Shown: piece after piece, positions 1 to 64,000 of the stretch
Layout of the letters: each line of letters begins with the position of its first letter
How positions within the stretch are numbered: the stretch's first letter is position 1
NCBI RefSeq assembly: GCF_055900595.2
Contig: NZ_CM148325.1
Length of the DNA: 64,000 nt
Reading direction: 5' to 3' (one strand)
Position numbers and translations under genes: made by a program
The notes under the pieces: generated by a model
The model's database searches: none
The model's input: only the letters and a program-made list of their open reading frames with translations
What the model was told of the DNA's origin: nothing

Positions 1-23
1 GTTTGGCCGCAGGAGTGGCGAAA

Positions 24-365
24 ATGCATGAGTTGTCGCTTTGCCAGAGCGCCGTTGAAATTATCCAACGGCAGGCGGAGCAGCACGATGTTAAGCGCGT
101 CACCGCCGTGTGGCTGGAAATTGGCGCGCTCTCCTGCGTTGAGGAGAGCGCCGTCCGTTTTAGTTTTGAAATTGTCTGCCACGGAACGGTGGCGCAAGGG
201 TGCGATTTACATATCGTCTATAAACCCGCCCAGGCCTGGTGCTGGGATTGCAGCCAGGTGGTGGAGATTCATCAGCACGATGCGCAGTGTCCGCTCTGTC
301 ATGGCGAGCGGTTGCGTGTCGATACCGGCGATTCGCTGATCGTCAAAAGTATTGAAGTTGAATAA
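24..365 (+). CDS. hybF: Hydrogenase maturation nickel-insertion protein (HypA paralog)
   Basis: Translation from ATG at 24 (MHELSLCQSAVEII...) is 113 aa with CxxC...CxxC zinc motif (CWDC ... CPLC); the ORF track's extra N-terminal residues (from 3) are upstream of this Met. Followed 12 bp later by hybG. Confidence 0.9.
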   Translation: MHELSLCQSAVEIIQRQAEQHDVKRVTAVWLEIGALSCVEESAVRFSFEIVCHGTVAQGCDLHIVYKPAQAWCWDCSQVVEIHQHDAQCPLCHGERLRVDTGDSLIVKSIEVE

Positions 366-377
366 CCGGAGTTAACA

Positions 378-626
378 ATGTGTATTGGCGTTCCAGGCCA
401 GGTGCTGGCTGTCGGTGAAGATATTCACCAGCTTGCGCAGGTTGAAGTATGTGGTATCAAGCGCGACGTGAATATCGCCCTGATTTGTGAAGGTAACCCT
501 GCCGATCTGCTGGGCCAGTGGGTGCTGGTACACGTCGGATTTGCCATGAGCATCATCGACGAAGATGAAGCCAAAGCCACATTAGACGCGCTGCGCCAAA
601 TGGATTACGACATTACCAGCGCGTGA
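378..626 (+). CDS. hybG: HypC-family hydrogenase maturation chaperone
   Basis: 82-aa protein starting MCIGVPGQV (N-terminal Cys2 typical of HypC/HybG), immediately downstream of hybF. Confidence 0.9.
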
Positions 627-630
627 TGAT

Positions 631-830
631 TAGCTTTCGTAGGCCTGATAAGACGCGACAGCGTCGCATCAGGCATTGTGCACGATTGCCGGATGCGGCG
701 TGAACGCCTTATCCGGCCTACCGTTCGGGTGCCGATTGTAGGCCTGATAAGACGCGGCAGCGTCGCATCAGGCATTATGCACGATTGCCGGATGCGGCGT
801 GAACGCCTTTTCCGGCCTACCTCGGCCTGG
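631..830. repeat. REP/BIME-type palindromic repeat array (two near-identical ~90-bp units)
   Basis: Two tandem copies of ...gcctgataagacgcg(a/g)cagcgtcgcatcaggcatt(g/a)tgcacgattgccggatgcggcgtgaacgcct... between convergent hybG and yghU; matches E. coli REP consensus motifs. Confidence 0.7.
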
Positions 831-857
831 ATGGCTTGCTGCGACGAACACCAACCC

Positions 858-1724
858 TTACCCCTGACGCTTATCTTCCGTATTCGTCTCGAAATCACTG
901 GCGTCATGGCGTTCATGCAACTGCTCGTTCAGCGGTCCGTTGGTGCGGTTAACAATACGCCCACGCTTCACCGCCGGACGTTCGCCCACTTCTTTCGCCC
1001 AGCGTTGCACATGTTTATAACTTCCCGCATCCAGAAACTCTGCGGCATCATACACGCCGCCGAGCACCACGTTGCCAAACCACGGCCAAATCGCCATATC
1101 CGCAATGGTGTACTCATCGCCCGCAACAAACTTATGCTGCGCCAGTTGCTTATCCAGCACGTCGAGCAGGCGCTTGGCTTCCATAGTAAAGCGGTTGATG
1201 GCGTACTCAATTTTCACCGGCGCGTAATGGTAAAAGTGACCAAAACCACCGCCGAGGAACGGCGCGGCACCCTGTAACCAGAACAGCCAGTTCAGCGTTT
1301 CAGTCCGTTTTGCCAGATCCTGCGGCAGGAAGTAGCCAAATTTCTCCGCCAGATAAAGCAGAATCGATCCAGACTCAAACACGCGGATCGGCGGAGTATG
1401 GGTATGGTCGCGCAGCGCCGGGATCTTCGAGTTTGGGTTCACTTCGACAAAGCCGCTGGAGAATTGATCGCCATCGCCAATACGAATCAGCCAGGCGTCG
1501 TACTCTGCACCAGTAACGCCCAGCGCCAGCAGCTCCTCAAGCATAATCGTTACTTTCTGACCGTTCGGCGTTCCCAGTGAATAGAGTTGCAGCGGATGTT
1601 TGCCCACCGGCAGCGTTTTTTCATGCGTCGGACCAGAAACCGGGCGATTGATATTGGCGAACGCGCCGCCAGCGGATTTATCCCACGTCCAGACTTTCGC
1701 GGGCTGATAAGTATTGTCTGTCAT
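858..1724 (-). CDS. yghU: Nu-class glutathione S-transferase-like protein
   Basis: Minus-strand ORF; start placed at internal Met (MTDNTYQPAKVWTWD..., ATG complement at 1722-1724) giving 288 aa, which matches the remembered YghU length and N-terminus. Confidence 0.9.
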   Translation of the reverse strand: MTDNTYQPAKVWTWDKSAGGAFANINRPVSGPTHEKTLPVGKHPLQLYSLGTPNGQKVTIMLEELLALGVTGAEYDAWLIRIGDGDQFSSGFVEVNPNSKIPALRDHTHTPPIRVFESGSILLYLAEKFGYFLPQDLAKRTETLNWLFWLQGAAPFLGGGFGHFYHYAPVKIEYAINRFTMEAKRLLDVLDKQLAQHKFVAGDEYTIADMAIWPWFGNVVLGGVYDAAEFLDAGSYKHVQRWAKEVGERPAVKRGRIVNRTNGPLNEQLHERHDASDFETNTEDKRQG

Positions 1725-1928
1725 AGTGAGTTGCCTTCTCAGTGGTAGTGTTGAAGCAGTGTAGCAGGTCACTTGCTGTACAGAATGTGAATTTTTTAAC
1801 CCTTTGCGCCAGCCGCTGCGATGAGGTGTATGATTAGTCTGACCTCTGTCCGGTTAATGTCGCTGAGCAGGTAATCAGAGCACAACAATTACGCCAACTG
1901 CTTAGGTTGTATTGTTAAAGGTAAAGTG

Positions 1929-3788
1929 ATGAGCAAAGGAACGACCAGCCAGGATGCCCCGTTCGGGACATTATTGGGCTACGCCCCAGGTGGGGTAGCA
2001 ATCTACTCTTCAGATTACAGTTCTCTCGATCCGCAGGAATACGAAGATGACGCCGTATTCCGTAGCTATATCGACGACGAATATATGGGCCACAAATGGC
2101 AATGCGTTGAATTTGCTCGCCGTTTTCTCTTTCTGAATTACGGTGTGGTCTTCACTGACGTGGGTATGGCGTGGGAGATTTTCTCGCTGCGCTTCCTGCG
2201 TGAAGTGGTTAATGACAACATCCTGCCATTGCAGGCATTTCCTAATGGCTCGCCGCGTGCACCGGTCGCGGGCGCGCTTCTTATCTGGGATAAAGGCGGT
2301 GAATTTAAAGACACTGGCCATGTCGCCATCATTACCCAATTGCATGGCAACAAAGTCCGTATTGCGGAACAGAACGTGATTCATTCCCCGTTACCGCAAG
2401 GGCAACAGTGGACACGCGAGCTGGAGATGGTGGTCGAAAACGGCTGCTATACCCTTAAAGACACGTTTGATGACACCACCATTCTGGGCTGGATGATCCA
2501 GACGGAAGATACTGAATACAGCTTACCGCAGCCGGAAATTGCAGGCGAGCTGCTGAAAATCAGCGGAGCGCGCCTGGAAAACAAAGGTCAGTTTGACGGT
2601 AAATGGCTGGATGAAAAAGATCCGCTACAAAACGCCTATGTGCAGGCCAACGGTCAGGTGATCAATCAGGATCCGTATCATTACTACACCATTACCGAGA
2701 GTGCCGAGCAGGAGCTGATTAAAGCCACCAACGAACTGCACCTGATGTATCTTCACGCCACCGACAAGGTGCTGAAAGATGACAACCTGCTGGCGCTGTT
2801 CGACATTCCGAAAATCCTCTGGCCACGTTTGCGTCTCTCCTGGCAGCGTCGCCGTCACCATATGATCACCGGTCGTATGGATTTCTGTATGGACGAACGT
2901 GGCCTGAAGGTCTACGAATACAACGCCGATTCCGCCTCCTGTCATACCGAAGCGGGCTTGATCCTCGAACGTTGGGCGGAGCAGGGCTATAAAGGCAACG
3001 GCTTCAATCCGGCGGAAGGGCTGATTAACGAACTGGCTGGTGCCTGGAAACACAGTCGTGCACGTCCGTTTGTCCATATCATGCAGGACAAAGATATCGA
3101 GGAAAACTATCACGCGCAGTTTATGGAGCAGGCGCTGCACCAGGCGGGCTTTGAAACGCGTATCTTGCGCGGGCTGGATGAACTGGGCTGGGATGCTGCC
3201 GGGCAACTGATTGATGGGGAAGGGCGACTGGTTAACTGCGTGTGGAAAACCTGGGCGTGGGAAACCGCGTTTGATCAGATTCGTGAAGTTAGCGACCGTG
3301 AGTTTGCTGCGGTGCCGATCCGTACCGGTCATCCGCAAAATGAAGTGCGTCTTATCGACGTATTGCTGCGCCCGGAAGTGCTGGTCTTTGAACCTCTGTG
3401 GACAGTGATCCCCGGCAACAAAGCGATTCTGCCGATCCTCTGGTCGCTGTTCCCGCACCATCGTTACCTGCTGGATACCGATTTCACTGTTAATGATGAA
3501 CTGGTAAAAACAGGTTACGCAGTGAAACCGATCGCCGGTCGCTGTGGCAGTAACATCGACCTCGTCAGCCATCATGAAGAGGTGCTGGACAAAACCAGCG
3601 GTAAATTTGCCGAGCAGAAAAACATCTATCAGCAACTGTGGTGTTTGCCGAAAGTGGACGGTAAATACATTCAGGTATGTACCTTCACCGTTGGCGGCAA
3701 CTACGGTGGGACGTGTTTGCGCGGTGATGAATCACTGGTCATTAAAAAAGAGAGTGATATTGAACCGTTAATTGTGGTGAAAGAGTAA
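1929..3788 (+). CDS. gss: Bifunctional glutathionylspermidine synthetase/amidase
   Basis: 619-aa product from ATG at 1929 (GTG at 1926 possible); N-terminal CHAP-type amidase region and C-terminal ATP-grasp synthetase region recognisable; matches remembered Gss sequence start MSKGTTSQDAPFGTLLGYAPGG. Confidence 0.95.
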   Translation: MSKGTTSQDAPFGTLLGYAPGGVAIYSSDYSSLDPQEYEDDAVFRSYIDDEYMGHKWQCVEFARRFLFLNYGVVFTDVGMAWEIFSLRFLREVVNDNILPLQAFPNGSPRAPVAGALLIWDKGGEFKDTGHVAIITQLHGNKVRIAEQNVIHSPLPQGQQWTRELEMVVENGCYTLKDTFDDTTILGWMIQTEDTEYSLPQPEIAGELLKISGARLENKGQFDGKWLDEKDPLQNAYVQANGQVINQDPYHYYTITESAEQELIKATNELHLMYLHATDKVLKDDNLLALFDIPKILWPRLRLSWQRRRHHMITGRMDFCMDERGLKVYEYNADSASCHTEAGLILERWAEQGYKGNGFNPAEGLINELAGAWKHSRARPFVHIMQDKDIEENYHAQFMEQALHQAGFETRILRGLDELGWDAAGQLIDGEGRLVNCVWKTWAWETAFDQIREVSDREFAAVPIRTGHPQNEVRLIDVLLRPEVLVFEPLWTVIPGNKAILPILWSLFPHHRYLLDTDFTVNDELVKTGYAVKPIAGRCGSNIDLVSHHEEVLDKTSGKFAEQKNIYQQLWCLPKVDGKYIQVCTFTVGGNYGGTCLRGDESLVIKKESDIEPLIVVKE

Positions 3789-3803
3789 TACATGTTGTAG
3801 CAA

Positions 3804-3838
3804 CCCCGCACTGATTATGAAGAATAATCAGTGCGGGG
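3804..3838 (+). terminator. Hairpin terminator after gss
   Basis: Perfect 15-bp inverted repeat ccccgcactgattat / ataatcagtgcgggg with 5-nt loop, 16 bp after the gss stop codon. Confidence 0.6.
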
Positions 3839-4079
3839 ATTAATCAAAATATTCAATATTTATATATTCAAATATTTATTCATTTCATGTGTGAATGTAT
3901 TAACCAGTGGAATGCCTGTGTTTTGATTATTTCTAAAGGTTTTGAATGAATGCTTATTATCTGATACACAAGAAATAACACTCTTTTTATCGTTAAAAAA
4001 TGATATTTCACTTTGCCCACGCCGTTAAAGTCACTGATAATGCGTCCGTTCGTAAATTCAAAATGGCGTAATCTAATAT

Positions 4080-5579
4080 ATGCTAAATTTATTTGTTGGC
4101 CTTGATATATACACAGGGCTTTTGTTATTACTTGCTCTGGCATTTGTGTTGTTCTACGAAGCAATCAATGGTTTTCATGACACGGCGAATGCGGTGGCAA
4201 CCGTTATTTATACTCGTGCCATGCAACCACAACTTGCTGTGGTGATGGCGGCATTTTTTAACTTTTTTGGCGTATTGCTAGGCGGACTTAGCGTTGCCTA
4301 TGCCATTGTCCATATGTTACCAACCGATTTGCTATTGAATATGGGGTCAACCCACGGTCTGGCGATGGTCTTTTCCATGCTGCTGGCGGCGATTATCTGG
4401 AACCTGGGAACGTGGTTCTTTGGTTTACCTGCTTCCAGTTCGCACACCTTGATTGGCGCGATTATCGGCATCGGTTTAACCAACGCGCTGTTAACCGGCT
4501 CATCGGTGATGGATGCGTTAAACCTGCGTGAAGTGACCAAGATTTTCTCCTCGCTGATTGTCTCCCCCATCGTCGGCCTGGTCATTGCAGGAGGACTGAT
4601 TTTCCTGCTGCGCCGTTTCTGGAGCGGGACGAAAAAGCGTGACCGCATTCACCGTATTCCTGAAGATCGCAAAAAGAAAAAGGGCAAACGTAAGCCGCCA
4701 TTCTGGACGCGTATTGCCCTCATTGTTTCCGCTGCGGGCGTGGCATTTTCGCACGGTGCGAATGACGGGCAGAAAGGGATCGGTCTGGTGATGCTGGTAC
4801 TGGTGGGGATTGCCCCTGCTGGTTTCGTCGTCAATATGAATGCGTCTGGCTATGAAATTACCCGTACCCGCGATGCAGTGACTAACTTCGAACACTATCT
4901 GCAACAGCATCCTGAACTGCCGCAGAAGTTGATCGCGATGGAACCGCCATTGCCTGCGGCATCGACTGATGGCACGCAAGCGACGGAGTTTCACTGTCAT
5001 CCGGCAAATACCTTTGATGCGATTGCGCGCGTTAAAACGATGCTGCCAGGCAATATGGAAAGTTACGAGCCGTTAAGCGTGAGTCAGCGCAGCCAGCTGC
5101 GCCGCATTATGCTGTGCATCTCTGATACCTCCGCGAAGCTGGCGAAACTGCCAGGCGTCAGTAAAGAAGACCAGAACCTGCTGAAAAAACTGCGCAGCGA
5201 TATGTTAAGCACCATTGAGTACGCTCCGGTGTGGATCATCATGGCAGTAGCTCTGGCGCTCGGCATTGGCACCATGATTGGCTGGCGTCGTGTAGCGATG
5301 ACCATCGGTGAGAAGATTGGTAAGCGCGGCATGACGTATGCGCAAGGCATGGCGGCACAAATGACGGCGGCAGTGTCTATCGGCCTTGCCAGTTATATTG
5401 GGATGCCCGTCTCCACAACACACGTACTCTCATCTGCCGTAGCAGGGACGATGGTGGTGGACGGCGGTGGGTTACAGCGTAAAACGGTAACCAGCATCCT
5501 GATGGCGTGGGTATTTACTTTACCGGCGGCGATTTTTCTTTCTGGTGGGTTGTACTGGATAGCATTGCAGTTGATTTAA
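4080..5579 (+). CDS. pitB: Low-affinity inorganic phosphate transporter (PiT family)
   Basis: 499-aa polytopic membrane protein with duplicated GANDGQKG / GxNDxxN-type PiT signature regions ([10 protein letters not shown] ... [12 protein letters not shown]) and a central hydrophilic lysine-rich loop. Confidence 0.9.
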
Positions 5580-5587
5580 CCTTCCTG

Positions 5588-5627
5588 AAAATGCCCGGTC
5601 CTGGCGATCGGGCATTTCCATTTTTGA
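5588..5627. terminator. Bidirectional hairpin between convergent pitB and yghT
   Basis: Inverted repeat aaatgcccgg...ccgggcattt followed by a T-run (catttttg), in the 48-bp gap between pitB (+) and yghT (-). Confidence 0.5.
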
Positions 5628-6320
5628 CTAGTGATAACCACGCGCGGTCATAAAATCCGTAATCGCTTTTTCTGCATCAACCAGCACCTTTTCCAGTGGC
5701 TGATTAGCATCGATATCAACCAGTTGTGCACCGCCAAAGGTTAACTGTGGCGTTATGGCAATCTTCCTCGCCAGCGATTCCCGTTTATGGTCGGGTTTAC
5801 GCGCGCAGGCAACTTCAAGGTCAACATTGAGTTTGATGACCAGATCAGGTTTATGGCTCGCCATCCAGTGAAACGCTTTACGTTCCTGGCTTGCCAGCCA
5901 TGAGACAAACCGGCCGCCTTCAACGTTAGGCGGGAACACTGTACCATCGTAAGCGCCAGGAATTTGGTCCTGAGGATAACGGTCGGTTAGAACAATTAAC
6001 CCGCGACGACGACAGGCAAGCATATGACGAAAGCGCAGTAAGCGACGGGCGACAAACGCTGTAATTACCAGCGCCGGAACTGGCCCAGGCAATTTTTTTG
6101 CTGTTTTCACCTGATTTCGTTCAATTGTTTTATGTAAGGATTTTCCCATCAACGGTAATTTTGTCACTGCACGACCGACATTTCCGGCCTGTTTTCCTAA
6201 ATGAACTCTTTCGGCAGCACCATATTTTTCGACAACGGTAATGAGATGTTCACACACCGTTGACTTGCCTGAACCATCGCTACCAATAACGGCAATTAAT
6301 GGAGGTGTTATTGACTGCAT
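5628..6320 (-). CDS. yghT: Uncharacterised P-loop ATP-binding protein, NMP-kinase-like fold
   Basis: 230 aa; N-terminal Walker [10 protein letters not shown]; internal LTDRYPQD (DRY-type motif); paralogous to the next two genes. Confidence 0.8.
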
Positions 6321-6493
6321 GAATATATCCTTTAATTTAAATATCCATTAAAAATATTTATTTGGTTAATATGTTTTTATGAAAGCGTAATTCAGGTCAA
6401 TGTCACAATTAACCATTGTCACAATAAGGTTGAACGGATATTCTGAGCACGGACCACGTAATATTCAATACATTATTTGCTGCCGGGTTTTTC

Positions 6494-7207
6494 GTGAATC
6501 AACGTAATATGTCAATAATTAATTCCACGCCAGTGCGTGTTATTGCCATTGTAGGATGTGATGGTTCAGGTAAATCGACCCTCACGGCAAGCCTGGTAAA
6601 TGAACTGGCAGCAAGAATGCCAACAGAACACATTTATCTCGGGCAATCGTCCGGGCGAATTGGCGAATGGATTTCACAGCTCCCTGTTATTGGCGCACCT
6701 TTTGGGCGTTATTTGCGAAGTAAAGCGGCACATGTGCACGAAAAGCCCTTAACACCGCCTGGCAATATTACTGCGCTGGTTATCTATCTGCTTTCCTGCT
6801 GGCGGGCGTACAAGTTTCGCAAAATGTTGTGTAAAAGCCAGCAAGGCTATCTGCTCATCACCGACCGCTACCCGCAGGTTGAAGTGCCGGGTTTTCGCTT
6901 TGATGGCCCGCAATTGGCAAAAACCACGGGCGGTAACGGCTGGATAAAAATGTTAAGGCAGCGCGAGCTGAAGCTGTACCAATGGATGGCGTCTTATTTG
7001 CCCGTATTGTTGATTCGTCTTGGCATTGATGAACAAACCGCGTTTTCGCGTAAACCTGACCATCAACTGGCGGCGTTACAGGAAAAAATCGCCGTTACGC
7101 CGCAACTGACATTCAATGGCGCCGGGATCCTTGAACTGGATGGTCGGCAACCAGCCGATGAAATTATGCAAGCGTCACTACGCGCAATTCACGCCGCGCT
7201 TTCCTGA
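6494..7207 (+). CDS. yghS: Uncharacterised P-loop ATP-binding protein, NMP-kinase-like fold
   Basis: 237 aa; Walker A GCDGSGKST; ITDRYPQ; C-terminal SRKPDH...TPQLTF shared with yghT. Confidence 0.8.
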   Translation: MNQRNMSIINSTPVRVIAIVGCDGSGKSTLTASLVNELAARMPTEHIYLGQSSGRIGEWISQLPVIGAPFGRYLRSKAAHVHEKPLTPPGNITALVIYLLSCWRAYKFRKMLCKSQQGYLLITDRYPQVEVPGFRFDGPQLAKTTGGNGWIKMLRQRELKLYQWMASYLPVLLIRLGIDEQTAFSRKPDHQLAALQEKIAVTPQLTFNGAGILELDGRQPADEIMQASLRAIHAALS

Positions 7208-7238
7208 TCACCAAAATGGATAGGGGATGATTTAACGA

Positions 7239-7997
7239 ATGGATGCACTACAAACACAAACTGTTAATAGTACAACCGTGCCGCAGCCCAACTACATTCC
7301 GGGGCTGATTGCGGTGGTCGGGTGTGATGGCACCGGTAAATCCACGCTGACCACCGACCTGGTGAAATCGCTGCAACAACACTGGCAAACCGAGCGCCGC
7401 TATTTGGGGCTGCTCTCCGGCGAAGACGGCGACAAAATCAAACGATTGCCGTTGGTTGGCGTCTGGCTGGAACGGCGACTGGCGGCCAAATCCTCGAAAA
7501 CCCAAAGCATGAAAACCAAATCTCCAGCGCTATGGGCGGCGGTGATTATGTACTGCTTCTCGCTGCGAAGAATGGCGAATCTACGCAAGGTTCAGCGACT
7601 GGCGCAAAGTGGCGTTCTGGTGGTCAGCGATCGCTTCCCGCAGGCTGAAATTTCGGGCTTTTATTATGACGGACCGGGGATTGGCGTCGAGCGCGCGACC
7701 GGGAAAATCAACCAATTTCTGGCGCAGCGCGAGCGACAGTTATACCAACAAATGGCGCAGTATCGTCCTGAATTAATCATTCGTTTGGGGATTGATATTG
7801 ATACTGCCATCTCCCGCAAGCCTGACCATGACTATGCCGAGCTGCAGGACAAAATCGGCGTCATGTCGACGATTGGCTATAACGGCACAAAAATTCTTGA
7901 GATTGATTCCAGAGCGCCCTACAGCGAAGTGCTGGAACAGGCACAGAAGGCGGTTTCTCTGGTTGCCATCGTTTCTGACCGCCGAAGTTTAACTTAA
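7239..7997 (+). CDS. yghR: Uncharacterised P-loop ATP-binding protein, NMP-kinase-like fold
   Basis: 252 aa; Walker A GCDGTGKST; VSDRFPQ; SRKPDH motif; third paralog. Confidence 0.8.
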   Translation: MDALQTQTVNSTTVPQPNYIPGLIAVVGCDGTGKSTLTTDLVKSLQQHWQTERRYLGLLSGEDGDKIKRLPLVGVWLERRLAAKSSKTQSMKTKSPALWAAVIMYCFSLRRMANLRKVQRLAQSGVLVVSDRFPQAEISGFYYDGPGIGVERATGKINQFLAQRERQLYQQMAQYRPELIIRLGIDIDTAISRKPDHDYAELQDKIGVMSTIGYNGTKILEIDSRAPYSEVLEQAQKAVSLVAIVSDRRSLT

Positions 7998-8042
7998 GGC
8001 TGGCGGGATACTTTTTACTATCAACGATAAGGTCAGGCTGAA

Positions 8043-9392
8043 TTGGCGGGTTTTAACATCAAACATTGGTTTGCAGATGGCGCGTTTCGCACCATTATTC
8101 GCAATAGCGCCTGGTTAGGCTCCAGTAATGTCGTGAGCGCTTTGCTGGGTCTGTTGGCGCTCTCGTGTGCCGGTAAAGGGATGACGCCCGCCATGTTTGG
8201 CGTACTGGTGATTGTGCAATCGTACGCCAAGTCGATCAGCGATTTTATTAAGTTTCAGACATGGCAGTTGGTGGTGCAGTACGGAACGCCAGCCTTGACC
8301 AACAATAATCCGCAGCAATTTCGCAATGTCGTCTCATTTTCCTTCTCGTTGGATATCGTCAGCGGCGCGGTGGCGATTGTCGGCGGCATTGCCTTACTCC
8401 CTTTTCTTTCCCATTCATTAGGTCTGGATGACCAAAGCTTTTGGCTGGCAGCGCTGTATTGCACGCTCATTCCTTCAATGGCTTCCTCCACGCCGACCGG
8501 CATTCTGCGTGCGGTAGATAGCTTCGACTTAATTGCTGTACAGCAGGCGACGAAACCTTTTCTGCGCGCAGCGGGGAGCGTCGTTGCCTGGTATTTTGAC
8601 TTTGGTTTTGCGGGTTTTGTTATTGCCTGGTACGCCTCGAATCTTGTTGGCGGCACCATGTACTGGTGGTTTGCCGCACGTGAATTACGCCGCAGAAATA
8701 TCCATAACGCGTTCAAATTGAATCTGTTTGAGTCTGCCCGACACATCAAAGGCGCGTGGAGTTTTGTCTGGTCAACCAACATTGCCCATTCCATCTGGTC
8801 GGCGCGTAATTCGTGCAGCACAGTGTTGGTGGGGATCGTGTTAGGACCCGCTGCCGCCGGGTTATTTAAAATCGCCATGACATTCTTCGACGCCGCCGGA
8901 ACGCCAGCGGGTTTACTAGGTAAAAGTTTTTACCCAGAGGTGATGCGTTTAGATCCGCGCACCACCAGACCGTGGTTGTTAGGCGTGAAGTCCGGTTTAC
9001 TGGCGGGCGGAATCGGTATTCTGGTGGCGCTCGCGGTGTTGATCGTCGGCAAGCCGCTCATTTCGCTGGTGTTTGGCGTTAAGTATCTCGAAGCGTATGA
9101 CCTGATTCAGGTGATGCTGGGCGCAATTGTGATTTCGATGCTGGGCTTCCCACAGGAGTCATTGCTATTGATGGCGGGAAAACAGCGTGCTTTTCTCGTG
9201 GCGCAAACCATCGCCTCAATCGGCTACATCGTATTGCTGTTCATGTTCTGTCATCTGTTTGGCGTGCTGGGGGCTGCATTTGCTTACTTCGCTGGGCAAT
9301 GTCTGGATGTGGTGCTCTCGCTAATTCCAACCTTAAAGGCATTTTTTCAGCGCCATTCCTTGCTTTATAACGCAGCCGGAGAGAAATCCTGA
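8043..9392 (+). CDS. yghQ: MOP/Wzx-like polysaccharide or lipid flippase family inner-membrane protein
   Basis: Polytopic membrane protein (many hydrophobic helices across 449 codons). Start uncertain: the track uses a TTG at 8043; the first in-frame ATG is at 8181 but would remove the first predicted TM helix. Stop overlaps the next start (TGATG at 9389-9394). Confidence 0.75.
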   Translation: MAGFNIKHWFADGAFRTIIRNSAWLGSSNVVSALLGLLALSCAGKGMTPAMFGVLVIVQSYAKSISDFIKFQTWQLVVQYGTPALTNNNPQQFRNVVSFSFSLDIVSGAVAIVGGIALLPFLSHSLGLDDQSFWLAALYCTLIPSMASSTPTGILRAVDSFDLIAVQQATKPFLRAAGSVVAWYFDFGFAGFVIAWYASNLVGGTMYWWFAARELRRRNIHNAFKLNLFESARHIKGAWSFVWSTNIAHSIWSARNSCSTVLVGIVLGPAAAGLFKIAMTFFDAAGTPAGLLGKSFYPEVMRLDPRTTRPWLLGVKSGLLAGGIGILVALAVLIVGKPLISLVFGVKYLEAYDLIQVMLGAIVISMLGFPQESLLLMAGKQRAFLVAQTIASIGYIVLLFMFCHLFGVLGAAFAYFAGQCLDVVLSLIPTLKAFFQRHSLLYNAAGEKS

Positions 9393-10228
9393 TGATGAGA
9401 AAATATTTCCCGCTTGAGGCTAGCGAGCGTCTATTTGTTGCGATTGAAGAAGATGATGTCGTTGATGCACAGGTCAGTTTGCCGCCGACTATCGCACTAA
9501 GTTGTACCACCGAAATCATCCATGATAATTACGCGTTATGCCTGAAATTCTGGCTGGATGGTGTTAATCGTCAGGAGCTACTGCGTTTAATCCGCAAACA
9601 GGCGAAAGGCGATGAGCTGACGACAGACGAGCGCAAAAAGTATAAATACATGCGAGCGCGCTACAAGCATCTGCGCTTTGCGCAACGGCTGTATTTAAAG
9701 AAGCATCAGGCCGGATTTTTATTCGGCAAAACGACCGTTTTTTTGGGGCGTTTTCAGGACGGCTTTCGTAACGGTAAGAAAAATATTGTGTCGTATTACG
9801 GCAACCTGTTACGGGTTTATTTAAGCTCTCCGGTCTGGTCGTTGGTGAACTATTCATTACGCCATAGCCAGTTAGAAAGCGTAAGCGGTTTTATTGCCTA
9901 TCGGCAAAAGCAAATGCATACCCTGAAAGAGATAATTGCCAAACCGCGACTAACTGGCAGGGAATTTCATGATGTGCGAAAAATCATCAGCCAGCAGGTT
10001 TCTTATTACGACACCCTAAGATCGCTTGATCCTGAAAATAAAGAGGCGTTACAGATTTCCCGCTTCCTCGCCGCCATTAATGGCCTGATGGGGGATAAAC
10101 ACGACGACATGGTGGCGGATGATATGGAAAACCGCCAGTCGTATGATGCACCGATGGCGCTGGATAGCGATATTCGTCAGCGCTTAGAACTGCTGATTTC
10201 GCGTTTCCCACTCTATCCGGAGCAATAA
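9392..10228 (+). CDS. Hypothetical protein (278 aa), translationally coupled between yghQ and a YtfJ-like gene
   Basis: Intact ORF with 1-nt overlaps to both neighbours (yghQ stop / its ATG; its stop / next ATG); no motif I can assign; basic, soluble-looking. Confidence 0.6.
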   Translation: MMRKYFPLEASERLFVAIEEDDVVDAQVSLPPTIALSCTTEIIHDNYALCLKFWLDGVNRQELLRLIRKQAKGDELTTDERKKYKYMRARYKHLRFAQRLYLKKHQAGFLFGKTTVFLGRFQDGFRNGKKNIVSYYGNLLRVYLSSPVWSLVNYSLRHSQLESVSGFIAYRQKQMHTLKEIIAKPRLTGREFHDVRKIISQQVSYYDTLRSLDPENKEALQISRFLAAINGLMGDKHDDMVADDMENRQSYDAPMALDSDIRQRLELLISRFPLYPEQ

Positions 10229-10788
10229 TGCCATCTCGTTGGATTTTCGCTCTGATCATCGCACTCTTAGCGCCAGGCGCGGTGGCACACAATTTCGTCA
10301 CTGGTAAAACGGTTACCCCTGTTTATATCCAGGAAGGCGGTGAGTTGCTTCTGAATAGCGACGACGAAATTCACTACCAAAAGTGGAACAGCACACAGCT
10401 GGCGGGAAAAGTCCGCATTATTCAGTATATCGCCGGGCGTAAGTCGGCGAAGAAAAAGAACTCACTGTTAATTAAAGCGGTTGAAGCGGCAAACTTTCCG
10501 CAGGATCGTTTTCAGCCCACCACCATTGTGAACACCGATGATGCCATCTTTGGTACCGACTATTTTGTCGTTGGCAAAATCGAAAAAAATAAACGCCGCT
10601 ATCCATGGGCGCAATTCGTTATTGACGGCAATGGACAGGGACGTGTTGCCTGGCGCTTGCCGGAGCAGAGTTCAACCATTCTGGTGCTGAATAAAAACGG
10701 GCAAATTCAGTGGGCAAAGGACGGCAGCCTGACGCCGGAAGAGGTAGATCATGTCATTGCGCTGGCGCAGAAGCTGATCAATGAATAA
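10228..10788 (+). CDS. YtfJ-family periplasmic protein
   Basis: 186 aa with N-terminal signal peptide (MPSRWIFALIIALLAPGAVAHNF). Strong resemblance over the whole length to remembered E. coli YtfJ (...KTWNS.QL.GKVR..Q.IAGR.SAK..N..LI.A...A..P.DR.Q.TTIVNTDDAI...YPW.QF..D.NG... QWAKDG.LTPEEV...). Confidence 0.7.
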   Translation: MPSRWIFALIIALLAPGAVAHNFVTGKTVTPVYIQEGGELLLNSDDEIHYQKWNSTQLAGKVRIIQYIAGRKSAKKKNSLLIKAVEAANFPQDRFQPTTIVNTDDAIFGTDYFVVGKIEKNKRRYPWAQFVIDGNGQGRVAWRLPEQSSTILVLNKNGQIQWAKDGSLTPEEVDHVIALAQKLINE

Positions 10789-10818
10789 AAAACTCAAAGG
10801 ATTGAGGGCGTTAGTGAG

Positions 10819-11889
10819 ATGAAGCTGGTTGAACACTACATCATGCGTGGTACGCGCCGTCTGGTGCTGATTATCGTCGGTTTTCTGATCTTTATTTTCG
10901 CCAGCTACTCCGCACAGCGTTATCTGACCGAAGCGGCAAATGGGACATTAGCTCTTGATGTTGTGCTGGATATCGTTTTCTACAAAGTGCTGATTGCACT
11001 GGAGATGCTGTTACCTGTTGGACTATATGCTTCAGTTGGCGTGACGCTAGGGCAAATGTATACCGACTCGGAAATTACCGCTATCTCCGCGGCGGGGGGC
11101 AGTCCGGGACGCTTGTACAAAGCCGTTCTTTATCTGGCGATACCGCTAAGTATTTTTGTCACCCTTCTGTCGATGTATGGTCGTCCGTGGGCTTATGCGC
11201 AGATTTATCAACTGGAGCAACAGTCACAGTCGGAGCTGGATGTTCGCCAGTTGCGGGCAAAGAAATTTAACACTAACGATAACGGACGAATGATCCTTTC
11301 GCAGACGGTTGATCAGGATAATAATCGCCTGACTGACGCGCTGATTTATACTTCTACTGCCAATCGAACCCGCATTTTCCGCGCCCGTTCGGTTGATGTG
11401 GTTGACCCATCACCTGAGAAACCGACCGTTATGTTGCATAACGGGACCGCCTATCTTCTCGATCATCAGGGGCGTGACGACAACGAACAGATCTACCGTA
11501 ATCTGCAATTACATCTGAATCCGCTGGATCAAAGCCCTAACGTCAAACGCAAAGCAAAATCGGTCACGGAGCTGGCGCGCTCCGCCTTTCCTGCCGATCA
11601 TGCCGAACTGCAATGGCGACAAAGCCGTGGCCTGACAGCATTGTTGATGGCGCTGCTGGCCATTTCATTAAGTCGGGTAAAACCGCGGCAAGGGCGATTT
11701 TCAACGTTATTGCCACTGACGTTGCTGTTTATTGCCATTTTTTATGGCGGCGACGTCTGCCGTACGCTGGTGGCTAACGGCGCGATTCCCCTCATTCCTG
11801 GTTTGTGGTTAGTACCCGGACTCATGCTAATGGGCCTGCTGATGCTGGTCGCACGCGACTTCTCTTTGCTGCAGAAATTTTCCCGATGA
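10819..11889 (+). CDS. LptF/LptG-family (YjgP/YjgQ) permease, paralog 1
   Basis: 356 aa; N-terminal 3-TM bundle, central soluble (periplasmic beta-jellyroll-like) region, C-terminal TM bundle with RQGRFS motif reminiscent of LptF/LptG (NPRQGR); located outside the canonical lptFG locus. Confidence 0.75.
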   Translation: MKLVEHYIMRGTRRLVLIIVGFLIFIFASYSAQRYLTEAANGTLALDVVLDIVFYKVLIALEMLLPVGLYASVGVTLGQMYTDSEITAISAAGGSPGRLYKAVLYLAIPLSIFVTLLSMYGRPWAYAQIYQLEQQSQSELDVRQLRAKKFNTNDNGRMILSQTVDQDNNRLTDALIYTSTANRTRIFRARSVDVVDPSPEKPTVMLHNGTAYLLDHQGRDDNEQIYRNLQLHLNPLDQSPNVKRKAKSVTELARSAFPADHAELQWRQSRGLTALLMALLAISLSRVKPRQGRFSTLLPLTLLFIAIFYGGDVCRTLVANGAIPLIPGLWLVPGLMLMGLLMLVARDFSLLQKFSR

Positions 11890-12965
11890 ATGTTTTCAGC
11901 CGCTATTTAATCCGTCATCTCTTTCTCGGTTTTGCCGCCGCCGCAGGGCTATTGCTGCCGCTTTTTACCACCTTCAACCTGATTAACGAACTGGATGATG
12001 TCGGCCCGGGCGGTTATCGCTGGACCCAGGCGGTGCTGGTGGTGCTGATGACCTTACCGCGCACACTGGTCGAACTTTCGCCGTTTATCGCCTTATTGGG
12101 AGGGATTGTCGGCCTGGGGCAACTATCGAAAAACAGTGAGCTTACCGCCATTCGCAGCACGGGGTTTTCTATCTTCCGTATTGCACTGGTGGCGCTGGTT
12201 GCCGGGATATTGTGGACTGTTTCGTTAGGCGCGATAGATGAGTGGGTGGCGTCGCCATTGCAGCAACAGGCGCTGCAAATCAAATCGACTGCCACCGCGT
12301 TGGGGGAGGACGATGACATTACCGGCAATATGCTTTGGGCCAGGCGCGGTAATGAATTTGTGACGGTGAAATCGCTGAACGAGCAGGGCCAGCCTGTGGG
12401 CGTGGAGATATTTCATTATCGCGACGATCTCTCGCTCGAATCCTACATTTTTGCACGCAGTGCCTCCATTGAAGACGACAAAACATGGATCCTGCATGGT
12501 GTGAATCATAAAAAATGGTTGAATGGCAAAGAAACGCTGGAAACATCAGATAATCTTACCTGGCAATCGGCCTTCACCAGTATGAATCTTGAAGAGTTAT
12601 CGATGCCGGGAAATACTTTTTCTGTCCGTCAACTTAATCATTACATCCATTATTTGCAGGAAACTGGGCAACCCAGCAGCGAATACCGCCTTGCACTGTG
12701 GGAAAAACTGGGACAACCCATCCTGACCCTGGCGATGATTTTGCTGGCTGTGCCGTTTACCTTTAGTGCCCCGCGTTCGCCTGGGATGGGTAGCCGTCTC
12801 GCTGTAGGCGTCATCGTGGGCTTACTTACCTGGATCAGCTATCAAATCATGGTCAATCTGGGATTGCTATTTGCGTTGAGCGCACCTGTTACCGCGCTCG
12901 GTTTACCGGTAGCGTTTGTGCTGGTGGCGTTGAGCCTGGTGTATTGGTATGACAGACAACATTAA
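11886..12965 (+). CDS. LptF/LptG-family (YjgP/YjgQ) permease, paralog 2
   Basis: Start set at ATG 11886 (MNVFSRYLIRHLF...), overlapping the upstream stop by 4 nt (ATGA); same TM-soluble-TM architecture as the upstream gene. Confidence 0.75.
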   Translation: MNVFSRYLIRHLFLGFAAAAGLLLPLFTTFNLINELDDVGPGGYRWTQAVLVVLMTLPRTLVELSPFIALLGGIVGLGQLSKNSELTAIRSTGFSIFRIALVALVAGILWTVSLGAIDEWVASPLQQQALQIKSTATALGEDDDITGNMLWARRGNEFVTVKSLNEQGQPVGVEIFHYRDDLSLESYIFARSASIEDDKTWILHGVNHKKWLNGKETLETSDNLTWQSAFTSMNLEELSMPGNTFSVRQLNHYIHYLQETGQPSSEYRLALWEKLGQPILTLAMILLAVPFTFSAPRSPGMGSRLAVGVIVGLLTWISYQIMVNLGLLFALSAPVTALGLPVAFVLVALSLVYWYDRQH

Positions 12966-12999
12966 ACCCGCCGTGGCGCAACACCACAGCGGGCTCACA

Positions 13000-14172
13000 T
13001 TACTGCTTCAGAGTAGCGAACGCTTGAATGATGGCATCAATTTGCTCACGACTGTGGGCAGCGTTTACGCTACAGCGCAGCAGCGTGATGCCTGCAGGCG
13101 CGGCAGGTGGCAGGATAAGATTCACATAAACGCCCAGCGAAATAAGCTCGCGCCAGATGCGTAAACCTTCCTCTTTCGAACCGATTATTACTGGCACTAC
13201 CGGGCTAATATGTGAACTTAACTCATAATCCAGTTTTTGCAGACCGTCATACAGATGGTTGGCATTATCCATCAGCTTTTGCCGCAACTCTGGTTGTGAG
13301 GCAATGGTTCTTAACGACGAGCGCACGGTCGCAATGCAGGACGGAGAAGGAGAGGCGGTAAAAATATACGGGCGGCTGCCGTAGCGCAACACTTCCATCG
13401 CTTCCGAACCGACAGCAAAACCGCCAATCGAGGCCAGACTTTTACTGAAGGTACCAACGATAATATCCACATCATCTTCAACGCCAACGGCTTCAGCCAG
13501 TCCGCGCCCCGTTGCGCCTAACACGCCAAACGAATGCGCTTCATCGACAATCAAATAACCACCGAGACGACGTTTGATATCAACAATTTCCGCCAGCGGC
13601 GCAACGTCACCGAGCATACTGTAGATGCCTTCAACGATGATAATCGCCTCTTTTGCCCGTTCACCGAGGCGAACCATGCGCCGTTCCAGATCTTTAGCAT
13701 CGTTATGGCGGAAACGAATAATTTCCGCGCCACCGAGAGAACAGGCGTCATAAATACTGGCGTGGCTGTCGGCATCCAGTAACACCACGGCGTTATGGTC
13801 GGCAAGTGCGCTGATGACGCCTAAATTAGCGGTATAACCGGTTGAAAAAACGATAGCGGTAGGGCGATTAAAAAACTCGGCGATCTCTTTCTCTAACGCC
13901 AGATGCGGCGCATAACTGCCGTTTGCCATACGAGAACCGGTGGTGCCGGTGCCTTGGGCCGCTAACGCTGCCTGACCTTCGGCGATGGCATCATGATTAA
14001 AGGTTAAACCGAGATAATTATTGGTCCCGGCCAGAATCACTTTTTTATTGCCGATCCGACCTTCGGTGGCGGAATACACTTCATCAATACAGGTGCCAAA
14101 CGGTGTTAACCCGTTGTCACTAAATTGCAGTCGCTCGCCAGCAAGGCGCGCATATTTATCGTATAGCCCCAT
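13000..14172 (-). CDS. PLP-dependent alpha-oxoamine synthase (serine palmitoyltransferase / BioF / Kbl family)
   Basis: 390 aa; family-typical N-terminal GSRMANGSY.....LE.E.A.F, and PLP-lysine motif ...IVGTFSKSLASIGGF...; start overlaps the stop of the upstream carrier-protein gene. Confidence 0.85.
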   Translation of the reverse strand: MGLYDKYARLAGERLQFSDNGLTPFGTCIDEVYSATEGRIGNKKVILAGTNNYLGLTFNHDAIAEGQAALAAQGTGTTGSRMANGSYAPHLALEKEIAEFFNRPTAIVFSTGYTANLGVISALADHNAVVLLDADSHASIYDACSLGGAEIIRFRHNDAKDLERRMVRLGERAKEAIIIVEGIYSMLGDVAPLAEIVDIKRRLGGYLIVDEAHSFGVLGATGRGLAEAVGVEDDVDIIVGTFSKSLASIGGFAVGSEAMEVLRYGSRPYIFTASPSPSCIATVRSSLRTIASQPELRQKLMDNANHLYDGLQKLDYELSSHISPVVPVIIGSKEEGLRIWRELISLGVYVNLILPPAAPAGITLLRCSVNAAHSREQIDAIIQAFATLKQ

Positions 14173-14420
14173 TATTTATTCTCCAGCCATGGAAGTAGTG
14201 TTTCCATTAATTGCGCAGGGGTTTTGACATCCAGCAGAATATTAATAGGAATGGAAATATCGAATCTGTCTTCCAGCATCATTAAGAGATCCATCACTTT
14301 GATCGACTCCAGGCCAAGATCGTTGACGAGATCGCTGTCGGGCTTAATTTCCACACCGTTTTCGACCAAATCCTGTAAACAGGAAAGGATGTAATCCATT
14401 ACTATTTCACGATTTACCAT
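14172..14420 (-). CDS. Acyl carrier protein (phosphopantetheine-binding)
   Basis: 82 aa, acidic, with DLGLESIKVMDLLMMLEDRF resembling the ACP DSL/ESx attachment-site helix. Confidence 0.8.
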   Translation of the reverse strand: MVNREIVMDYILSCLQDLVENGVEIKPDSDLVNDLGLESIKVMDLLMMLEDRFDISIPINILLDVKTPAQLMETLLPWLENK

Positions 14421-14451
14421 AGAAACGTTAACACACCTTTAAACAAGACAA

Positions 14452-15366
14452 TCAAAATAGCCCGTTGCGTAATGCGTGTTCCAGGCTAATCCCGGGAAAC
14501 CAATTAATATCTTCAGAAATACGGTTATTACTTGCTGACCAGTCGGCGTGGGTTAATTCACGGATTTTCGAGCGGGTCAGCATAGGTTCTTTACCTGCCA
14601 GGCGACTCAACGCGGTACTGATATCCGCAAGGCAGGTGAGTACCGACAGAGGAATACCAACCATTCGAACGGAACCGCAACGGGCGTCGGCGGCAAGTTG
14701 CTGTACGCGTTGCCAGTCATAGCCGCCGGCGACGCCATCGCATAATTCATAGGTTTGCGTCTGTACAGTTTCGGCGCTTAACCACTGCCCCACGGCTTGC
14801 GCGAAATCGGTGACGTGCAGGAAAGAGAGCTGTGTATCTGGCGCACCAAGTCGTGGCAGCAGGCCGCGCAGCATCCAGTCAAACAGCGGTTTTAACTCTT
14901 TATCGCCGGGACCATACACGGCTGTCGGGCGAAAAATGCCCAGCGTAATTTCGTCAGCCATTGCGGTCAGTCGTTGTTCGGCGACGTGTTTGGAATTTGC
15001 GTACCAGGAGAGTTCGGGATGACGCGCCGCCAGCGAAGAGATAAACAGAAAACGTTGGCAAAAGCCGCTCTCTTTTGCCGCTTGCATCAGGCGCAGGCTG
15101 CCGTCAACGTTACAGCGGGTAAAAATCTCTTCTTTGTGTCCGCGCACTTGTCCGGCGCAATGGACCACCGCGCTGGCTCCGGCAACCAGTTCGCTAAGCG
15201 AATGTGTATCTTCCAGCGAACCGCGCACCCAGATGAGATTATCATTGACGTGAGCGCGGGCAGTACGCGTCAATGCGCGAACGTGAAAGCCGCGGGCGAG
15301 CAGGTTATCGATAATATATTTACCGATAAACCCGGTAGCGCCCGTCACCGCGACAGTTTGATTCAT
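14452..15366 (-). CDS. NAD(P)-dependent epimerase/dehydratase-family (extended SDR) reductase
   Basis: 304 aa with N-terminal Rossmann motif VAVTGATGFIGKYI; 4-nt overlap with the upstream AMP-ligase gene. Confidence 0.8.
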   Translation of the reverse strand: MNQTVAVTGATGFIGKYIIDNLLARGFHVRALTRTARAHVNDNLIWVRGSLEDTHSLSELVAGASAVVHCAGQVRGHKEEIFTRCNVDGSLRLMQAAKESGFCQRFLFISSLAARHPELSWYANSKHVAEQRLTAMADEITLGIFRPTAVYGPGDKELKPLFDWMLRGLLPRLGAPDTQLSFLHVTDFAQAVGQWLSAETVQTQTYELCDGVAGGYDWQRVQQLAADARCGSVRMVGIPLSVLTCLADISTALSRLAGKEPMLTRSKIRELTHADWSASNNRISEDINWFPGISLEHALRNGLF

Positions 15367-17111
15367 GCCAGGGATTCCTGCACATGAAGGCTTGCAGCAT
15401 AAGCCTTCTGATAACGTTTTTTCGCTTCCGCACGGGCAGGCTTGCCGGAGGACGTTCGGGGAATACTGTGGGGCGGCAACAGATCGATAGCCGCGGTTAC
15501 GCCAAATTCGCTTTGGATCCGTGCTGCCAGTGCGTGGATAAGCTGCCCACGACGTTCTTCGTCGCTGATCCTACACTGGATCTGCAGAATGATTTTTTCC
15601 TGGGCGGTAACAAAAGCAATCGCATCGCCAGAATGAATTTCCGGTTCCTGTTCCGCAATATATTCAATATCCTGCGGCCAGATATTACGGCCACGAATAA
15701 TAATCAGATCTTTAATGCGTCCGGTGACATACAGATAACCGTCCAGCAGATAACCGAGGTCGCCGGTATCTAACCAGCCCGTCGCGGCAATCTCGTCTTG
15801 CGAAACCTGGTCGCCAAAGTAACCGCTCATCAGGCTGGGGCCGGAGATGCAAATATGGCCTACCACACGTTCCGCGACCGGCATACCTGCTTCATTGCGG
15901 ATTTCAATGCCATGTTCCGGCAACGCTTTACCGCAGTTGACGAAAGTCGATACGGCGCGTGTTTCAGCACCCGGCGCGACGGCTTTGCCCTGATATTCAA
16001 GGATGTCGCGATCCACTTCGTTAACCACAACCCCGGAGGCTTCATCAGAGAAGCTGACAGCCAGCGCATTTTCTGCCAGTCCGTAGCACGGCATGAACGT
16101 TTTATCGTCAAAGTTAACCTGACGGAAACATTCAGCGAATTGATGGAGTTGTTCTGCGGAGATGGGTTCTGCACCAATACCAGCGACGCGCCAGCAGGAA
16201 AGATCCAGTTCAGCGAGATCTTTTTCATTCACGCGGCGCTGGCACAATTCATAGCCAAACGGCGGCGCAACGGAAACGGTGCCGCGATTTTTACTGATCA
16301 ATTTAAGCCATTGCAGAGGACGCATGGCAAAATCCTGAGTGCGCAAATAATCTACTGAAAGCTGCGTGGCGACGGGGGTCAGGAGAAAGCCGACCAGTCC
16401 CATATCATGGTAGAAAGGCAGCCAGGAGACGCAGCGGTCGCCAGGGCGTAATTTAATGCCATCGTGGCTTATAGCACGTAGATTAGCCATCACTTCGCGA
16501 TGGGTGATAATGACGCCACGGGGAAAACGGGTGCTGCCGGAGGTGTACTGGAGGTAGGCGATATCGTTCGGAACTGGATGCTGGAGTGCAACATCGGCTT
16601 CCGGTAATGCCTTAAACCAGGCGTGGCTTAAAACATGTAATTCGGGGTTGTTATGCGTAGCGGCATTGACCAGTGGCAACCACTCATCACCAGTGATAAT
16701 GGCTGCGGGCTGGCAACTTGCCAGTAAACCCTGCAGTTTGGCGCTCCAGGAATCCCGCTGACCGATGCCCATTGGAATCGCCAACGGGACGGCGACTAAG
16801 CCGGCATACTGGCAGGAAAAAAAAGCCTCTACGAACCCGCTACTGGTTTCGGCAATCAGCGCCACGCGATCGCCTTTTTTCAGGTTCAGCGATAACAACC
16901 GCTTCGCACCAGCTTCGGCACGCGCTTTTAACGTCTGATATTCCAGTTGATCTTCAAGTTGGCAACGTCTGTCATAAAAATTCATTCCGGCGCTACTCAG
17001 AGCGGCGTAGTCCAAAGCATCAACCAGCGTTGGAAAATCGGCATAGCGCATAGGTAGGGAATGCGTAAAGATTTTATTAGACATATACACCACGAAAAAA
17101 TTGGATATCAA
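15363..17111 (-). CDS. AMP-dependent synthetase/ligase (fatty-acyl-AMP ligase / acyl-ACP synthetase-like)
   Basis: 582 aa with the adenylate-forming signature YTSGSTRFPRGV (consensus YTSGSTGxPKGV) and downstream GYG/ETG-type core motifs; exact start (17111 vs 17084) uncertain. Confidence 0.85.
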   Translation of the reverse strand: MISNFFVVYMSNKIFTHSLPMRYADFPTLVDALDYAALSSAGMNFYDRRCQLEDQLEYQTLKARAEAGAKRLLSLNLKKGDRVALIAETSSGFVEAFFSCQYAGLVAVPLAIPMGIGQRDSWSAKLQGLLASCQPAAIITGDEWLPLVNAATHNNPELHVLSHAWFKALPEADVALQHPVPNDIAYLQYTSGSTRFPRGVIITHREVMANLRAISHDGIKLRPGDRCVSWLPFYHDMGLVGFLLTPVATQLSVDYLRTQDFAMRPLQWLKLISKNRGTVSVAPPFGYELCQRRVNEKDLAELDLSCWRVAGIGAEPISAEQLHQFAECFRQVNFDDKTFMPCYGLAENALAVSFSDEASGVVVNEVDRDILEYQGKAVAPGAETRAVSTFVNCGKALPEHGIEIRNEAGMPVAERVVGHICISGPSLMSGYFGDQVSQDEIAATGWLDTGDLGYLLDGYLYVTGRIKDLIIIRGRNIWPQDIEYIAEQEPEIHSGDAIAFVTAQEKIILQIQCRISDEERRGQLIHALAARIQSEFGVTAAIDLLPPHSIPRTSSGKPARAEAKKRYQKAYAASLHVQESLA

Positions 17112-17454
17112 AAATAAAATGACAATAATGCGGTGGATTATATAGGCATAAAAGATAAATGAGATAGTATTTTCATCAGTGTGAAAATGAACATTGATTT
17201 AAATAATGAGTTTGAGTTTTTTGTTTTTATTGTGAATGATATTTAATTTATGAATGTATTAAGAAGAAGCCTTGTCCGGTCGCCTTAAATCGACAAAAGG
17301 CATTGTGGCGCTTCTGTGTAGTCTCTGACCTTATCGTAATCATTAATAAATGCTATTTATTCGTCGTTTGTATTCATTGGGTTGATTATTAAGGTGCCGT
17401 TCGTTGCTGTTGCAACCTGTTTGTCACCGTTAATTATTTGTTACCCACAGAACT

Positions 17455-18597
17455 ATGGAATGCGATCTGCTGATGATTAAAATTGAAAAAGTAATTAATA
17501 AAAATGACCTTAAGGCATTTATCGCTTTTCCGTCATCACTTTATCCCGACGATCCAAACTGGATACCCCCTTTATTCATTGAACGCAACGAGCATTTGTC
17601 TGCGAAAAATCCGGGGACGGACCATATCATCTGGCAGGCGTGGGTGGCAAAAAAAGCCGGGCAGATAGTTGGGCGAATTACCGCGCAAATCGATACCTTG
17701 CACCGTGAGCGTTACGGTGAAGATACCGGTCATTTCGGCATGATTGACGCCATTGATGATCCGCAGGTTTTTGCCGCGTTGTTTGGCGCAGCGGAAGCGT
17801 GGTTGAAGTCACAAGGTGCAAGTAAGATCAGCGGTCCTTTCAGCCTGAATATCAATCAGGAAAGCGGATTACTGATTGAAGGTTTCGATACACCACCCTG
17901 TGCGATGATGCCGCACGGTAAACCGTGGTATGCCGCGCATATTGAACAATTGGGTTATCACAAAGGCATTGATTTACTAGCGTGGTGGATGCAGCGAACC
18001 GATCTCACTTTCTCTCCGGCGCTAAAAAAACTGATGGATCAGGTGCGTAAGAAGGTGACCATTCGCTGCATCAATCGCCAGCGGTTTGCCGAAGAGATGC
18101 AGATCCTGCGTGAGATTTTCAACTCTGGCTGGCAGCACAACTGGGGATTTGTGCCGTTTACCGAACATGAATTCGCGACTATGGGCGATCAACTTAAATA
18201 TCTGGTGCCGGACGATATGATCTACATCGCTGAGATTGATTCTGCACCCTGCGCGTTTATTGTTGGCTTGCCAAACATCAACGAGGCGATTGCCGATCTG
18301 AACGGATCGCTCTTTCCCTTCGGCTGGGCAAAATTGCTGTGGCGTTTAAAAGTCAGCGGTGTGCGAACTGCGCGAGTACCGCTGATGGGCGTGCGGGACG
18401 AGTATCAGTTTAGCCGCATCGGCCCGGTGATTGCGCTGTTATTGATTGAAGCCTTACGCGATCCGTTTGCCCGCCGGAAGATCGATGCGCTGGAAATGTC
18501 ATGGATCCTCGAAACCAATACAGGCATGAATAACATGCTGGAACGCATTGGGGCAGAGCCGTACAAGCGTTACCGATTGTATGAAAAGCAGATTTGA
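17455..18597 (+). CDS. yghO: YghO-family protein, intact; possible GNAT-like N-acyltransferase
   Basis: 380-aa intact ORF where K-12 (as I recall) carries only a yghO pseudogene next to glcC; acyltransferase assignment is my inference from fold-like sequence features, not a motif I can pin down. Start could also be Met at 17473. Confidence 0.65.
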   Translation: MECDLLMIKIEKVINKNDLKAFIAFPSSLYPDDPNWIPPLFIERNEHLSAKNPGTDHIIWQAWVAKKAGQIVGRITAQIDTLHRERYGEDTGHFGMIDAIDDPQVFAALFGAAEAWLKSQGASKISGPFSLNINQESGLLIEGFDTPPCAMMPHGKPWYAAHIEQLGYHKGIDLLAWWMQRTDLTFSPALKKLMDQVRKKVTIRCINRQRFAEEMQILREIFNSGWQHNWGFVPFTEHEFATMGDQLKYLVPDDMIYIAEIDSAPCAFIVGLPNINEAIADLNGSLFPFGWAKLLWRLKVSGVRTARVPLMGVRDEYQFSRIGPVIALLLIEALRDPFARRKIDALEMSWILETNTGMNNMLERIGAEPYKRYRLYEKQI

Positions 18598-18603
18598 TGG
18601 CAG

Positions 18604-19368
18604 TCACCCCTGCTTCATCTCCAGCGGCACCGCCGAGCGAATCAAATGGTGGCCTTCCAGCTCGATATCGTGGAGATTCTTTTTCACGGTCCGCACATGA
18701 TCGCGTGCTGCGCGCTGGGCGACGTGCGGCAGCCGCTGCAACACCGCGTTGTAGATCCGCGCATGCTGGCGATCGATCTGCTTTTTTTGCTGTGGTCGAT
18801 GGTAGAGATTATTTACGCTGGCAAACACTGAATTAAACATCAGATCGGTCAATGATTGCAGCGTAAACACCAACACCTGATTGTGAGAAGCCTGACAAAT
18901 GGCGAGATGGAAAGCGTGATCCAACTGCGCATGTTCGATCAGCGAAATCTCTTTGTTGTTCTCACTGGCGGCGAGCATTTTTTCATAACAGCGGGTTATC
19001 ACAACAAAATCAGCCTGGGTTCCCAGCGTTGCCGCAAGCCTTGCCGATTCCCCCTCCAGCAATGCGCGAACGTCGAGCAGATCGTACAGCGTTCGCGGCT
19101 GCGTGCTGAACAGATGAATTAGCGGGCTGGTATCCTGCACCCGATTAAGCCGTGCGACACGAGAATCGCGACCCTGCGCTGTTTCAATAATCCCGCGCCC
19201 GCGCAGCACGGTCAGCCCTTCACGCAGTGCGGAGCGTGAGAAGCCGAGCTTTTCACACAGTCGACGTTCCGAGGGAAGCGGCTGACCGACCTTCAGTACG
19301 CCGTCGATAATTAACCGTTCGATACTCTCTGCAACCACTTCGCAAATAGGGCGACGTTCATCTTTCAT
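18604..19368 (-). CDS. glcC: GntR-family transcriptional activator of the glycolate operon
   Basis: Start placed at internal Met (MKDERRPICEVVAES..., ATG complement 19366-19368) giving 254 aa; N-terminal wHTH (GntR) and C-terminal FCD-like domain; divergent from glcD. Confidence 0.9.
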   Translation of the reverse strand: MKDERRPICEVVAESIERLIIDGVLKVGQPLPSERRLCEKLGFSRSALREGLTVLRGRGIIETAQGRDSRVARLNRVQDTSPLIHLFSTQPRTLYDLLDVRALLEGESARLAATLGTQADFVVITRCYEKMLAASENNKEISLIEHAQLDHAFHLAICQASHNQVLVFTLQSLTDLMFNSVFASVNNLYHRPQQKKQIDRQHARIYNAVLQRLPHVAQRAARDHVRTVKKNLHDIELEGHHLIRSAVPLEMKQG

Positions 19369-19618
19369 TCCCGGACCTCGTGCACAGGTAGGACCAATTT
19401 TTCTGTTCTTAACTCGCAAAACACGCACATCACGTAAGTGATTATGTTACATCAATTTAACATTAAGTTAACCAAGGCAAGGTCACAGAGCTGGAAAAAA
19501 AATGGTCTGACCGGTAGCTAAAGAGATAGACGAAAACGAAAAGCCCGCTTAATAACTGTTCACAGAAGCAGCGCGCAAAAATCAGCTGCCACACAACACA
19601 ACAAAGCGAAGCCTACTC
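19369..19618. promoter_or_regulatory. Divergent glcC / glcDEFGBA promoter-operator region
   Basis: 250-bp intergenic region between divergently oriented glcC and glcD; promoter elements not individually mapped here. Confidence 0.5.
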
Positions 19619-21118
19619 ATGAGCATCTTGTACGAAGAGCGTCTTGATGGCGCTTTACCCGATGTCGACCGCACATCGGTACTGATGGCACTGCGTGAGC
19701 ATGTCCCTGGACTTGAGATCCTGCATACCGATGAGGAGATCATTCCTTACGAGTGTGACGGGTTGAGCGCGTATCGCACGCGTCCATTACTGGTTGTTCT
19801 GCCTAAGCAAATGGAACAGGTGACAGCGATTCTGGCTGTTTGTCACCGCCTGCGTGTATCGGTGGTGACCCGTGGTGCAGGCACCGGGCTTTCTGGTGGC
19901 GCGCTGCCGCTGGAAAAAGGTGTGTTGTTGGTGATGGCGCGCTTTAAAGAGATCCTCGACATTAACCCCATTGGTCGCCGCGCGCGCGTGCAGCCGGGCG
20001 TGCGTAACCTGGCGATCTCCCAGGCCGTTGCGTCGCATAATCTCTATTACGCTCCGGATCCTTCCTCACAAATCGCCTGTTCGATTGGCGGCAACGTGGC
20101 GGAAAATGCCGGTGGCGTTCACTGCCTGAAATATGGTCTGACCGTACATAACCTGCTGAAAATTGAAGTGCAAACGCTGGACGGCGAGGCGCTGACGCTG
20201 GGATCGGATGCGCTGGATTCGCCTGGTTTTGACCTGCTGGCGCTGTTCACCGGATCGGAAGGTATGCTCGGCGTGACCACCGAAGTGACGGTAAAACTGC
20301 TGCCGAAGCCGCCCGTGGCGCGGGTTCTGTTAGCCAGCTTTGACTCGGTAGAAAAAGCCGGACTTGCGGTTGGTGACATCATCGCCAATGGCATTATCCC
20401 CGGCGGGCTGGAGATGATGGATAACCTGTCGATCCGCGCAGCGGAAGATTTTATACATGCCGGTTATCCCGTCGACGCCGAAGCGATTTTGTTATGCGAG
20501 CTGGACGGCGTGGAGTCTGACGTACAGGAAGACTGCGAGCGGGTTAACGACATCTTGTTGAAAGCGGGCGCGACTGACGTCCGGCTGGCACAGGACGAAG
20601 CAGAGCGCGTACGTTTCTGGGCCGGTCGCAAAAATGCGTTCCCTGCGGTAGGACGAATCTCCCCGGATTACTACTGCATGGATGGCACCATCCCGCGCCG
20701 TGCCCTGCCTGGCGTACTGGAAGGCATTGCCCGTTTATCGCAGCAATATGATTTACGTGTTGCTAACGTCTTTCATGCCGGAGACGGCAACATGCACCCG
20801 TTAATCCTTTTCGATGCCAACGAACCCGGTGAATTTGCCCGCGCGGAAGAGCTGGGCGGGAAGATCCTCGAACTCTGCGTTGAAGTTGGCGGCAGCATCA
20901 GTGGGGAACATGGCATCGGGCGCGAAAAAATCAATCAAATGTGCGCCCAGTTCAACAGCGATGAAATCACGACCTTCCATGCGGTCAAGGCGGCGTTTGA
21001 TCCCGATGGTTTGCTGAACCCTGGGAAAAACATTCCCACGCTACACCGCTGTGCTGAATTTGGTGCCATGCATGTGCATCACGGTCATTTACCTTTCCCT
21101 GAACTGGAGCGTTTCTGA
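19619..21118 (+). CDS. glcD: Glycolate oxidase FAD-binding subunit
   Basis: 499 aa; FAD-binding PCMH-type domain (GAGTGLSGGA), FAD-linked oxidase C-terminal domain; first gene of glc operon. Confidence 0.95.
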   Translation: MSILYEERLDGALPDVDRTSVLMALREHVPGLEILHTDEEIIPYECDGLSAYRTRPLLVVLPKQMEQVTAILAVCHRLRVSVVTRGAGTGLSGGALPLEKGVLLVMARFKEILDINPIGRRARVQPGVRNLAISQAVASHNLYYAPDPSSQIACSIGGNVAENAGGVHCLKYGLTVHNLLKIEVQTLDGEALTLGSDALDSPGFDLLALFTGSEGMLGVTTEVTVKLLPKPPVARVLLASFDSVEKAGLAVGDIIANGIIPGGLEMMDNLSIRAAEDFIHAGYPVDAEAILLCELDGVESDVQEDCERVNDILLKAGATDVRLAQDEAERVRFWAGRKNAFPAVGRISPDYYCMDGTIPRRALPGVLEGIARLSQQYDLRVANVFHAGDGNMHPLILFDANEPGEFARAEELGGKILELCVEVGGSISGEHGIGREKINQMCAQFNSDEITTFHAVKAAFDPDGLLNPGKNIPTLHRCAEFGAMHVHHGHLPFPELERF

Positions 21119-22170
21119 TGCTACGCGAGTGTGATTACAGCCAGGCGCTGCTGGAGCAGGTGAATCAGGCGATTAGCGATAAAACGCCGCTGGTGATTCA
21201 GGGCAGCAATAGCAAAGCCTTTTTAGGTCGTCCTGTCACCGGGCAAACGCTGGATGTGCGTTGTCATCGCGGCATTGTTAATTACGACCCGACCGAGCTG
21301 GTGATAACCGCTCGTGTCGGAACGCCGCTGGTGGCGATTGAAGCGGCGCTGGAGAGCGCCGGGCAAATGCTCCCCTGCGAGCCGCCACATTATGGTGAAG
21401 AAGCCACCTGGGGCGGGATGGTCGCCTGCGGGCTGGCGGGGCCGCGTCGCCCGTGGAGCGGTTCGGTCCGCGATTTTGTCCTCGGCACGCGCATCATTAC
21501 CGGCACTGGAAAACATCTGCGTTTTGGTGGCGAAGTGATGAAAAACGTTGCCGGATACGATCTCTCACGGTTAATGGCCGGAAGCTACGGTTGTCTGGGT
21601 GTGCTCACTGAAATCTCGATGAAAGTGTTACCGCGACCACGCGCCACCCTGAGTCTGCGTCGGGAAATCAGCCTGCAAGAAGCCATGAATGAAATCGCCC
21701 AGTGGCAACTCCAGCCATTACCCATTAGTGGCTTATGTTACTTCGACAATGCGTTGTGGATCCGCCTTGAGGGCGGCGAAGGATCGGTAAAAGCAGCGCG
21801 TGAACTGCTGGGGGGCGAAGAGGTTGCGGGTCAGTTCTGGCAGCAATTGCGTGAACAACAACTGCCGTTCTTCTCGTTACCAGGTACCTTATGGCGCATT
21901 TCCTTACCCAGCGATGCGCCGATGATAGATTTACCCGGCGAGCAACTGATCGACTGGGGCGGGGCGCTACGCTGGCTGAAATCGACAGCCGATGACAATC
22001 AAATCCATCGCATCGCCCGCAACGCTGGCGGTCATGCGACCCGCTTTAGTGCCGGAGATGGTGGTTTTGCCCCGCTACCGGCTCCTTTATTCCGCTATCA
22101 CCAGCAGCTTAAACAGCAGCTCGACCCTTGCGGCGTGTTTAATCCCGGTCGCATGTACGCGGAGCTTTAA
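21118..22170 (+). CDS. glcE: Glycolate oxidase FAD-binding subunit
   Basis: 350 aa; start ATG overlaps glcD stop (TGATG at 21116-21120). Confidence 0.9.
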   Translation: MLRECDYSQALLEQVNQAISDKTPLVIQGSNSKAFLGRPVTGQTLDVRCHRGIVNYDPTELVITARVGTPLVAIEAALESAGQMLPCEPPHYGEEATWGGMVACGLAGPRRPWSGSVRDFVLGTRIITGTGKHLRFGGEVMKNVAGYDLSRLMAGSYGCLGVLTEISMKVLPRPRATLSLRREISLQEAMNEIAQWQLQPLPISGLCYFDNALWIRLEGGEGSVKAARELLGGEEVAGQFWQQLREQQLPFFSLPGTLWRISLPSDAPMIDLPGEQLIDWGGALRWLKSTADDNQIHRIARNAGGHATRFSAGDGGFAPLPAPLFRYHQQLKQQLDPCGVFNPGRMYAEL

Positions 22171-22180
22171 GGAGCAGGCT

Positions 22181-23404
22181 ATGCAAACCCAATTAACCGA
22201 AGAGATGCGGCAGAACGCGCGGGCGCTGGAAGCCGACAGCATCCTGCGCGCCTGTGTTCACTGCGGATTTTGTACCGCAACCTGCCCAACCTATCAGCTC
22301 CTGGGCGATGAACTGGACGGGCCGCGCGGGCGCATCTATCTGATTAAACAGGTGCTGGAAGGCAACGAAGTCACGCTTAAAACACAGGAGCATCTCGATC
22401 GCTGTCTCACTTGCCGCAATTGTGAAACCACCTGTCCTTCTGGTGTGCGCTATCACAATTTGCTCGATATCGGGCGTGATATTGTCGAGCAGAAAGTGAA
22501 ACGCCCACTGCCGGAGCGAATGCTGCGCGAAGGATTGCGCCAGGTAGTGCCGCGTCCGGCGGTGTTTCGTGCGCTGACGCAGGTAGGGCTGGTGCTGCGA
22601 CCGTTTTTACCGGAGCAGGTCAGAGCAAAATTGCCAGCCGAAACGGTGAAAGCTAAACCGCGTCCGCCGCTGCGCCATAAGCGTCGGGTTTTAATGCTGG
22701 AAGGCTGCGCCCAGCCTACGCTTTCGCCCAACACCAACGCGGCAACTGCGCGAGTGTTGGATCGTCTGGGGATCAGCGTGACGCCAGCTAACGAAGCAGG
22801 CTGTTGTGGCGCGGTGGACTATCATCTTAATGCGCAAGAGAAAGGGCTGGCGCGGGCGCGCAATAATATTGATGCCTGGTGGCCCGCGATTGAAGCAGGT
22901 GCCGAGGCAATTTTGCAAACCGCCAGCGGTTGCGGCGCGTTCGTTAAAGAGTATGGGCAGATGCTGAAAAACGATGCGTTGTATGCCGATAAAGCGCGTC
23001 AGGTCAGTGAACTGGCGGTCGATTTAGTCGAACTTCTGCGCAAGGAACCGCTGGAAAAACTGGCAATTCGCGGCGATAAAAAACTGGCCTTCCACTGCCC
23101 GTGTACCCTGCAACATGCGCAAAAGCTGAACGGCGAAGTGGAAAAAGTGTTACTTCGTCTTGGATTTACCTTAACGGACGTTCCCGACAGCCATCTGTGC
23201 TGCGGTTCAGCGGGAACATATGCGTTAACGCATCCCGATCTGGCACGCCAGCTGCGGGATAACAAAATGAATGCGCTGGAAAGCGGCAAACCGGAAATGA
23301 TCGTCACCGCCAACATTGGTTGCCAGACGCATCTGGCGAGCGCCGGTCGTACCTCTGTGCGTCACTGGATTGAAATTGTAGAACAAGCCCTTGAAAAGGA
23401 ATAA
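22181..23404 (+). CDS. glcF: Glycolate oxidase iron-sulfur subunit
   Basis: Start at ATG 22181 (MQTQLTEE...), 10 bp after the glcE stop, rather than the track's 21992 which overlaps glcE; two 4Fe-4S motifs CVHCGFCTATCP and CLTCRNCETTCP plus C-terminal CCG-type cysteine clusters. Confidence 0.9.
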   Translation: MQTQLTEEMRQNARALEADSILRACVHCGFCTATCPTYQLLGDELDGPRGRIYLIKQVLEGNEVTLKTQEHLDRCLTCRNCETTCPSGVRYHNLLDIGRDIVEQKVKRPLPERMLREGLRQVVPRPAVFRALTQVGLVLRPFLPEQVRAKLPAETVKAKPRPPLRHKRRVLMLEGCAQPTLSPNTNAATARVLDRLGISVTPANEAGCCGAVDYHLNAQEKGLARARNNIDAWWPAIEAGAEAILQTASGCGAFVKEYGQMLKNDALYADKARQVSELAVDLVELLRKEPLEKLAIRGDKKLAFHCPCTLQHAQKLNGEVEKVLLRLGFTLTDVPDSHLCCGSAGTYALTHPDLARQLRDNKMNALESGKPEMIVTANIGCQTHLASAGRTSVRHWIEIVEQALEKE

Positions 23405-23408
23405 CAAA

Positions 23409-23813
23409 ATGAAAACTAAAGTCATTCTTAGCCAGCAAATGGCGAGTGCAATTATTGCCGCAGGTCAGGAAGAGGCGCAGAAAAATAACTGGTCTGTTTC
23501 CATTGCTGTTGCCGATGACGGCGGTCATCTGCTGGCGTTAAGTCGCATGGACGATTGCGCGCCGATTGCGGCTTACATCTCCCAGGAGAAAGCGCGTACC
23601 GCCGCGCTGGGGCGTCGTGAAACTAAGGGCTATGAAGAGATGGTGAACAACGGACGTACCGCGTTCGTGACTGCGCCGTTACTGACGTCGCTGGAAGGCG
23701 GCGTACCGGTTGTTGTTGATGGGCAAATTATTGGTGCCGTGGGCGTTTCTGGTTTAACCGGAGCACAGGATGCGCAGGTCGCGAAAGCGGCAGCAGCGGT
23801 GTTGGCGAAATAA
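23409..23813 (+). CDS. glcG: GlcG (heme-binding-like protein of glc operon)
   Basis: 134 aa from ATG 23409 (MKTKVILSQQ...); position between glcF and glcB. Confidence 0.85.
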   Translation: MKTKVILSQQMASAIIAAGQEEAQKNNWSVSIAVADDGGHLLALSRMDDCAPIAAYISQEKARTAALGRRETKGYEEMVNNGRTAFVTAPLLTSLEGGVPVVVDGQIIGAVGVSGLTGAQDAQVAKAAAAVLAK

Positions 23814-23834
23814 GCGAAAACGAGGAGATAAATA

Positions 23835-26006
23835 ATGAGTGAAACCATAACCCAGGGCCGTTTACGCATTGACGCCAATTTTAAACGTTTCGTGGATGAA
23901 GAAGTTTTGCCGGGCGTGGAACTGGATGCTGCCGCGTTCTGGCGCAATGTTGATGAGATCGTTCACGATCTGGCACCAGAAAATCGTCAGTTGCTGGCAG
24001 AACGCGATCGCATTCAGGCGGCGCTTGATGAGTGGCATCGCAGCAATCCGGGGCCGGTTAAAGATAAAGCGGCCTATAAATCTTTCCTGCGTGAACTGGG
24101 CTACCTGGTGCCACAACCGGAGCGCGTGACGGTGGAAACCACGGGCATTGACAGCGAAATCACCAGCCAGGCGGGGCCACAGCTGGTGGTTCCGGCAATG
24201 AACGCCCGCTACGCGCTGAACGCGGCGAACGCTCGCTGGGGCTCACTGTACGATGCGTTATACGGCAGCGACATCATCCCGCAGGAAGGGGCGATGGTCA
24301 GCGGCTACGATCCGCAGCGCGGTGAGCAGGTTATCGCCTGGGTTCGGCGTTTCCTCGATGAATCACTACCGCTGGAAAACGGCAGCTATCAGGATGTGGT
24401 GGCGTTTAAGGTGGTTGATAAACATTTACGCATCCAGTTGAAAAATGGTAAAGAAACCACGTTACGCACCCCGGCGCAGTTTGTCGGTTACCGTGGCAAT
24501 GCCGCTGCGCCGTCCTGCATTTTGCTGAAAAATAACGGCCTGCATATTGAGCTGCAAATCGATGCCAACGGGCGGATTGGCAAAGACGATCCGGCGCATA
24601 TCAACGATGTTATCGTCGAAGCGGCCATCAGTACCATTCTCGACTGCGAAGATTCGGTCGCGGCGGTTGATGCGGAAGATAAAATCCTGCTGTACCGCAA
24701 CCTGCTGGGCCTGATGCAGGGGACTCTGCAAGAGAAAATGGAAAAAAACGGTCGGCAAATCGTGCGTAAACTGAATGACGATCGTCAGTACACCGCCGCC
24801 GATGGCTCTGAAATTTCCCTGCACGGACGCTCGTTGCTGTTTATCCGCAACGTGGGGCATTTGATGACCATTCCTGTGATTTGGGACAGCGAAGGCAATG
24901 AAATCCCGGAAGGCATTCTTGATGGCGTCATGACTGGCGCGATTGCCCTCTATGATTTAAAAGTGCAGAAAAACTCGCGCACTGGCAGCGTCTATATTGT
25001 GAAACCGAAAATGCACGGTCCGCAGGAAGTGGCGTTCGCCAACAAACTGTTTACCCGCATTGAGACAATGCTCGGTATGGCACCGAATACCCTGAAAATG
25101 GGCATTATGGATGAAGAACGCCGGACCTCGCTGAACTTGCGTAGCTGTATCGCTCAGGCGCGTAACCGCGTGGCGTTCATCAATACCGGTTTCCTCGACC
25201 GTACCGGCGATGAAATGCATTCGGTGATGGAAGCTGGCCCGATGCTGCGTAAAAATCAGATGAAATCGACGCCGTGGATCAAAGCCTACGAGCGTAATAA
25301 CGTGCTTTCCGGTCTGTTCTGTGGGCTGCGCGGTAAAGCGCAAATTGGTAAAGGCATGTGGGCAATGCCGGACCTGATGGCAGACATGTACAGCCAGAAG
25401 GGCGACCAACTGCGTGCCGGGGCAAACACAGCCTGGGTTCCGTCACCAACCGCTGCTACGCTCCATGCGCTGCACTACCACCAAACCAACGTACAGAGCG
25501 TGCAGGCCAACATTGCCCAGAGCGAGTTCAATGCTGAATTTGAACCGTTGCTGGACGATCTGCTGACTATTCCGGTGGCTGAAAACGCTAACTGGTCGGT
25601 GGAAGAGATCCAACAAGAGCTGGATAACAACGTGCAGGGGATTCTGGGGTACGTGGTGCGTTGGGTGGAGCAGGGGATTGGTTGTTCAAAAGTGCCGGAT
25701 ATTCATAACGTGGCGCTGATGGAAGACCGCGCAACGCTGCGCATCTCCAGCCAGCATATCGCCAACTGGTTACGTCACGGTATTCTGACCAAAGAACAGG
25801 TGCAGGCGTCGCTGGAGAATATGGCGAAAGTGGTTGATCAGCAAAACGCTGGCGATCCGGCTTATCGTCCGATGGCGGGGAATTTCGCTAACTCGTGTGC
25901 TTTTAAAGCTGCCAGCGATTTAATCTTCCTCGGCGTGAAACAGCCAAACGGCTATACCGAACCGTTATTACACGCCTGGCGTTTACGCGAAAAAGAAAGT
26001 CATTAA
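23835..26006 (+). CDS. glcB: Malate synthase G
   Basis: 723-aa product; length and N-terminus ([27 protein letters not shown]) as remembered for MSG. Confidence 0.95.
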
Positions 26007-26018
26007 TAGCGTCAAAAA

Positions 26019-26046
26019 AGCCCCGGCAAGTTTTATTGTCGGGGCT
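26019..26046 (+). terminator. Hairpin after glcB
   Basis: Imperfect inverted repeat agccccggcaa / ttgtcggggct 12 bp after the glcB stop; no strong T-tract, so could be an attenuating structure rather than a full terminator. Confidence 0.4.
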
Positions 26047-26360
26047 ATGATAGTAACTGCGGTAGTACATTTATCCCGGAAATAACCGGAGCGATTATCA
26101 GGGTTTAACAATATTAAATACCCGTAGCGCATTACTAGCGGGCCTAAAACAACAATATGGACATCTTAACGATATTCTGCGCCTGCGTGTGCGGAACAGA
26201 AACACTTACCCGATATACTTGTTATGCCAGAGGTAGCAATTGCGTTAGCAGCGTACTGTTGCTGTAAAGTATAACGCCTATATTTTACAGTTCAGTCCTC
26301 TTTTGCTTATTACAACCTTAAGTATATCAAGCATATAAAGATAATAAGAGACTGAACAAT

Positions 26361-28043
26361 ATGGTTACCTGGACCCAAATGTATATGCCGATGGGAGGAC
26401 TGGGGCTATCCGCTCTGGTCGCCCTGATCCCGATAATATTCTTCTTCGTTGCACTCGCGGTATTACGTCTGAAAGGACATGTCGCCGGAGCAATAACCCT
26501 TATATTATCTATCCTGATTGCAATATTCGCCTTTAAAATGCCGATTGATATGGCATTTGCTGCTGCGGGCTATGGCTTTATTTATGGATTATGGCCTATT
26601 GCGTGGATTATTGTCGCGGCGGTGTTCCTCTATAAATTAACCGTTGCCAGCGGTCAGTTCGATATTATCCGCAGCTCGGTTATCTCCATCACCGACGATC
26701 AGCGTTTGCAGGTGTTACTGATTGGTTTCTCCTTTGGTGCGTTGCTGGAAGGAGCGGCTGGCTTTGGTGCGCCGGTGGCGATTACCGGTGCGCTGCTGGT
26801 GGGCCTGGGCTTCAAACCGTTATACGCGGCGGGGCTGTGTCTGATTGCCAACACTGCGCCAGTGGCGTTTGGTGCGTTGGGCGTGCCGATTCTGGTCGCC
26901 GGTCAGGTAACGGGAATCGATCCGTTCCACATTGGTGCTATGGCAGGACGCCAGTTGCCGTTCCTGTCGGTACTGGTGCCGTTCTGGCTGGTAGCAATGA
27001 TGGACGGCTGGAAAGGGGTGAAAGAGACGTGGCCAGCGGCGCTGGTTGCTGGGGGAAGCTTCGCTGTCACTCAGTTCTTTACCTCTAACTATATTGGTCC
27101 GGAACTGCCGGATATTACTTCGGCGCTGGTGAGTATCGTCTCACTCGCTTTATTCCTTAAAGTCTGGCGGCCGAAAAATACCGAAACGGCAATCAGCATG
27201 GGACAATCCGCAGGTGCGATGGTGGTGAATAAACCATCTTCTGGCGGTCCCGTGCCTTCAGAATATCGTCTGGGGCAAATCATTCGTGCGTGGTCACCGT
27301 TTTTAATCTTAACGGTGCTGGTCACCATCTGGACCATGAAGCCGTTTAAAGCGTTATTTGCTCCGGGCGGCGCGTTTTATTCACTGGTGATTAATTTCCA
27401 GATCCCTCATTTGCATCAACAAGTGTTGAAAGCGGCACCCATTGTCGCCCAACCAACGCCAATGGATGCGGTGTTTAAATTCGACCCTCTCTCGGCTGGC
27501 GGCACCGCTATTTTTATTGCGGCGATTATCTCTATCTTCATCCTCGGCGTGGGCATCAAGAAAGGGATTGGCGTCTTTGCCGAAACGCTAATTAGTCTGA
27601 AGTGGCCGATATTGTCGATTGGCATGGTGCTGGCGTTCGCCTTCGTCACCAACTATTCCGGTATGTCCACCACGCTGGCGCTGGTACTGGCAGGTACAGG
27701 CGTGATGTTCCCGTTTTTCTCACCGTTTCTCGGCTGGCTGGGCGTATTCCTTACCGGCTCGGACACCTCCTCTAACGCCCTGTTTGGTTCACTGCAATCG
27801 ACCACGGCGCAGCAAATCAACGTCTCTGACACTCTGCTGGTGGCAGCAAATACCAGCGGCGGCGTAACTGGCAAGATGATCTCCCCGCAATCTATCGCCG
27901 TGGCCTGCGCCGCGACGGGCATGGTGGGCCGAGAATCTGAACTGTTCCGCTACACCGTGAAGCACAGTCTGATTTTTGCCAGCGTTATCGGCATTATCAC
28001 GCTGTTGCAGGCGTATGTGTTTACTGGGATGTTAGTCTCGTAA
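26361..28043 (+). CDS. glcA: Glycolate/lactate permease (LctP family)
   Basis: 560-aa polytopic membrane protein; last gene of glc operon. Confidence 0.9.
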
Positions 28044-28052
28044 ATCAATAAT

Positions 28053-28080
28053 GCCGGATGATCGTTAATATCATCCGGCT
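28053..28080 (+). terminator. Hairpin terminator after glcA
   Basis: Inverted repeat gccggatgat ... atcatccggc 9 bp after the glcA stop. Confidence 0.5.
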
Positions 28081-28526
28081 TCATTTACATTACTCTGTCT
28101 TATTAATGGAAAATTATTTCCCGCTTTATTATCCATGTGGCAATAATGTTTCGCGTTCAGATAACATGCTAAATAATTAAGAGCGTGAGAACATCTATTA
28201 TTTATCACGCAAAACAAGTCAGTATTAATTATGTTCGCTTGATGAGCAAACACCGTTCTATCTGTTGCTTTTGCAATCTTAATCGTCAAGACTACCAACA
28301 AATTTATATAGTTACGTTGTGAAAGGTTGTTAATTTTTTGTTTATTGAAATTTCGTAAAAATAACCAGCCAGACATCGAATAGGGGTTATTCTTATAAAT
28401 TTCACCTGTTTTTCTATCAATGATGCCGTTTTCTTAAGAATGGAGGAAGTTATTAAAGAAGATAAAGCATAAAACTATTTCCCCGGTTACGAATCTTTTA
28501 ACTTTGTTTTGTCACTTGCGTTATTA

Positions 28527-64000: not shown

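Follow-up and report, generated by a model that had tools for sequence, protein, structure and literature searches.

YghT, YghS and YghR of Escherichia coli: three dTMPK-superfamily paralogs as candidate head-group kinases in a sphingolipid locus

As outlined in Table 1, the window (the whole stretch of 64,000 nucleotides analyzed here, from contig NZ_CM148325.1 of RefSeq assembly GCF_055900595.2) carries three genes, yghT, yghS and yghR, which are followed by the flippase gene yghQ, a gene for a 278-residue helical protein and the remaining genes of a sphingolipid locus. The positions of the three genes given in an earlier note on this DNA match open reading frames exactly. Between positions 5400 and 8100 the window is 100% identical to E. 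coli FDAARGOS_448, for which RefSeq annotates the same reading frames, the first two under the names yghT and yghS and the third (corresponding to yghR) as a hypothetical protein without a name. The RefSeq product name of yghS and yghT is 'dTMP kinase', a name that was found in 14/14 full-length records among those listed, of 4,604 matching genomes. Literature on yghT, yghS, yghR, yghQ and yghO was confined to strain lists and mutation tables, and in the searchable literature no paper characterizing yghT, yghS or yghR was found, in line with the earlier description of their function as uncharacterized.

Table 1 Genes and other features at the locus, with positions in the window.
Feature	Position	Strand	Description
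GC-rich hairpin	5589-5617		Between convergent pitB and yghT; 12-bp stem with 6 GC pairs, then T-run
yghT	5628-6320	-	230 aa, dTMPK-superfamily P-loop phosphotransferase; Walker A G13-T21, DRYPQ 113-117, ARKPDH 173-178
Divergent intergenic region yghT/yghS	6321-6493		173 bp, AT-rich; presumed bidirectional promoter region
yghS	6494-7207	+	237 aa, GTG start; paralog, three motifs intact
yghR	7239-7997	+	252 aa; paralog, DRFPQ, three motifs intact
yghQ	8043-9392	+	449 aa, MOP (Wzx-like, Polysacc_synt) flippase; constant neighbor of the kinase family
CHAD-like protein	9392-10228	+	278 aa, all-helical, annotated hypothetical; start overlaps yghQ stop
YtfJ-family protein	10228-10788	+	186 aa; TIGR01626 210.8 bits (cut-off 151); in 38 loci; part of the Enterobacterales version
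LptF paralog (LptF2)	10819-11889	+	TIGR04407 317.5 bits (cut-off 230)
LptG paralog (LptG2)	11886-12965	+	TIGR04408 306.8 bits (cut-off 240); RefSeq coordinates
spt, serine palmitoyltransferase	13000-14172	-	NF047599 595.8 bits (cut-off 500)
Dedicated acyl carrier protein (ACP)	14172-14420	-	Sub-threshold ACP matches; RefSeq name
NAD-dependent epimerase/dehydratase-family reductase	14452-15366	-	CerR-like by synteny, sub-threshold/generic matches; co-located with spt in 46 loci
Fatty acyl-AMP ligase (ACS/AasR-like step)	15363-17051	-	NF006624 874.6 bits (cut-off 600); RefSeq start
yghO	17455-18597	+	380 aa; candidate bacterial ceramide synthase, by synteny only

The inversion of yghT relative to yghS and yghR, which had been pointed out before, is plainly visible, and an AT-rich spacer separates the divergent genes. 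The divergent promoter that was deduced from this layout is less certain, the number of sigma-70-like matches in the spacer not exceeding that of shuffled controls, with a single, weak match at 6416-6444 (+). On the other side of yghT the hairpin is likely a bidirectional terminator for pitB and yghT. No structured RNA or riboswitch was matched by Rfam across 5300-18700.

Pairwise BLASTP comparison placed the similarity of the three proteins far above chance (YghT/YghS 36% identity, E 3e-52; YghS/YghR 42%, E 3e-61; YghT/YghR 34%, E 2e-46), and their three-way alignment contains 56 invariant columns, corroborating their description as paralogs. Two of the three motifs reported before, the Walker A sequence G(S/C)DG(S/T)GKST and DR(Y/F)PQ, were recovered as described, and the C-terminal block had to be corrected from SRKPDH to (A/S)RKPDH because YghT has ARKPDH. 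All three paralogs possess the N-terminal P-loop of the dTMPK superfamily (G-x-x-G-x-G-K-(S/T)), the DRX motif after the third core strand and a basic LID; in the alignment DRYPQ matches the DRY motif of thymidylate kinases (TMPKs) and (A/S)RKPDH their LID. Furthermore, the family is similar in structure to solved thymidylate kinases, and the family profile retrieved PfTMPK (4e-13) and the TMPK of A. aeolicus (2e-9) from the PDB sequences, so that the nucleoside-monophosphate-kinase-like signature proposed for the three proteins holds. The motifs are intact in 85/87 YghT, 59/60 YghR and 54/54 full-length YghS orthologs, and the D-R of DRX is present in all three E. coli paralogs and in at least 95% of the orthologs. 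YghT, YghS and YghR are anciently separated paralogs, and each of them looks catalytically competent.

The family comprises 2,172 representatives. Over 26 diverse members G13, D15, G16, G18, K19, R114, P116, Q117, D125, G126, E146, R174 and P176 are invariant. In comparison with Tmk, the PQ following DR(Y/F), D125-G126, E146 and the RKPDH LID are specific to this family, as is an additional stretch of some 40 residues (41-80), of low confidence, which follows the P-loop helix and precedes the core; in addition, the proteins come as a set of three within a locus of envelope-lipid genes. They constitute a distinct family within the dTMPK superfamily of P-loop phosphotransferases and are very probably not dTMP kinases. 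A search for an anti-phage defense role with PADLOC gave nothing but P-loop noise.

The gene neighborhoods of the family were compared in 82 loci, in which spt was scored within the fetched flank of 10 kb. The complete triplet was present in 53 of them, and 52 of these 53 share the layout of a reverse yghT followed by forward yghS and yghR, from Enterobacterales to Myxococcales. Inheritance of the triplet independently of the lipid genes, named beforehand as an outcome that would speak against the proposed lipid connection, is not what was found: spt lies within 10 kb in 44/53 triplet loci versus 2/19 loci with a single copy (single-copy genomes include Nitrotoga and Methylotenera), and Serratia, in which the gene order is rearranged, keeps the same gene set. 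For the wider family the association with a lipid pathway did not hold in the same way, its most constant partners being the MOP flippase and the CHAD-like protein (59/82 loci for the latter); spt is absent within 10 kb in many of the 82 loci, and relatives also reside in Wzx/Wzy polysaccharide clusters without spt (e.g. L008). In other taxa, genes of lipid-phosphate metabolism lie nearby, namely PAP2 phosphatases (LpxE/UppP-like), an LmtA-like lipid-phosphate O-methyltransferase, an OlsC/LpxO-like acyl hydroxylase and LptA/F/G-like genes. Within E. coli, the locus for ceramide synthesis and Lpt-like export is intact in 4,066 of 5,426 complete genomes (about three quarters). The full triplet is missing from 29/82 loci, and E. 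coli K-12 has kept yghTSR and lost the ceramide genes; both observations, like the many loci without spt within 10 kb, were counted against a lipid-kinase function.

The relation to the flippase extends to protein fusions, since in some bacteria the kinase domain is located at the C-terminus of a MOP flippase (P0217, P0267). Furthermore, one relative is a fusion of a GT4 glycosyltransferase with the kinase (P0252), and in relatives of about 500 residues the kinase domain is fused to an NTP_transf_5-like domain (7/16 members at E<=1e-3). That the N-terminal domain of these long relatives represents the 278-aa protein in fused form was considered and ruled out (hhalign probability 0.1).

For this 278-aa protein R88, K92, H93, R95, H105, H193, R196 and H237 are invariant and K197 is conserved in at least 90% of the sequences. 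The residues form two pseudo-repeated motifs, the first consisting of R88, K92, H93 and R95 together with G119..Q122-D123, the second of H193, R196 and (K197) together with G234..H237-D238. CHAD domains are polyphosphate-binding modules (PMC6537752), in which the polyphosphate contacts of CtCHAD are made by His253, Arg256 and Arg260; judged from its conservation, the 278-aa protein likewise displays invariant histidines and Arg/Lys residues, and it shares the all-helical make-up and the size (~280 aa) of 'long' CHADs. The Pfam CHAD family (PF05235) matched 1 of 19 relatives (2e-5) and not the E. coli protein, HMMER comparison with the PDB sequences gave no match to solved CHADs and Foldseek nothing significant against the PDB, and UniRef names one ortholog CHAD. 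From this pattern we identified the protein as CHAD-like, with a putative polyphosphate-binding-like fold. In contrast to CHAD proteins encoded with polyphosphate enzymes, its gene is accompanied by flippase and lipid genes.

Of the downstream genes of the sphingolipid locus, spt, the fatty acyl-AMP ligase and the LptF/LptG paralogs score above their cut-offs (Table 1). YghO matched no Pfam or NCBIfam family and is syntenic with spt and the CerR-like gene in 25 loci, some of them from distant gamma-proteobacterial MAGs. Sphingolipid transport in Caulobacter depends on LptF2/G2, which use the housekeeping LptB, the sphingolipid locus having no LptB paralog of its own, and LptF/LptG paralogs are also present in the locus of E. 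coli UTI89 (bioRxiv 10.64898/2026.04.12.717747). Caulobacter sphingolipid loci contain a Polysacc_synt flippase besides LptF2/G2 (PMC11324152; bioRxiv 10.64898/2026.04.12.717747), as the E. coli locus does. For comparison, CpgB, the ceramide kinase of Caulobacter, resembles DAG kinases and has a GGDG motif (PMC10331486), and a homology of YghT, YghS and YghR to CpgB was ruled out on this basis, its fold being unrelated to their P-loop TMPK fold. What the kinases and the CpgA-D enzymes, which lead to ceramide diphosphoglycerate, presumably share is the role of providing an anionic, phosphorylated ceramide head group. One metagenomic locus (L004) carries both systems side by side, with a separate DAGK_cat gene. 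The E. coli locus contains neither CpgA-D homologs nor a glycosyltransferase, so that the kinases are its only candidate head-group enzymes. A sphingolipid or lipid analysis of E. coli was not found in the searchable literature.

Because they travel with the flippase, the CHAD-like protein and the ceramide-synthesis genes across proteobacteria, the three kinases are the best candidates for the enzymes that make a phosphate head group on the presumed E. coli sphingolipid. We propose, at a probability somewhat short of even (roughly 0.45), that YghT, YghS and YghR are three ATP-dependent phosphotransferases which build a phosphate-rich ceramide head group ahead of flipping by YghQ and export by LptF2/LptG2. 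The kinases, YghQ and the helical protein would form a conserved module at the cytoplasmic face, embedded in a proteobacterial sphingolipid locus of spt, ACP, CerR-like reductase, acyl-AMP ligase, YghO and LptF2/LptG2. Synthesis of ceramide or its 3-keto precursor would take place on the inner leaflet of the inner membrane, whereupon the kinases, for which we infer a lipid acceptor, would install a phosphate-rich anionic head group from ATP, each adding a different phosphate. As to number and order, the phosphates may be attached to one growing chain (hydroxyl to P to PP to PPP), in keeping with the successive phosphorylations of a lipid or head-group intermediate suggested in the earlier note, or at different positions. 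The CHAD-like protein would bind the phosphate moiety, YghQ would flip the product and LptF2/LptG2 would extract it and pass it on towards the outer membrane. Since CerR is periplasmic in Caulobacter (PMC11087976), it is uncertain whether flipping or modification comes first.

A bolder version, which we regard as improbable on present evidence, is that the module makes a lipid-anchored oligophosphate, i.e. a ceramide with a phosphoanhydride-linked phosphate chain, which would add a highly anionic lipid of a new class to the outer membrane. The three paralogs would then act in series, in analogy to nucleoside kinase, NMP kinase and NDP kinase, while the CHAD-like protein would hold the chain, the Wzx-like flippase would flip it and LptF2/LptG2 would export it. 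Wzx-like flippases normally recognize lipid-pyrophosphates. Formation of phosphoanhydride bonds is known for dTMPK-superfamily enzymes including PPK3 (PMC12995831), and the searchable literature was not found to mention any ceramide pyro-, tri- or polyphosphate. Research groups in the field of bacterial sphingolipids call the flippase and parts of the head-group synthesis unknown (PMC11087976; PMC11324152); the kinases, flippase and CHAD-like protein, an ancient conserved module, are nominated here as candidates. If the head group is phosphate-rich, it would influence the charge of the outer membrane as well as the sensitivity to cationic antimicrobials and recognition by the host, in pathogenic E. 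coli and in genera such as Serratia, Citrobacter and Hafnia, and the recently recognized re-use of dTMP-kinase paralogs with CHAD proteins would extend beyond archaeal polyphosphate metabolism.

Among the alternatives, the most serious one is that the paralogs are soluble kinases of head-group precursors, each phosphorylating an alcohol, a sugar or a hydroxy-acid, which other enzymes would activate and transfer onto a lipid or glycan, much as choline kinase works with a cytidylyltransferase. The Wzx/Wzy clusters without spt and the NTP_transf_5-like fusion agree with a soluble precursor kinase no less well than with a lipid kinase, the long relatives with this nucleotidyltransferase domain adjoining glycosyltransferases, Wzy and flippases, and the GT4-kinase fusion points in the same direction. 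Furthermore, the Caulobacter head group derives from CDP-activated phosphoglycerate (PMC12275187). However, no nucleotidyltransferase, CDP-alcohol transferase or glycosyltransferase is found in the E. coli or Enterobacterales locus, the need for three kinases is left unexplained, and the CHAD-like partner hints at a chain of phosphates and not at one phosphate ester, so that we hold soluble precursors to be unlikely substrates.

A heteromeric polyphosphate kinase resembling PPK3, which would make or consume inorganic polyphosphate with the CHAD-like protein as binder and next to which the lipid genes would lie for another reason, e.g. phosphate supply or polyphosphate export, appears rather unlikely. 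The nearest precedent for the triplet is the archaeal (Sulfolobus) PPK3, a pair of dTMPK-like paralogs (Saci_2019/Saci_2020), a catalytic subunit and a regulatory subunit without the DRX arginine, encoded beside a CHAD protein (PMC12995831). Adjacent dTMPK-superfamily paralogs with a CHAD-type protein are the likeness to our locus, in which a phosphate transporter gene, pitB, moreover adjoins the triplet in Escherichia; the chemistry of PPK3 adds phosphate to phosphate, and among the structural matches to the family the S. tokodaii cPPK3 homolog 2plr ranks second. Specific sequence affinity was nevertheless not observed, as the profile matched canonical TMPKs at 4e-13, far better than 2plr/5h70 (3.9e-5, P-loop only). 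The catalytic DRX arginine is retained throughout the triplet, so that none of its members looks like a regulatory pseudo-kinase. Among the 82 neighborhoods no recurrent ppx, sixA or pst family was detected, the neighbors being the flippase, Lpt paralogs, PAP2 phosphatases and ceramide genes instead, and the flippase fusions point to a membrane-bound substrate. E. coli, besides, already has PPK1.

That the proteins are P-loop ATPases regulating or energizing YghQ or the LptF2/LptG2 permeases, and not metabolite kinases, would agree with their tight adjacency and fusion to the MOP flippase C-terminus and with the lack of an own LptB paralog in the sphingolipid locus (bioRxiv 10.64898/2026.04.12.717747). 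Yet the fold is of the NMP-kinase and not of the ABC/RecA type, the conserved DRX and LID position a phosphate acceptor, and Caulobacter LptF2/G2 rely on the housekeeping LptB, which renders an ATPase function very unlikely. MOP flippases, moreover, are not ATP-driven.

Scarcely credible is, finally, the role of extra thymidylate or nucleotide kinases conveyed by the RefSeq name of yghS and yghT and by weak TIGR00041 matches, which at 25.4, 24.9 and 31.8 bits stay far below the curated cut-off of 83.25, as do NF005923 scores of 18-26 bits (cut-off 193), while Pfam gave no match at E<=1e-3 (Thymidylate_kin E 0.012 or worse), the gene context is wholly that of envelope and lipid genes and the essential E. 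coli tmk lies elsewhere. The product name 'dTMP kinase' is corrected by the present analysis.

The window derives from an E. coli chromosome; over positions 5400-8100 it matches strain FDAARGOS_448 at 100% identity and thousands of other genomes at 97-98%. The called open reading frames of yghT, yghS and yghR coincided exactly with the positions in the earlier note, and the divergent orientation of yghT described there was recovered as well, a 173-bp AT-rich spacer separating it from yghS-yghR. From yghS to the LptG paralog the genes follow one another with small gaps or overlaps and look like a single operon. The G+C content was 0.45 at 5501-7000 and 0.42-0.44 at 16501-18000 compared with ~0.52 elsewhere; these two stretches surround the divergent control regions yghT/yghS and FAAL/yghO, as would fit an acquired locus whose promoters are AT-rich and possibly silenced.

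Features of the kinase and sphingolipid gene region (window coordinates; spt, serine palmitoyltransferase; FAAL, fatty acyl-AMP ligase)
Feature	Position	Strand	Size	Context
Strong hairpin	5589-5617			between yghT and pitB
yghT	5628-6320	-	230 aa	
yghS	6494-7207	+	237 aa	
yghR	7239-7997	+	252 aa	
yghQ, MOP flippase	8043-9392			after yghS, yghR
'Hypothetical' protein gene	9392-10228		278 aa	after yghQ
YtfJ-family protein gene, then LptF and LptG paralogs	end 12965			after 278-aa gene
Second operon: spt, ACP, SDR reductase, FAAL	13000-17051	-		convergent to yghS-LptG operon
yghO	17455-18597			beyond FAAL

BLASTP gave full-length pairwise identities of 34-42% (E 2e-46 to 3e-61) for YghT, YghS and YghR, and the three-way alignment contained 56 invariant columns, so that by sequence they are clear paralogs. 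Two of the motifs that had been read from the sequence before, G(S/C)DG(S/T)GKST and DR(Y/F)PQ, were found unchanged, whereas the third, given as SRKPDH, is ARKPDH in YghT and has to be written (A/S)RKPDH. No Pfam family matched at E<=1e-3, and NCBIfam yielded only sub-threshold dTMP-kinase matches (TIGR00041, 25-32 bits versus a curated cut-off of 83.25). RefSeq (PGAP) names the products of yghT and yghS (5628-7207) 'dTMP kinase', a label carried by 14/14 full-length records among the matches listed (4,604 matching genomes). As the TIGR00041 matches are sub-threshold, NCBI's own cut-off does not justify this name, which is probably an over-annotation. A family profile built from 26 diverse members nevertheless matched thymidylate kinases of solved structure (E 4e-13 to 1e-7), and DRYPQ aligned onto the TMPK DRY motif and RKPDH onto the TMPK LID; these matches place the family within the dTMPK superfamily. 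Family-wide invariant positions comprise the Walker A residues, G42, R114-P116-Q117, D125-G126, E146, R174 and P176, and residues 41-80, modelled with low confidence, could form a mobile cover above the acceptor site. For each paralog, 95% or more of the full-length orthologs have the three motifs preserved, and none of the three looks like a pseudo-kinase. A relation to the Caulobacter ceramide kinase CpgB was rejected, since CpgB is DAG-kinase-like (PMC10331486).

A single scan of species-representative genomes unveiled 79 loci with YghT orthologs (48-97% identity) in Enterobacterales, Xanthomonadales, Cellvibrionales, several Betaproteobacteria orders, Myxococcales, Sphingomonadales and Desulfuromusa. 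Open reading frames were called and clustered in 82 loci with a 10-kb flank. The kinase family was present in all 82 (204 copies), followed by the 278-aa family (59), Spt and YghQ (47 each, with further YghQ by weak tblastn), CerR-like reductases (46), LptF/G-like proteins (39), YtfJ (38), FAAL (26) and YghO (25), the last two counts being limited by the 10-kb flank. After assignment of the kinase copies to the T, S and R types by best match, 53 loci held a complete triplet, 52 of them in the arrangement T(-), S(+), R(+). The earlier note had placed the triplet next to a lipid pathway, and this linkage held across genomes: Spt lay inside the fetched flank of 44/53 triplet loci versus 2/19 loci with a single T-type kinase. 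Serratia liquefaciens has an unchanged gene set, although its spt operon is found on the opposite side of the triplet. Among 5,426 complete E. coli genomes, 4,604 carry the triplet and 4,066 the 7.7-kb segment with spt; some genomes have therefore retained the triplet but not the spt segment. K-12, with its deletion remnant, is one of them. Three intact dTMPK-superfamily paralogs thus stand in an ancient, fixed gene arrangement, in which the kinases are linked to a MOP flippase and the 278-aa CHAD-like protein and, in the triplet form, also to ceramide synthesis and LptF2/G2. The genome labelled Martelella alba BGMRC 2031, an alphaproteobacterium, has a locus of the Enterobacterales type, whose genes all encode proteins 61-78% identical to those of E. 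coli; the taxonomic label or the assembly may be wrong.

The 278-aa protein matched nothing in Pfam, NCBIfam or PDB sequences. In its family alignment, invariant basic and His residues mark two pseudo-repeated motifs, R88, K92, H93, R95 ... G119..Q122-D123 and H193, R196, (K197) ... G234..H237-D238. A confident AlphaFold model (pLDDT 94.5), a Pfam CHAD match at 2e-5 in 1/19 relatives and a 61%-identical ortholog named 'CHAD domain-containing protein' in UniRef speak for a CHAD-like protein; Foldseek against the PDB, which returned nothing significant, speaks against it. On balance, a CHAD-like nature is probable. CHAD domains are specific polyphosphate-binding modules with His and Arg contacts on a basic surface (PMC6537752).

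In Caulobacter, anionic ceramide phosphoglycerates are made by CpgA-D (PMC11324152), and a Polysacc_synt flippase is present in the locus (PMC11324152 S1 Text). Sphingolipid transport requires LptF2/G2, whose loss is lethal, likely by build-up of anionic sphingolipid in the inner membrane (preprint bioRxiv 10.64898/2026.04.12.717747); no sphingolipid flippase has been identified so far (PMC11087976). Since the E. coli-type locus contains neither CpgA-D nor any glycosyltransferase, we infer head-group synthesis to be the task of the three kinases. They would build the head group at the cytoplasmic face through ATP-dependent phosphorylation, with the phosphates either forming one chain or spread over different hydroxyls. 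The presumed roles of the other proteins are binding of the phosphate moiety (CHAD-like protein), flipping of the phosphorylated product (YghQ) and its export (LptF2/G2). K-12 cells adapting to chlorhexidine repeatedly gained yghQ mutations, and deletion of yghQ raises the MIC twofold (PMC8170033). This weak observation fits an anionic surface product and is a hint that what remains of the module in K-12 still has an effect on the cell surface.

Outside Enterobacterales, the kinases neighbour two PAP2 phosphatases (one LpxE-like, one UppP/PgpB-like), an OlsC/LpxO-like lipid acyl 2-hydroxylase (219 bits), an LmtA-like lipid A 1-phosphate O-methyltransferase (119 bits), an LptA-like protein, a GT4 glycosyltransferase and an RND efflux set. 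Except for RND efflux, these recurrent neighbours relate to envelope lipids or glycans, and several act specifically on lipid phosphates. The PAP2, LmtA-like, OlsC/LpxO-like, LptA-like and RND genes flank the kinases in the beta- and gamma-proteobacterial loci L051-L087 (e.g. L063 8687-9235, L059 16617-17300, L076 9234-9977, L063 3112-3867). Furthermore, a small DgkA-like (DAGK_prokar) membrane kinase gene, missing from the E. coli window, adjoins the yghO homolog in 17 enteric loci (L002 1422-1784 and 16 others; family f10), with hosts including Serratia, Pantoea and Rosenbergiella, and could supply ceramide-1-phosphate. E. coli DgkA phosphorylates ceramide in vitro, which would make ceramide-1-phosphate a plausible starting acceptor and provides a rationale for the DgkA-like gene in these loci. 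YghO matched neither Pfam nor NCBIfam; its synteny with spt and CerR, which extends from E. coli to distant gamma-proteobacterial MAGs, makes it the obvious candidate for the ceramide synthase.

An exhaustive profile search returned 2,172 cluster representatives at E<=1e-3 (1,285 at E<=1e-10), and the three motifs recur throughout the 150 representatives listed. Many members of ~500 aa (P0162, P0168, P0178 and others) carry an N-terminal ~250-aa NTP_transf_5-like nucleotidyltransferase domain, with a PF14907 match in 7/16. In P0217 and P0267 (~1000 aa) a complete MOP flippase precedes the kinase domain (Polysacc_synt_3 at 1e-74), and in P0252 a GT4 glycosyltransferase is fused to it. Such fusions sit in Wzx/Wzy-type polysaccharide clusters, e.g. 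L008 (7223-8731), with flippase, fusion kinase, GT4 and Wzy. The nucleotidyltransferase fusions and polysaccharide contexts would suit kinases of soluble head-group precursors, but the E. coli locus holds no transferase, and we consider this role for YghT/S/R rather unlikely. One high-GC metagenomic contig (L004) combines two kinases with a flippase and a 285-aa protein homologous to the 278-aa protein of E. coli (34% identity, E 3e-48), followed by a PMT_2-family protein, a DAGK_cat (CpgB-like) kinase and a nucleotidyltransferase-like protein. The latter two genes (15071-16998) directly adjoin the kinase-flippase-CHAD-like module, and this contig may hold head-group systems of both kinds. Locus L010 likewise has kinase, flippase and 278-aa-protein homolog.

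The polyphosphate kinase PPK3 of Sulfolobus consists of two 'thymidylate kinase' paralogs, whose adjacent genes belong to one operon with ppx, sixA and the gene of a CHAD protein (PMC12995831). YghTSR resemble PPK3 in superfamily, in having several paralogs and in the CHAD-type partner, which would suit a true PPK3-like polyphosphate kinase. However, their sequences are not specifically close to the PPK3 homolog 2plr/5h70, the DRX arginine is lost in none of the paralogs, and no recurrent ppx, sixA or pst family was found among the neighbours in the 82 loci. For these three reasons we regard YghTSR as a separate family and PPK3-type activity as a little less likely still, while the chemistry of adding phosphate onto phosphate may be shared. 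The fold speaks against a role as ATPase regulators of the transporters, which is very improbable, and scores and gene context speak against genuine dTMP kinases, which are hardly credible.

The protein kind, a dTMPK-superfamily kinase, was already known. In agreement with the earlier note, which held yghT/S/R to be uncharacterised, the literature search found no paper characterising any of the three; the sole mention of the E. coli locus in searchable literature is a figure legend on UTI89 'sphingolipid operons' in the 2026 LptF2/G2 preprint (bioRxiv 10.64898/2026.04.12.717747). Within this literature, the conserved module of kinase, flippase and CHAD-like protein, the antiquity of the triplet and the PPK3 parallel are new.

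The window differs from FDAARGOS_448 between hybG and yghU, as it has no room for the IS1397 annotated there. The same interval contains two 84-nt direct copies (639-722 and 738-821; 96% identical) of a REP/BIME-type palindromic unit, from which spurious open reading frames with repeated peptides arise.

What the first reader, a model, noticed from the sequence alone, without database searches (positions are those of the whole stretch)
9392..18597. About 9 kb of accessory DNA between yghQ and glcC that appears to be deleted in K-12
From my memory of the K-12 map, yghQ is followed directly by the yghO pseudogene and glcC. Here that interval holds nine intact genes (an unknown 278-aa protein, a YtfJ-like protein, two LptF/G-like permeases, the four lipid genes and intact yghO). 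This suggests the K-12 state is a deletion scar and that the ancestral locus is a functional unit.
Basis: partly seen in the sequence, partly recalled or inferred. Interest (0 to 1): 0.55.

Follow-up and report, generated by a model that had tools for sequence, protein, structure and literature searches.

The report
K-12 deleted E. coli's sphingolipid locus
The stretch is part of a 13-gene locus for making and exporting a sphingolipid-type membrane lipid that about three quarters of sequenced E. coli carry and that K-12 lost through an IS5-linked 8.4-kb deletion; both the locus and the IS5 are already in the literature.

Summary
The window (100% identical to E. coli KY1497) has nine intact genes between yghQ and glcC. 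In K-12 MG1655 a complete 1,195-bp IS5 (insH9) replaces window 9112-17494 (8,383 bp). That removes the last 94 codons of yghQ, eight whole genes and the first 13 codons of yghO. So yghQ is not "followed directly" by yghO, and most of yghO survives in K-12.

"Accessory" is the wrong word. At least 80% of the segment is present in 4,063 of 5,426 complete E. coli genomes. It sits at the same pitB-glcC site in other Escherichia species, and all genes are under purifying selection. The K-12 scar occurs in 346 genomes; all 60 listed look like K-12 derivatives. Other lineages lost the locus independently (O157:H7, an IS1 lineage).

The functional unit is larger than proposed: 13 genes, yghT to yghO, that stay together across Enterobacterales. 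It is the E. coli sphingolipid locus:
- ceramide synthesis: AasR, AcpR, Spt, CerR, YghO/bCerS;
- export: LptF2/LptG2 and the MOP flippase YghQ;
- uncharacterised genes: three thymidylate-kinase-fold proteins, a CHAD-fold protein and a YtfJ-like protein.

The core enzymes were tested in BL21 and the locus has been drawn for UTI89, so this counts as already known. The lipid product and its head group are not known.

The parts
5628..6320 (-). yghT: P-loop kinase with a thymidylate-kinase-like fold, paralogue of YghS and YghR; retained in K-12
   Evidence: NCBIfam dTMP-kinase models score about 25 bits against a cut-off of 83. Paralogy is shown in alignment A2. The gene stays with the locus in 20+ Enterobacterales loci.
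6494..7207 (+). yghS: second thymidylate-kinase-fold paralogue and first gene of the + strand operon; retained in K-12
   Evidence: A weak promoter-like site lies at 6416-6444.
7239..7997 (+). yghR: third thymidylate-kinase-fold paralogue, with a low-confidence insert at residues 56-100; retained in K-12
8043..9392 (+). yghQ: full-length (449 aa) MOP-superfamily flippase candidate. K-12 keeps codons 1-355; a K-12-specific C>T makes codon 356 a stop (CAG>TAG)
   Evidence: MOP flippase model NF007773, E 1.4e-8, spanning residues 18-436. K-12 breakpoint at 9111/9112. 32% identity to a gene in a Caulobacteraceae sphingolipid locus.
9112..17494 (.). The 8,383 bp that K-12 MG1655 lacks, replaced there by a 1,195-bp IS5 (insH9)
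   Evidence: blastn of NC_000913.3 3124000-3140000 against the window. Junction sequences. Annotation.
9392..10228 (+). 278-aa all-helical protein with a divergent CHAD-domain fold; its start overlaps the yghQ stop
10228..10788 (+). YtfJ-family protein with an N-terminal signal-peptide-like sequence (probably periplasmic)
   Evidence: TIGR01626 scores 210.8 bits against a cut-off of 151. N-terminus is MPSRWIFALIIALLAPGAVA.
10819..11889 (+). lptF2: LptF paralogue, a permease of a putative sphingolipid extractor
   Evidence: TIGR04407 scores 317 bits. Only 29% identical to housekeeping LptF b4261. The Caulobacter LptF2 is required for sphingolipid export (bioRxiv 10.64898/2026.04.12.717747).
11886..12965 (+). 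lptG2: LptG paralogue, overlapping the end of lptF2 by 4 nt
   Evidence: TIGR04408 scores 307 bits. 28% identical to housekeeping LptG b4262.
12963..12997 (.). 16-bp-stem G+C-rich hairpin between the two convergent operons (candidate bidirectional terminator)
   Evidence: it is the longest stem in the scan.
13000..14172 (-). spt: serine palmitoyltransferase
   Evidence: NF047599 scores 595.8 bits against a cut-off of 500. The BL21 orthologue ECD_02854 makes 3-oxo-sphinganine and prefers acyl-AcpR as substrate (PMC9386255).
14172..14420 (-). acpR: specialised acyl carrier protein
   Evidence: ACP models match below their cut-offs. BL21 ECD_02853 carries 4'-phosphopantetheine (PMC9386255).
14452..15366 (-). 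cerR/epi: NAD-dependent SDR, candidate reductase for 3-keto-(dihydro)ceramide
   Evidence: SDR/epimerase models match below their cut-offs. Named epi ECD_02852 in PMC9386255. 34% identity to a Caulobacteraceae homologue.
15363..17051 (-). aasR: fatty acyl-AMP ligase-type acyl-AcpR synthetase
   Evidence: NF006624 scores 869 bits against a cut-off of 600. BL21 ECD_02851 acylates its cognate AcpR (PMC9386255).
17052..17454 (.). AT-rich divergent control region between aasR and yghO (G+C about 0.35); deleted in K-12
   Evidence: Composition profile, window 17000-17599 = 0.352. K-12 right breakpoint at 17494/17495.
17455..18597 (+). yghO: candidate bacterial ceramide synthase (N-acyltransferase, 'aca'/bCerS). 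K-12 keeps codons 14-380 without the native start or promoter
   Evidence: No Pfam or NCBIfam hit. 42% identity to a gene in a Caulobacteraceae sphingolipid locus. Equated with CC_1154 in PMC9386255.

Best explanation
Window 5628-18597 is the E. coli sphingolipid locus. It is an ancestral, near-core module of 13 genes.

Proposed pathway:
1. AasR loads a free fatty acid onto the dedicated carrier protein AcpR.
2. Spt condenses acyl-AcpR with serine to give 3-oxo-sphinganine.
3. YghO (bCerS-type N-acyltransferase) adds the second acyl chain.
4. CerR reduces the 3-keto group, giving dihydroceramide.
5. The MOP-family protein YghQ is the candidate flippase.
6. LptF2/LptG2, which have no ATPase of their own and probably borrow the housekeeping LptB, extract the lipid from the inner membrane for delivery to the outer membrane.
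7. Three thymidylate-kinase-fold proteins (YghT, YghS, YghR), a CHAD-fold protein and a periplasmic YtfJ-like protein probably build or handle a phosphorylated head group.

How K-12 differs. In the K-12 lineage an IS5-associated deletion removed 8,383 bp (window 9112-17494). The mechanism was either recombination between two IS5 copies or an IS5-adjacent deletion. The remnants are the orphan 'y-genes' yghT, yghS, yghR, a truncated yghQ and a promoterless, 5'-truncated yghO.

Shown versus inferred. Shown here: the breakpoints, the distribution, the conservation as a module and the purifying selection. Shown in the literature: activity of the BL21 Spt, AcpR and AasR. Inferred by homology to Caulobacter: steps 3-6. 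Speculative: step 7.
For: Deletion in K-12:
- blastn maps MG1655 to window 738-9111 and 17495-23640, with IS5LO in between.
- The flanks are TTAG|IS5|TTAA, which are not identical.
- The K-12 junction is found in 346 genomes, and all 60 listed appear to be K-12 derivatives by strain name or genome size.

Ancestral and near-core:
- 4,063 of 5,426 genomes hold at least 80% of the segment, and 4,032 hold the whole 18-kb region in one piece.
- It is intact in ST131 O25b:H4, B/BL21, strain W, O55:H7, O111 and APEC O2:K1.
- It sits at the same pitB-glcC site in E. whittamii and other Escherichia species genomes.
- E. albertii has a homologue of the 278-aa protein at 89% identity.
- Against E. whittamii, dS is 0.13-0.84 for locus genes and 0.27-0.36 for pitB, glcC and glcD.

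Functional module:
- All 13 genes co-occur, with rearranged blocks, in Citrobacter, Pseudocitrobacter, Hafnia, Sodalis, Serratia, Mangrovibacter, Pluralibacter, Rosenbergiella and Pantoea. A subset is present in Pseudomonas.
- dN/dS is 0.02-0.32 in three comparisons.
- Overlapping or closely abutting start and stop codons suggest translational coupling.

Biochemical identity:
- Spt and AasR score above their curated NCBIfam cut-offs.
- BL21 SPT, AcpR and AasR are active, and yghO = aca and ECD_02852 = epi are assigned by homology (PMC9386255).
- Caulobacter LptF2/G2 are required for sphingolipid export and bind LptB, and the E. coli UTI89 locus is drawn alongside (bioRxiv 10.64898/2026.04.12.717747).
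- LptF2 and LptG2 are 29% and 28% identical to housekeeping LptF and LptG.
Against: - No sphingolipid made natively by E. coli is reported in the papers I could read. BL21 carrying empty vectors, or SPT alone, showed no 3-oxo-sphinganine (PMC9386255), so the locus may be silent under laboratory conditions.
- YghO, CerR, YghQ and LptF2/G2 of E. coli have not been tested directly.
- YghO matches no Pfam or NCBIfam model.
- The head-group genes differ from Caulobacter's: CpgB is an LCB5/DAG-kinase-type enzyme (PMC10331486), and no such gene is among the 13 here. The final product is therefore unknown.
- The locus was lost repeatedly: in K-12, in O157:H7 (296 genomes) and in an IS1 lineage (22 genomes). 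It is dispensable in some niches.
- One junction detail is unexplained. K-12 has T where every sampled intact allele has C, immediately left of IS5.
Confidence: 0.85

Rival explanations
1. The 8-9 kb is a horizontally acquired island inserted in non-K-12 strains, and K-12 shows the original empty site.
For: The locus is patchy across Enterobacterales and its gene blocks are rearranged between genera. Several genes in the middle (lptG2, the CHAD-like gene, the YtfJ-like gene, yghQ) have higher dS than the flanks, which could reflect recombination or imported alleles.
Against: K-12 has truncated yghQ and yghO with an IS5 exactly between them and non-matching 4-bp flanks; an empty site would have neither. 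The K-12 remnants yghT, yghS, yghR and yghQ' belong to the same conserved module. The intact locus is at the same site in other Escherichia species. G+C matches the surrounding chromosome.
Confidence: 0.02
2. The locus is functional but makes something other than a sphingolipid. Candidates are an LPS or polysaccharide-linked modification, or another alpha-oxoamine-derived lipid or signal, as the automatic names ('lipopolysaccharide biosynthesis protein', 'LPS export permease LptF/LptG', 'dTMP kinase') would suggest.
For: PGAP names are. LptF2 and LptG2 pass the LptF and LptG equivalog cut-offs. Alpha-oxoamine synthases include the CqsA and BioF types (lower-ranked hits). No native E. coli sphingolipid is reported.
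Against: Spt scores 596 bits on the serine palmitoyltransferase model, against 219 on the CqsA-type model and 333 on BioF. The BL21 enzyme makes 3-oxo-sphinganine from serine and acyl-AcpR (PMC9386255). The five-gene ceramide set is syntenic with Caulobacteraceae. The housekeeping lptFG genes are elsewhere and only 28-29% identical. The YghR/S/T scores are far below the dTMP-kinase cut-off.
Confidence: 0.07
3. The locus is a cryptic relic in E. coli: conserved in sequence but transcriptionally silent and on its way to being lost. On this view the K-12 deletion had no phenotypic consequence.
For: Empty-vector BL21 makes no detectable 3-oxo-sphinganine, and SPT alone does not change the lipid profile. 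This implies that chromosomal acpR and aasR are not expressed in LB-type culture (PMC9386255). There are at least three independent IS-linked losses. The control region is AT-rich, of the kind often silenced by H-NS (inference).
Against: dN/dS is 0.02-0.3 for all 13 genes, including between species. About 75% of complete genomes retain the locus with all ORFs intact, and it is retained across genera. This pattern indicates selection for function in natural habitats. Silence in the laboratory is compatible with conditional expression.
Confidence: 0.1

Closest known systems
Caulobacter crescentus sphingolipid locus (CC_1152-CC_1168 / CCNA_01212-01226): Spt, AcpR, AasR, CerR, bCerS, LptF2/LptG2/LptC2, flippase candidate CC_1166, CpgABC
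   Same: It has the same five-gene route to dihydroceramide (AasR, AcpR, Spt, CerR/epi, bCerS/aca). A paired LptF/LptG paralogue is encoded in the locus without its own ATPase. A flippase candidate is encoded next to them.
   Different: No LptC2 and no CpgA/B/C-type head-group genes are present. E. coli instead has three thymidylate-kinase-fold paralogues, a CHAD-fold protein and a YtfJ-like protein. Protein identities to a Caulobacteraceae locus are only 32-53%. A native lipid product is known for Caulobacter (ceramide phosphoglycerates) but not for E. coli.
E. coli BL21(DE3) ECD_02850-ECD_02854 (Padilla-Gomez et al. 2022, PMC9386255), and the UTI89 locus drawn in Uchendu et al. 2026
   Same: This is the same locus in another strain (B-strain DNA is 97.1% identical over the K-12-missing segment). 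SPT, AcpR and AasR have been biochemically characterised there.
   Different: Those papers cover the five ceramide genes and, for UTI89, the LptF2/G2 pair. I found no published treatment of yghT/S/R, the CHAD-fold gene or the YtfJ-like gene as part of the unit. I also found no statement that the K-12 y-genes are remnants of an IS5 deletion, although my literature search was limited to open-access holdings.
IS-associated deletions in E. coli K-12 (IS5 copy insH9 / IS5LO at yghO)
   Same: A complete IS5 sits at the junction, and both neighbouring genes are truncated. The copy is catalogued among the 11 IS5 copies of BW25113 as inserted in yghO (PMC11677980).
   Different: That catalogue treats it as a simple insertion in yghO. 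Comparison with intact genomes shows that 8.4 kb is missing beside it and that the 4-bp flanks differ (TTAG and TTAA).
LptB2FG lipopolysaccharide extractor (housekeeping lptF b4261 / lptG b4262)
   Same: The two-gene permease architecture, protein lengths and family membership are the same.
   Different: Identity is only 28-29%. The pair is encoded in a lipid-synthesis locus, not next to pepA. It is dispensable (absent from K-12). By analogy with Caulobacter, the substrate is inferred to be a sphingolipid rather than LPS.

Membership tests
Bacterial (proteobacterial, Caulobacter-type) ceramide synthesis pathway | Serine palmitoyltransferase (PLP-dependent alpha-oxoamine synthase specific for serine plus a long-chain acyl thioester) | tested here: met
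   NCBIfam NF047599 scores 595.8 bits against a cut-off of 500, well above the BioF, Kbl and CqsA models. Activity of the BL21 orthologue is shown in PMC9386255.
Bacterial (proteobacterial, Caulobacter-type) ceramide synthesis pathway | Dedicated ACP gene immediately upstream of spt, plus a dedicated acyl-ACP synthetase (AasR) | tested here: met
   acpR (14172-14420) abuts spt. aasR scores 869 bits on NF006624 against a cut-off of 600. The cognate AasR/AcpR pair is active in PMC9386255.
Bacterial (proteobacterial, Caulobacter-type) ceramide synthesis pathway | bCerS-type N-acyltransferase and CerR-type reductase | tested here: inconclusive
   YghO is 42% and the SDR 34% identical to genes in a Caulobacteraceae spt locus, and both are assigned as aca and epi in PMC9386255. 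YghO hits no Pfam or NCBIfam model, and the SDR scores only below curated cut-offs. No activity data exist for the E. coli proteins.
Bacterial (proteobacterial, Caulobacter-type) ceramide synthesis pathway | Ceramide or sphingolipid detectable in the organism | not testable with these tools
   This needs lipidomics. Empty-vector BL21 gave no detectable 3-oxo-sphinganine (PMC9386255).
Sphingolipid-specific LptF2/LptG2 extractor (Uchendu et al. 2026) | Paired LptF and LptG paralogues encoded inside the sphingolipid locus and distinct from the housekeeping pair | tested here: met
   TIGR04407 scores 317 bits and TIGR04408 307 bits. Identity to b4261 and b4262 is 29% and 28%. The pair is adjacent to spt.
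Sphingolipid-specific LptF2/LptG2 extractor (Uchendu et al. 2026) | No dedicated ABC ATPase in the locus; the complex uses housekeeping LptB | tested here: inconclusive
   None of the 13 genes is an ABC ATPase. YghR/S/T have a thymidylate-kinase fold. Interaction with LptB cannot be tested here.
IS5-associated deletion | Complete IS at the novel joint, flanking genes truncated, and no matching target-site duplication | tested here: met
   IS5LO is 1,195 bp. yghQ loses 94 codons and yghO loses 13. The flanks are TTAG and TTAA.
CHAD domain (PF05235; polyphosphate-binding helical domain) | Match to the family sequence profile | tested here: not met
   There is no Pfam hit, even at E <= 10, other than two spurious ones, and no NCBIfam hit.
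CHAD domain (PF05235; polyphosphate-binding helical domain) | CHAD fold (two four-helix bundles) | tested here: met
Thymidylate (dTMP) kinase, the PGAP name for YghS and YghT | Score above the curated equivalog cut-off | tested here: not met

The most novel reading that the evidence does not exclude
Most wild E. coli, and many other Enterobacterales, may be able to make an outer-membrane sphingolipid with a head group unlike the Caulobacter ceramide phosphoglycerates. On this reading the head group is built or handled by three membrane-associated thymidylate-kinase-fold kinases (YghT, YghS, YghR), a CHAD-fold (polyphosphate-binding-type) protein and a periplasmic YtfJ-like protein. It might be a multiply phosphorylated ceramide. 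This chemistry would have gone unseen because K-12 deleted the pathway and other laboratory strains keep it silent.
Probability: 0.3. Interest if true: 0.65.

Novelty: already known. Interest (0 to 1): 0.3.

Why it matters
K-12 is the reference for E. coli lipid biology. It lacks a conserved envelope-lipid pathway that about three quarters of sequenced E. coli retain.

This explains why five K-12 'y-genes' (yghO, yghQ, yghR, yghS, yghT) have stayed orphans. Phenotypes reported for K-12 yghQ concern a truncated remnant. Current automatic names are also misleading: 'lptF', 'lptG', 'dTMP kinase' and 'lipopolysaccharide biosynthesis protein'.

The core of this is already in the bacterial sphingolipid literature. 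The open part is the native product, how the locus is regulated, and what the kinase-fold and CHAD-fold genes do.

Tried and rejected
- Island gained versus deletion: rejected, because the flanking genes are truncated around the IS5 and the locus sits at the same site in other Escherichia species.
- YghR/S/T as homologues of the Caulobacter ceramide kinase CpgB: rejected. CpgB is an LCB5/DAG-kinase-type enzyme, whereas YghR has a thymidylate-kinase fold.
- YghR/S/T as the missing ABC ATPase for LptF2/G2: rejected on fold.
- The 278-aa protein as an LptC2 equivalent: rejected. It is all-helical and CHAD-like, not a beta-jellyroll.
- Sequence searches of the PDB with YghR, YghO and the YtfJ-like protein found nothing.
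- Pfam found nothing for YghO or the 278-aa protein.
- The IS1 scar seen in FDAARGOS_1279 as the main non-K-12 loss class: it occurs in only 22 genomes. About 700 genomes without the full segment remain unclassified; 266 of them match nothing in window 5000-23000.
- The promoter and terminator consensus scan was no richer than shuffled sequence. Only the 12963-12997 hairpin stands out.
- Olea-Ozuna 2021 (Environ Microbiol) was not available to read.

Full report
**1. What is in the window**

The window is E. coli chromosome. An 18-kb query (window 5000-23000) is 100% identical to strain KY1497 and 96-98% identical to thousands of other complete genomes. ORF listing and RefSeq annotation of the identical record give this order:
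- pitB (4080-5579 +)
- yghT (5628-6320 -)
- yghS (6494-7207 +)
- yghR (7239-7997 +)
- yghQ (8043-9392 +, 449 aa)
- a 278-aa hypothetical protein (9392-10228 +)
- a YtfJ-family protein (10228-10788 +)
- 'lptF' (10819-11889 +)
- 'lptG' (11886-12965 +)
- spt (13000-14172 -)
- an ACP (14172-14420 -)
- an SDR/epimerase (14452-15366 -)
- a fatty acyl-AMP ligase (15363-17051 -)
- yghO (17455-18597 +)
- glcC (18604-19368 -), then glcDEF

**2. The K-12 state**

MG1655 (NC_000913.3) aligns to window 738-9111 and to window 17495-23640. Between those blocks it has the annotated 1,195-bp IS5LO/insH9. So K-12 lacks window 9112-17494, which is 8,383 bp:
- the last 281 nt (94 codons) of yghQ;
- eight complete genes;
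- the aasR-yghO control region;
- the first 40 nt (13 codons) of yghO.

The junctions read ...CCTGATTTAG|GGAAGGTGCG (IS5) and (IS5) ...CACCTTCC|TTAATAAAAATG. The 4-bp flanks, TTAG and TTAA, both fit the IS5 target preference (own knowledge of IS5). They are not a duplication of each other. That is what one expects after recombination between two IS5 copies or an IS5-adjacent deletion, and not after a simple insertion.

The coordinates 9392-18597 are shifted relative to the real breakpoints.

One detail remains unexplained. K-12 has T where the window and every sampled intact allele has C (TCAG, codon CAG). The K-12 yghQ remnant therefore ends in TAG exactly at the IS5 end.

**3. Distribution**

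At least 80% of the K-12-missing segment is present in 4,063 of 5,426 complete RefSeq E. coli genomes. Another 213 have part of it, and 1,150 have none.

Carriers include B/BL21, W, O55:H7, O111, O145, APEC O2:K1:H5 and ST131 O25b:H4, where all 13 genes are annotated as intact.

The exact K-12 yghQ'::IS5 junction occurs in 346 genomes. All 60 listed appear to be K-12 derivatives by name or genome size, for example MG1655, C600, J53, DH5alpha, DH1, NCM3722, HMS174 and RV308; a few carry field-type source labels.

Other losses are independent:
- O157:H7 has pitB truncated at window 5315 by IS remnants that lead into the nleB/nleE island. This junction is in 296 genomes.
- An IS1 deletion from yghS to upstream of yghO is in 22 genomes.
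- 266 genomes match nothing in window 5000-23000.

RefSeq is biased towards laboratory and outbreak strains, so these are counts, not population frequencies.

**4. Ancestral, not accessory**

A scan of one genome per GTDB species with Spt as query found the locus at the same pitB...glcC position in E. whittamii and three further GTDB-separated Escherichia species genomes (two labelled Escherichia sp., one labelled E. coli). E. albertii has an 89%-identical homologue of the 278-aa protein.

G+C is mostly 0.46-0.57, as in the flanks. The exceptions are two short AT-rich intergenic stretches: 0.35 between aasR and yghO, and about 0.42 between yghT and yghS.

Against E. whittamii, dS of the locus genes (0.13-0.84) brackets that of pitB, glcC and glcD (0.27-0.36). 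dN/dS is 0.03-0.15.

K-12 therefore carries a lineage-specific deletion of an old resident locus.

**5. The unit is 13 genes**

tblastn of all proteins against the fetched loci shows that all 13 genes occur together, in rearranged blocks and different chromosomal contexts. The genes are yghT, yghS, yghR, yghQ, the 278-aa gene, the YtfJ-like gene, lptF2, lptG2, spt, acpR, the SDR gene, aasR and yghO. The genera are Citrobacter amalonaticus and C. youngae, Pseudocitrobacter, Hafnia, Sodalis, Serratia, Mangrovibacter, Pluralibacter, Rosenbergiella and Pantoea. Some Pseudomonas carry a subset: the kinase-like genes, lptF2/G2 and the five ceramide genes.

All 13 genes are under purifying selection against ST131, E. 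whittamii and C. amalonaticus, with dN/dS of 0.02-0.32.

Gene layout suggests three transcription units:
- a + strand operon, yghS through lptG2, with overlapping or tightly spaced start and stop codons;
- a convergent - strand operon, aasR-SDR-acpR-spt, separated from the first by a 16-bp-stem hairpin at 12963-12997;
- divergent single genes, yghT and yghO.

So the K-12 'y-genes' yghT, yghS, yghR, yghQ' and 'yghO are the two stumps of this module.

**6. What it does**

*Scores.* Spt scores 595.8 bits on the NCBIfam serine palmitoyltransferase equivalog (cut-off 500). The ligase scores 869 bits on the fatty acyl-AMP ligase model (cut-off 600).

*Experiments on the BL21 orthologues.* Padilla-Gomez et al. 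2022 (PMC9386255) showed the following:
- ECD_02853 is a phosphopantetheinylated ACP (AcpR).
- ECD_02851 (AasR) acylates it.
- ECD_02854 (SPT) prefers acyl-AcpR and makes 3-oxo-sphinganine.
- ECD_02852 (epi) and yghO/ECD_02850 (aca) are assigned by homology as the reductase and the N-acyltransferase needed for dihydroceramide.

In a Caulobacteraceae locus the homologues are 53% (Spt), 39% (ACP), 34% (SDR), 43% (AasR), 42% (YghO) and 32% (YghQ) identical.

*Export.* Uchendu, Isom and Klein (bioRxiv 10.64898/2026.04.12.717747) showed that Caulobacter LptF2 and LptG2 are encoded in the sphingolipid locus. They form a complex, bind the housekeeping LptB, and become essential when anionic sphingolipid is made. 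Their Figure 2B draws the E. coli UTI89 operons.

Here the two permeases pass the LptF and LptG model cut-offs. They are only 29% and 28% identical to the real LptF and LptG of E. coli, which lie next to pepA. No ABC ATPase is encoded in the locus.

YghQ is a MOP-superfamily protein. It is the obvious flippase candidate, analogous to CC_1166 (PMC11324152).

**7. The uncharacterised part**

*Comparison with Caulobacter.* The Caulobacter ceramide kinase CpgB belongs to a different family, LCB5/DAG kinase (PMC10331486).

*Inference (not shown).* These five proteins build or handle a phosphorylated head group different from Caulobacter's.

**8. Caveats**

No native E. coli sphingolipid is reported in what I could read. 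BL21 with empty vectors, or expressing SPT alone, showed no 3-oxo-sphinganine. This implies that the chromosomal locus is silent in standard culture. Repeated IS-linked losses show that it is dispensable in some lineages.

**9. Verdict**

Four corrections apply:
- The breakpoints are 9112 and 17494, and an IS5 sits in the gap.
- The DNA is near-core, not accessory.
- The unit runs from yghT to yghO.
- The 'four lipid genes' are a sphingolipid pathway.

The locus and its core enzymology are published, and the IS5 at yghO is catalogued (PMC11677980). As a discovery this is therefore already known. The residual interest lies in the unknown product, the regulation and the head-group genes.

Noticed in passing
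window 9108 (K-12 left junction): K-12 reads GATTTAG|IS5, whereas the window and every sampled intact allele read GATTCAGG. This K-12-specific C>T turns yghQ codon 356 (CAG) into TAG and creates a YTAR-type IS5 target. It may be a pre-existing nonsense SNP or a by-product of the rearrangement; this is unresolved.
   Followed up: partly
window 10213-10228: The 278-aa allele here is 4 codons longer than the common 274-aa E. coli allele. In the Escherichia sp. loci L006 and L009 the ORF stops after ...RFPL; in this window that codon is a sense codon. A minority of database clusters share the 278-aa form.
   Followed up: partly
window 8043-12965 compared with L007: Against E. whittamii, synonymous divergence is uneven along the locus: lptG2 0.84, the CHAD-like gene 0.69, the YtfJ-like gene 0.61 and yghQ 0.52, against 0.13-0.46 for the other locus genes and about 0.3 for the flanks. 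This suggests a recombined or old allelic segment in the middle of the + strand operon.
   Followed up: no
window 4080-5579 (pitB); loci L010, L011, L012, L014, L016, L024: A pitB phosphate-transporter homologue (75-85% identical) lies next to yghT in Citrobacter, Pseudocitrobacter and Hafnia too, although glcC and glcD do not. pitB may travel with the module, which would fit phosphate-rich head-group chemistry.
   Followed up: partly
window 10819-12965 and 5628-7207: RefSeq/PGAP names the paralogues 'lptF' and 'lptG' (LPS export permeases) and names YghS and YghT 'dTMP kinase'. The first pair passes the equivalog cut-offs despite being only 28-29% identical to the real genes. The second pair scores far below the cut-off. 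These annotations are likely to mislead.
   Followed up: yes
protein P0032; hit H100: One E. coli protein cluster is a 280-aa fusion of most of the CHAD-like protein with GspM (Pfam PF04612). This points to yet another deletion, joining this locus to the downstream type II secretion genes in some strain.
   Followed up: no
L015 and L025 (Serratia sp. M24T3): This genome has two spt-acpR copies on different contigs. One sits in a full 13-gene locus. The other is an spt-acpR pair with no other module gene detected within the 10-kb flanks.
   Followed up: no
K-12 yghQ (b2983), literature: A chlorhexidine-adaptation study reported clusters of 'SNVs' (10 nonsynonymous, 2 frameshift) in yghQ and in yhiS of K-12 (PMC8170033). 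Both genes abut IS5 copies, so read-mapping artefacts at IS junctions are a plausible cause. The ΔyghQ phenotype reported there concerns a truncated remnant gene.
   Followed up: no
window 642-817, 26061-26282, 45996-46034, 58888-59030: Rfam hits outside the finding: naRNA4/REP-type repeats (642-817), C0719 sRNA (26061-26282, between glcB and glcA), a JUMPstart element (45996-46034) and isrN (58888-59030). The ORF after glcA (28509-33086) is very long, and the window probably then runs into type II secretion genes and a polysaccharide cluster (from memory of the K-12 map; not checked).
   Followed up: no

Follow-up and report, generated by a model that had tools for sequence, protein, structure and literature searches.

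YghR/S/T kinases, the YghQ flippase and a predicted CHAD-fold protein make up a conserved unit at the Escherichia coli sphingolipid locus

Directly downstream of the flippase gene yghQ in the E. coli sphingolipid gene cluster lies a gene for a predicted CHAD-fold protein, and the overlap between the stop codon of the former and the start codon of the latter is strongly conserved across three orders. Together with the P-loop kinases YghR, YghS and YghT, these two proteins form the conserved unit of the locus. The preliminary description of this region had instead grouped YghQ, a 278-aa protein and a YtfJ-like protein into a single module, which does not stand as a conserved one: the YtfJ-like protein is confined to Enterobacterales loci and the spacing in front of its gene is variable. 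The newly defined core (kinases, flippase and CHAD-fold protein) comes with named residues and partners that can be tested.

The sphingolipid (spt) locus of E. coli has already been published, and synthesis of 3-oxo-sphinganine by its Spt, AcpR and AasR enzymes has been demonstrated (PMC9386255). The route by which sphingolipids of bacteria traverse the envelope is recognised as unsettled (bioRxiv 10.64898/2026.04.12.717747). Sphingolipid transport in Caulobacter depends on the LptF2 and LptG2 paralogs, and participation of a MOP-type flippase encoded in the locus has been proposed (PMC11324152; bioRxiv 10.64898/2026.04.12.717747); the latter work also draws the locus of E. coli UTI89 next to that of Caulobacter. 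Our literature search found no paper mentioning the three genes, and none addressing what sphingolipid, if any, E. coli produces from these genes; an E. coli ortholog table, sought in the supplements of PMC11324152, was not found there. The trio offers testable candidates for the finishing and export of E. coli sphingolipids.

Layout of the locus

The window, i.e. the whole 64,000-nt stretch of DNA that was analysed (contig NZ_CM148325.1 of GCF_055900595.2), is E. coli chromosome, and the trio of yghQ, the 278-aa ORF (ORF2, here CHADl) and the ytfJ-like gene (ytfJl) sits in the middle of the sphingolipid gene cluster (Table 1). It occupies the centre of an operon of seven genes, yghS-yghR-yghQ-CHADl-ytfJl-lptF2-lptG2, from which yghT is transcribed divergently. 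A hairpin between lptG2 and spt likely ends this operon and acts as a two-way terminator. A promoter-like site lies near yghS (6416-6444), such sites being at chance level in the region; within the operon our promoter scan returned 14 promoter-like sites against 15.3 expected, and is therefore uninformative on internal promoters.

Table 1. Features of the sphingolipid locus, in coordinates of the window
Feature	Position	Strand	Description
yghT	5628..6320	-	dTMP-kinase-like P-loop kinase, divergent from yghS; intact Walker A (G-x-D-G-S-G-K-S-T), DRYPQ and RKPDH motifs
yghS	6494..7207	+	P-loop kinase paralog; opens the operon
yghR-like	7239..7997	+	third paralogous P-loop kinase; TIGR00041 E 1e-7, under the family cut-off
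yghQ	8043..9392	+	MOP/Wzx-type flippase, full-length 449 aa, multi-pass; TTG start
TGATG yghQ/CHADl stop/start overlap	9390..9394	+	read in the sequence
CHADl, 278 aa	9392..10228	+	predicted cytoplasmic CHAD-fold protein
TAATG CHADl/ytfJ-like stop/start overlap	10226..10230	+	minority allele
ytfJ-like, 186 aa	10228..10788	+	predicted secreted, cysteine-free thioredoxin-fold YtfJ paralog
lptF2	10819..11889	+	paralog of the LPS permease LptF; TIGR04407 317 bits, Pfam LptF_LptG
lptG2	11886..12965	+	LptG paralog; TIGR04408 307 bits; ATGA overlap with lptF2; start as in PGAP
16-bp hairpin	12963..12997	.	between convergent lptG2 and spt; strongest terminator-like site of the scan
aasR-cerR-acpR-spt operon	13000..17111	-	sphingoid-base synthesis; serine palmitoyltransferase 595.8 bits, fatty acyl-AMP ligase 874.6 bits (NCBIfam)
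yghO	17455..18597	+	candidate bacterial ceramide synthase (aca/bCerS)

The lptF2 and lptG2 products match the NCBIfam equivalogs over their full length and exceed the cut-offs (LptF 317.5 bits, cut-off 230; LptG 307.2, cut-off 240); they are extra copies within the sphingolipid locus, as is also seen in Caulobacter. The spt, acpR, cerR, aasR and bcerS genes adjoin the trio's operon in the window, yghO being the aca homolog ECD_02850 named in PMC9386255, and the same synteny is found in nearly all Enterobacterales and Rhodanobacteraceae loci with a flank long enough to show the spt genes. In Sphingomonadales, where more than 10 kb separates the four-gene unit from spt, the sphingolipid link rests on the biology of the organism and not on synteny.

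Conservation of the two junctions

Both one-base overlaps that had been reported at the trio's junctions are indeed present: one base is common to the TGA of yghQ (9390-9392) and the ATG of CHADl (9392-9394), and one to the TAA of CHADl (10226-10228) and the ATG of ytfJl (10228-10230). PGAP places the start of yghQ at the same TTG as we do, and both downstream starts are preceded, within the upstream gene, by a Shine-Dalgarno sequence of their own (GGAGA for ORF2, GGAG for ytfJl). That the trio is co-expressed stoichiometrically, as the preliminary description had it, would be an inference from these overlaps, the sequence itself containing nothing of the kind. Overlaps are ordinary in the region: of the 21 pairs of same-strand neighbours in a 30-kb annotated stretch, 11 overlap, by 1-11 nt, so those of the trio are not unusual here.

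What sets the first junction apart is its persistence. We compared 56 junction loci drawn from Enterobacterales, Rhodanobacteraceae and Sphingomonadales (the three orders referred to throughout). The yghQ/CHADl spacing is -4 (ATGA) in 25 of them, -1 in 12 and 0 in 6, making 43 of the 56, and two or three YghR/S/T kinases accompany the junction in every case. CHADl follows directly 3' of yghQ wherever an upstream flank is available, the exceptions being two orphan second copies, and the pair is kept together while lptF2-lptG2, the spt operon and yghRST shift around it.

The CHADl/ytfJ-like overlap is, in contrast, a minority allele and not conserved. The common CHADl allele, found in three of the four sampled E. 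coli genomes and in most protein clusters, is 274 aa long and ends in CTA-TAA/TAG, followed by an 11-nt spacer; in the allele of the window, TAT replaces the TAA stop, and the frame reads four codons further to TAATG. The spacing between ORF2 and the ytfJ-like gene has a median of about 30-40 nt over 46 loci and reaches 541 nt; the 541-nt extreme comes from genera other than that of E. coli, and most E. coli have the 11-nt spacer. The order of the genes is constant: all 46 Enterobacterales loci that have a ytfJ-like gene carry it 3' of CHADl, even where lptF2-lptG2 has been relocated. Within Escherichia, CHADl and YtfJ-like diverge faster than their neighbours (89-90% protein identity as compared with 96-98%).

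The encoded proteins

The 278-aa protein had been called uncharacterised, and at the level of sequence comparison this holds: the E. coli protein has no meaningful match in Pfam, NCBIfam or PDB sequences, whether searched as a single query or as profiles of 10 and 36 sequences, and neither it nor nine close homologs match PF05235 (CHAD) even at E up to 10. Its predicted structure, however, is recognisably that of a CHAD domain, which is the outcome of the fold prediction that the preliminary description had proposed as a check. The assignment rests on this model and on distant members of the family, which do pass Pfam CHAD (cut-off 25.6 bits; P0181 40.9, P0238 36.8 and P0228 30.7 bits), and ORF2 has a weak internal two-fold repeat in the register expected for CHAD. 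Among 36 diverse CHADl sequences R88, H105, H193 and R196 are invariant and K92, R95, K197 and H237 are kept in at least 90%. Similar to CHAD proteins (PF05235; Ricinus 6qv5, Chlorobium 3e0s, Streptomyces PptA 6rn5 and E. coli YgiF), with their basic/His motifs repeated in both halves, the His/Arg/Lys motifs of CHADl recur in its two halves, and genes for phosphotransfer enzymes lie alongside. CHADl differs from these proteins in that the E. coli member has no Pfam CHAD match, in that two acidic residues, D123 and D238, are strictly conserved, and in that its gene accompanies lipid genes and the gene of a membrane flippase rather than those of PPK, PPX or TTM enzymes.

The wider family adds to the association with kinases. 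Long CHADl family members are tandem CHADl duplications or fusions to APH-type kinase domains (the latter in P0238 and P0243); a YghQ-CHADl fusion, sought among them, was not found. A distant CHADl (31% identity) adjoins a YghT-like gene (54% identical), and a distant CHADl in another contig adjoins a YghR/S-like gene together with a PAP2 lipid phosphatase gene. The neighbours of more distant relatives are unrelated.

On sequence grounds YghR, YghS and YghT are assigned to the dTMP kinase superfamily, and they occur with the locus in all three orders. Alignment shows the catalytic motifs retained in all three paralogs; an insertion of about 40 residues follows the P-loop. Searched against the PDB, the YghRST family profile finds thymidylate kinases at the top (3hjn, E 7.5e-7), which match better than the PPK3-type structure 2plr/5h70, where the match is limited to the P-loop (E 0.0077). 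PPX, SixA and Pst genes are missing from the locus, and the related loci examined contain no PPX, SixA or other polyphosphate genes. Homology to the Caulobacter ceramide kinase was considered and ruled out, CpgB being of the DAG-kinase/LCB5 type and YghR/S/T being P-loop proteins.

The identification of YghQ as a MOP-family flippase is borne out by a Pfam Polysacc_synt_3 match (30 bits, gathering score 23), by an NCBIfam MOP flippase match (E 1.4e-8) and by many hydrophobic segments along its 449 aa. Since it scores far under the cut-offs of the NCBIfam MOP equivalogs, we regard it as a divergent member. Known substrates of MOP flippases are polyprenyl-diphosphate-linked glycans; more broadly, the known MOP relatives of YghQ move lipid-diphosphate-linked cargo.

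The third protein of the trio is correctly named: YtfJ-like matches PF09695 (YtfJ_HI0045) over its full length with 199.3 bits against a cut-off of 24, and TIGR01626 with 210.8 against 151.1. It has the thioredoxin fold of the TlpA/ResA/DsbE-type periplasmic thiol-disulfide oxidoreductases. Unlike those proteins and canonical E. coli YtfJ, it contains no cysteine whatsoever, and hence neither a CXXC motif nor a peroxidatic cysteine; at the CXXC position of its relatives, the loop after strand 62-69 carries an invariant G70-R71-x-S73-A74-K75-x-x-N78. It is a second YtfJ copy, tied to the sphingolipid locus in Enterobacterales and absent from the Rhodanobacteraceae and Sphingomonadales loci. YtfJ-like does not resemble any known lipid carrier, and a role as an LptA/LptC-like bridge was ruled out, its fold being that of thioredoxin and not of the OstA type.

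Head-group chemistry, export and alternative readings

Like the E. coli locus, that of Caulobacter crescentus (flippase CC_1166, LptF2/CC_1156, LptG2/CC_1155 and LptC2) encodes a MOP-type flippase and lptF/lptG paralogs together with spt, acpR, cerR, aasR and bcerS, and both loci lack an lptB copy. The head-group and transport set of the E. coli-type locus is, however, unlike that of Caulobacter: LptC2 is missing from it, as are all the head-group genes of Caulobacter (ceramide kinase CpgB, the Tam41-like protein, the phosphoglycerate transferase), and it carries YghR/S/T, CHADl and YtfJ-like instead. An absence of CHADl from Caulobacter cannot be concluded from our genome scan, because its patterns, made with a closer alignment, find only fairly close relatives. 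The order of events suggested by such loci, flipping first and LptFG-type extraction afterwards, is also that of the LPS route (MsbA, then LptB2FGC), and YghQ shares its MOP superfamily with Wzx and MurJ; the difference from LPS is that the flippase is of the MOP type and not the ABC transporter MsbA.

Of the translocation pathway proposed in the preliminary description, the co-directional operon with Lpt-like permeases beside biosynthetic genes is retained, the biosynthetic genes being those for sphingolipids; the three-part machine is not. Since the core consists of the kinases, YghQ and the CHAD-fold ORF2, and since YtfJ-like is unlike known lipid carriers, we favour head-group chemistry with a hand-off on the cytoplasmic side. 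The analysis shows gene content, folds, synteny and the conservation of the junction; from these we consider it an even call that the kinases, the CHAD-like protein and YghQ work as a unit on the cytoplasmic side, equipping the lipid with an anionic head group and flipping it for extraction by LptF2G2. AasR, AcpR, Spt, YghO and CerR would synthesise ceramide or oxo-ceramide at the cytoplasmic face, and YghR/S/T would add a phosphate or phosphoanhydride as the anionic head group. On account of its fold, the conserved translational coupling and the recurrent pairing with kinases, we infer that CHADl binds this head group, or the phosphate substrate of the kinases, through its conserved Arg/Lys/His residues and acts as the cytoplasmic partner of YghQ. 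YghQ would then flip the lipid to the periplasmic leaflet and, by analogy with Caulobacter, LptF2G2, probably powered by the housekeeping LptB, would extract it for transfer to the outer membrane. In the weakest step of this scheme, YtfJ-like, a redox-inactive and presumably later, Enterobacterales-specific addition, may act in the periplasm by binding or processing the anionic head group. Several observations count against the scheme: the E. coli CHADl has no sequence match of its own, no fusion of it to YghQ turned up, its more distant relatives have other neighbours, and synteny with spt is lost in Sphingomonadales. Another is that solved CHAD domains are specific for free polyphosphate and do not bind other phosphate ligands (bioRxiv 10.1101/567040); binding of a lipid head group by CHADl would, if true, be a new property for CHAD domains, and would unexpectedly link a fold known only for polyphosphate binding to membrane lipid export.

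The polyphosphate specificity of CHAD domains favours a soluble system like archaeal PPK3, in which YghR/S/T and CHADl make or use free polyphosphate, with the proximity of the flippase and spt genes reflecting regulation or energy supply. Two dTMP kinase paralogs, encoded beside a CHAD protein, assemble into the heteromeric PPK3 (PMC12995831), and the pairing of dTMP-kinase-like and CHAD proteins recurs both at this locus and in the distant contigs described above. In the Sulfolobus PPK3 operon, two such paralogs (Saci_2019/2020) are likewise encoded with a CHAD-type protein (Saci_2021). Yet in PPK3 a catalytic subunit is paired with a regulatory one that has no activity alone, whereas YghR/S/T all keep their motifs, have the insertion after the P-loop and show no sequence affinity specific to the PPK3 structure, ordinary thymidylate kinases being the better match. 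Unlike PPK3 operons, the E. coli locus has no PPX, SixA or Pst genes. E. coli possesses PPK1, which further counts against a PPK3-like system. Most PPK3 organisms lack both PPK1 and PPK2 (PMC12995831). Finally, the fusion of the CHADl start to the flippase stop in three orders is left unexplained, and we regard a soluble system of this kind as rather improbable. Somewhat better placed, though still unlikely, is the reading that the overlaps reflect ordinary operon compaction between independent proteins, CHADl being a general helical accessory or regulatory protein and YtfJ-like a spare copy of a periplasmic stress protein, without a specific role in lipid export. The frequency of overlaps in the region, the allele-specific and variably spaced CHADl/ytfJ-like junction and the faster evolution of these two proteins all agree with compaction; the adjacency and overlap of yghQ and CHADl, which persist in three orders through repeated rearrangement of their neighbours, and the invariable position of the ytfJ-like gene after CHADl in Enterobacterales argue against it.

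Hardly credible, in our judgement, is a flip-and-reduce unit in which YtfJ-like provides the missing periplasmic electron donor of the ceramide reductase CerR. Caulobacter CerR is periplasmic and the source of its reducing power is unknown (PMC11087976), and YtfJ-like shares its fold with periplasmic thiol-disulfide oxidoreductases; however, the absence of cysteine, with the G-R-x-S-A-K loop in place of CXXC, all but rules YtfJ-like out as a redox partner of CerR, its gene is missing from the Rhodanobacteraceae and Sphingomonadales loci, and E. coli CerR begins directly at its nucleotide-binding motif with no evident signal peptide. A reading closer to the head-group scheme, and one that we hold to be quite doubtful, is that YghR/S/T and CHADl are a membrane-directed relative of PPK3 that builds pyrophosphate or short polyphosphate on ceramide, which YghQ flips and LptF2G2 sends to the surface; the lipid-diphosphate-linked cargo of YghQ's MOP relatives is cited in this connection. 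If this were true, most E. coli strains and many Sphingomonadales could display a (poly)phosphate anchored to lipid, which would be an envelope lipid of a so far undescribed class. In K-12 strains the locus is truncated, and papers on K-12 yghQ (chlorhexidine adaptation, silkworm virulence) were set aside as off topic, the K-12 copy being without the downstream genes. Across the species, the trio is carried by about 76% of complete E. coli genomes (4128 of 5426), and some genomes in the scan have only partial matches to it.

The sphingolipid setting of yghQ, CHADl and the ytfJ-like gene

The 2.7-kb segment that carries yghQ, the 278-aa ORF (CHADl) and the ytfJ-like gene matches several E. coli chromosomes at 100% identity, and 4128 of 5426 complete E. 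coli genomes contain it at ≥80% coverage. As annotated in RefSeq for strain FDAARGOS_448, the upstream side carries the hyb genes, yghU, gss, pitB and then yghT on the minus strand, followed by yghS, a 252-aa hypothetical protein (yghR-like), yghQ, a hypothetical protein, a YtfJ family protein, ‘lptF’ and ‘lptG’. On the opposite strand, ‘lptG’ is followed by genes for Spt, an acyl carrier protein, an epimerase/dehydratase-family protein and a fatty acyl-AMP ligase, and beyond these lie yghO and glcC. The adjoining genes are those of the E. coli sphingolipid pathway: 3-oxo-sphinganine synthesis has been demonstrated for the BL21 proteins ECD_02851 (AasR), ECD_02853 (AcpR) and ECD_02854 (Spt), and by assignment ECD_02852 is the reductase and yghO the N-acyltransferase (PMC9386255).

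The sphingolipid locus of Caulobacter carries second copies of LptF, LptG and LptC as well as a candidate flippase, CC_1166 (PMC11324152). A 2026 preprint, in which the UTI89 locus of E. coli is drawn for comparison, shows that deletion of lptF2 and lptG2 is possible only in the absence of spt and that LptF2 and LptG2 bind housekeeping LptB; it describes the periplasmic and outer-membrane steps as still open (bioRxiv 10.64898/2026.04.12.717747). The preliminary description had read flippase, unknown protein and YtfJ-like protein as a translationally coupled envelope translocation module, a general idea that, given the published Caulobacter work, therefore has a parallel in print. We found no discussion of the three genes themselves in the literature searched.

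RefSeq names YghS and YghT ‘dTMP kinase’ and YghQ ‘lipopolysaccharide biosynthesis protein’, and it calls lptF2 and lptG2 lptF and lptG, like the housekeeping LPS permeases, because their NCBIfam ‘equivalog’ scores exceed the cut-offs. All of these names are probably misleading here. A full-length ytfJ-like gene is absent from ~1300 of the 5426 genomes; in E. coli O157:H7 strain 86-24 (L073) the sole match is the canonical ytfJ near cysQ, and the ytfJ-like copy that belongs to this locus appears to be missing.

Features of the locus and of compared loci (window positions unless another locus is named)
Feature	Position	Strand	Remark
Window start	1–669		inside an IS3-family (IS1397) transposase gene between hybG and yghU (coordinate mapping to the annotated strain)
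yghQ	8043–9392	+
TGATG	9390–9394	+	yghQ/CHADl overlap
CHADl	9392–10228	+
TAATG	10226–10230	+	CHADl/ytfJ-like overlap
ytfJ-like	10228–10788	+
CHADl and ytfJ-like	9392–10788	+	89–90% protein identity within Escherichia (L013–L015)
Divergent DNA segment	9300–10400		only 94–95% DNA identity to the window in most E. coli
lptF2, lptG2	10819–12965
GC-rich hairpin, 16 bp	12963–12997		exactly between the stop codons of convergent lptG2 and spt; top terminator-like site in 13 kb
yghO homolog and following genes	10804–20758 of L059		Rhodanobacter sp. L36
Kinase and PAP2 genes	8202–9846 of L006		GC-rich metagenome contig

A conserved core of kinases, flippase and CHADl

We mapped all 13 window proteins onto 61 loci, obtained by scanning one genome per species. 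The Enterobacterales loci (16 named genera) retain yghQ, CHADl and ytfJ-like in this order, with lptF2G2, the spt operon and yghRST in at least four different arrangements around it. Loci of the Rhodanobacteraceae (Luteibacter, Rhodanobacter, Dyella) run yghT, yghS, yghR, aasR, cerR, acpR, spt, yghQ, CHADl, in some loci with a tandem CHADl duplication, and neither ytfJ-like nor lptF2G2 lies within 10 kb. The Sphingomonadales loci (Novosphingobium, Altericroceibacterium, Sphingomonas) have a compact unit of two YghR/S/T-type genes, yghQ and CHADl, flanked by unrelated genes. The cross-order comparison therefore identifies kinases, flippase and CHADl as the conserved core; the YtfJ-like gene is an addition limited to Enterobacterales. 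The proposed module had its pathway context right but its unit wrong. Across 56 loci, the yghQ/CHADl junction falls within −26 to +13 save for one partial locus (−4 in 25, −1 in 12 and 0 in 6), while the CHADl–ytfJ-like spacing reaches 541 nt.

Homology shows the ORFs to be real genes: yghQ exceeds the gathering score of Polysacc_synt_3, a MOP-type model in Pfam, the YtfJ family match of the third ORF covers its full length, and two LptF/LptG-family genes follow downstream. The overlaps on which the coupling claim was built are exact in the sequence, but they are partly ordinary and partly allele-specific. Within the annotated 30 kb, 11 of 21 neighbouring gene pairs on the same strand overlap by 1–11 nt, and both CHADl and ytfJ-like have a Shine-Dalgarno sequence of their own before the start. 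In most E. coli, CHADl has 274 aa, with its stop four codons earlier, and of four genomes chosen to span the identity range, three have an 11-nt spacer ahead of the ytfJ-like ATG. In the alignment, the TAA or TAG of the common allele is TAT in the window allele, and translation therefore continues to the next stop; the second overlap is no stable feature. What gives the finding its value is the CHAD-fold assignment together with the deeply conserved flippase–CHADl–kinase core.

Compared with the divergence of CHADl and YtfJ-like within Escherichia, the flanking proteins are much closer (yghQ 97–98%, lptF2 94–97%, spt 98% identity against the same loci). The region seems to fall into two allele classes, a pattern suggestive of recombination or of selection, relaxed or diversifying, acting on CHADl and ytfJ-like.

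Pluralibacter (L027, L034) has a second, orphan CHADl copy with no partner genes nearby, and Luteibacter (L055, L061) has two tandem copies after yghQ. In the Rhodanobacter locus L059, a yghO homolog (ceramide synthase) heads a same-strand run of genes for a membrane-fusion protein, two RND pumps and an outer-membrane factor; lptF2G2 is absent, and sphingolipid export in this locus may depend on an RND system instead.

CHADl, the YtfJ-like protein and the kinases

The 278-aa protein has no match in Pfam, NCBIfam or PDB sequences, and neither a signal peptide nor a membrane segment. Its family is small: by profile match, 271 clusters at 50% identity out of 1.84 billion representatives. Distant members exceed the cut-off of the Pfam CHAD model, and some UniRef entries already bear the automatic name ‘CHAD domain-containing protein’. 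In two proteins of ~980 residues, CHAD-like domains come after an N-terminal domain of the APH/choline-kinase type. AlphaFold2 gives a model of very high confidence from 36 diverse sequences (pLDDT 95.2, pTM 0.91, 11 helices), and the two halves align, weakly, in the expected register (RYKHLRFA/FHDVRK, LGRFQD/MGDKHD; E 0.0018, probability 15%). The CHAD domain consists of two four-helix bundles with a basic central cavity and binds polyphosphate specifically (bioRxiv 10.1101/567040). Across the 36 sequences R88, H105, G119, H193, R196 and D238 are invariant, and K92, R95, D123, K197, N230, G234, H237 and Y251 nearly so.

The YtfJ-like protein is 54% identical to canonical YtfJ, encoded near cysQ, and a Sec-type signal ending in A-x-A before HNF is present in 46 of 46 orthologs. 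It has no cysteine, and an invariant G-R-x-S-A-K-x-x-N loop after strand 62–69 takes the place, by secondary-structure order, of the CXXC of thiol-disulfide oxidoreductases; it is therefore no thiol redox protein. Our guess is that it binds anions. It does not resemble LptA, LptC or another known lipid carrier.

YghR, YghS and YghT are paralogs (~33–40% mutual identity) that all keep Walker A, DRYPQ and RKPDH motifs, and the best solved relatives of their family profile are thymidylate kinases, over the full length (3hjn, E 7.5e-7). In one metagenome context a CHADl relative (31% identity) adjoins a gene 54% identical to YghT; in another, such a relative has as its neighbour a YghR/S-like gene with a PAP2 lipid phosphatase gene behind it. 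A PAP2 gene also stands beside another distant member. In the contig L006, a YghR/S-like kinase gene followed by a PAP2 gene is divergent from a distant CHADl; the N-terminal hydrophobic extension of this kinase would place it at the membrane. The kinase/CHADl pairing recalls PPK3, described in 2026, a polyphosphate kinase made up of two dTMP kinase paralogs whose genes lie together with those for PPX, SixA and a CHAD protein (PMC12995831). Membership of YghR/S/T in PPK3 is not established: the E. coli locus has neither a PPX nor a SixA gene, and the PPK3-type structure matches the YghR/S/T profile at the P-loop only. The ceramide kinase of Caulobacter is another kind of enzyme.

A possible route for a phosphorylated sphingolipid

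Gene content, folds, synteny and junction conservation are observed here, and the functions of the neighbours come from published work in E. coli (in vitro and heterologous expression) and Caulobacter (PMC9386255; PMC11324152). On this basis, YghR/S/T might phosphorylate a ceramide-derived head group; CHADl could bind the phosphorylated head group or the phosphate donor and partner YghQ, which would flip the phosphorylated product for extraction by LptF2G2. The dTMP kinases transfer phosphate onto phosphate, and the usual cargo of MOP flippases is a lipid-diphosphate. The proposed mechanism is coherent because of these two properties and because CHAD domains grip phosphoanhydride chains (bioRxiv 10.1101/567040). 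The calculated pI exceeds 9 for all six proteins (YghR/S/T, YghQ, CHADl and YtfJ-like), which would fit, weakly, an anionic ligand.

Follow-up and report, generated by a model that had tools for sequence, protein, structure and literature searches.

Until very recently it was not known how bacteria deliver sphingolipids to their outer membrane. The closest described system is that of Caulobacter crescentus, which, like the E. coli analysed here, has besides its canonical LptF/LptG pair a second one (CCNA_01214/CCNA_01213, equivalent to CC_1156/CC_1155) encoded in a sphingolipid locus. These copies were named LptF2 and LptG2 in a 2024 paper that proposed the same sphingolipid role for them (PMC11324152), and an April 2026 preprint (bioRxiv 10.64898/2026.04.12.717747) reported that the two proteins co-purify, in pull-downs, with each other and with the sole LptB of the organism, that lptF2/lptG2 can be deleted only if spt or cpgB is absent, and that LptF2/LptG2 are essential only when the anionic sphingolipid is made; no interaction of LptC2 with LptF2/LptG2 was detected, and the locus of E. 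coli UTI89 is drawn as homologous in its Fig. 2B. As in E. coli, no lptB is present in the Caulobacter locus, and extraction of the sphingolipid, ceramide diphosphoglycerate, is proposed to be driven by the housekeeping LptB. The idea of a sphingolipid LptF2/LptG2 extractor was thus already published for Caulobacter in 2024-2026 and is not new in principle, and the value of our finding lies in confirmation and context. The sequence-only reading of this DNA had missed both this literature and the fact that the class of cargo (sphingolipid) can be identified.

Two further systems bear comparison. The LptFG of Sphingomonas wittichii (Swit_3905/3906) also lies among sphingolipid genes and is thought to move sphingolipid, but it is the sole pair of an organism that makes no LPS, whereas E. 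coli has its pair alongside a complete LPS system. The LPS extractor of E. coli, canonical LptB2FG(C), shares with the pair its family, its layout, the F-then-G order with overlapping stop and start codons and the coupling-helix glutamates; it differs in that canonical lptFG occupies the pepA-holC locus in ~100% of the species, whereas the pair described here occupies the yghT-glcC locus in 76% and is linked to ceramide genes, not to LPS genes. We propose that this pair, which we also call lptF2/lptG2, probably provides the transmembrane subunits of a second Lpt-type ABC extractor dedicated to sphingolipid.

A second lptF/lptG pair in E. coli

The DNA analysed (the window) is a stretch of 64,000 nucleotides, in which two adjacent, overlapping genes of the YjgP/YjgQ family with a TM-periplasmic domain-TM layout had been claimed at 10819-12965. 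The genes are indeed same-strand open reading frames at these positions (Table 1). The mechanical reading frame of the second gene opens at a GTG at 11805, but the real start is placed at the ATG at 11886, since LptG homology begins at residue 3 of the product of this ATG, RefSeq annotates it, and an ATGA overlap with the lptF2 stop codon fits; the overlap between the two genes is therefore 4 nt (ATGA). The lptF2 product scored 317.5 bits against TIGR04407 (LptF) and the lptG2 product 307.2 bits against TIGR04408 (LptG), above the curated NCBIfam equivalog cut-offs of 230 and 240, respectively, whereas the cross-scores were merely 64 and 84 bits, so that one protein is F-type and the other G-type. 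Both aligned end to end with the solved chains (LptF2 with LptF over residues 4-343, E 1e-31; LptG2 with LptG over residues 3-351, E 3e-43), and PF03739 is precomputed on homologues of the two. Hydropathy gave the arrangement of the canonical proteins, three TM segments, a hydrophilic domain of ~170 aa and three TM segments, with above-threshold hydrophobic segments numbering 3+3 in LptG2 and 3+2 in LptF2 on either side of the ~170-aa hydrophilic stretch; taken together with the alignments to the solved chains, each protein has six TM segments with the periplasmic domain between TM3 and TM4. The pair are true, full-length members of the LptF/LptG (YjgP/YjgQ, PF03739) family, and the earlier claim of family and layout is upheld.

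Table 1. Features of the lptF2/lptG2 locus, in positions of the window.
Feature	Position	Strand	Description
yghT	5628..6320	-	First of three P-loop paralogues; divergent from the + strand operon; RefSeq, Walker A
yghS	6494..7207	+	P-loop protein, first gene of the + strand operon; RefSeq
yghR	7239..7997	+	P-loop protein; RefSeq
yghQ	8043..9392	+	Putative lipid flippase, MOP-family (Wzx-like)
hyp278	9392..10228	+	Soluble, all-alpha, CHAD-like fold
ytfJ2	10228..10788	+	Secreted YtfJ-family protein, cysteine-free thioredoxin fold
lptF2	10819..11889	+	LptF-type permease paralogue; 356 aa, ATG
lptG2	11886..12965	+	LptG-type permease paralogue; 359 aa, ATG 11886
hairpin	12963..12997	.	16-bp stem between convergent lptG2 and spt; probable bidirectional terminator
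spt	13000..14172	-	Serine palmitoyltransferase; NF047599 593.5 bits, cut-off 500
acpR	14172..14420	-	Specialised acyl carrier protein; RefSeq
cerR/epi	14452..15366	-	NAD-dependent reductase of the ceramide pathway; RefSeq; ECD_02852 in PMC9386255
aasR	15363..17111	-	Acyl-AcpR synthetase (fatty acyl-AMP ligase); NF006624 874.6 bits; RefSeq start at window position 17051
yghO	17455..18597	+	bCerS-type N-acyltransferase; RefSeq

Identity to the K-12 counterparts is only 29% for LptF2 with LptF and 28% for LptG2 with LptG. Canonical lptFG, which adjoins pepA-holC in K-12, was found in 5425 of the 5426 complete E. coli genomes, and lptF2/lptG2 in 4131 of the 5426 (76%), as a single copy per genome located between pitB-yghT and glcC. 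The pair is therefore not the pepA-holC-linked, species-universal copy; its position away from canonical lptFG had been read correctly, and the possibility, raised at the same time, that it is simply the strain's canonical lptF/lptG does not hold. It is a diverged paralogue retained beside canonical lptFG. RefSeq names the pair lptF/lptG just as it does the canonical one, which is misleading.

Both genes are under purifying selection, with dN/dS within Escherichia of 0.06-0.09 for LptF2 and 0.04-0.05 for LptG2; among the neighbours compared (YghQ, hyp278 and YtfJ2) values are at most 0.27, YghQ giving 0.03-0.09. K-12 has lost the lptF2/lptG2 locus by an IS5-associated deletion, which leaves yghQ cut off by IS5 and has no obvious laboratory defect. 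This absence, shared with about 24% of complete genomes, and a literature search that yielded no sphingolipid of wild-type E. coli would be consistent with a locus that is silent or decaying in the species, its pair having no current function. We consider such decay unlikely in view of the dN/dS values, of near-full-length matches to lptF2/lptG2 in 4105 genomes, every sampled row of which is annotated lptF/lptG, and of the enzymatic activity of Spt, AcpR and AasR of E. coli BL21 (PMC9386255).

Linkage to a ceramide pathway

The pair forms the end of a seven-gene operon on the + strand, yghS-yghR-yghQ-hyp278-ytfJ2-lptF2-lptG2, whose junctions are 1-nt and 4-nt overlaps or short gaps. The operon is convergent with spt-acpR-cerR-aasR, with yghO (bCerS) lying beyond. 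A promoter-like hexamer pair is present 5' of yghS (6416-6444), promoter-like sites in the region being no more numerous than expected by chance from shuffles, and the hairpin between the convergent genes is the strongest terminator-like match in 5.5-19 kb (16 pairs, 9 of them G-C), an interval in which the overall count of terminator-like sites is likewise not above that of shuffles. PADLOC defence-system models matched nothing relevant.

The neighbours named in the sequence-only reading, namely a lipid-biosynthesis operon, a YtfJ-like protein and a flippase, were all recovered, as the minus-strand genes for Spt, AcpR, a reductase and an acyl-AMP ligase, as ytfJ2 and as the MOP-like YghQ. By hydropathy YghQ has multiple hydrophobic segments, and over residues 18-436 it matches the MOP flippase family NF007773 weakly (34 bits, under the cut-off). 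YtfJ2 scored 210.8 bits against TIGR01626; its sequence has a hydrophobic signal-like N-terminal segment and no Cys, and its model (pLDDT 79.8) matched ResA/TlpA/CcmG-type thioredoxins in Foldseek with E about 1e-7. YghT gave weak dTMP-kinase-like matches alone (25-26 bits against cut-offs of 83-193) and accompanies the locus in Enterobacterales and some Pseudomonas, while the Pfam matches of YghR are generic P-loop ones alone, with no ABC signature motif.

The adjacent lipid-biosynthesis genes constitute a complete five-gene bacterial ceramide pathway. The stop codons of spt and lptG2 are 35 nt apart, and a span of 5.7 kb takes in the whole set of five ceramide genes; YghO, for which the Pfam search gave no match, has been equated with aca/CC_1154 (PMC9386255). 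We surveyed the locus with an 8-sequence alignment as query and one genome per species and obtained 80 LptF2-like loci, in all of which (80/80) LptG2 lies directly downstream of LptF2 on the same strand in F-then-G order. The taxa include Enterobacterales, Pseudomonas, Azotobacter, Nitrosomonas, Desulfobacteraceae and uncultured Gammaproteobacteria; there were no alphaproteobacteria among the 80. All 50 loci with full 10-kb flanks carry at least one ceramide gene, spt being present in 48 and all five genes in 41, and yghO (bCerS) is co-localised with lptF2G2 in most loci. The earlier suggestion of a dedicated extractor for a non-LPS amphiphile of the adjacent lipid operon is supported by this linkage, which would make ceramide-derived lipid the candidate cargo.

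Membership of the LptF2 clade was assessed by scoring each sequence against two references, E. coli LptF2 and E. coli LptF. Every one of the 83 LptF2 sequences taken from loci (81 from spt or bCerS loci) scored higher with E. coli LptF2, by a factor of 1.6 or more, and a pepA/holC-linked canonical LptF showed the opposite preference. For the LptG2 of distant clade members, E. coli LptG2 is no closer a match than canonical LptG. Bit scores alone did not separate the LptF2 clade cleanly from canonical LptF in a search of 1.84 billion proteins, in which a pepA-linked canonical LptF reached 140 bits; the two-reference comparison was needed, and it resolves F clearly but distant G weakly.

The composition of the operon could also be taken to indicate a different amphiphile, such as a lipid-linked glycan or a phospholipid derivative, handled by YghQ, hyp278, YtfJ2 and YghR/S/T, with the ceramide genes as mere neighbours: YghQ, hyp278 and YtfJ2 share the operon with lptF2G2 and are found together as a block in Enterobacterales, and RefSeq labels YghQ a 'lipopolysaccharide biosynthesis protein'. 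However, in Pseudomonas, Azotobacter, Nitrosomonas and other taxa that lack the whole block, lptF2G2 stays beside spt/bCerS, and the constant partner is therefore the ceramide pathway, which renders such a cargo quite improbable. The same pair, at 52-64% identity, lies beside spt-acpR-cerR-aasR on an IncFIB plasmid of Klebsiella michiganensis, on pPNP1 of Pseudomonas sp. JS425, and in A. vinelandii and P. luteola; the Pseudomonas-type loci lack YghQ, hyp278 and YtfJ2 and instead have, next to spt, a gene of the acylglycerol kinase family, further head-group genes and one for an ABC protein of 576 aa.

Probable LptB coupling and the lipid cavity

A sphingolipid extractor built on LptF2/LptG2 would need a motor, and the sequence-only reading had noted that no cognate ABC ATPase is encoded in the window. 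This is correct: there is none in the locus, and the sole ABC ATPase of the window (51863-52549) lies in a KpsM-containing capsule-type island 39 kb off. At blastn (DNA-detectable) sensitivity, the full lptC-lptA-lptB set is present in one copy per E. coli genome, so that a second lptFG is found in addition to the canonical one with no second lptB at this sensitivity. Glu84 of LptF and Glu88 of LptG are the coupling-helix residues that we take to engage the groove of LptB. Conservation of the coupling helices, which had been put forward as a check, was examined by alignment: E85 of LptF2, which corresponds to LptF E84, is present without exception in the clade (83/83), and E85 of LptG2, the counterpart of LptG E88, is retained in 80/81 LptG2 sequences, the next residue, Gly, being invariant. 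Furthermore, the entire locus is found on the conjugative IncFIB plasmid of K. michiganensis with no lptB. The near-invariant glutamates and a locus that travels in this way support the earlier proposal of a borrowed LptB, which in E. coli would be the housekeeping protein.

Several neighbours were considered for missing Lpt components and rejected. YghR/S/T are not the missing ATPase, since their motif is a Walker A alone, they lack the ABC signature, and the families they match are generic P-loop ones or, weakly, dTMP kinases, nor are they a ceramide kinase of the Caulobacter type, which has a GGDG ATP-binding motif and sphingosine-kinase-type conserved domains (PMC10331486). A hidden beta-jellyroll protein of the LptC/LptA kind ('LptC2') was ruled out for YtfJ2 by its thioredoxin fold and for hyp278 by its all-alpha CHAD-like bundle; no LptC2 is present in the E. 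coli locus, whereas Caulobacter has one.

The lipid cavity is conserved in part. The hydrophobic positions are largely shared with canonical LptFG, and several basic residues are kept (the equivalents of LptF R33 and K317 and of LptG K62 and R136), but E. coli LptG2 has N, D, D and L at the positions of LptG K34, K40, K41 and R133, which are listed as binding LPS phosphate (PMC6744409). K34, K40 and K41 of E. coli LptG contact the lipid A phosphates and the inner core, and K34E is lethal (PMC6744409). Positions 34, 40 and 41 are D/N, D/E and D/E in 81/81 clade members. Nevertheless, acidic residues at the cavity rim were rejected as a general signature of specificity for sphingolipid, since the corresponding residues are D/G/D (34/40/41) and Q (133) in a pepA-linked canonical LptG of another taxon and T/S/N and N in Acinetobacter LptG; the basic residues therefore define enteric/Vibrio-type LptG only, and the acidic rim is a difference between the E. 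coli paralogues alone. A back-up or specialised LPS exporter, for instance of modified lipid A or an LPS glycoform, would account for the scores above the NCBIfam LptF/LptG cut-offs, the RefSeq names and the basic cavity residues that are kept, but is very unlikely given linkage to ceramide and not LPS genes in 50/50 fully flanked loci, just 28-29% identity to the resident pair, a canonical lptFG in essentially every genome with or without lptF2/lptG2, and the N, D and D of LptG2 in place of K34, K40 and K41, a difference that is not clade-specific.

Proposed export route and its meaning

For E. coli we infer transport itself, the sphingolipid cargo, the partnership with LptB, the flippase role of YghQ and the use of the LptA/LptDE bridge. 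In the proposed sphingolipid route, Spt, AcpR, AasR, CerR and YghO (bCerS) would make ceramide in the cytoplasm or the inner leaflet, where it may be modified further by locus-specific enzymes before it crosses to the other leaflet of the inner membrane, a step for which the MOP-family YghQ is the most plausible flippase. The LptF2-LptG2 heterodimer, with its coupling helices docked on the housekeeping LptB dimer, would then extract the lipid from the outer leaflet, and the periplasmic beta-jellyroll domains of the two proteins would hand it toward the outer membrane, probably over the ordinary LptC/LptA/LptDE bridge, since no bridge component is encoded in the locus.

The comparison with Caulobacter also indicates where the two routes would part. 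Homologues of the three CpgA/B/C-type ORFs found 3' of lptG2 in A. vinelandii and P. luteola, which the S2E table of the 2024 paper (PMC11324152) gives as orthologues of Caulobacter CC_1159-CC_1161 (CCNA_01217-CCNA_01219), are missing from the E. coli window, and the cargo would therefore differ from that of Caulobacter; in their place the E. coli locus has YghQ, the CHAD-like protein, YtfJ2 and the three P-loop proteins. The Caulobacter and Azotobacter pairs are 24% identical in a table of the same paper (PMC11324152), and Azotobacter LptF2 and LptG2 are 52% and 49% identical to those of E. coli, so that the transfer of function from Caulobacter to E. coli rests on synteny more than on sequence.

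A tentative and rather doubtful extension is that Enterobacterales, including E. coli, may make an undescribed surface sphingolipid other than ceramide diphosphoglycerate. Its head group would be made or processed by an order-specific set of proteins, namely the kinase-like P-loop proteins YghT/S/R, the CHAD-like protein (a polyphosphate-binding fold) and YtfJ2, with YghQ as flippase and LptF2G2 and the host LptB as exporter; YtfJ2 could be a periplasmic Lpt accessory that replaces LptC2, and the pathway, carrying its extractor and not its motor, would spread on conjugative plasmids.

A second LptFG that shares LptB would mean that two export routes for envelope lipids compete for one essential motor, which is itself an antibiotic target. 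The pair is found in roughly three of every four complete E. coli genomes, among them uropathogenic UTI89 and the production strain BL21 and not K-12, and the question can therefore be taken up directly in the species whose Lpt genetics and biochemistry are the most advanced. An E. coli sphingolipid, if it is made, would be a strain-variable surface lipid that work on K-12 has overlooked.

A second LptF/LptG pair in Escherichia coli

The window comes from an E. coli chromosome; across 10000-14000 it matches strain FDAARGOS_448 at 100% identity, and its gene order is hyb-yghU-gss-pitB-yghT...yghO-glcC-glcDEFGB. Seven plus-strand genes, yghS, yghR, yghQ, hyp278, ytfJ2 and the permease genes lptF2 and lptG2, overlap by 1 nt or 4 nt or are separated by short gaps, and yghO lies beyond the convergent spt-acpR-cerR-aasR operon. 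Mechanical ORF calling starts the second permease gene at GTG 11805; the true start is almost certainly ATG 11886, because the match to LptG starts from residue 3 of its product, the RefSeq annotation has the same start and an ATGA overlap is formed with the upstream stop.

Coordinates of features in the window
Feature	Position	Strand	Remarks
yghS and yghR	within 5628-7997	+	P-loop proteins
yghT	within 5628-7997	minus	P-loop protein
yghQ		+	MOP/Wzx-like
hyp278	9392-10228	+	278 aa; no family match
ytfJ2	10228-10788	+	YtfJ family, secreted
lptF2	10819-11889	+	356 aa
lptF2-lptG2 pair	10819-12965	+	LptF/LptG-like permeases
Hairpin	12963-12997		16-bp stem, between lptG2 and the spt operon
spt, acpR, cerR, aasR	13000-17111	minus	ceramide genes
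yghO	17455-18597	+	ceramide gene, bCerS type
1525-aa ORF, then type II secretion gene set	28509-44468		unrelated to lptF2G2
GspE	37594-39087		TIGR02533, 705.6 bits
KpsM-like permease	46003-46839		in AT-rich block
1248-aa ORF	47951-51697		in AT-rich block; no NCBIfam match
Sole ABC ATPase of the window	51863-52549		TagH/Wzt-like; in capsule-type island

The two products are a genuine second LptF/LptG pair. Against the curated NCBIfam equivalog models the first scored 317.5 bits as LptF (cut-off 230) and the second 307.2 bits as LptG (cut-off 240), with cross-scores between the models of 64 and 84 bits; both align along almost their entire length to LptF and LptG chains of known structure (E values of 1e-31 and 3e-43, respectively), and the hydropathy of each follows the canonical layout of three transmembrane segments, a hydrophilic domain and three further segments, which bears out the sequence-only reading of two YjgP/YjgQ-family genes. 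RefSeq/PGAP labels both this pair and the canonical one 'LPS export ABC transporter permease LptF/LptG', since the paralogues exceed the equivalog cut-offs.

The possibility that the pair is simply the strain's canonical lptF/lptG was examined and is not the case; as had been proposed, it lies outside that locus. The canonical K-12 genes adjoin pepA-holC at 4.486 Mb, 5425 of the 5426 complete E. coli genomes carry this DNA, and LptF2 and LptG2 share only 29% and 28% identity with K-12 LptF and LptG. The second pair occurs in 4131 of the same 5426 genomes, in single copy each and near full length in 4105, and is lacking from about 24%. Only 39 of the 4131 carry an allele at least 99% identical to that of the window, and dS against other Escherichia lineages ranges from 0.17 to 0.84. 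Within Escherichia, lptF2 has a dN/dS of 0.06-0.09 and lptG2 one of 0.04-0.05. In K-12 (NC_000913.3, 3128000-3146000) an IS5 separates a truncated yghQ from yghO, and the intervening genes hyp278, ytfJ2, lptF2, lptG2, spt, acpR, cerR and aasR (equivalent to approximately 9100-17400 of the window) are gone; the pair is thus unfamiliar from K-12 studies.

Linkage to ceramide genes

The neighbouring lipid-biosynthesis operon of the sequence-only reading can now be named: with yghO, it is the full five-gene bacterial ceramide pathway, because Spt matches the serine palmitoyltransferase model (593.5 bits, cut-off 500), Spt, AcpR and AasR of E. coli BL21 are enzymatically active and the epimerase-like gene and yghO have been equated with the remaining two ceramide genes (Padilla-Gomez et al., PMC9386255).

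Among 1.84 billion representative proteins, 201 relatives were retrieved at E <= 1e-30, and a pattern scan with one genome per species, scored by tblastn with 13 E. coli locus proteins, gave 80 loci in Enterobacterales, Pseudomonas, Azotobacter, Nitrosomonas, Desulfobacteraceae and uncultured Gammaproteobacteria. An LptG2-like gene follows directly on the same strand in all 80. Where the full 10-kb flanks were available (n = 50), every locus had at least one ceramide gene, 48 had spt and 41 had all five; in the 12 of 80 loci devoid of ceramide genes, the flanks are truncated in every case. Each of the 83 locus-derived LptF2 sequences matches E. coli LptF2 better than E. coli LptF, by a score ratio of 1.6 or more, and an LptF that is canonical by pepA/holC synteny shows the opposite preference; for the G subunit this separation weakens in distant members.

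The accessory genes are less widely shared. YtfJ2 is a second YtfJ paralogue, specific to the sphingolipid locus of Enterobacterales. Its N-terminus is signal-like, its predicted fold is that of a ResA/TlpA/CcmG-like thioredoxin although the protein contains no cysteine, and residues A69, G70, R71 and K75 are invariant. The block YghQ-hyp278-YtfJ2 occurs only in Enterobacterales. YghT, YghS and YghR are mutually paralogous with only weak dTMP-kinase-like similarity, and some sphingolipid loci of Pseudomonas encode relatives with 36-44% identity. None of the three is an ABC ATPase, and none resembles the ceramide kinase of Caulobacter, which carries a GGDG motif and sphingosine-kinase-type domains.

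Probable coupling to LptB

The coupling-helix glutamates, which in E. coli numbering are LptF E84 and LptG E88, are conserved in 83/83 LptF2 and 80/81 LptG2 members of the clade, and a nearby glycine is invariant. The locus encodes no ABC ATPase, in agreement with the earlier claim that a cognate one is lacking; the single one in the window lies 39 kb from lptF2G2. This ATPase sits in an AT-rich block (approximately 46000-58000, 28-35% GC compared with about 50% elsewhere) that resembles the serotype-specific part of a capsule locus. By blastn, a single full lptC-lptA-lptB copy is detected per E. coli genome.

A complete Enterobacterales-type locus, with an additional GT2 glycosyltransferase, adjoins the tra genes of a conjugative 301-kb IncFIB plasmid of Klebsiella michiganensis (NZ_CP106839.1), with no annotated ABC ATPase or lptB within 25 kb around it. 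Transfer between hosts of a locus that brings its permeases but no motor would be consistent with reliance on the conserved LptB of the host. A Pseudomonas-type locus is carried by the 125-kb IncP plasmid pPNP1 of Pseudomonas sp. JS425, where spt has a 576-aa ABC protein beside it and lptG2 is followed by an acylglycerol-kinase-family gene.

Published work and the E. coli cargo

Olea-Ozuna et al. (2024, PMC11324152) gave the names LptC2, LptF2 and LptG2 to Caulobacter CC_1168, CC_1156 and CC_1155 and proposed that, with a putative flippase, they carry phosphosphingolipids to the outer membrane. A preprint by Uchendu, Isom and Klein (bioRxiv 10.64898/2026.04.12.717747, April 2026) reported that Caulobacter tolerates deletion of lptF2, lptG2 and lptC2 only in an spt or cpgB mutant background, and that each of LptF2 and LptG2 co-purifies with the other and with the cell's single LptB; the authors noted lptF2/lptG2 in many sphingolipid loci of alpha- and gammaproteobacteria and drew that of E. 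coli UTI89 (their Figure 2B). The idea of a dedicated, LptB-borrowing route is therefore already published and the finding known.

Caulobacter and Azotobacter LptF2/LptG2 share only 24% identity (PMC11324152 supplement); the Azotobacter proteins are 52%/49% identical to those of E. coli. In A. vinelandii and P. luteola, lptG2 is followed by three ORFs that are orthologues of Caulobacter CpgA/B/C according to PMC11324152 S2E. None of these has a homologue anywhere in the 64-kb window, so the E. coli cargo is probably not ceramide diphosphoglycerate, and the E. coli-type locus probably makes a different head group. No report of an E. coli sphingolipid was found in the literature searched.

LptG K34, K40 and K41 touch the phosphates of lipid A and the inner core, and the substitution K34E is lethal (PMC6744409); throughout the LptG2 clade these positions are N/D/E, D/E and D/E. 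As a mark of sphingolipid specificity the change was rejected, since the residues are D/G/D in a pepA-linked canonical LptG of another taxon and T/S/N in Acinetobacter LptG. It is a real contrast between the two E. coli paralogues rather than a mark of the clade, and speaks mildly against LPS as the E. coli cargo.

Taken together, the ceramide-gene linkage, the conserved coupling glutamates, the lack of a linked ATPase and the Caulobacter precedent support the proposed non-LPS route that borrows LptB, and lptF2G2 is best explained, with good probability, as the permease half of an LptB-sharing sphingolipid extractor. The remaining interest lies in the E. coli cargo and in the accessory genes specific to Enterobacterales.

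Follow-up and report, generated by a model that had tools for sequence, protein, structure and literature searches.

A probable dihydroceramide pathway locus in non-K-12 Escherichia coli

Results

Organization of the locus

The window that we analyzed is a 64,000-nt stretch of E. coli contig NZ_CM148325.1 (RefSeq assembly GCF_055900595.2). According to its ORF listing, positions 13000–17111 hold four intact minus-strand reading frames coding for a ligase, an SDR, an ACP and a synthase, and these are accompanied by the neighbors shown in Table 1. The families that the original prediction had assigned to the four genes from the sequence are borne out, with HMM E-values far beyond chance for the synthase (2.9e-179) and the ligase (2.5e-263), and the three motifs that it quoted are all present, with TFSKS in the synthase, GATGFIGKY in the SDR and YTSGSTRFPRGV in the ligase. 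Its description of tightly overlapping genes is accurate for two junctions, an ATGA with a 4-nt overlap between aasR and the SDR gene and a TAATG with a 1-nt overlap between acpR and spt, but not for the step from the SDR gene to acpR, where there is a 31-nt gap.

The 5' boundary of the ligase gene also needs revision. Position 17111 is merely the TTG start of the longest ORF (15363–17111, 582 aa), whereas RefSeq starts the protein at ATG 17051 (562 aa). An N-terminal comparison of 18 orthologous loci showed that the 11 residues preceding the RefSeq Met persist and that eight of the loci have L, I, Q or V in place of this Met. Because the upstream residues are kept while the RefSeq Met varies, the true start of aasR is probably ATG 17084.

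The region between aasR and yghO is low in GC (0.34 in the 17000–17499 bin versus ∼0.52 in the flanks), and an Rfam scan of positions 5000–20000, the intergenic region included, matched no family. As promoter consensus matches in this region were no commoner than in shuffled sequence, we treat its regulatory function as presumptive. At the other end of the block, the hairpin between spt and lptG2 folds as RNA with −28.1 kcal/mol (z = −5.6), a stability reached by 0 of 200 shuffles, and is terminator-like on both strands.

Table 1. Features in and around the locus (positions are those of the window).
Feature	Position	Strand	Description
yghT	5628–6320	−	candidate accessory module; P-loop protein
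yghS	6494–7207		candidate accessory module; P-loop protein
yghR	7239–7997		candidate accessory module; P-loop protein
yghQ-like MOP flippase	8043–9392		candidate accessory module
hyp278	9392–10228		278-aa hypothetical protein, helical; candidate accessory module
YtfJ-family protein	10228–10788		candidate accessory module
lptF2	10819–11889	+	LPS-export permease paralog
lptG2	11886–12965	+	LPS-export permease paralog; convergent with spt
GC-rich hairpin	12963–12997		34-nt gap between the convergent spt and lptG2 stop codons; 16-bp stem
spt	13000–14172	−	390 aa; PLP-dependent alpha-oxoamine synthase, serine palmitoyltransferase; Lys244 within TFSKS
acpR	14172–14420	−	82 aa; specialized acyl carrier protein; predicted phosphopantetheine Ser39 in LGLESI
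cerR/epi	14452–15366	−	304 aa; extended-SDR (NDUFA9-like) reductase; GATGFIGKY
aasR	15363–17084	−	573 aa from the probable ATG 17084; fatty acyl-AMP ligase-type acyl-AcpR synthetase
aasR-yghO divergent intergenic region	17085–17454		AT-rich; presumed promoter/regulatory
yghO	17455–18597	+	380 aa; predicted bCerS-type N-acyltransferase (tandem GNAT)

The same locus in BL21(DE3)

In BL21(DE3) the locus is represented by ECD_02850–ECD_02854 (yghO/aca, aasR, epi, acpR, spt), tags that we matched to the current RefSeq tags by gene order and product names. The gene order is common to both strains, between glcC/yghO and lptG/lptF, and the proteins are 99.7% (yghO), 98.2% (aasR), 97.0% (epi), 100% (acpR, ECD_02853) and 99.0% (spt) identical, with strain-level substitutions only, such as the four in Spt (A64S, S292T, D315G and E335D). 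According to Padilla-Gomez et al. 2022 (PMC9386255), SPT-Ec extracts convert L-[14C]serine and palmitoyl-AcpR to a 3-oxo-sphinganine-like lipid, and co-expression of AasR-Ec, AcpR-Ec and SPT-Ec yields the same lipid in vivo; the E. coli products were identified by TLC co-migration only. Since BL21(DE3) cells with empty vectors gave no such lipid in these experiments (PMC9386255), the chromosomal locus appears to be silent in standard culture. A 2026 preprint also draws a sphingolipid locus with LptF/G paralogs for E. coli UTI89. Given the RefSeq spt annotation, the published biochemistry and the UTI89 drawing, the cassette is already described.

Assignment of Spt as a serine palmitoyltransferase

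Spt, whose gene carries the name spt in RefSeq, scores 595.8 bits against the curated NCBIfam serine palmitoyltransferase model NF047599 (cut-off 500), whereas it stays below the cut-offs of the sister models for BioF (TIGR00858, 333/426), Kbl (NF005394, 294/460; TIGR01822, 246/493), CqsA-type enzymes (219/428) and ALAS (217/339). Within the SPT models, the beta-proteobacterial type was passed and those of the alpha-proteobacterial (426 bits, cut-off 670) and CFB types (337 bits, cut-off 640) were not. The closest relatives with solved structures are the Sphingomonas paucimobilis and S. wittichii SPTs (PDB 2JG2 and 2X8U) at 372 bits. More distant are Bacteroidota/delta-proteobacterial SPTs such as Sphingobacterium 3A2B (262 bits), which PMC9386255 places in a separate subgroup, and the sulfonolipid cysteate acyltransferase (202 bits), although all share the chemistry of long-chain-base-forming alpha-oxoamine synthases. 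The catalytic His/Asp/His/Arg set and the PLP Schiff-base Lys align with those of S. paucimobilis SPT, and H137, D210, H213, K244 and R366 vary little or not at all in both of our homologue alignments. The profile-HMM comparison foreseen by the original prediction came out in its favor for the ligase as well, which exceeds the cut-off for fatty acyl-AMP ligases.

Two other readings of the synthase were weighed. Older annotations name it 8-amino-7-oxononanoate synthase, and given the common alpha-oxoamine synthase superfamily it could be a BioF/Kbl paralog of biotin or threonine metabolism with unrelated neighbors. The curated HMM cut-offs rule out BioF or Kbl identity, PDB chains of E. coli Kbl and BioF and of other Kbls reach only 177–199 bits (Kbl ∼199, AONS ∼182) against 372 for SPT, and across many phyla spt is linked with acpR (adjoining it in 78 of 80 loci), the SDR gene (65 of 80) and aasR (64 of 80), which leaves this reading practically without a chance. 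Alternatively, the synthase could accept an amino acid other than serine, such as alanine or glycine, and make an undescribed amino-lipid. What speaks for this is that Arg378 of S. paucimobilis SPT, which contacts the serine carboxylate, is Leu354 in the window Spt. However, all 80 related loci have a hydrophobic residue at position 354 (L in 52, I in 10, V in 8, M in 6 and F in 4), and the serine-using BL21 enzyme has Leu there as well, so the exchange is ruled out as a mark of a non-serine substrate. With passage of the curated SPT equivalog model and the incorporation of L-[14C]serine by BL21 Spt extracts (PMC9386255), we consider another amino acid highly improbable. The substrate, which the original prediction had left open, is thus very probably serine.

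AcpR, AasR, CerR/epi and YghO

AcpR is a small ACP encoded directly upstream of spt that matches ACP models weakly (∼35 bits, with housekeeping ACP cut-offs of ∼70). Its E. coli form takes up the phosphopantetheine label beta-[3H]alanine (PMC9386255). AasR scores 874.6 bits against the fatty acyl-AMP ligase model NF006624 (cut-off 600) and carries the adenylation motif noted above. In the same paper, Caulobacter AasR acylates its cognate AcpR in vitro, not CoA or AcpP, and AasR-Ec fails with AcpR-Cc. Selectivity of AasR-Ec for its own AcpR is suggested by the product formed on co-expression.

The SDR matches Pfam Epimerase (PF01370, E = 5e-23), and many NDUFA9 complex I subunits are among its PDB matches. 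The TGxxGFxG motif (T8, G9, G12, F13, G15), S110/S111 and Y122xxxK126 are kept in 17 orthologues, including that of a Caulobacter MAG. The gene lies between aasR and acpR and is 34% identical (E = 3e-34) to L073:6675–7526 of this MAG, at the CerR position; PMC9386255 states that ECD_02852 "might encode" a 3-keto reductase. These similarities point to a reductase activity for E. coli CerR/epi.

Sequence-profile and phmmer searches with YghO gave no match in Pfam, NCBIfam or PDB. Its AF2 model (pLDDT 90.3) matches tandem-GNAT N-acyltransferases in Foldseek with E = 3e-15 and TM of 0.6–0.7; for this protein, fold comparison alone worked. Over 375 aa, YghO shares 43% identity with the gene at the bCerS position of the Caulobacter MAG, next after its lptG2-like gene, and in 49 of 80 loci yghO is found no more than 10 kb from spt. 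PMC9386255 pairs yghO with CC_1154 and assigns the E. coli activity only as "might encode". YghO may thus be the acyltransferase, and its proposed role as a pathway partner gains from the tandem-GNAT model, the homology to the Caulobacter-locus gene and the linkage to spt.

Comparison with Caulobacter and the LptF2/G2 pair

Five enzymes are common to the E. coli locus and Caulobacter crescentus (AasR, CerR, AcpR, Spt and bCerS; CC_1165–CC_1162 and CC_1154). The C. crescentus locus has the same aasR-SDR-acpR-spt order and also contains an LptF/G paralog pair. The Caulobacter MAG agrees with the window in gene order too, and identities between the two are 55% for spt, 44% for aasR, 43% for yghO, 42% for acpR and 34% for the SDR. 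Within 10 kb of spt, the window has no DAG-kinase-type ceramide kinase (CpgB), other Cpg head-group genes or LptC2; where Caulobacter has these, E. coli carries yghQRST, the 278-aa helical protein and the YtfJ-family protein. Furthermore, native sphingolipid production has been demonstrated for Caulobacter, whereas the products of the E. coli locus come from co-expression or cell extracts only.

The lptF2-lptG2 pair scores 317.5 bits (TIGR04407) and 306.8 bits (TIGR04408), and 37 of the 80 loci have such a pair next to spt. Caulobacter LptF2/G2 are essential if spt is present and bind LptB. By analogy the E. coli pair is likely a sphingolipid exporter, with export itself deduced from this likeness.

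Distribution and selection

The genes could be intact and cryptic, with no useful expression, no lipid in nature and a locus kept by hitch-hiking. This would fit the empty-vector result with BL21(DE3) (PMC9386255), the AT-rich intergenic region, the absence of the block from about a quarter of complete E. coli genomes and from K-12, which lost it via an IS5-associated deletion, and our finding no report of a native E. coli sphingolipid in a literature search of limited reach. Yet 4061 of 5426 complete E. coli genomes carry the block intact, mostly at 95–99% identity, conservation of the locus extends to Hafnia, Citrobacter, Pseudocitrobacter, Shimwellia, Pluralibacter, Cedecea and Rosenbergiella, and dN/dS versus BL21 is 0.01–0.13 in all seven genes tested. 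On balance we regard a cryptic locus as unlikely, and native expression of the E. coli genes is presumed.

Discussion

E. coli is the reference Gram-negative bacterium and is sphingolipid-free in the textbook view. The genes aasR-cerR-acpR-spt and yghO provide most non-K-12 E. coli with the predicted enzymes for ceramide-type lipids; they are already annotated and the key enzymes have been studied biochemically. The region very probably encodes the "rhodobacterial" dihydroceramide pathway as it occurs in E. coli. AasR would adenylate a free long-chain fatty acid and load it onto the phosphopantetheine arm of AcpR, and Spt would use PLP to condense the acyl-AcpR with L-serine to 3-oxo-sphinganine with loss of CO2. 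The divergently transcribed YghO would then N-acylate the sphingoid base and CerR/epi would reduce the 3-keto group, two steps whose order is disputed in the literature, giving dihydroceramide as the predicted product. The convergent lptF2-lptG2 pair would probably take the lipid out of the inner membrane so that it can be exported. The Caulobacter-like, ACP-dependent route to a sphingoid base or ceramide that the original prediction proposed stands on the curated HMMs, the synteny and homology with Caulobacter, the YghO model and the biochemistry on 97–100% identical BL21(DE3) proteins (PMC9386255).

Because the operon was annotated and its first three enzymes studied, the locus as a finding adds little. 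New here are the tandem-GNAT model of YghO with its homology to the Caulobacter MAG gene, the dN/dS values, the probable aasR start at 17084 and the spt-linked yghQRST/hyp278 module. About three quarters of complete E. coli genomes keep the locus under purifying selection, K-12 having lost it, and knowing when it is expressed and which lipid it yields would be of consequence for outer-membrane biology and for interaction with the host. We can put forward, as a tentative and still rather doubtful proposal, that in settings which laboratory culture does not mimic, wild non-K-12 E. coli and its relatives among the Enterobacterales produce a native outer-membrane sphingolipid that has so far escaped detection. 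Its head group would come from co-inherited proteins (the P-loop proteins YghR, YghS and YghT, the flippase YghQ and the helical 278-aa protein) instead of Caulobacter-type Cpg enzymes, and its export would run via LptB-LptF2G2.

The linked yghQRST/hyp278 genes are concrete candidates for such head-group steps. A Pfam search with the 278-aa protein was empty, and a CHAD domain, its best Foldseek match to solved structures, was rejected as non-significant (E = 0.037). YghS gave generic P-loop matches only, and no PDB relative by sequence. Linkage suggests that the accessory module (5628–10788) may be part of the sphingolipid pathway: it occurs together with spt in Enterobacterales, Luteibacter, Dyella and two MAGs, and Luteibacter has aasR-SDR-acpR-spt-yghQ-hyp278 as a colinear series on a single strand.

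Identity of the four proteins

When compared with NCBIfam models, Spt passed the 500-bit cut-off of NF047599, the equivalog for serine palmitoyltransferase, with 595.8 bits and remained under the cut-offs for BioF (333 versus 426), Kbl (294 versus 460), CqsA-type synthase and ALAS. Against solved structures it matched Sphingomonas SPT chains at 372 bits, Kbl at ~199 and AONS at ~182. Alignments with representatives of 50%-identity clusters showed that the PLP lysine K244 is conserved together with H137, D210, H213 and R366. The original prediction had named placement of the synthase with BioF or Kbl as one result that would speak against it; since the SPT cut-off is passed, the BioF and Kbl cut-offs are both failed and the catalytic residues are kept, the enzyme does not fall there.

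Leu354 of Spt aligns with Arg378 of the S. paucimobilis enzyme, and we considered whether this marks a change of substrate. We rejected this reading because the site is hydrophobic in all 80 loci that we compared (from named genomes of Enterobacterales, Nitrosomonadales, Nitrospirota, Xanthomonadales, Desulfobacterota, Gemmatimonadota and Caulobacter) and because the BL21 enzyme, which uses serine, has Leu there as well. Judging from these alignments, Leu354 is thus a clade trait.

The ligase reached 874.6 bits with NF006624, the NCBIfam model for fatty acyl-AMP ligases (cut-off 600). AcpR matches the NCBIfam ACP models weakly, as is expected of a specialised carrier. The SDR is an extended SDR of the Epimerase family with many NDUFA9 complex I subunits among its PDB relatives, and 17 orthologues retain its TGxxGFxG motif, S110/S111 and Y122xxxK126.

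Operon layout and gene boundaries

All four predicted minus-strand genes are intact, and the motifs TFSKS, GATGFIGKY and YTSGSTRFPRGV were each recovered in the translations. Junction sequences confirm tight coupling by overlaps for ligase and SDR (ATGA) and for ACP and synthase (TAATG), whereas the SDR and ACP genes are separated by a 31-nt gap.

Features of the locus (ORFs from the six-frame ORF list)
Feature	Position	Strand	Description
Flanking module	5628-10788		yghT, yghS, yghR, yghQ-like MOP flippase, hyp278, YtfJ-family periplasmic protein; linked to spt
hyp278	9392-10228		278-aa hypothetical protein
lptF2/lptG2	10819-12965		RefSeq lptF, lptG ("LPS export ABC transporter permease"); pass TIGR04407 and TIGR04408 cut-offs
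Hairpin	12963-12997		GC-rich, 16-bp; in 34-nt gap between convergent spt/lptG2 stop codons; -28.1 kcal/mol, z = -5.6
spt (synthase)	13000-14172	minus	390 aa, intact ORF
acpR (ACP)	14172-14420	minus	82 aa, intact ORF
SDR	14452-15366	minus	304 aa, intact ORF
aasR (ligase)	15363-17111	minus	582 aa from first possible start
aasR/yghO intergenic region	17085-17454		divergent, 370 bp, AT-rich, GC ~0.34

The predicted ligase 5' end at 17111 did not hold, being simply the TTG of the longest ORF, and RefSeq starts aasR at ATG 17051. Comparison of upstream translations in 18 orthologous loci showed that ~11 residues 5' of the RefSeq Met are kept, with the pattern MS-x-x-x-x-T-H-S-L-P in Enterobacterales, and that eight of these loci have L, I, Q or V where RefSeq places the Met. 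This comparison therefore points to ATG 17084 as the most likely aasR start, in which case the RefSeq AasR protein is probably 11 residues short.

The GC-rich hairpin, which is probably a bidirectional terminator, lies where transcription of spt and of lptG2 converges and keeps the two units apart. At the other end, the region between aasR and yghO has the AT-rich composition that targets of xenogeneic silencing typically show, and such silencing might be a reason for the silence of the locus in culture.

The locus in other E. coli strains and its published biochemistry

The block is identical (100%) to that of E. coli KY 1497. Of 5426 complete E. coli genomes, 4061 carry it at a coverage of at least 80%, and its genes are already labelled in RefSeq. 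Exactly this locus is treated by Padilla-Gomez et al. 2022 (PMC9386255) as the BL21(DE3) genes aasR (ECD_02851), epi (ECD_02852), acpR (ECD_02853), spt (ECD_02854) and aca, which is yghO (ECD_02850). We fetched the BL21(DE3) locus and found protein identities of 98.2% for aasR, 97.0% for SDR, 100% for acpR, 99.0% for spt and 99.7% for yghO. Their paper describes incorporation of beta-[3H]alanine by AcpR-Ec, poor use of palmitoyl-CoA and acyl-AcpP by SPT-Ec, failure of Caulobacter AcpR to serve AasR-Ec, and formation of a 3-oxo-sphinganine-like lipid in vivo upon co-expression of AasR-Ec, AcpR-Ec and SPT-Ec.

The functional interpretation originally given to the cassette is thus essentially right, but its novelty is not upheld, as the locus has been annotated and published. 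For the first step, the BL21(DE3) work has made the statement that substrate and product are unknown outdated. The locus is already known and of low interest as a discovery.

Proposed pathway and export

Results on near-identical proteins, or else family membership, indicate that AasR activates free fatty acid and loads it on AcpR, and that Spt converts acyl-AcpR and serine to 3-oxo-sphinganine. YghO may then N-acylate the base and the SDR may reduce the 3-keto group, steps whose order is disputed in the literature, with LptF2/G2, probably together with the housekeeping LptB, as putative exporter of the lipid.

YghO matched nothing in Pfam, NCBIfam or a PDB sequence search, and the K-12 annotation lists it as a putative DNA-binding regulator. 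Its AlphaFold model (pLDDT 90.3, built from 33 syntenic homologues) resembles tandem-GNAT N-acyltransferases (E ~3e-15, TM 0.6-0.7), a predicted fold that contradicts the regulator annotation. Over 375 residues, YghO further shares 43% identity with the product of the gene right after an lptG2-like gene in a Caulobacter MAG, a homologue occupying the CC_1154/bCerS position.

Because the locus paralogs pass both LptF and LptG model cut-offs, RefSeq names them lptF and lptG, and genomes with the locus therefore seem to have two lptFG pairs. A 2026 preprint (10.64898/2026.04.12.717747) draws the sphingolipid operons of E. coli UTI89 with LptF/G homologues and reports that Caulobacter LptF2/G2 bind LptB and are essential if spt is present. 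A sphingolipid export role of lptF2/lptG2, masked by the RefSeq annotation, is probable.

In PMC9386255, BL21(DE3) with empty vectors gave no sphingoid lipid on TLC, and the literature searched contained no description of a sphingolipid made natively by E. coli.

The flanking yghQRST/hyp278 module

The flanking module is the most interesting lead. It co-occurs with spt in Enterobacterales, Luteibacter, Dyella and two MAGs, and in Luteibacter (locus L057) aasR-SDR-acpR-spt-yghQ-hyp278 are colinear on one strand. RefSeq labels YghT, YghS and YghR dTMP kinase, although these three P-loop paralogs are divergent and score 25-32 bits, far under the dTMP-kinase cut-off of 83. Linkage makes the module a candidate for head-group addition and flipping, distinct from the Caulobacter cpg genes. 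The DAG-kinase-type ceramide kinase of Caulobacter lacks a homologue in the E. coli locus, and thus the E. coli head group may differ from that of Caulobacter.

Within the module, hyp278 gave no match in Pfam or NCBIfam. It is modelled confidently as an all-helical protein (pLDDT 90.4), and its best Foldseek matches to solved structures, which are non-significant, include three CHAD-domain proteins, 6qv5 (E = 0.037), 3e0s and 6rn5. CHAD domains bind polyphosphate. The conserved basic stretch of hyp278 is RARYKHLRFAQRLY.

Conservation and loss in K-12

Within 10 kb of spt we found acpR in 78 of the 80 loci, SDR in 65, aasR in 64, yghO in 49, and lptF2 and lptG2 in 37 each. By the Nei-Gojobori method, the window compared with BL21 gives dN/dS values of 0.01-0.13 for spt, acpR, SDR, aasR, yghO, lptF2 and lptG2, which indicates purifying selection rather than decay across these seven coding sequences. 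In K-12 MG1655 an IS5 element (IS5LO/insH9) lies between the yghO 5' end and a truncated yghQ (locus L003, NC_000913 3129043-3132408, corresponding to window ~8300-17500). Lost to it are aasR, SDR, acpR, spt, lptG2, lptF2, the ytfJ-like gene, hyp278 and part of yghQ; the pathway is missing from this reference strain because IS5 stands in for the block.

Follow-up and report, generated by a model that had tools for sequence, protein, structure and literature searches.

Conservation in the AT-rich spacer between aasR and yghO of the Escherichia coli ceramide cluster lies beside aasR, and a palindrome before yghO is probably not a control site

Introduction

A described relative of the locus analysed here is the ceramide cluster of Caulobacter crescentus (CC_1162–CC_1165 and CC_1154; Olea-Ozuna 2021; Padilla-Gomez 2022), which groups together the five functions spt, acpR, epi, aasR and aca that are also found at the E. 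coli locus. The E. coli proteins were tested biochemically alongside the Caulobacter ones (PMC9386255), and the five-gene sphingolipid cluster of E. coli B was described by Padilla-Gomez et al. (2022; PMC9386255). It consists of spt (ECD_02854), acpR (ECD_02853), epi (ECD_02852, a putative keto-sphinganine reductase), aasR (ECD_02851, a specialised acyl-ACP synthetase) and yghO (ECD_02850, designated 'aca', a putative sphinganine or ceramide N-acyltransferase) (PMC9386255). The gene order in C. crescentus differs from that in E. coli, as does the divergent aasR/yghO layout, and no regulatory information transfers from one to the other. The textbook view is that E. coli is without sphingolipids; a biochemically competent ceramide cluster is present in most sequenced E. 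coli strains, including BL21 and excluding K-12. The cluster is already described and is of interest in itself; its control spacer has been little studied and is, as such, routine and unremarkable.

Two kinds of known control region can be set beside this spacer. The divergent glcC/glcD region lies 2 kb away, at positions 19369–19618 of the window (the whole 64 kb stretch of DNA that was analysed), and, like it, is short, AT-rich and flanked by operons that point away from each other in this part of the chromosome. Both directions of glcC/glcD are repressed by ArcA (PMC3798270), and its ArcA box (19.3 bits) has the same architecture as a candidate box between aasR and yghO, the latter being weaker and not conserved in sister species. 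Sites at glcC/glcD have been mapped by experiment and its own regulator, GlcC, lies next to it, whereas aasR/yghO has no adjacent regulator and its sites are predicted. The other comparison is with E. coli promoter regions silenced by H-NS (e.g. bgl, proU and acquired islands), which, like the spacer, exceed the genome mean in AT content by a clear margin over several hundred base pairs; weak consensus promoters and genes with little detectable activity in laboratory culture are further points in common. Unlike these regions, the aasR/yghO spacer has flanks that are not AT-rich, and it carries neither phased A-tracts nor a high-affinity H-NS motif.

Materials and methods

YghO was scanned for in one genome per species, which gave 45 loci. 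For the Escherichia alignment the window was set beside E. whittamii, SCPM-O-B-8794 (a separate species representative in the collection) and two cryptic-clade genomes, giving five lineages. Third codon positions of aasR and yghO, at which 36% of the columns are variable among the five lineages, served as the neutral reference.

Of the 128 published ChIP-supported ArcA boxes (Table S3 of Park et al., 2013), 115 were used to rebuild the ArcA weight matrix. ArcA sites were defined as TGTTA-like direct repeats spaced 11 bp centre to centre (Park et al., 2013; Park & Kiley, 2014), and the genome-scan cut-off was 15 bits (Park et al., 2013). Consensus sequences of 20 E. coli regulators were also scanned, including CRP, FNR, Fur, LexA, PhoB, PhoP, CpxR, IHF, Lrp, FadR, RcsAB, OmpR, NarL, Fis and FabR. 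Sigma-70 candidates were scored with an approximate, frequency-based weight matrix. H-NS was scanned for with TCGATAAATT, which we take to be its nucleation consensus. Phasing of AA/TT dinucleotides was measured as Fourier power at periods of 10–11.25 bp and compared with shuffles.

Results and discussion

The locus and its gene starts

E. coli KY 1497 matches the 1.2 kb around the spacer at 100% identity, and the source DNA of the 64 kb window is a non-K-12 E. coli. The spacer is carried by ∼76% of complete E. coli genomes (4135 of 5426) at 95–99% identity. In K-12 derivatives an IS5 element is found at this spot and the stretch from the 3′ part of yghQ through the first codons of yghO is missing; the K-12 loss is an IS5-associated deletion. 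The RefSeq annotation places yghT, yghS, lptF/G-like genes, spt and the genes for an acyl carrier protein, for an NAD-dependent epimerase/dehydratase-family protein and for a fatty acyl-AMP ligase in this order on one strand; yghO is on the opposite strand, and glcC and glcDEFGBA come after it. The annotation shows no regulator gene within the cluster. The gene called a ligase in an earlier note on this DNA is aasR, which is divergent from yghO and is the first gene of the aasR-epi-acpR-spt operon. Its product scores 874.7 bits against NCBIfam NF006624 (cut-off 600) and Spt is also above its own NCBIfam cut-off; no Pfam or NCBIfam model matched YghO. The genes and the spacer between them are as follows.

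15363–17084, minus strand: aasR (fatty acyl-AMP ligase/specialised acyl-ACP synthetase; ECD_02851 in BL21), assigned from NCBIfam NF006624, PMC9386255 and homologue starts.

17455–18597, plus strand: yghO (ECD_02850), from the RefSeq annotation and PMC9386255; the start common to other genera is ATG 17473.

17085–17472, no strand: spacer of 388 bp (GC 0.33) between the divergent genes of the sphingolipid cluster, delimited by the gene starts conserved in homologues and by composition.

The note had described a 343 bp spacer between the ligase gene on the minus strand and yghO on the plus strand; the divergent layout holds and the limits do not. Its left limit of 17112 came from the longest open reading frame (TTG 17111), which is merely the first possible start. 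About 40 aasR homologues keep the N-terminus 'MS(N/E)xxxTHSLPMRYADF', which corresponds to ATG 17084, and this is taken as the start. NCBI PGAP places the aasR start at the equivalent of 17084 in some E. coli genomes and of 17051 in others; it uses 17051 for KY 1497, where the corresponding residue is not conserved in homologues. For yghO, the start common to genera is 'MI(K/R/S)(I/V)EKV', i.e. ATG 17473, and many homologues have in-frame stops two to six codons 5′ of this ATG. The upstream ATG 17455 is mostly restricted to Escherichia, with a similar upstream ATG in one metagenome genome (L040), and ATG 17473 is probably the start; if ATG 17455 is used, the spacer ends at 17454. Both gene starts are thereby corrected by homologue comparison and, since homologues shift both of them, the spacer length is 370–388 bp rather than 343 bp.

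The description of the spacer as a divergent control region agrees with the comparative data. spt-acpR-epi-aasR lies divergently upstream of yghO in nearly all of the 45 loci (∼40 Enterobacterales and Pseudomonas genomes); this layout was found in Shimwellia, Citrobacter, Pseudocitrobacter, Pluralibacter, Serratia, Erwinia, Tatumella, Rosenbergiella, Pantoea, Hafnia, Sodalis, Cedecea, Klebsiella indica and Pseudomonas. The spacer is 288–1113 bp long across genera with a GC content of 0.26–0.43, always AT-richer than the genes (0.43–0.57). AT-richness is therefore a general property of the spacer, being found in every genus examined, and not a peculiarity of E. coli. Conserved small open reading frames were absent: those in the E. 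coli spacer encode 21–32 amino acids, and the longer spacers of other genera likewise hold none that is conserved. In a blastn comparison with the spacers of ∼35 other genomes, the E. coli spacer had no match outside Escherichia. A search of positions 16800–17800 against Rfam 15 (E ≤ 10) returned four chance matches to eukaryotic snoRNAs and miRNAs (E = 2–8), far below gathering scores.

Composition, curvature and H-NS motifs

The strong AT-richness with A/T tracts that had been noted is real. Against a GC content of 0.477 over the entire window and ∼0.50 in the flanking genes (yghO), 17112–17454 has 0.324, and 17085–17472 includes nine A or T runs that are 4 nt or longer. This AT-richness is no exception in the 64 kb window: 15% of its 343 nt stretches equal it, nearly all of them in the capsule island. 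The capsule region (47.6–58.3 kb, GC 0.24–0.27) is a typical target of xenogeneic silencing, beside which the aasR/yghO spacer is mild. The proposed DNA curvature found no support: AA/TT dinucleotides show no 10–11 bp phasing beyond that of shuffles (p = 0.41). The H-NS motif is not enriched in the spacer; its best match is 8/10 at 17245–17254, which is equalled by 68% of shuffles. H-NS favours long AT-rich tracts, and from the AT content alone its binding to the spacer is plausible. The literature on yghO, the ECD_0285x tags, H-NS and sphingolipids, and H-NS ChIP in BL21 yielded no published H-NS or other regulation at the aasR/yghO locus; data sets from K-12 do not extend to this DNA.

A near-invariant block beside aasR

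The most conserved stretch in the 2.2 kb alignment of the five Escherichia lineages comprises the 60–96 nt next to aasR.

17085–17180, minus strand: near-invariant non-coding block in the five-lineage alignment, predicted to be the aasR 5′ untranslated region and core promoter.

17137–17142, minus strand: perfect −10 hexamer TATAAT predicted for aasR, invariant across Escherichia.

17088–17091, minus strand: Shine–Dalgarno-like GGTG, 3 nt before the aasR ATG (GGTGTATATG); 'catGGTGTA(T/G)TATG' is kept in Escherichia, Citrobacter amalonaticus, Pseudocitrobacter and Hafnia.

Only four of the 96 columns of the block are variable (4%), compared with 36% at third codon positions (binomial P ∼ 1e-13), and within 17085–17144 the count is one in 60, below any coding segment in the 2.2 kb. 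Among eight diverse E. coli the block has a single variable column. A recombination tract was considered as the cause and rejected; the adjacent coding windows diverge normally. On the aasR strand the block reads ...CTCATTTATCTTTTATGCCTATATAATCCACCGCATTATTGTCATTTTATTTTTGATATCCAATTTTTTCGTGGTGTATATG.

From these features we infer that the block is the promoter of the aasR operon. The −10 hexamer TATAAT matches at 6/6 positions and is preceded, across a 17 nt spacer, by a weak −35 (ATCTCA, 3/6); the total is 6.0 bits and the promoter is absent from a stricter promoter scan, no sigma-70 candidate above 7 bits being found in either direction of the spacer. Transcription is predicted to start near 17130, giving a leader of ∼46 nt, in which no significant RNA fold was found (z = −1.48). 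In C. amalonaticus, Pseudocitrobacter and Hafnia, whose AasR has an N-terminus of the E. coli type, hexamers resembling a −10 (TAAAAT, TATAAC and TATACT) lie at the corresponding position, 52–65 nt 5′ of the ATG. A perfect −10 combined with a poor −35 would suggest a weak aasR promoter that is activator-dependent or otherwise tightly controlled, and we infer that the extreme conservation of the block reflects the binding of a further protein. Two candidates in this part were rejected: a PhoB-like repeat in the aasR −35 region (10/14 match) is at the wrong distance from the −10, and a CRP half-site TGTGA at 17179–17183 is TGCGA in several lineages.

The yghO side and the palindrome

The spacer next to yghO behaves differently: 23 of the 60 columns in 17385–17444 are variable, which is about the neutral rate. 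In other genera AAGG lies six to seven nucleotides 5′ of the yghO start codon; in Escherichia neither candidate ATG is preceded by a Shine–Dalgarno sequence. Of 23 genus-level groups, seven have the motif TTATTG(T/C) at −38 to −46 of yghO (expected number 0.48), the motif having been picked after seeing the data so that its P value is optimistic; Escherichia is without it and at the corresponding distance carries TTATTTGT, which is longer by one T. Escherichia would thus have lost both the AAGG ribosome-binding site and TTATTG(T/C), and because of these losses yghO is probably weakly expressed. The sequence points to yghO expression signals in Escherichia that are weak and remodelled.

Within this part lies the inverted repeat GTTGC-N4-GCAAC that the earlier note had placed ∼40 bp 5′ of yghO and offered as a possible operator for a dimeric regulator. 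The repeat is exactly at the position given, ending 38 nt before ATG 17455.

17403–17416, no strand: palindrome GTTGC-TGTT-GCAAC, which contains the 8 bp palindrome GTTGCAAC and a −35-like hexamer TTGCAA at 17410–17415.

Perfect 5 bp inverted repeats with loops of 0–10 nt number 11 in the region, against 6.1 ± 3.2 in dinucleotide shuffles, of which 9.6% reach 11. Those with G+C-rich arms number two against a shuffle mean of 0.28 (4% of shuffles reach two), and from this mean about one shuffle in four would hold at least one; an inverted repeat with two 5 bp arms is probably near the chance level. Since it overlaps the tandem run GTTC-GTTGC-T-GTTGC, the palindrome is a direct repeat as much as an inverted one. 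Within Escherichia, only E. coli proper and E. whittamii have it intact. Its right arm is missing as a 7 nt indel (GCAACCT) from Escherichia sp. E1V33 and SCPM-O-B-8794 and is mutated to GCAGC in MOD1-EC7003, i.e. it is lost or mutated in three of the four sister lineages, and in all three of these genomes the cluster genes are intact despite the change. Seven of the 14 palindrome columns are variable (50%), compared with 36% at third codon positions. The palindrome and the surrounding 18 nt (GTTCGTTGCTGTTGCAAC) are invariant in eight diverse E. coli, with SNPs flanking them; 18 invariant columns are unremarkable at E. coli-level divergence.

Because the spacers of other genera have no blastn homology to that of E. 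coli, footprinting of the palindrome across genera was limited to pattern searches. These found it in no other genus's spacer except that of one Pseudomonas; TGTTGCAACC also occurs 54 nt 5′ of yghO in Pseudomonas capeferrum. Among the 20 transcription-factor consensus sequences none matched the palindrome above chance. With the right arm gone or mutated in most sister lineages, half of the columns varying and no regulator gene in the cluster, the operator proposal is not supported; judged by its conservation the palindrome is probably not a control site, and an operator specific to E. coli might still lie here. The palindrome would instead be a lineage-specific by-product of the 7 nt indel inside the GTTGC tandem run.

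A candidate ArcA box

Only ArcA stood out among the 20 regulators scanned.

17427–17444, plus strand: candidate ArcA-box-like direct repeat CCGTTAATTATTTGTTAC, with CGTTA at 17428–17432 and TGTTA at 17439–17443, 11 bp centre to centre.

This repeat lies 11–28 nt before ATG 17455 and scores 15.2 bits, the fifth best value in the 64 kb window and the 37th percentile of the training boxes; the known glcC/glcD box was recovered as the top match. Its score is reached by 7–8% of composition-matched dinucleotide shuffles (p = 0.07–0.08). Variants among E. coli score 14.2–18.3 bits, and those of sister Escherichia lineages 6.5–7.7 bits owing to a G-to-A change. The spacers of other genera are not enriched in ArcA boxes. 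The published ArcA ChIP experiments used K-12, from which this DNA is absent. As an operator candidate the repeat appears better than the palindrome, although unproven. ArcA is a reasonable lead because the fad genes and the neighbouring glc operon are among its repression targets, and as one testable regulator candidate it narrows the search for when the pathway is on.

Expression in laboratory culture

The low GC content and the palindrome had been offered as a reason why the cluster may be silent under laboratory conditions, and published data bear on this in both directions. The lipid profile of BL21(DE3) carrying plasmid-borne SPT alone or AcpR and AasR alone equals that of the empty vector (PMC9386255), and the chromosomal partners therefore contribute little. 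On the other side, lipids downstream of 3-oxo-sphinganine do appear in BL21, and the products of chromosomal ECD_02852 and ECD_02850 (yghO) were suggested to act on the plasmid-derived 3-oxo-sphinganine (PMC9386255), which argues against complete silence. Support for silence from these lipid data is indirect.

Reading of the spacer

The spacer would be the bidirectional promoter region of the E. coli dihydroceramide cluster, driving aasR-epi-acpR-spt leftwards and yghO rightwards. We consider it likely that it is an ordinary AT-rich spacer of this kind, with its constraint in the 96 bp beside aasR and with a palindrome that does not serve as a conserved operator. The composition, the gene starts, the conservation profile and the motif scores come directly from the sequence comparisons; where the promoters lie, how weakly they are expressed and whether proteins bind are predictions within this reading. 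The almost invariant block, and not the palindrome, is probably a control site.

Among the alternatives, silencing by H-NS is given somewhat less than an even chance: the 68% A+T spacer would nucleate H-NS, both promoters would be occluded and the cluster would be off in laboratory culture. A GC content of 0.32–0.33 over ∼390 bp against ∼0.50 in the flanking genes, the preference of H-NS for such tracts and the poor consensus match of both promoters suit this explanation, as does the failure of chromosomal aasR, acpR and spt to complement their plasmid-borne partners in BL21 (PMC9386255). Set against these are the absence of helical AA/TT phasing (p = 0.41), a best TCGATAAATT match (8/10) of a quality seen in 68% of shuffles, the lack of published support in the literature searched and the apparent activity of chromosomal epi and yghO in BL21; moreover, the normal G+C content of the flanking genes would limit any filament to ∼400 bp. 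AT-richness alone also leaves unexplained why 96 bp are near-invariant while the equally AT-rich remainder drifts. Repression of yghO by ArcA-P through CGTTA-N6-TGTTA at 17427–17444, by which ceramide N-acylation would be off under anaerobic or microaerobic conditions as are the glc operon and the fad genes, is judged unlikely. The repeat has the correct 11 bp spacing, passes the 15-bit cut-off (Park et al., 2013) as the fifth best site in 64 kb in a scan topped by the glcC/glcD box, and holds at 14.2–18.3 bits across E. coli variants, and ArcA is a known repressor of fatty-acid oxidation (fad) genes and of glcC/glcD. It is, however, one match out of 20 motifs tried, 7–8% of composition-matched shuffles do as well, the G-to-A change takes sister Escherichia lineages down to 6.5–7.7 bits and other genera's spacers show no enrichment; ArcA being inactive in aerobic culture, aerobic silence would also be left unexplained.

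The two explanations that centre on the palindrome fare worse. That GTTGC-N4-GCAAC binds a dimeric repressor ∼40 bp 5′ of yghO is very improbable, even though the 5+5 dyad at 17403–17416 is perfect and invariant in eight diverse E. coli, inverted repeats with G+C-rich arms are mildly enriched (two against 0.28), bound protein would overlap a possible −35 (TTGCAA) located 16 nt 5′ of AATTAT at 17432–17437, and TGTTGCAACC recurs 54 nt 5′ of yghO in P. capeferrum. Against it, three of four sister Escherichia lineages keep the genes while losing or mutating the arm, and the variability of the dyad's columns (50%) equals or exceeds that of neutral sites; the dyad is also missing from other genera's spacers apart from the one Pseudomonas, overlaps the tandem GTTGC repeat, has no regulator gene in the cluster to go with it and resembles none of the 20 consensus sequences beyond chance. 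Were the yghO transcript to start further upstream, the palindrome could instead act in RNA as a stem-loop that, followed by CUGUUUGU, terminates or stalls transcription of the leader. A terminator scan does flag 17403–17416 with its tail, and the hairpin on its own has a folding energy of −6.2 kcal/mol (z = −2.35). One terminator-like site was seen against 0.9 expected, though; the stem has just 5 bp and the tail five U in eight, the 96 nt context folds no better than shuffles (z = +0.55, i.e. no significant fold of the yghO leader), the palindrome is not conserved and Rfam gave no match, so that the chance of an attenuator here is close to negligible.

Returning to the reading of the spacer as an ordinary bidirectional promoter region, the analysis locates the constraint in the control region, and the 96 bp beside aasR are the part worth following up. 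We suggest tentatively, while considering it somewhat unlikely, that this block is the docking site of a signal-responsive regulator, or a structured leader, that switches on aasR-epi-acpR-spt. If this were true, the roughly three-quarters of E. coli that carry the cluster would confine ceramide production to particular circumstances, for example the host gut, envelope stress or a shortage of nutrients, and the block would be a handle for finding the inducing signal.

The middle of the spacer and minor sites

The middle of the spacer would be unconstrained, and the third of the spacer on the yghO side, palindrome included, would be drifting near the neutral rate.

17265–17324, no strand: hypervariable, slightly G+C-richer spacer centre, with 41 of 60 columns variable among Escherichia lineages.

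Over 17261–17340, 57% of the columns are variable. A FadR-like TTGTC-N-GACCG was rejected as a candidate; it occurs in strain Ecol_732 and not in the window strain, and it sits in the hypervariable centre. A sigma-54-like GG-N10-GC at 17393–17407 was likewise set aside, its spacing being off by one. BL21 and another strain carry a 5 bp duplication just before the yghO ATG, and an inverted repeat GCCTT-N10-AAGGC lies at 17282–17301, within the hypervariable centre.

Start codons and upstream signals of aasR and yghO

The annotated start of aasR, which encodes a fatty acyl-AMP ligase, differs among the E. coli genomes in RefSeq, the candidates lying at window positions 17051, 17084 and 17111. 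The equivalent of 17051 is annotated in KY 1497 and BL21 and that of 17084 in DE17, L1PEag1 and OkiPb01714; conservation of the sequence across genera supports 17084.

On the opposite side of the spacer, Escherichia yghO (window 17455–17475) has in-frame ATG codons at 17455 and 17473, neither of which is preceded by a Shine–Dalgarno sequence. The yghO start in other genera is the equivalent of 17473 and has AAGG ahead of the ATG. A 5 bp duplication of ACAGA is present immediately upstream of 17455 in BL21 and CNR85I8.

The motif (G)GTTTATTG(T/C) was located 38–46 nt upstream of the yghO ATG in seven of the genome loci retrieved for comparison (L007, L009, L010, L011, L026, L036 and the metagenome genome L040); in several genera CTGGATAATATAGGC comes before it, and a T-run and CAGTAAT come after it. 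It is kept upstream of yghO across genera between whose spacers homology is otherwise undetectable, and probably serves as the core promoter of yghO or as a site for a regulator. In Escherichia the motif is degenerate.

The 10-mer TGTTGCAACC (window 17408–17417), which includes the 8 bp palindrome GTTGCAAC, also occurs outside E. coli, 54 nt upstream of yghO in Pseudomonas capeferrum (L034). Apart from this one Pseudomonas genome it was not found upstream of yghO in any other genus examined, and its presence in both species is therefore probably a coincidence.

Variable centre of the spacer

The centre of the spacer (17265–17324) is hypervariable, 41 of its 60 columns differing among Escherichia lineages, which exceeds the synonymous rate. 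It has a higher G+C content than the remaining spacer and includes GCCTT-N10-AAGGC. Spacers of other genera that reach 620–790 bp carry extra sequence, of which this segment may be a remnant.

Loss of the cluster in K-12

In the K-12 derivative ME8067 (L002, 5738–9103) an IS5 element sits between a truncated yghQ and yghO, as in K-12 lineage strains. These strains are without the entire block of lptF/G-like and sphingolipid genes, and the sphingolipid cluster is consequently absent from K-12-based regulatory data sets.

Other ArcA-box matches and AT-rich DNA in the window

When matches in the window were ranked with a weight matrix built from 115 published ArcA boxes, the known glcC/glcD box (19457–19474) came first and TTGTTAATTTTTTGTTTA (28327–28344; 18.7 bits) second. 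The latter match falls between glcA and sslE (yghJ), on the upstream side of sslE and of the gsp genes for type II secretion.

A very AT-rich region at ∼47600–58300 (G+C fraction 0.24–0.27 in 343 nt windows) adjoins an IS3 pseudogene and contains capsule-biosynthesis genes for glycosyltransferases, CDP-glycerol glycerophosphotransferase and ABC transporter components. The region resembles the serotype-specific part of a capsule locus of the kps type, and as a target of H-NS it is far more typical than the aasR/yghO spacer.

What the first reader, a model, noticed from the sequence alone, without database searches (positions are those of the whole stretch)
17455..18597. Intact yghO next to the lipid operon - candidate N-acyltransferase completing a ceramide-like pathway
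The 380-aa YghO ORF is intact here, whereas I recall K-12 yghO as a pseudogene annotated as a regulator. It is transcribed divergently from the ligase-reductase-ACP-synthase operon across a shared 343-bp AT-rich region. In bacterial ceramide synthesis the N-acylation step is carried out by a GNAT-like acyltransferase of similar size, so YghO is a plausible candidate for that role. This is inference from context and size, not from a motif I can read.
Basis: inference. Interest (0 to 1): 0.7.

Follow-up and report, generated by a model that had tools for sequence, protein, structure and literature searches.

The report
E. coli YghO, predicted bacterial ceramide synthase
The intact yghO gene is real and very probably encodes the acyltransferase that completes a ceramide-making pathway carried by most E. 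coli, but a 2022 paper already assigned it this role by orthology, so the finding is correct rather than new.

Summary
An uninterrupted 380-codon ORF lies at 17455-18597. It is divergent from an acyl-ACP synthetase / reductase / ACP / serine palmitoyltransferase operon across a 343-bp spacer of about 33% GC. In K-12 an IS5-associated deletion removed that operon and replaced the first ~13 YghO codons.

- In 80 loci from many phyla, 70 have an spt-operon gene and/or LptF2/LptG2 paralogs within 10 kb. In 38 the layout is the same divergent one as here.
- dN/dS is 0.05-0.09.
- 4,067 of 5,426 complete E. coli genomes carry the whole region.

It is not new. Padilla-Gomez et al. 2022 (PMC9386255) list "yghO ECD_02850" of BL21(DE3) as the ortholog of Caulobacter CC_1154 (bCerS): 44% identity, E = 1e-107. 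They propose that it N-acylates sphinganine. A 2026 preprint draws the E. coli UTI89 sphingolipid operons.

Still untested: YghO enzymology and whether wild E. coli makes sphingolipids natively. Verdict: correct, already known, low interest as a discovery.

The parts
17455..18597 (+). yghO coding sequence (380 codons plus stop). The start conserved in orthologs is the ATG at 17473, giving 374 aa.
   Evidence: ORF list and translation. RefSeq annotation of the identical sequence. Orthologs of 374 aa and the conserved Shine-Dalgarno before the M7-equivalent ATG.
17473..17997 (+). N-terminal GNAT-like half (residues ~1-175 in 374-aa numbering)
18055..18594 (+). C-terminal GNAT domain (residues ~195-374), the half that matches acetyl-CoA-binding GNAT enzymes by sequence
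   Evidence: The family profile hits PDB GNATs only over profile positions ~303-379. Conserved NWGFVP, LPFGW..LLWRLK and ELSWILEDN blocks.
18382..18426 (+). GNAT motif-A-like segment after strand beta-4: L-M-G306-V-R308-x-x-Y-Q312-x-x-R-x-G317-P. The family consensus is Q-x-x-G-x-G-A.
   Evidence: HMM alignment to 2ge3. Invariant and near-invariant columns G306, R308, Q312, G317.
17112..17454 (.). AT-rich divergent intergenic region (343 bp by longest ORFs, GC about 0.33), presumed to hold both promoters
   Evidence: A consensus sigma-70 scan found nothing above the shuffle expectation, so the promoters are inferred and not located.
15363..17111 (-). aasR: fatty acyl-AMP ligase / specialised acyl-ACP synthetase (RefSeq start at 17051)
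   Evidence: NCBIfam NF006624, 874.6 bits. RefSeq annotation. AasR of E. coli BL21 was characterised in PMC9386255.
14452..15366 (-). cerR-like NAD(P)-dependent epimerase/dehydrogenase (predicted 3-keto reductase)
   Evidence: NCBIfam SDR/epimerase hits. ECD_02852 was proposed as a keto-sphinganine reductase.
14172..14420 (-). acpR: specialised acyl carrier protein
   Evidence: NCBIfam ACP hits. AcpR of E. coli BL21 was shown to carry 4'-phosphopantetheine.
13000..14172 (-). spt: serine palmitoyltransferase
   Evidence: NCBIfam NF047599, 593.5 bits against a cut-off of 500. SPT of E. coli BL21 makes 3-oxo-sphinganine together with AcpR and AasR.
10819..12965 (+). lptF2 (10819-11889) and lptG2 (11886-12965): second copies of the LPS-export permeases. 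Their Caulobacter counterparts are needed for sphingolipid transport.
   Evidence: NCBIfam LptF and LptG hits. RefSeq coordinates. bioRxiv 10.64898/2026.04.12.717747. They lie next to YghO homologs in 48 of 80 loci.

Best explanation
YghO is the E. coli ortholog of the bacterial ceramide synthase (bCerS / CerS / 'Aca', Caulobacter CC_1154 = CCNA_01212). It is predicted to be a soluble, two-domain (tandem) GNAT-fold acyltransferase with no match to membrane (TLC-domain) ceramide synthases. The proposed pathway runs as follows. AasR loads a fatty acid onto the dedicated carrier AcpR. Spt condenses acyl-AcpR with serine to give 3-oxo-sphinganine. YghO transfers a second fatty acyl chain from an acyl thioester (probably acyl-CoA) to the free amine of 3-oxo-sphinganine or sphinganine. 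The CerR-like reductase reduces the 3-keto group, giving dihydroceramide. The neighbouring flippase and LptF2/LptG2 probably export the product. What was shown here: the fold, family conservation, purifying selection and conserved gene neighbourhood. What others have shown: the activities of E. coli Spt, AcpR and AasR, and the activity of Caulobacter bCerS. What is inferred: the substrates and activity of E. coli YghO, the order of acylation and reduction, and native expression.

For: Family. There are 6,489 representative clusters at E <= 1e-3 and 1,128 at E <= 1e-30, mostly 370-400 aa and matching full length. YghO keeps all invariant and near-invariant residues.

Selection. dN/dS is 0.059 against a divergent E. 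coli and 0.05-0.09 against Pluralibacter and Pseudocitrobacter.

Synteny. Serratia and Pantoea have the same divergent layout with different outer flanks. Of 80 loci from one-genome-per-species contigs, 38 have Spt, 42 have AasR, 48 have LptF2/G2 and 70 have at least one of these within 10 kb. Among the 48 loci with full flanks, 44 have at least one.

E. coli population. yghO is present in 4,529 of 5,426 complete genomes, the spt operon in 4,067 and the joint 6.6-kb region in 4,067.

Literature. yghO/ECD_02850 is listed as the CC_1154 ortholog at 44% identity, E = 1e-107 and 98% coverage. BL21(DE3) forms compounds migrating like sphinganine and ceramide when 3-oxo-sphinganine synthesis is boosted, 'possibly by intrinsic enzymes'. 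bCerS acylates 3-oxo-sphinganine or sphinganine. One source names a family member 'Hypothetical protein associated with Serine palmitoyltransferase'.
Against: No biochemical or genetic test of E. coli YghO was found in the held literature. The ceramide-like products in BL21 were identified only by TLC migration. YghO itself gives no Pfam or NCBIfam hit. Its motif A has Arg where the family consensus has the first Gly. Ten of the 80 loci show no cluster gene within 10 kb by the Spt/CerR/AasR/LptF2/G2 criterion, although six of these are truncated contigs and three others carry a homolog of the cluster's 278-aa protein. Shimwellia has a second paralog with no cluster nearby (L015). About 460 E. 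coli genomes keep yghO without the operon. I did not align YghO to the Caulobacter sequence myself, so that figure is taken from the paper. The ASKA yghO clone was included as a candidate in a lysine-acetyltransferase screen. That clone is presumably the K-12 allele, whose N-terminus is disrupted, so it says little either way.
Confidence: 0.85

Rival explanations
1. YghO is a GNAT N-acyltransferase acting on a different amine (a small molecule, a protein lysine, or another lipid such as an amino-acid lipid or a head-group amine), and its adjacency to spt reflects a decorating or unrelated role rather than ceramide formation.
For: The closest solved structures acetylate sugars, mycothiol precursors or aminoglycosides rather than lipids. 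There is no direct assay for E. coli YghO. A paralog without the cluster exists in Shimwellia. yghO was considered a candidate lysine acetyltransferase.
Against: Identity to those structures is only 13-17%. YghO is reported as 44% identical over 98% of its length to the Caulobacter enzyme that is required for ceramide formation and acylates long-chain bases. The five-gene set aasR-cerR-acpR-spt-cerS needs exactly one N-acyltransferase, and no other candidate lies in the E. coli block.
Confidence: 0.08
2. YghO is a DNA-binding transcriptional regulator of the divergent operon, as in the legacy annotation.
For: Some database entries call family members 'DNA-binding protein' or 'DNA-binding transcriptional regulator'. 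Divergent gene pairs often include a regulator.
Confidence: 0.01
3. The gene encodes a competent ceramide synthase, but the E. coli pathway is cryptic. It is silent or very weakly expressed under ordinary growth, so YghO contributes nothing to the lipidome except under unknown conditions. This rival concerns physiology and not enzyme identity, and it is compatible with the best explanation.
For: In my general knowledge E. coli is described as lacking sphingolipids, and the papers read here report none made natively. In BL21, sphingoid products were seen only when aasR/acpR/spt were overexpressed. The spacer is AT-rich at GC 0.33, which in my general knowledge is typical of H-NS-silenced loci. 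K-12 lost the cluster without obvious cost.
Against: Strong purifying selection (dN/dS 0.05-0.09) and retention of the intact region in 75% of complete E. coli genomes argue that the genes are used in nature.
Confidence: 0.35

Closest known systems
Caulobacter crescentus bacterial ceramide synthase bCerS / CerS / 'Aca' (CC_1154 = CCNA_01212)
   Same: Published 44% identity, E = 1e-107 and 98% coverage to BL21 YghO. This is as close as the Sphingomonas wittichii (45%) and Hyphomonas (41%) orthologs. It belongs to the same five-gene set (aasR, cerR, acpR, spt, cerS) and lies next to lptF2/lptG2. bCerS is described as a peripheral, non-integral cytoplasmic protein, which fits the globular GNAT model here.
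   Different: E. coli YghO has not been assayed. In E. coli cerS is divergent from aasR, whereas in Caulobacter it lies beside lptG2. The E. coli block has three P-loop 'dTMP-kinase-like' genes and no LCB5-type CpgB ceramide kinase was seen, so downstream head-group chemistry probably differs.
Tandem-repeat GNAT acyltransferases with solved structures (MAB_4324 7q3a, glucosamine N-acetyltransferase 5kf1, clavulanate ORF14 2wpw, mycothiol synthase MshD 1ozp, Eis)
   Different: Only 13-17% identity. Those enzymes transfer acetyl groups to water-soluble amines, whereas YghO is predicted to transfer a long acyl chain to a lipid amine. No solved structure of any bCerS-family member was found by sequence.
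Eukaryotic ceramide synthases (Lag1p/CerS, TLC-domain integral membrane proteins)
   Same: The same predicted chemical step: N-acylation of a sphingoid base with an acyl thioester.
   Different: Unrelated fold and topology. YghO is predicted to be a globular GNAT protein with no Pfam TLC/LAG1 match. The bacterial pathway is regarded as convergent, with acylation possibly preceding reduction.

Membership tests
Bacterial ceramide synthase (bCerS / CerS / Aca; CC_1154 family) | Full-length sequence homology to the experimentally validated Caulobacter enzyme CC_1154 / CCNA_01212 | not tested
   I could not retrieve the Caulobacter sequence with the calls I was willing to spend. The published BLASTP for CC_1154 against ECD_02850 (yghO of BL21) gives E = 1e-107, 44% identity and 98% coverage (PMC9386255 Table S2). 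RefSeq names the window gene yghO.
Bacterial ceramide synthase (bCerS / CerS / Aca; CC_1154 family) | GNAT-type acyltransferase fold with a CoA-binding motif and no membrane-spanning TLC domain | tested here: met
Bacterial ceramide synthase (bCerS / CerS / Aca; CC_1154 family) | Genomic association with spt, acpR, aasR, cerR and/or the sphingolipid lptF2/lptG2 genes | tested here: met
   70 of 80 loci have at least one such gene within 10 kb, and 44 of the 48 with full flanks do. 38 of 80 have the same divergent aasR<>yghO layout. Serratia and Pantoea loci show the same.
Bacterial ceramide synthase (bCerS / CerS / Aca; CC_1154 family) | Retention of family-conserved residues and purifying selection, meaning it is not a decaying copy | tested here: met
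   YghO has all invariant and >=90% conserved residues of an 84-sequence alignment. dN/dS is 0.05-0.09.
Bacterial ceramide synthase (bCerS / CerS / Aca; CC_1154 family) | N-acylation of 3-oxo-sphinganine or sphinganine, and a requirement for ceramide formation in vivo | not testable with these tools
   Reported for Caulobacter bCerS. For E. coli there are only ceramide-like TLC spots in BL21 attributed to 'intrinsic enzymes'.
GNAT superfamily (Pfam Acetyltransf families) | Significant match to a Pfam GNAT profile | tested here: not met
   No Pfam hit even at E <= 10 for the E. coli protein. A few orthologs at 80% identity carry a precomputed PF00583 hit. Membership of the superfamily therefore rests on the fold and on weak profile-to-PDB hits at E about 0.005.
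Transcriptional regulators (legacy yghO annotation) | A recognisable DNA-binding domain | tested here: not met
   No Pfam domain was detected. The whole chain is accounted for by two GNAT domains.
Eukaryotic-type ceramide synthase (Lag1/TLC) | Multi-pass membrane TLC domain with a Lag1p motif | tested here: not met
   No Pfam match. The predicted fold is a globular alpha/beta GNAT.

The most novel reading that the evidence does not exclude
Most natural E. coli carry an intact cluster (75% of complete genomes) and actually make an uncharacterised sphingolipid. YghO would be the ceramide synthase. The head group would be built by the cluster's three P-loop kinase-like proteins (YghR/S/T) rather than by a Caulobacter-type CpgB kinase. 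YghQ and LptF2/LptG2 would export it to the outer membrane. K-12, the strain on which the 'E. coli has no sphingolipids' view rests, lost the pathway through an IS5-mediated deletion.
Probability: 0.4. Interest if true: 0.6.

Novelty: already known. Interest (0 to 1): 0.22.

Why it matters
If YghO works as predicted, the best-studied bacterium carries a complete ceramide pathway in most natural and pathogenic isolates, and only the laboratory K-12 lineage lacks it. That matters for outer-membrane biology, for host interaction, since bacterial sphingolipids affect virulence and immunity in other species, and for annotation: RefSeq still calls the gene 'protein YghO', and other databases call relatives 'DNA-binding protein' or 'dATP pyrophosphohydrolase'. 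The assignment itself has been in the literature since 2022. What remains is biochemical confirmation, identification of the native lipid, and the conditions under which it is made.

Tried and rejected
- Pfam and NCBIfam scans of YghO gave no hits.
- A profile search of PDB sequences gave only weak GNAT hits at E about 0.005, so there is no solved close relative.
- A sigma-70 promoter and terminator scan of the spacer found nothing above the shuffle expectation. The promoters are not located.
It succeeded with an 11-sequence alignment.
- The primary bCerS paper (Stankeviciute 2022) is not held under its DOI or its PMC id. Its content is cited only through other papers.
- Attempts to reach a named Caulobacter protein through AFDB50 and cluster look-ups did not return one. 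I chose not to spend a 13-CPU-hour search on it, given the published table.
- The DNA-binding regulator reading was rejected on the fold.
- I considered whether the upstream P-loop genes equal the Caulobacter ceramide kinase and rejected it, because CpgB is an LCB5/DAG-kinase-type enzyme.
- The 278-aa neighbour has no Pfam or NCBIfam match.

Full report
OBSERVATION. The ORF list shows an uninterrupted ATG-started ORF of 380 aa at 17455..18597 on the plus strand. Upstream on the minus strand lie four co-oriented genes:
- A fatty acyl-AMP ligase at 15363-17111 (NCBIfam NF006624, 874.6 bits).
- An NAD-dependent epimerase/dehydrogenase at 14452-15366.
- An acyl carrier protein at 14172-14420.
- A serine palmitoyltransferase at 13000-14172 (NF047599, 593.5 bits against a cut-off of 500).

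The spacer between the longest ORFs is 17112-17454, which is 343 bp, with GC about 0.33 against about 0.52 around it. The window is 100% identical over 6.6 kb to E. coli KY 1497, where RefSeq annotates 'yghO: protein YghO' next to 'spt'. The description is therefore accurate.

K-12. In a K-12-like genome an IS5 element sits between a 3'-truncated yghQ and yghO. All genes from the end of yghQ to aasR are absent. The first ~13 residues of YghO are replaced by sequence from the IS5 flank, and the remaining 365 of 371 aligned residues are identical. PMC11677980 lists this IS5 copy as inserted inside yghO in BW25113.

START CODON. Orthologs in other Enterobacterales are 374 aa. They begin at the ATG equivalent to M7 (17473), preceded by a conserved AAGG Shine-Dalgarno and by in-frame stops. 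E. coli-lineage sequences have an extra in-frame ATG 18 nt upstream. Which start E. coli uses is open, and it does not affect the conclusion.

WHAT THE PROTEIN IS. YghO gives no Pfam or NCBIfam hit. A whole-library phmmer search shows a large family: 6,489 representative clusters at E <= 1e-3 and 1,128 at E <= 1e-30, mostly 370-400 aa and matching end to end. An 84-sequence alignment has invariant G67, L103, P122, G132, G306 and N349, plus conserved NWGFVP, LPFGW..LLWRLK and ELSWILEDN blocks. YghO retains all of these.

IS IT A WORKING GENE? dN/dS is 0.059 against a divergent E. coli (96% amino-acid identity) and 0.05-0.09 against Pluralibacter and Pseudocitrobacter. dS is saturated for the other comparisons. 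In complete E. coli genomes, yghO is present at >=80% coverage in 4,529 of 5,426, the four-gene operon in 4,067 and the joint 6.6-kb region in 4,067. The operon is therefore essentially always accompanied by yghO. About 460 genomes keep yghO alone, and the one I inspected is K-12-like with the IS5 junction.

CO-OCCURRENCE ACROSS GENOMES. In Serratia liquefaciens and Pantoea cypripedii, the 80-82% identical ortholog has the same divergent arrangement with AMP-ligase, epimerase, ACP and aminotransferase genes. The outer flanks are unrelated to those in E. coli.

A scan of one-genome-per-species contigs returned 80 loci spanning Enterobacterales, Pseudomonas, Nitrosomonas/Nitrosospira, Nitrospira, deltaproteobacteria, Gemmatimonadetes, Methylomirabilis and Rhodobacteraceae. 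I ran tblastn with the window's proteins against these loci:
- Spt was found within 10 kb in 38 of 80, and AasR in 42.
- The same divergent aasR<>yghO layout occurred in 38.
- LptF2/LptG2 paralogs were present in 48.
- At least one of these was present in 70 of 80 loci, and in 44 of the 48 loci with full flanks.

Of the four full-flank exceptions, three (Luteibacter and Dyella) have a homolog of the cluster's 278-aa protein nearby. The Nitrosomonas loci have only lptF2/lptG2 beside the gene. This matches the published map, in which Neut_1100 lies far from spt.

Limits of this test: only the 80 best of at least 589 relatives were examined, only +/-10 kb was searched, and several contigs are truncated.

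WHAT IS ALREADY PUBLISHED.
- Padilla-Gomez et al. 2022 (PMC9386255) studied exactly this cluster in E. coli BL21(DE3). They showed that AcpR(Ec) carries 4'-phosphopantetheine. They also showed that AasR(Ec), AcpR(Ec) and SPT(Ec) together make 3-oxo-sphinganine.
[quoted passage not shown] Its Figure 9 lists 'aca: CC_1154, yghO ECD_02850'. Table S2 gives E = 1e-107, 44% identity and 98% coverage.
- When 3-oxo-sphinganine synthesis was boosted in BL21, compounds migrating like sphinganine and ceramide appeared, 'possibly by intrinsic enzymes'.
- CC_1154 is one of five genes required for ceramide formation in Caulobacter. It is reported to acylate 3-oxo-sphinganine or sphinganine.
- bCerS is described as a cytoplasmic peripheral membrane protein that acts before the periplasmic reductase.
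- A 2026 preprint draws the E. coli UTI89 sphingolipid operons beside those of Caulobacter and shows that LptF2/G2/C2 are needed for sphingolipid transport.
- No held paper tests E. coli YghO itself.

MECHANISM. The most likely mechanism, with confidence about 0.85, runs as follows. AasR charges AcpR with a fatty acid. Spt condenses acyl-AcpR with serine. YghO N-acylates the resulting long-chain base using an acyl thioester bound in its C-terminal GNAT domain. The CerR-like reductase reduces the 3-keto group, either before or after acylation. The MOP flippase and LptF2/LptG2 move the lipid outward. The fold, conservation, selection and synteny were shown here. The activities of Spt, AcpR, AasR and Caulobacter bCerS were shown by others. 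YghO's substrates, its acyl donor and native expression are inferred.

RIVALS. A GNAT acting on some other amine remains possible at about 0.08, because no assay exists and the closest solved structures acetylate soluble amines. However, these share only 13-17% identity, and no other N-acyltransferase candidate lies in the block. The regulator reading is effectively excluded by the fold. A separate and compatible question is whether the pathway is silent in laboratory culture. The AT-rich spacer and the need for overexpression in BL21 suggest that it may be, whereas purifying selection and 75% retention argue that it is used in nature.

VERDICT. The novelty rating is 'already known', because this very gene was assigned this role by orthology in 2022 and the locus is drawn as a sphingolipid cluster in later work. 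The residual value is practical: the annotation is outdated, YghO enzymology is untested, and the native E. coli sphingolipid, if one exists, is unidentified.

Noticed in passing
window 5628-12965: The genes upstream of spt look like part of one sphingolipid synthesis and export island. They are three P-loop 'dTMP-kinase-like' proteins (yghT 5628-6320 minus strand, yghS 6494-7207, a yghR-like gene 7239-7997, all far below NCBIfam cut-offs), the MOP flippase yghQ (8043-9392), a 278-aa protein with no family match (9392-10228) and a YtfJ-family protein (10228-10788). The flippase and the 278-aa protein recur beside spt and yghO in Serratia, Pantoea, Shimwellia, Citrobacter and Hafnia. Kinase-like genes of similar size, with faint Thymidylate_kin hits, lie beside spt in Serratia and Pantoea. 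No CpgB-type (LCB5) ceramide kinase was seen, so the head group may differ from Caulobacter ceramide phosphoglycerate.
   Followed up: partly
window 10819-12965: Second copies of LptF and LptG pass the NCBIfam 'equivalog' cut-offs (317.5 against 230 bits, and 306.8 against 240). RefSeq names them lptF and lptG, 'LPS export ABC transporter permease'. By position and by the Caulobacter work they are more likely sphingolipid transporters (LptF2/LptG2), so this is probably an over-specific annotation.
   Followed up: partly
L085 3738-5966 (K-12-like strain gw25); corresponds to window ~9100-17494: In K-12 an IS5 element replaces everything from the 3' part of yghQ to codon ~13 of yghO. The laboratory strain therefore lost the 278-aa gene, ytfJ-like, lptF2, lptG2, spt, acpR, cerR and aasR in one event.
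   Followed up: yes
L002 11354-11716; L003 11354-11716; L004 11242-11604: In Serratia and Pantoea a 120-aa DgkA-type lipid kinase gene (Pfam DAGK_prokar) lies immediately downstream of yghO on the same strand. It is a candidate lipid (ceramide?) kinase that is absent from this position in E. coli, where glcC follows.
   Followed up: no
L015 10001-11122 versus L006 10001-11122: Shimwellia pseudoproteus has two YghO paralogs. One (84% identity) sits in the full cluster. The second (75% identity) has no cluster gene within 10 kb, so it may have a different function or be a recent duplicate.
   Followed up: no
protein family of window 17455-18597: Database names for this one family are contradictory: 'N-acetyltransferase', 'GNAT family N-acetyltransferase', 'DNA-binding protein', 'DNA-binding transcriptional regulator', 'dATP pyrophosphohydrolase', 'protein YghO' and 'Hypothetical protein associated with Serine palmitoyltransferase'. 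No Pfam or NCBIfam model covers it.
   Followed up: yes
L025-L062 (Nitrosomonas, Nitrosospira and related loci), ~11100-14200: In ammonia oxidisers and several other lineages the YghO homolog is followed on the same strand by a gap of about 0.9 kb and then lptF2 and lptG2, with spt elsewhere. This resembles the Caulobacter cerS-lptG2-lptF2 neighbourhood more than the E. coli layout.
   Followed up: partly
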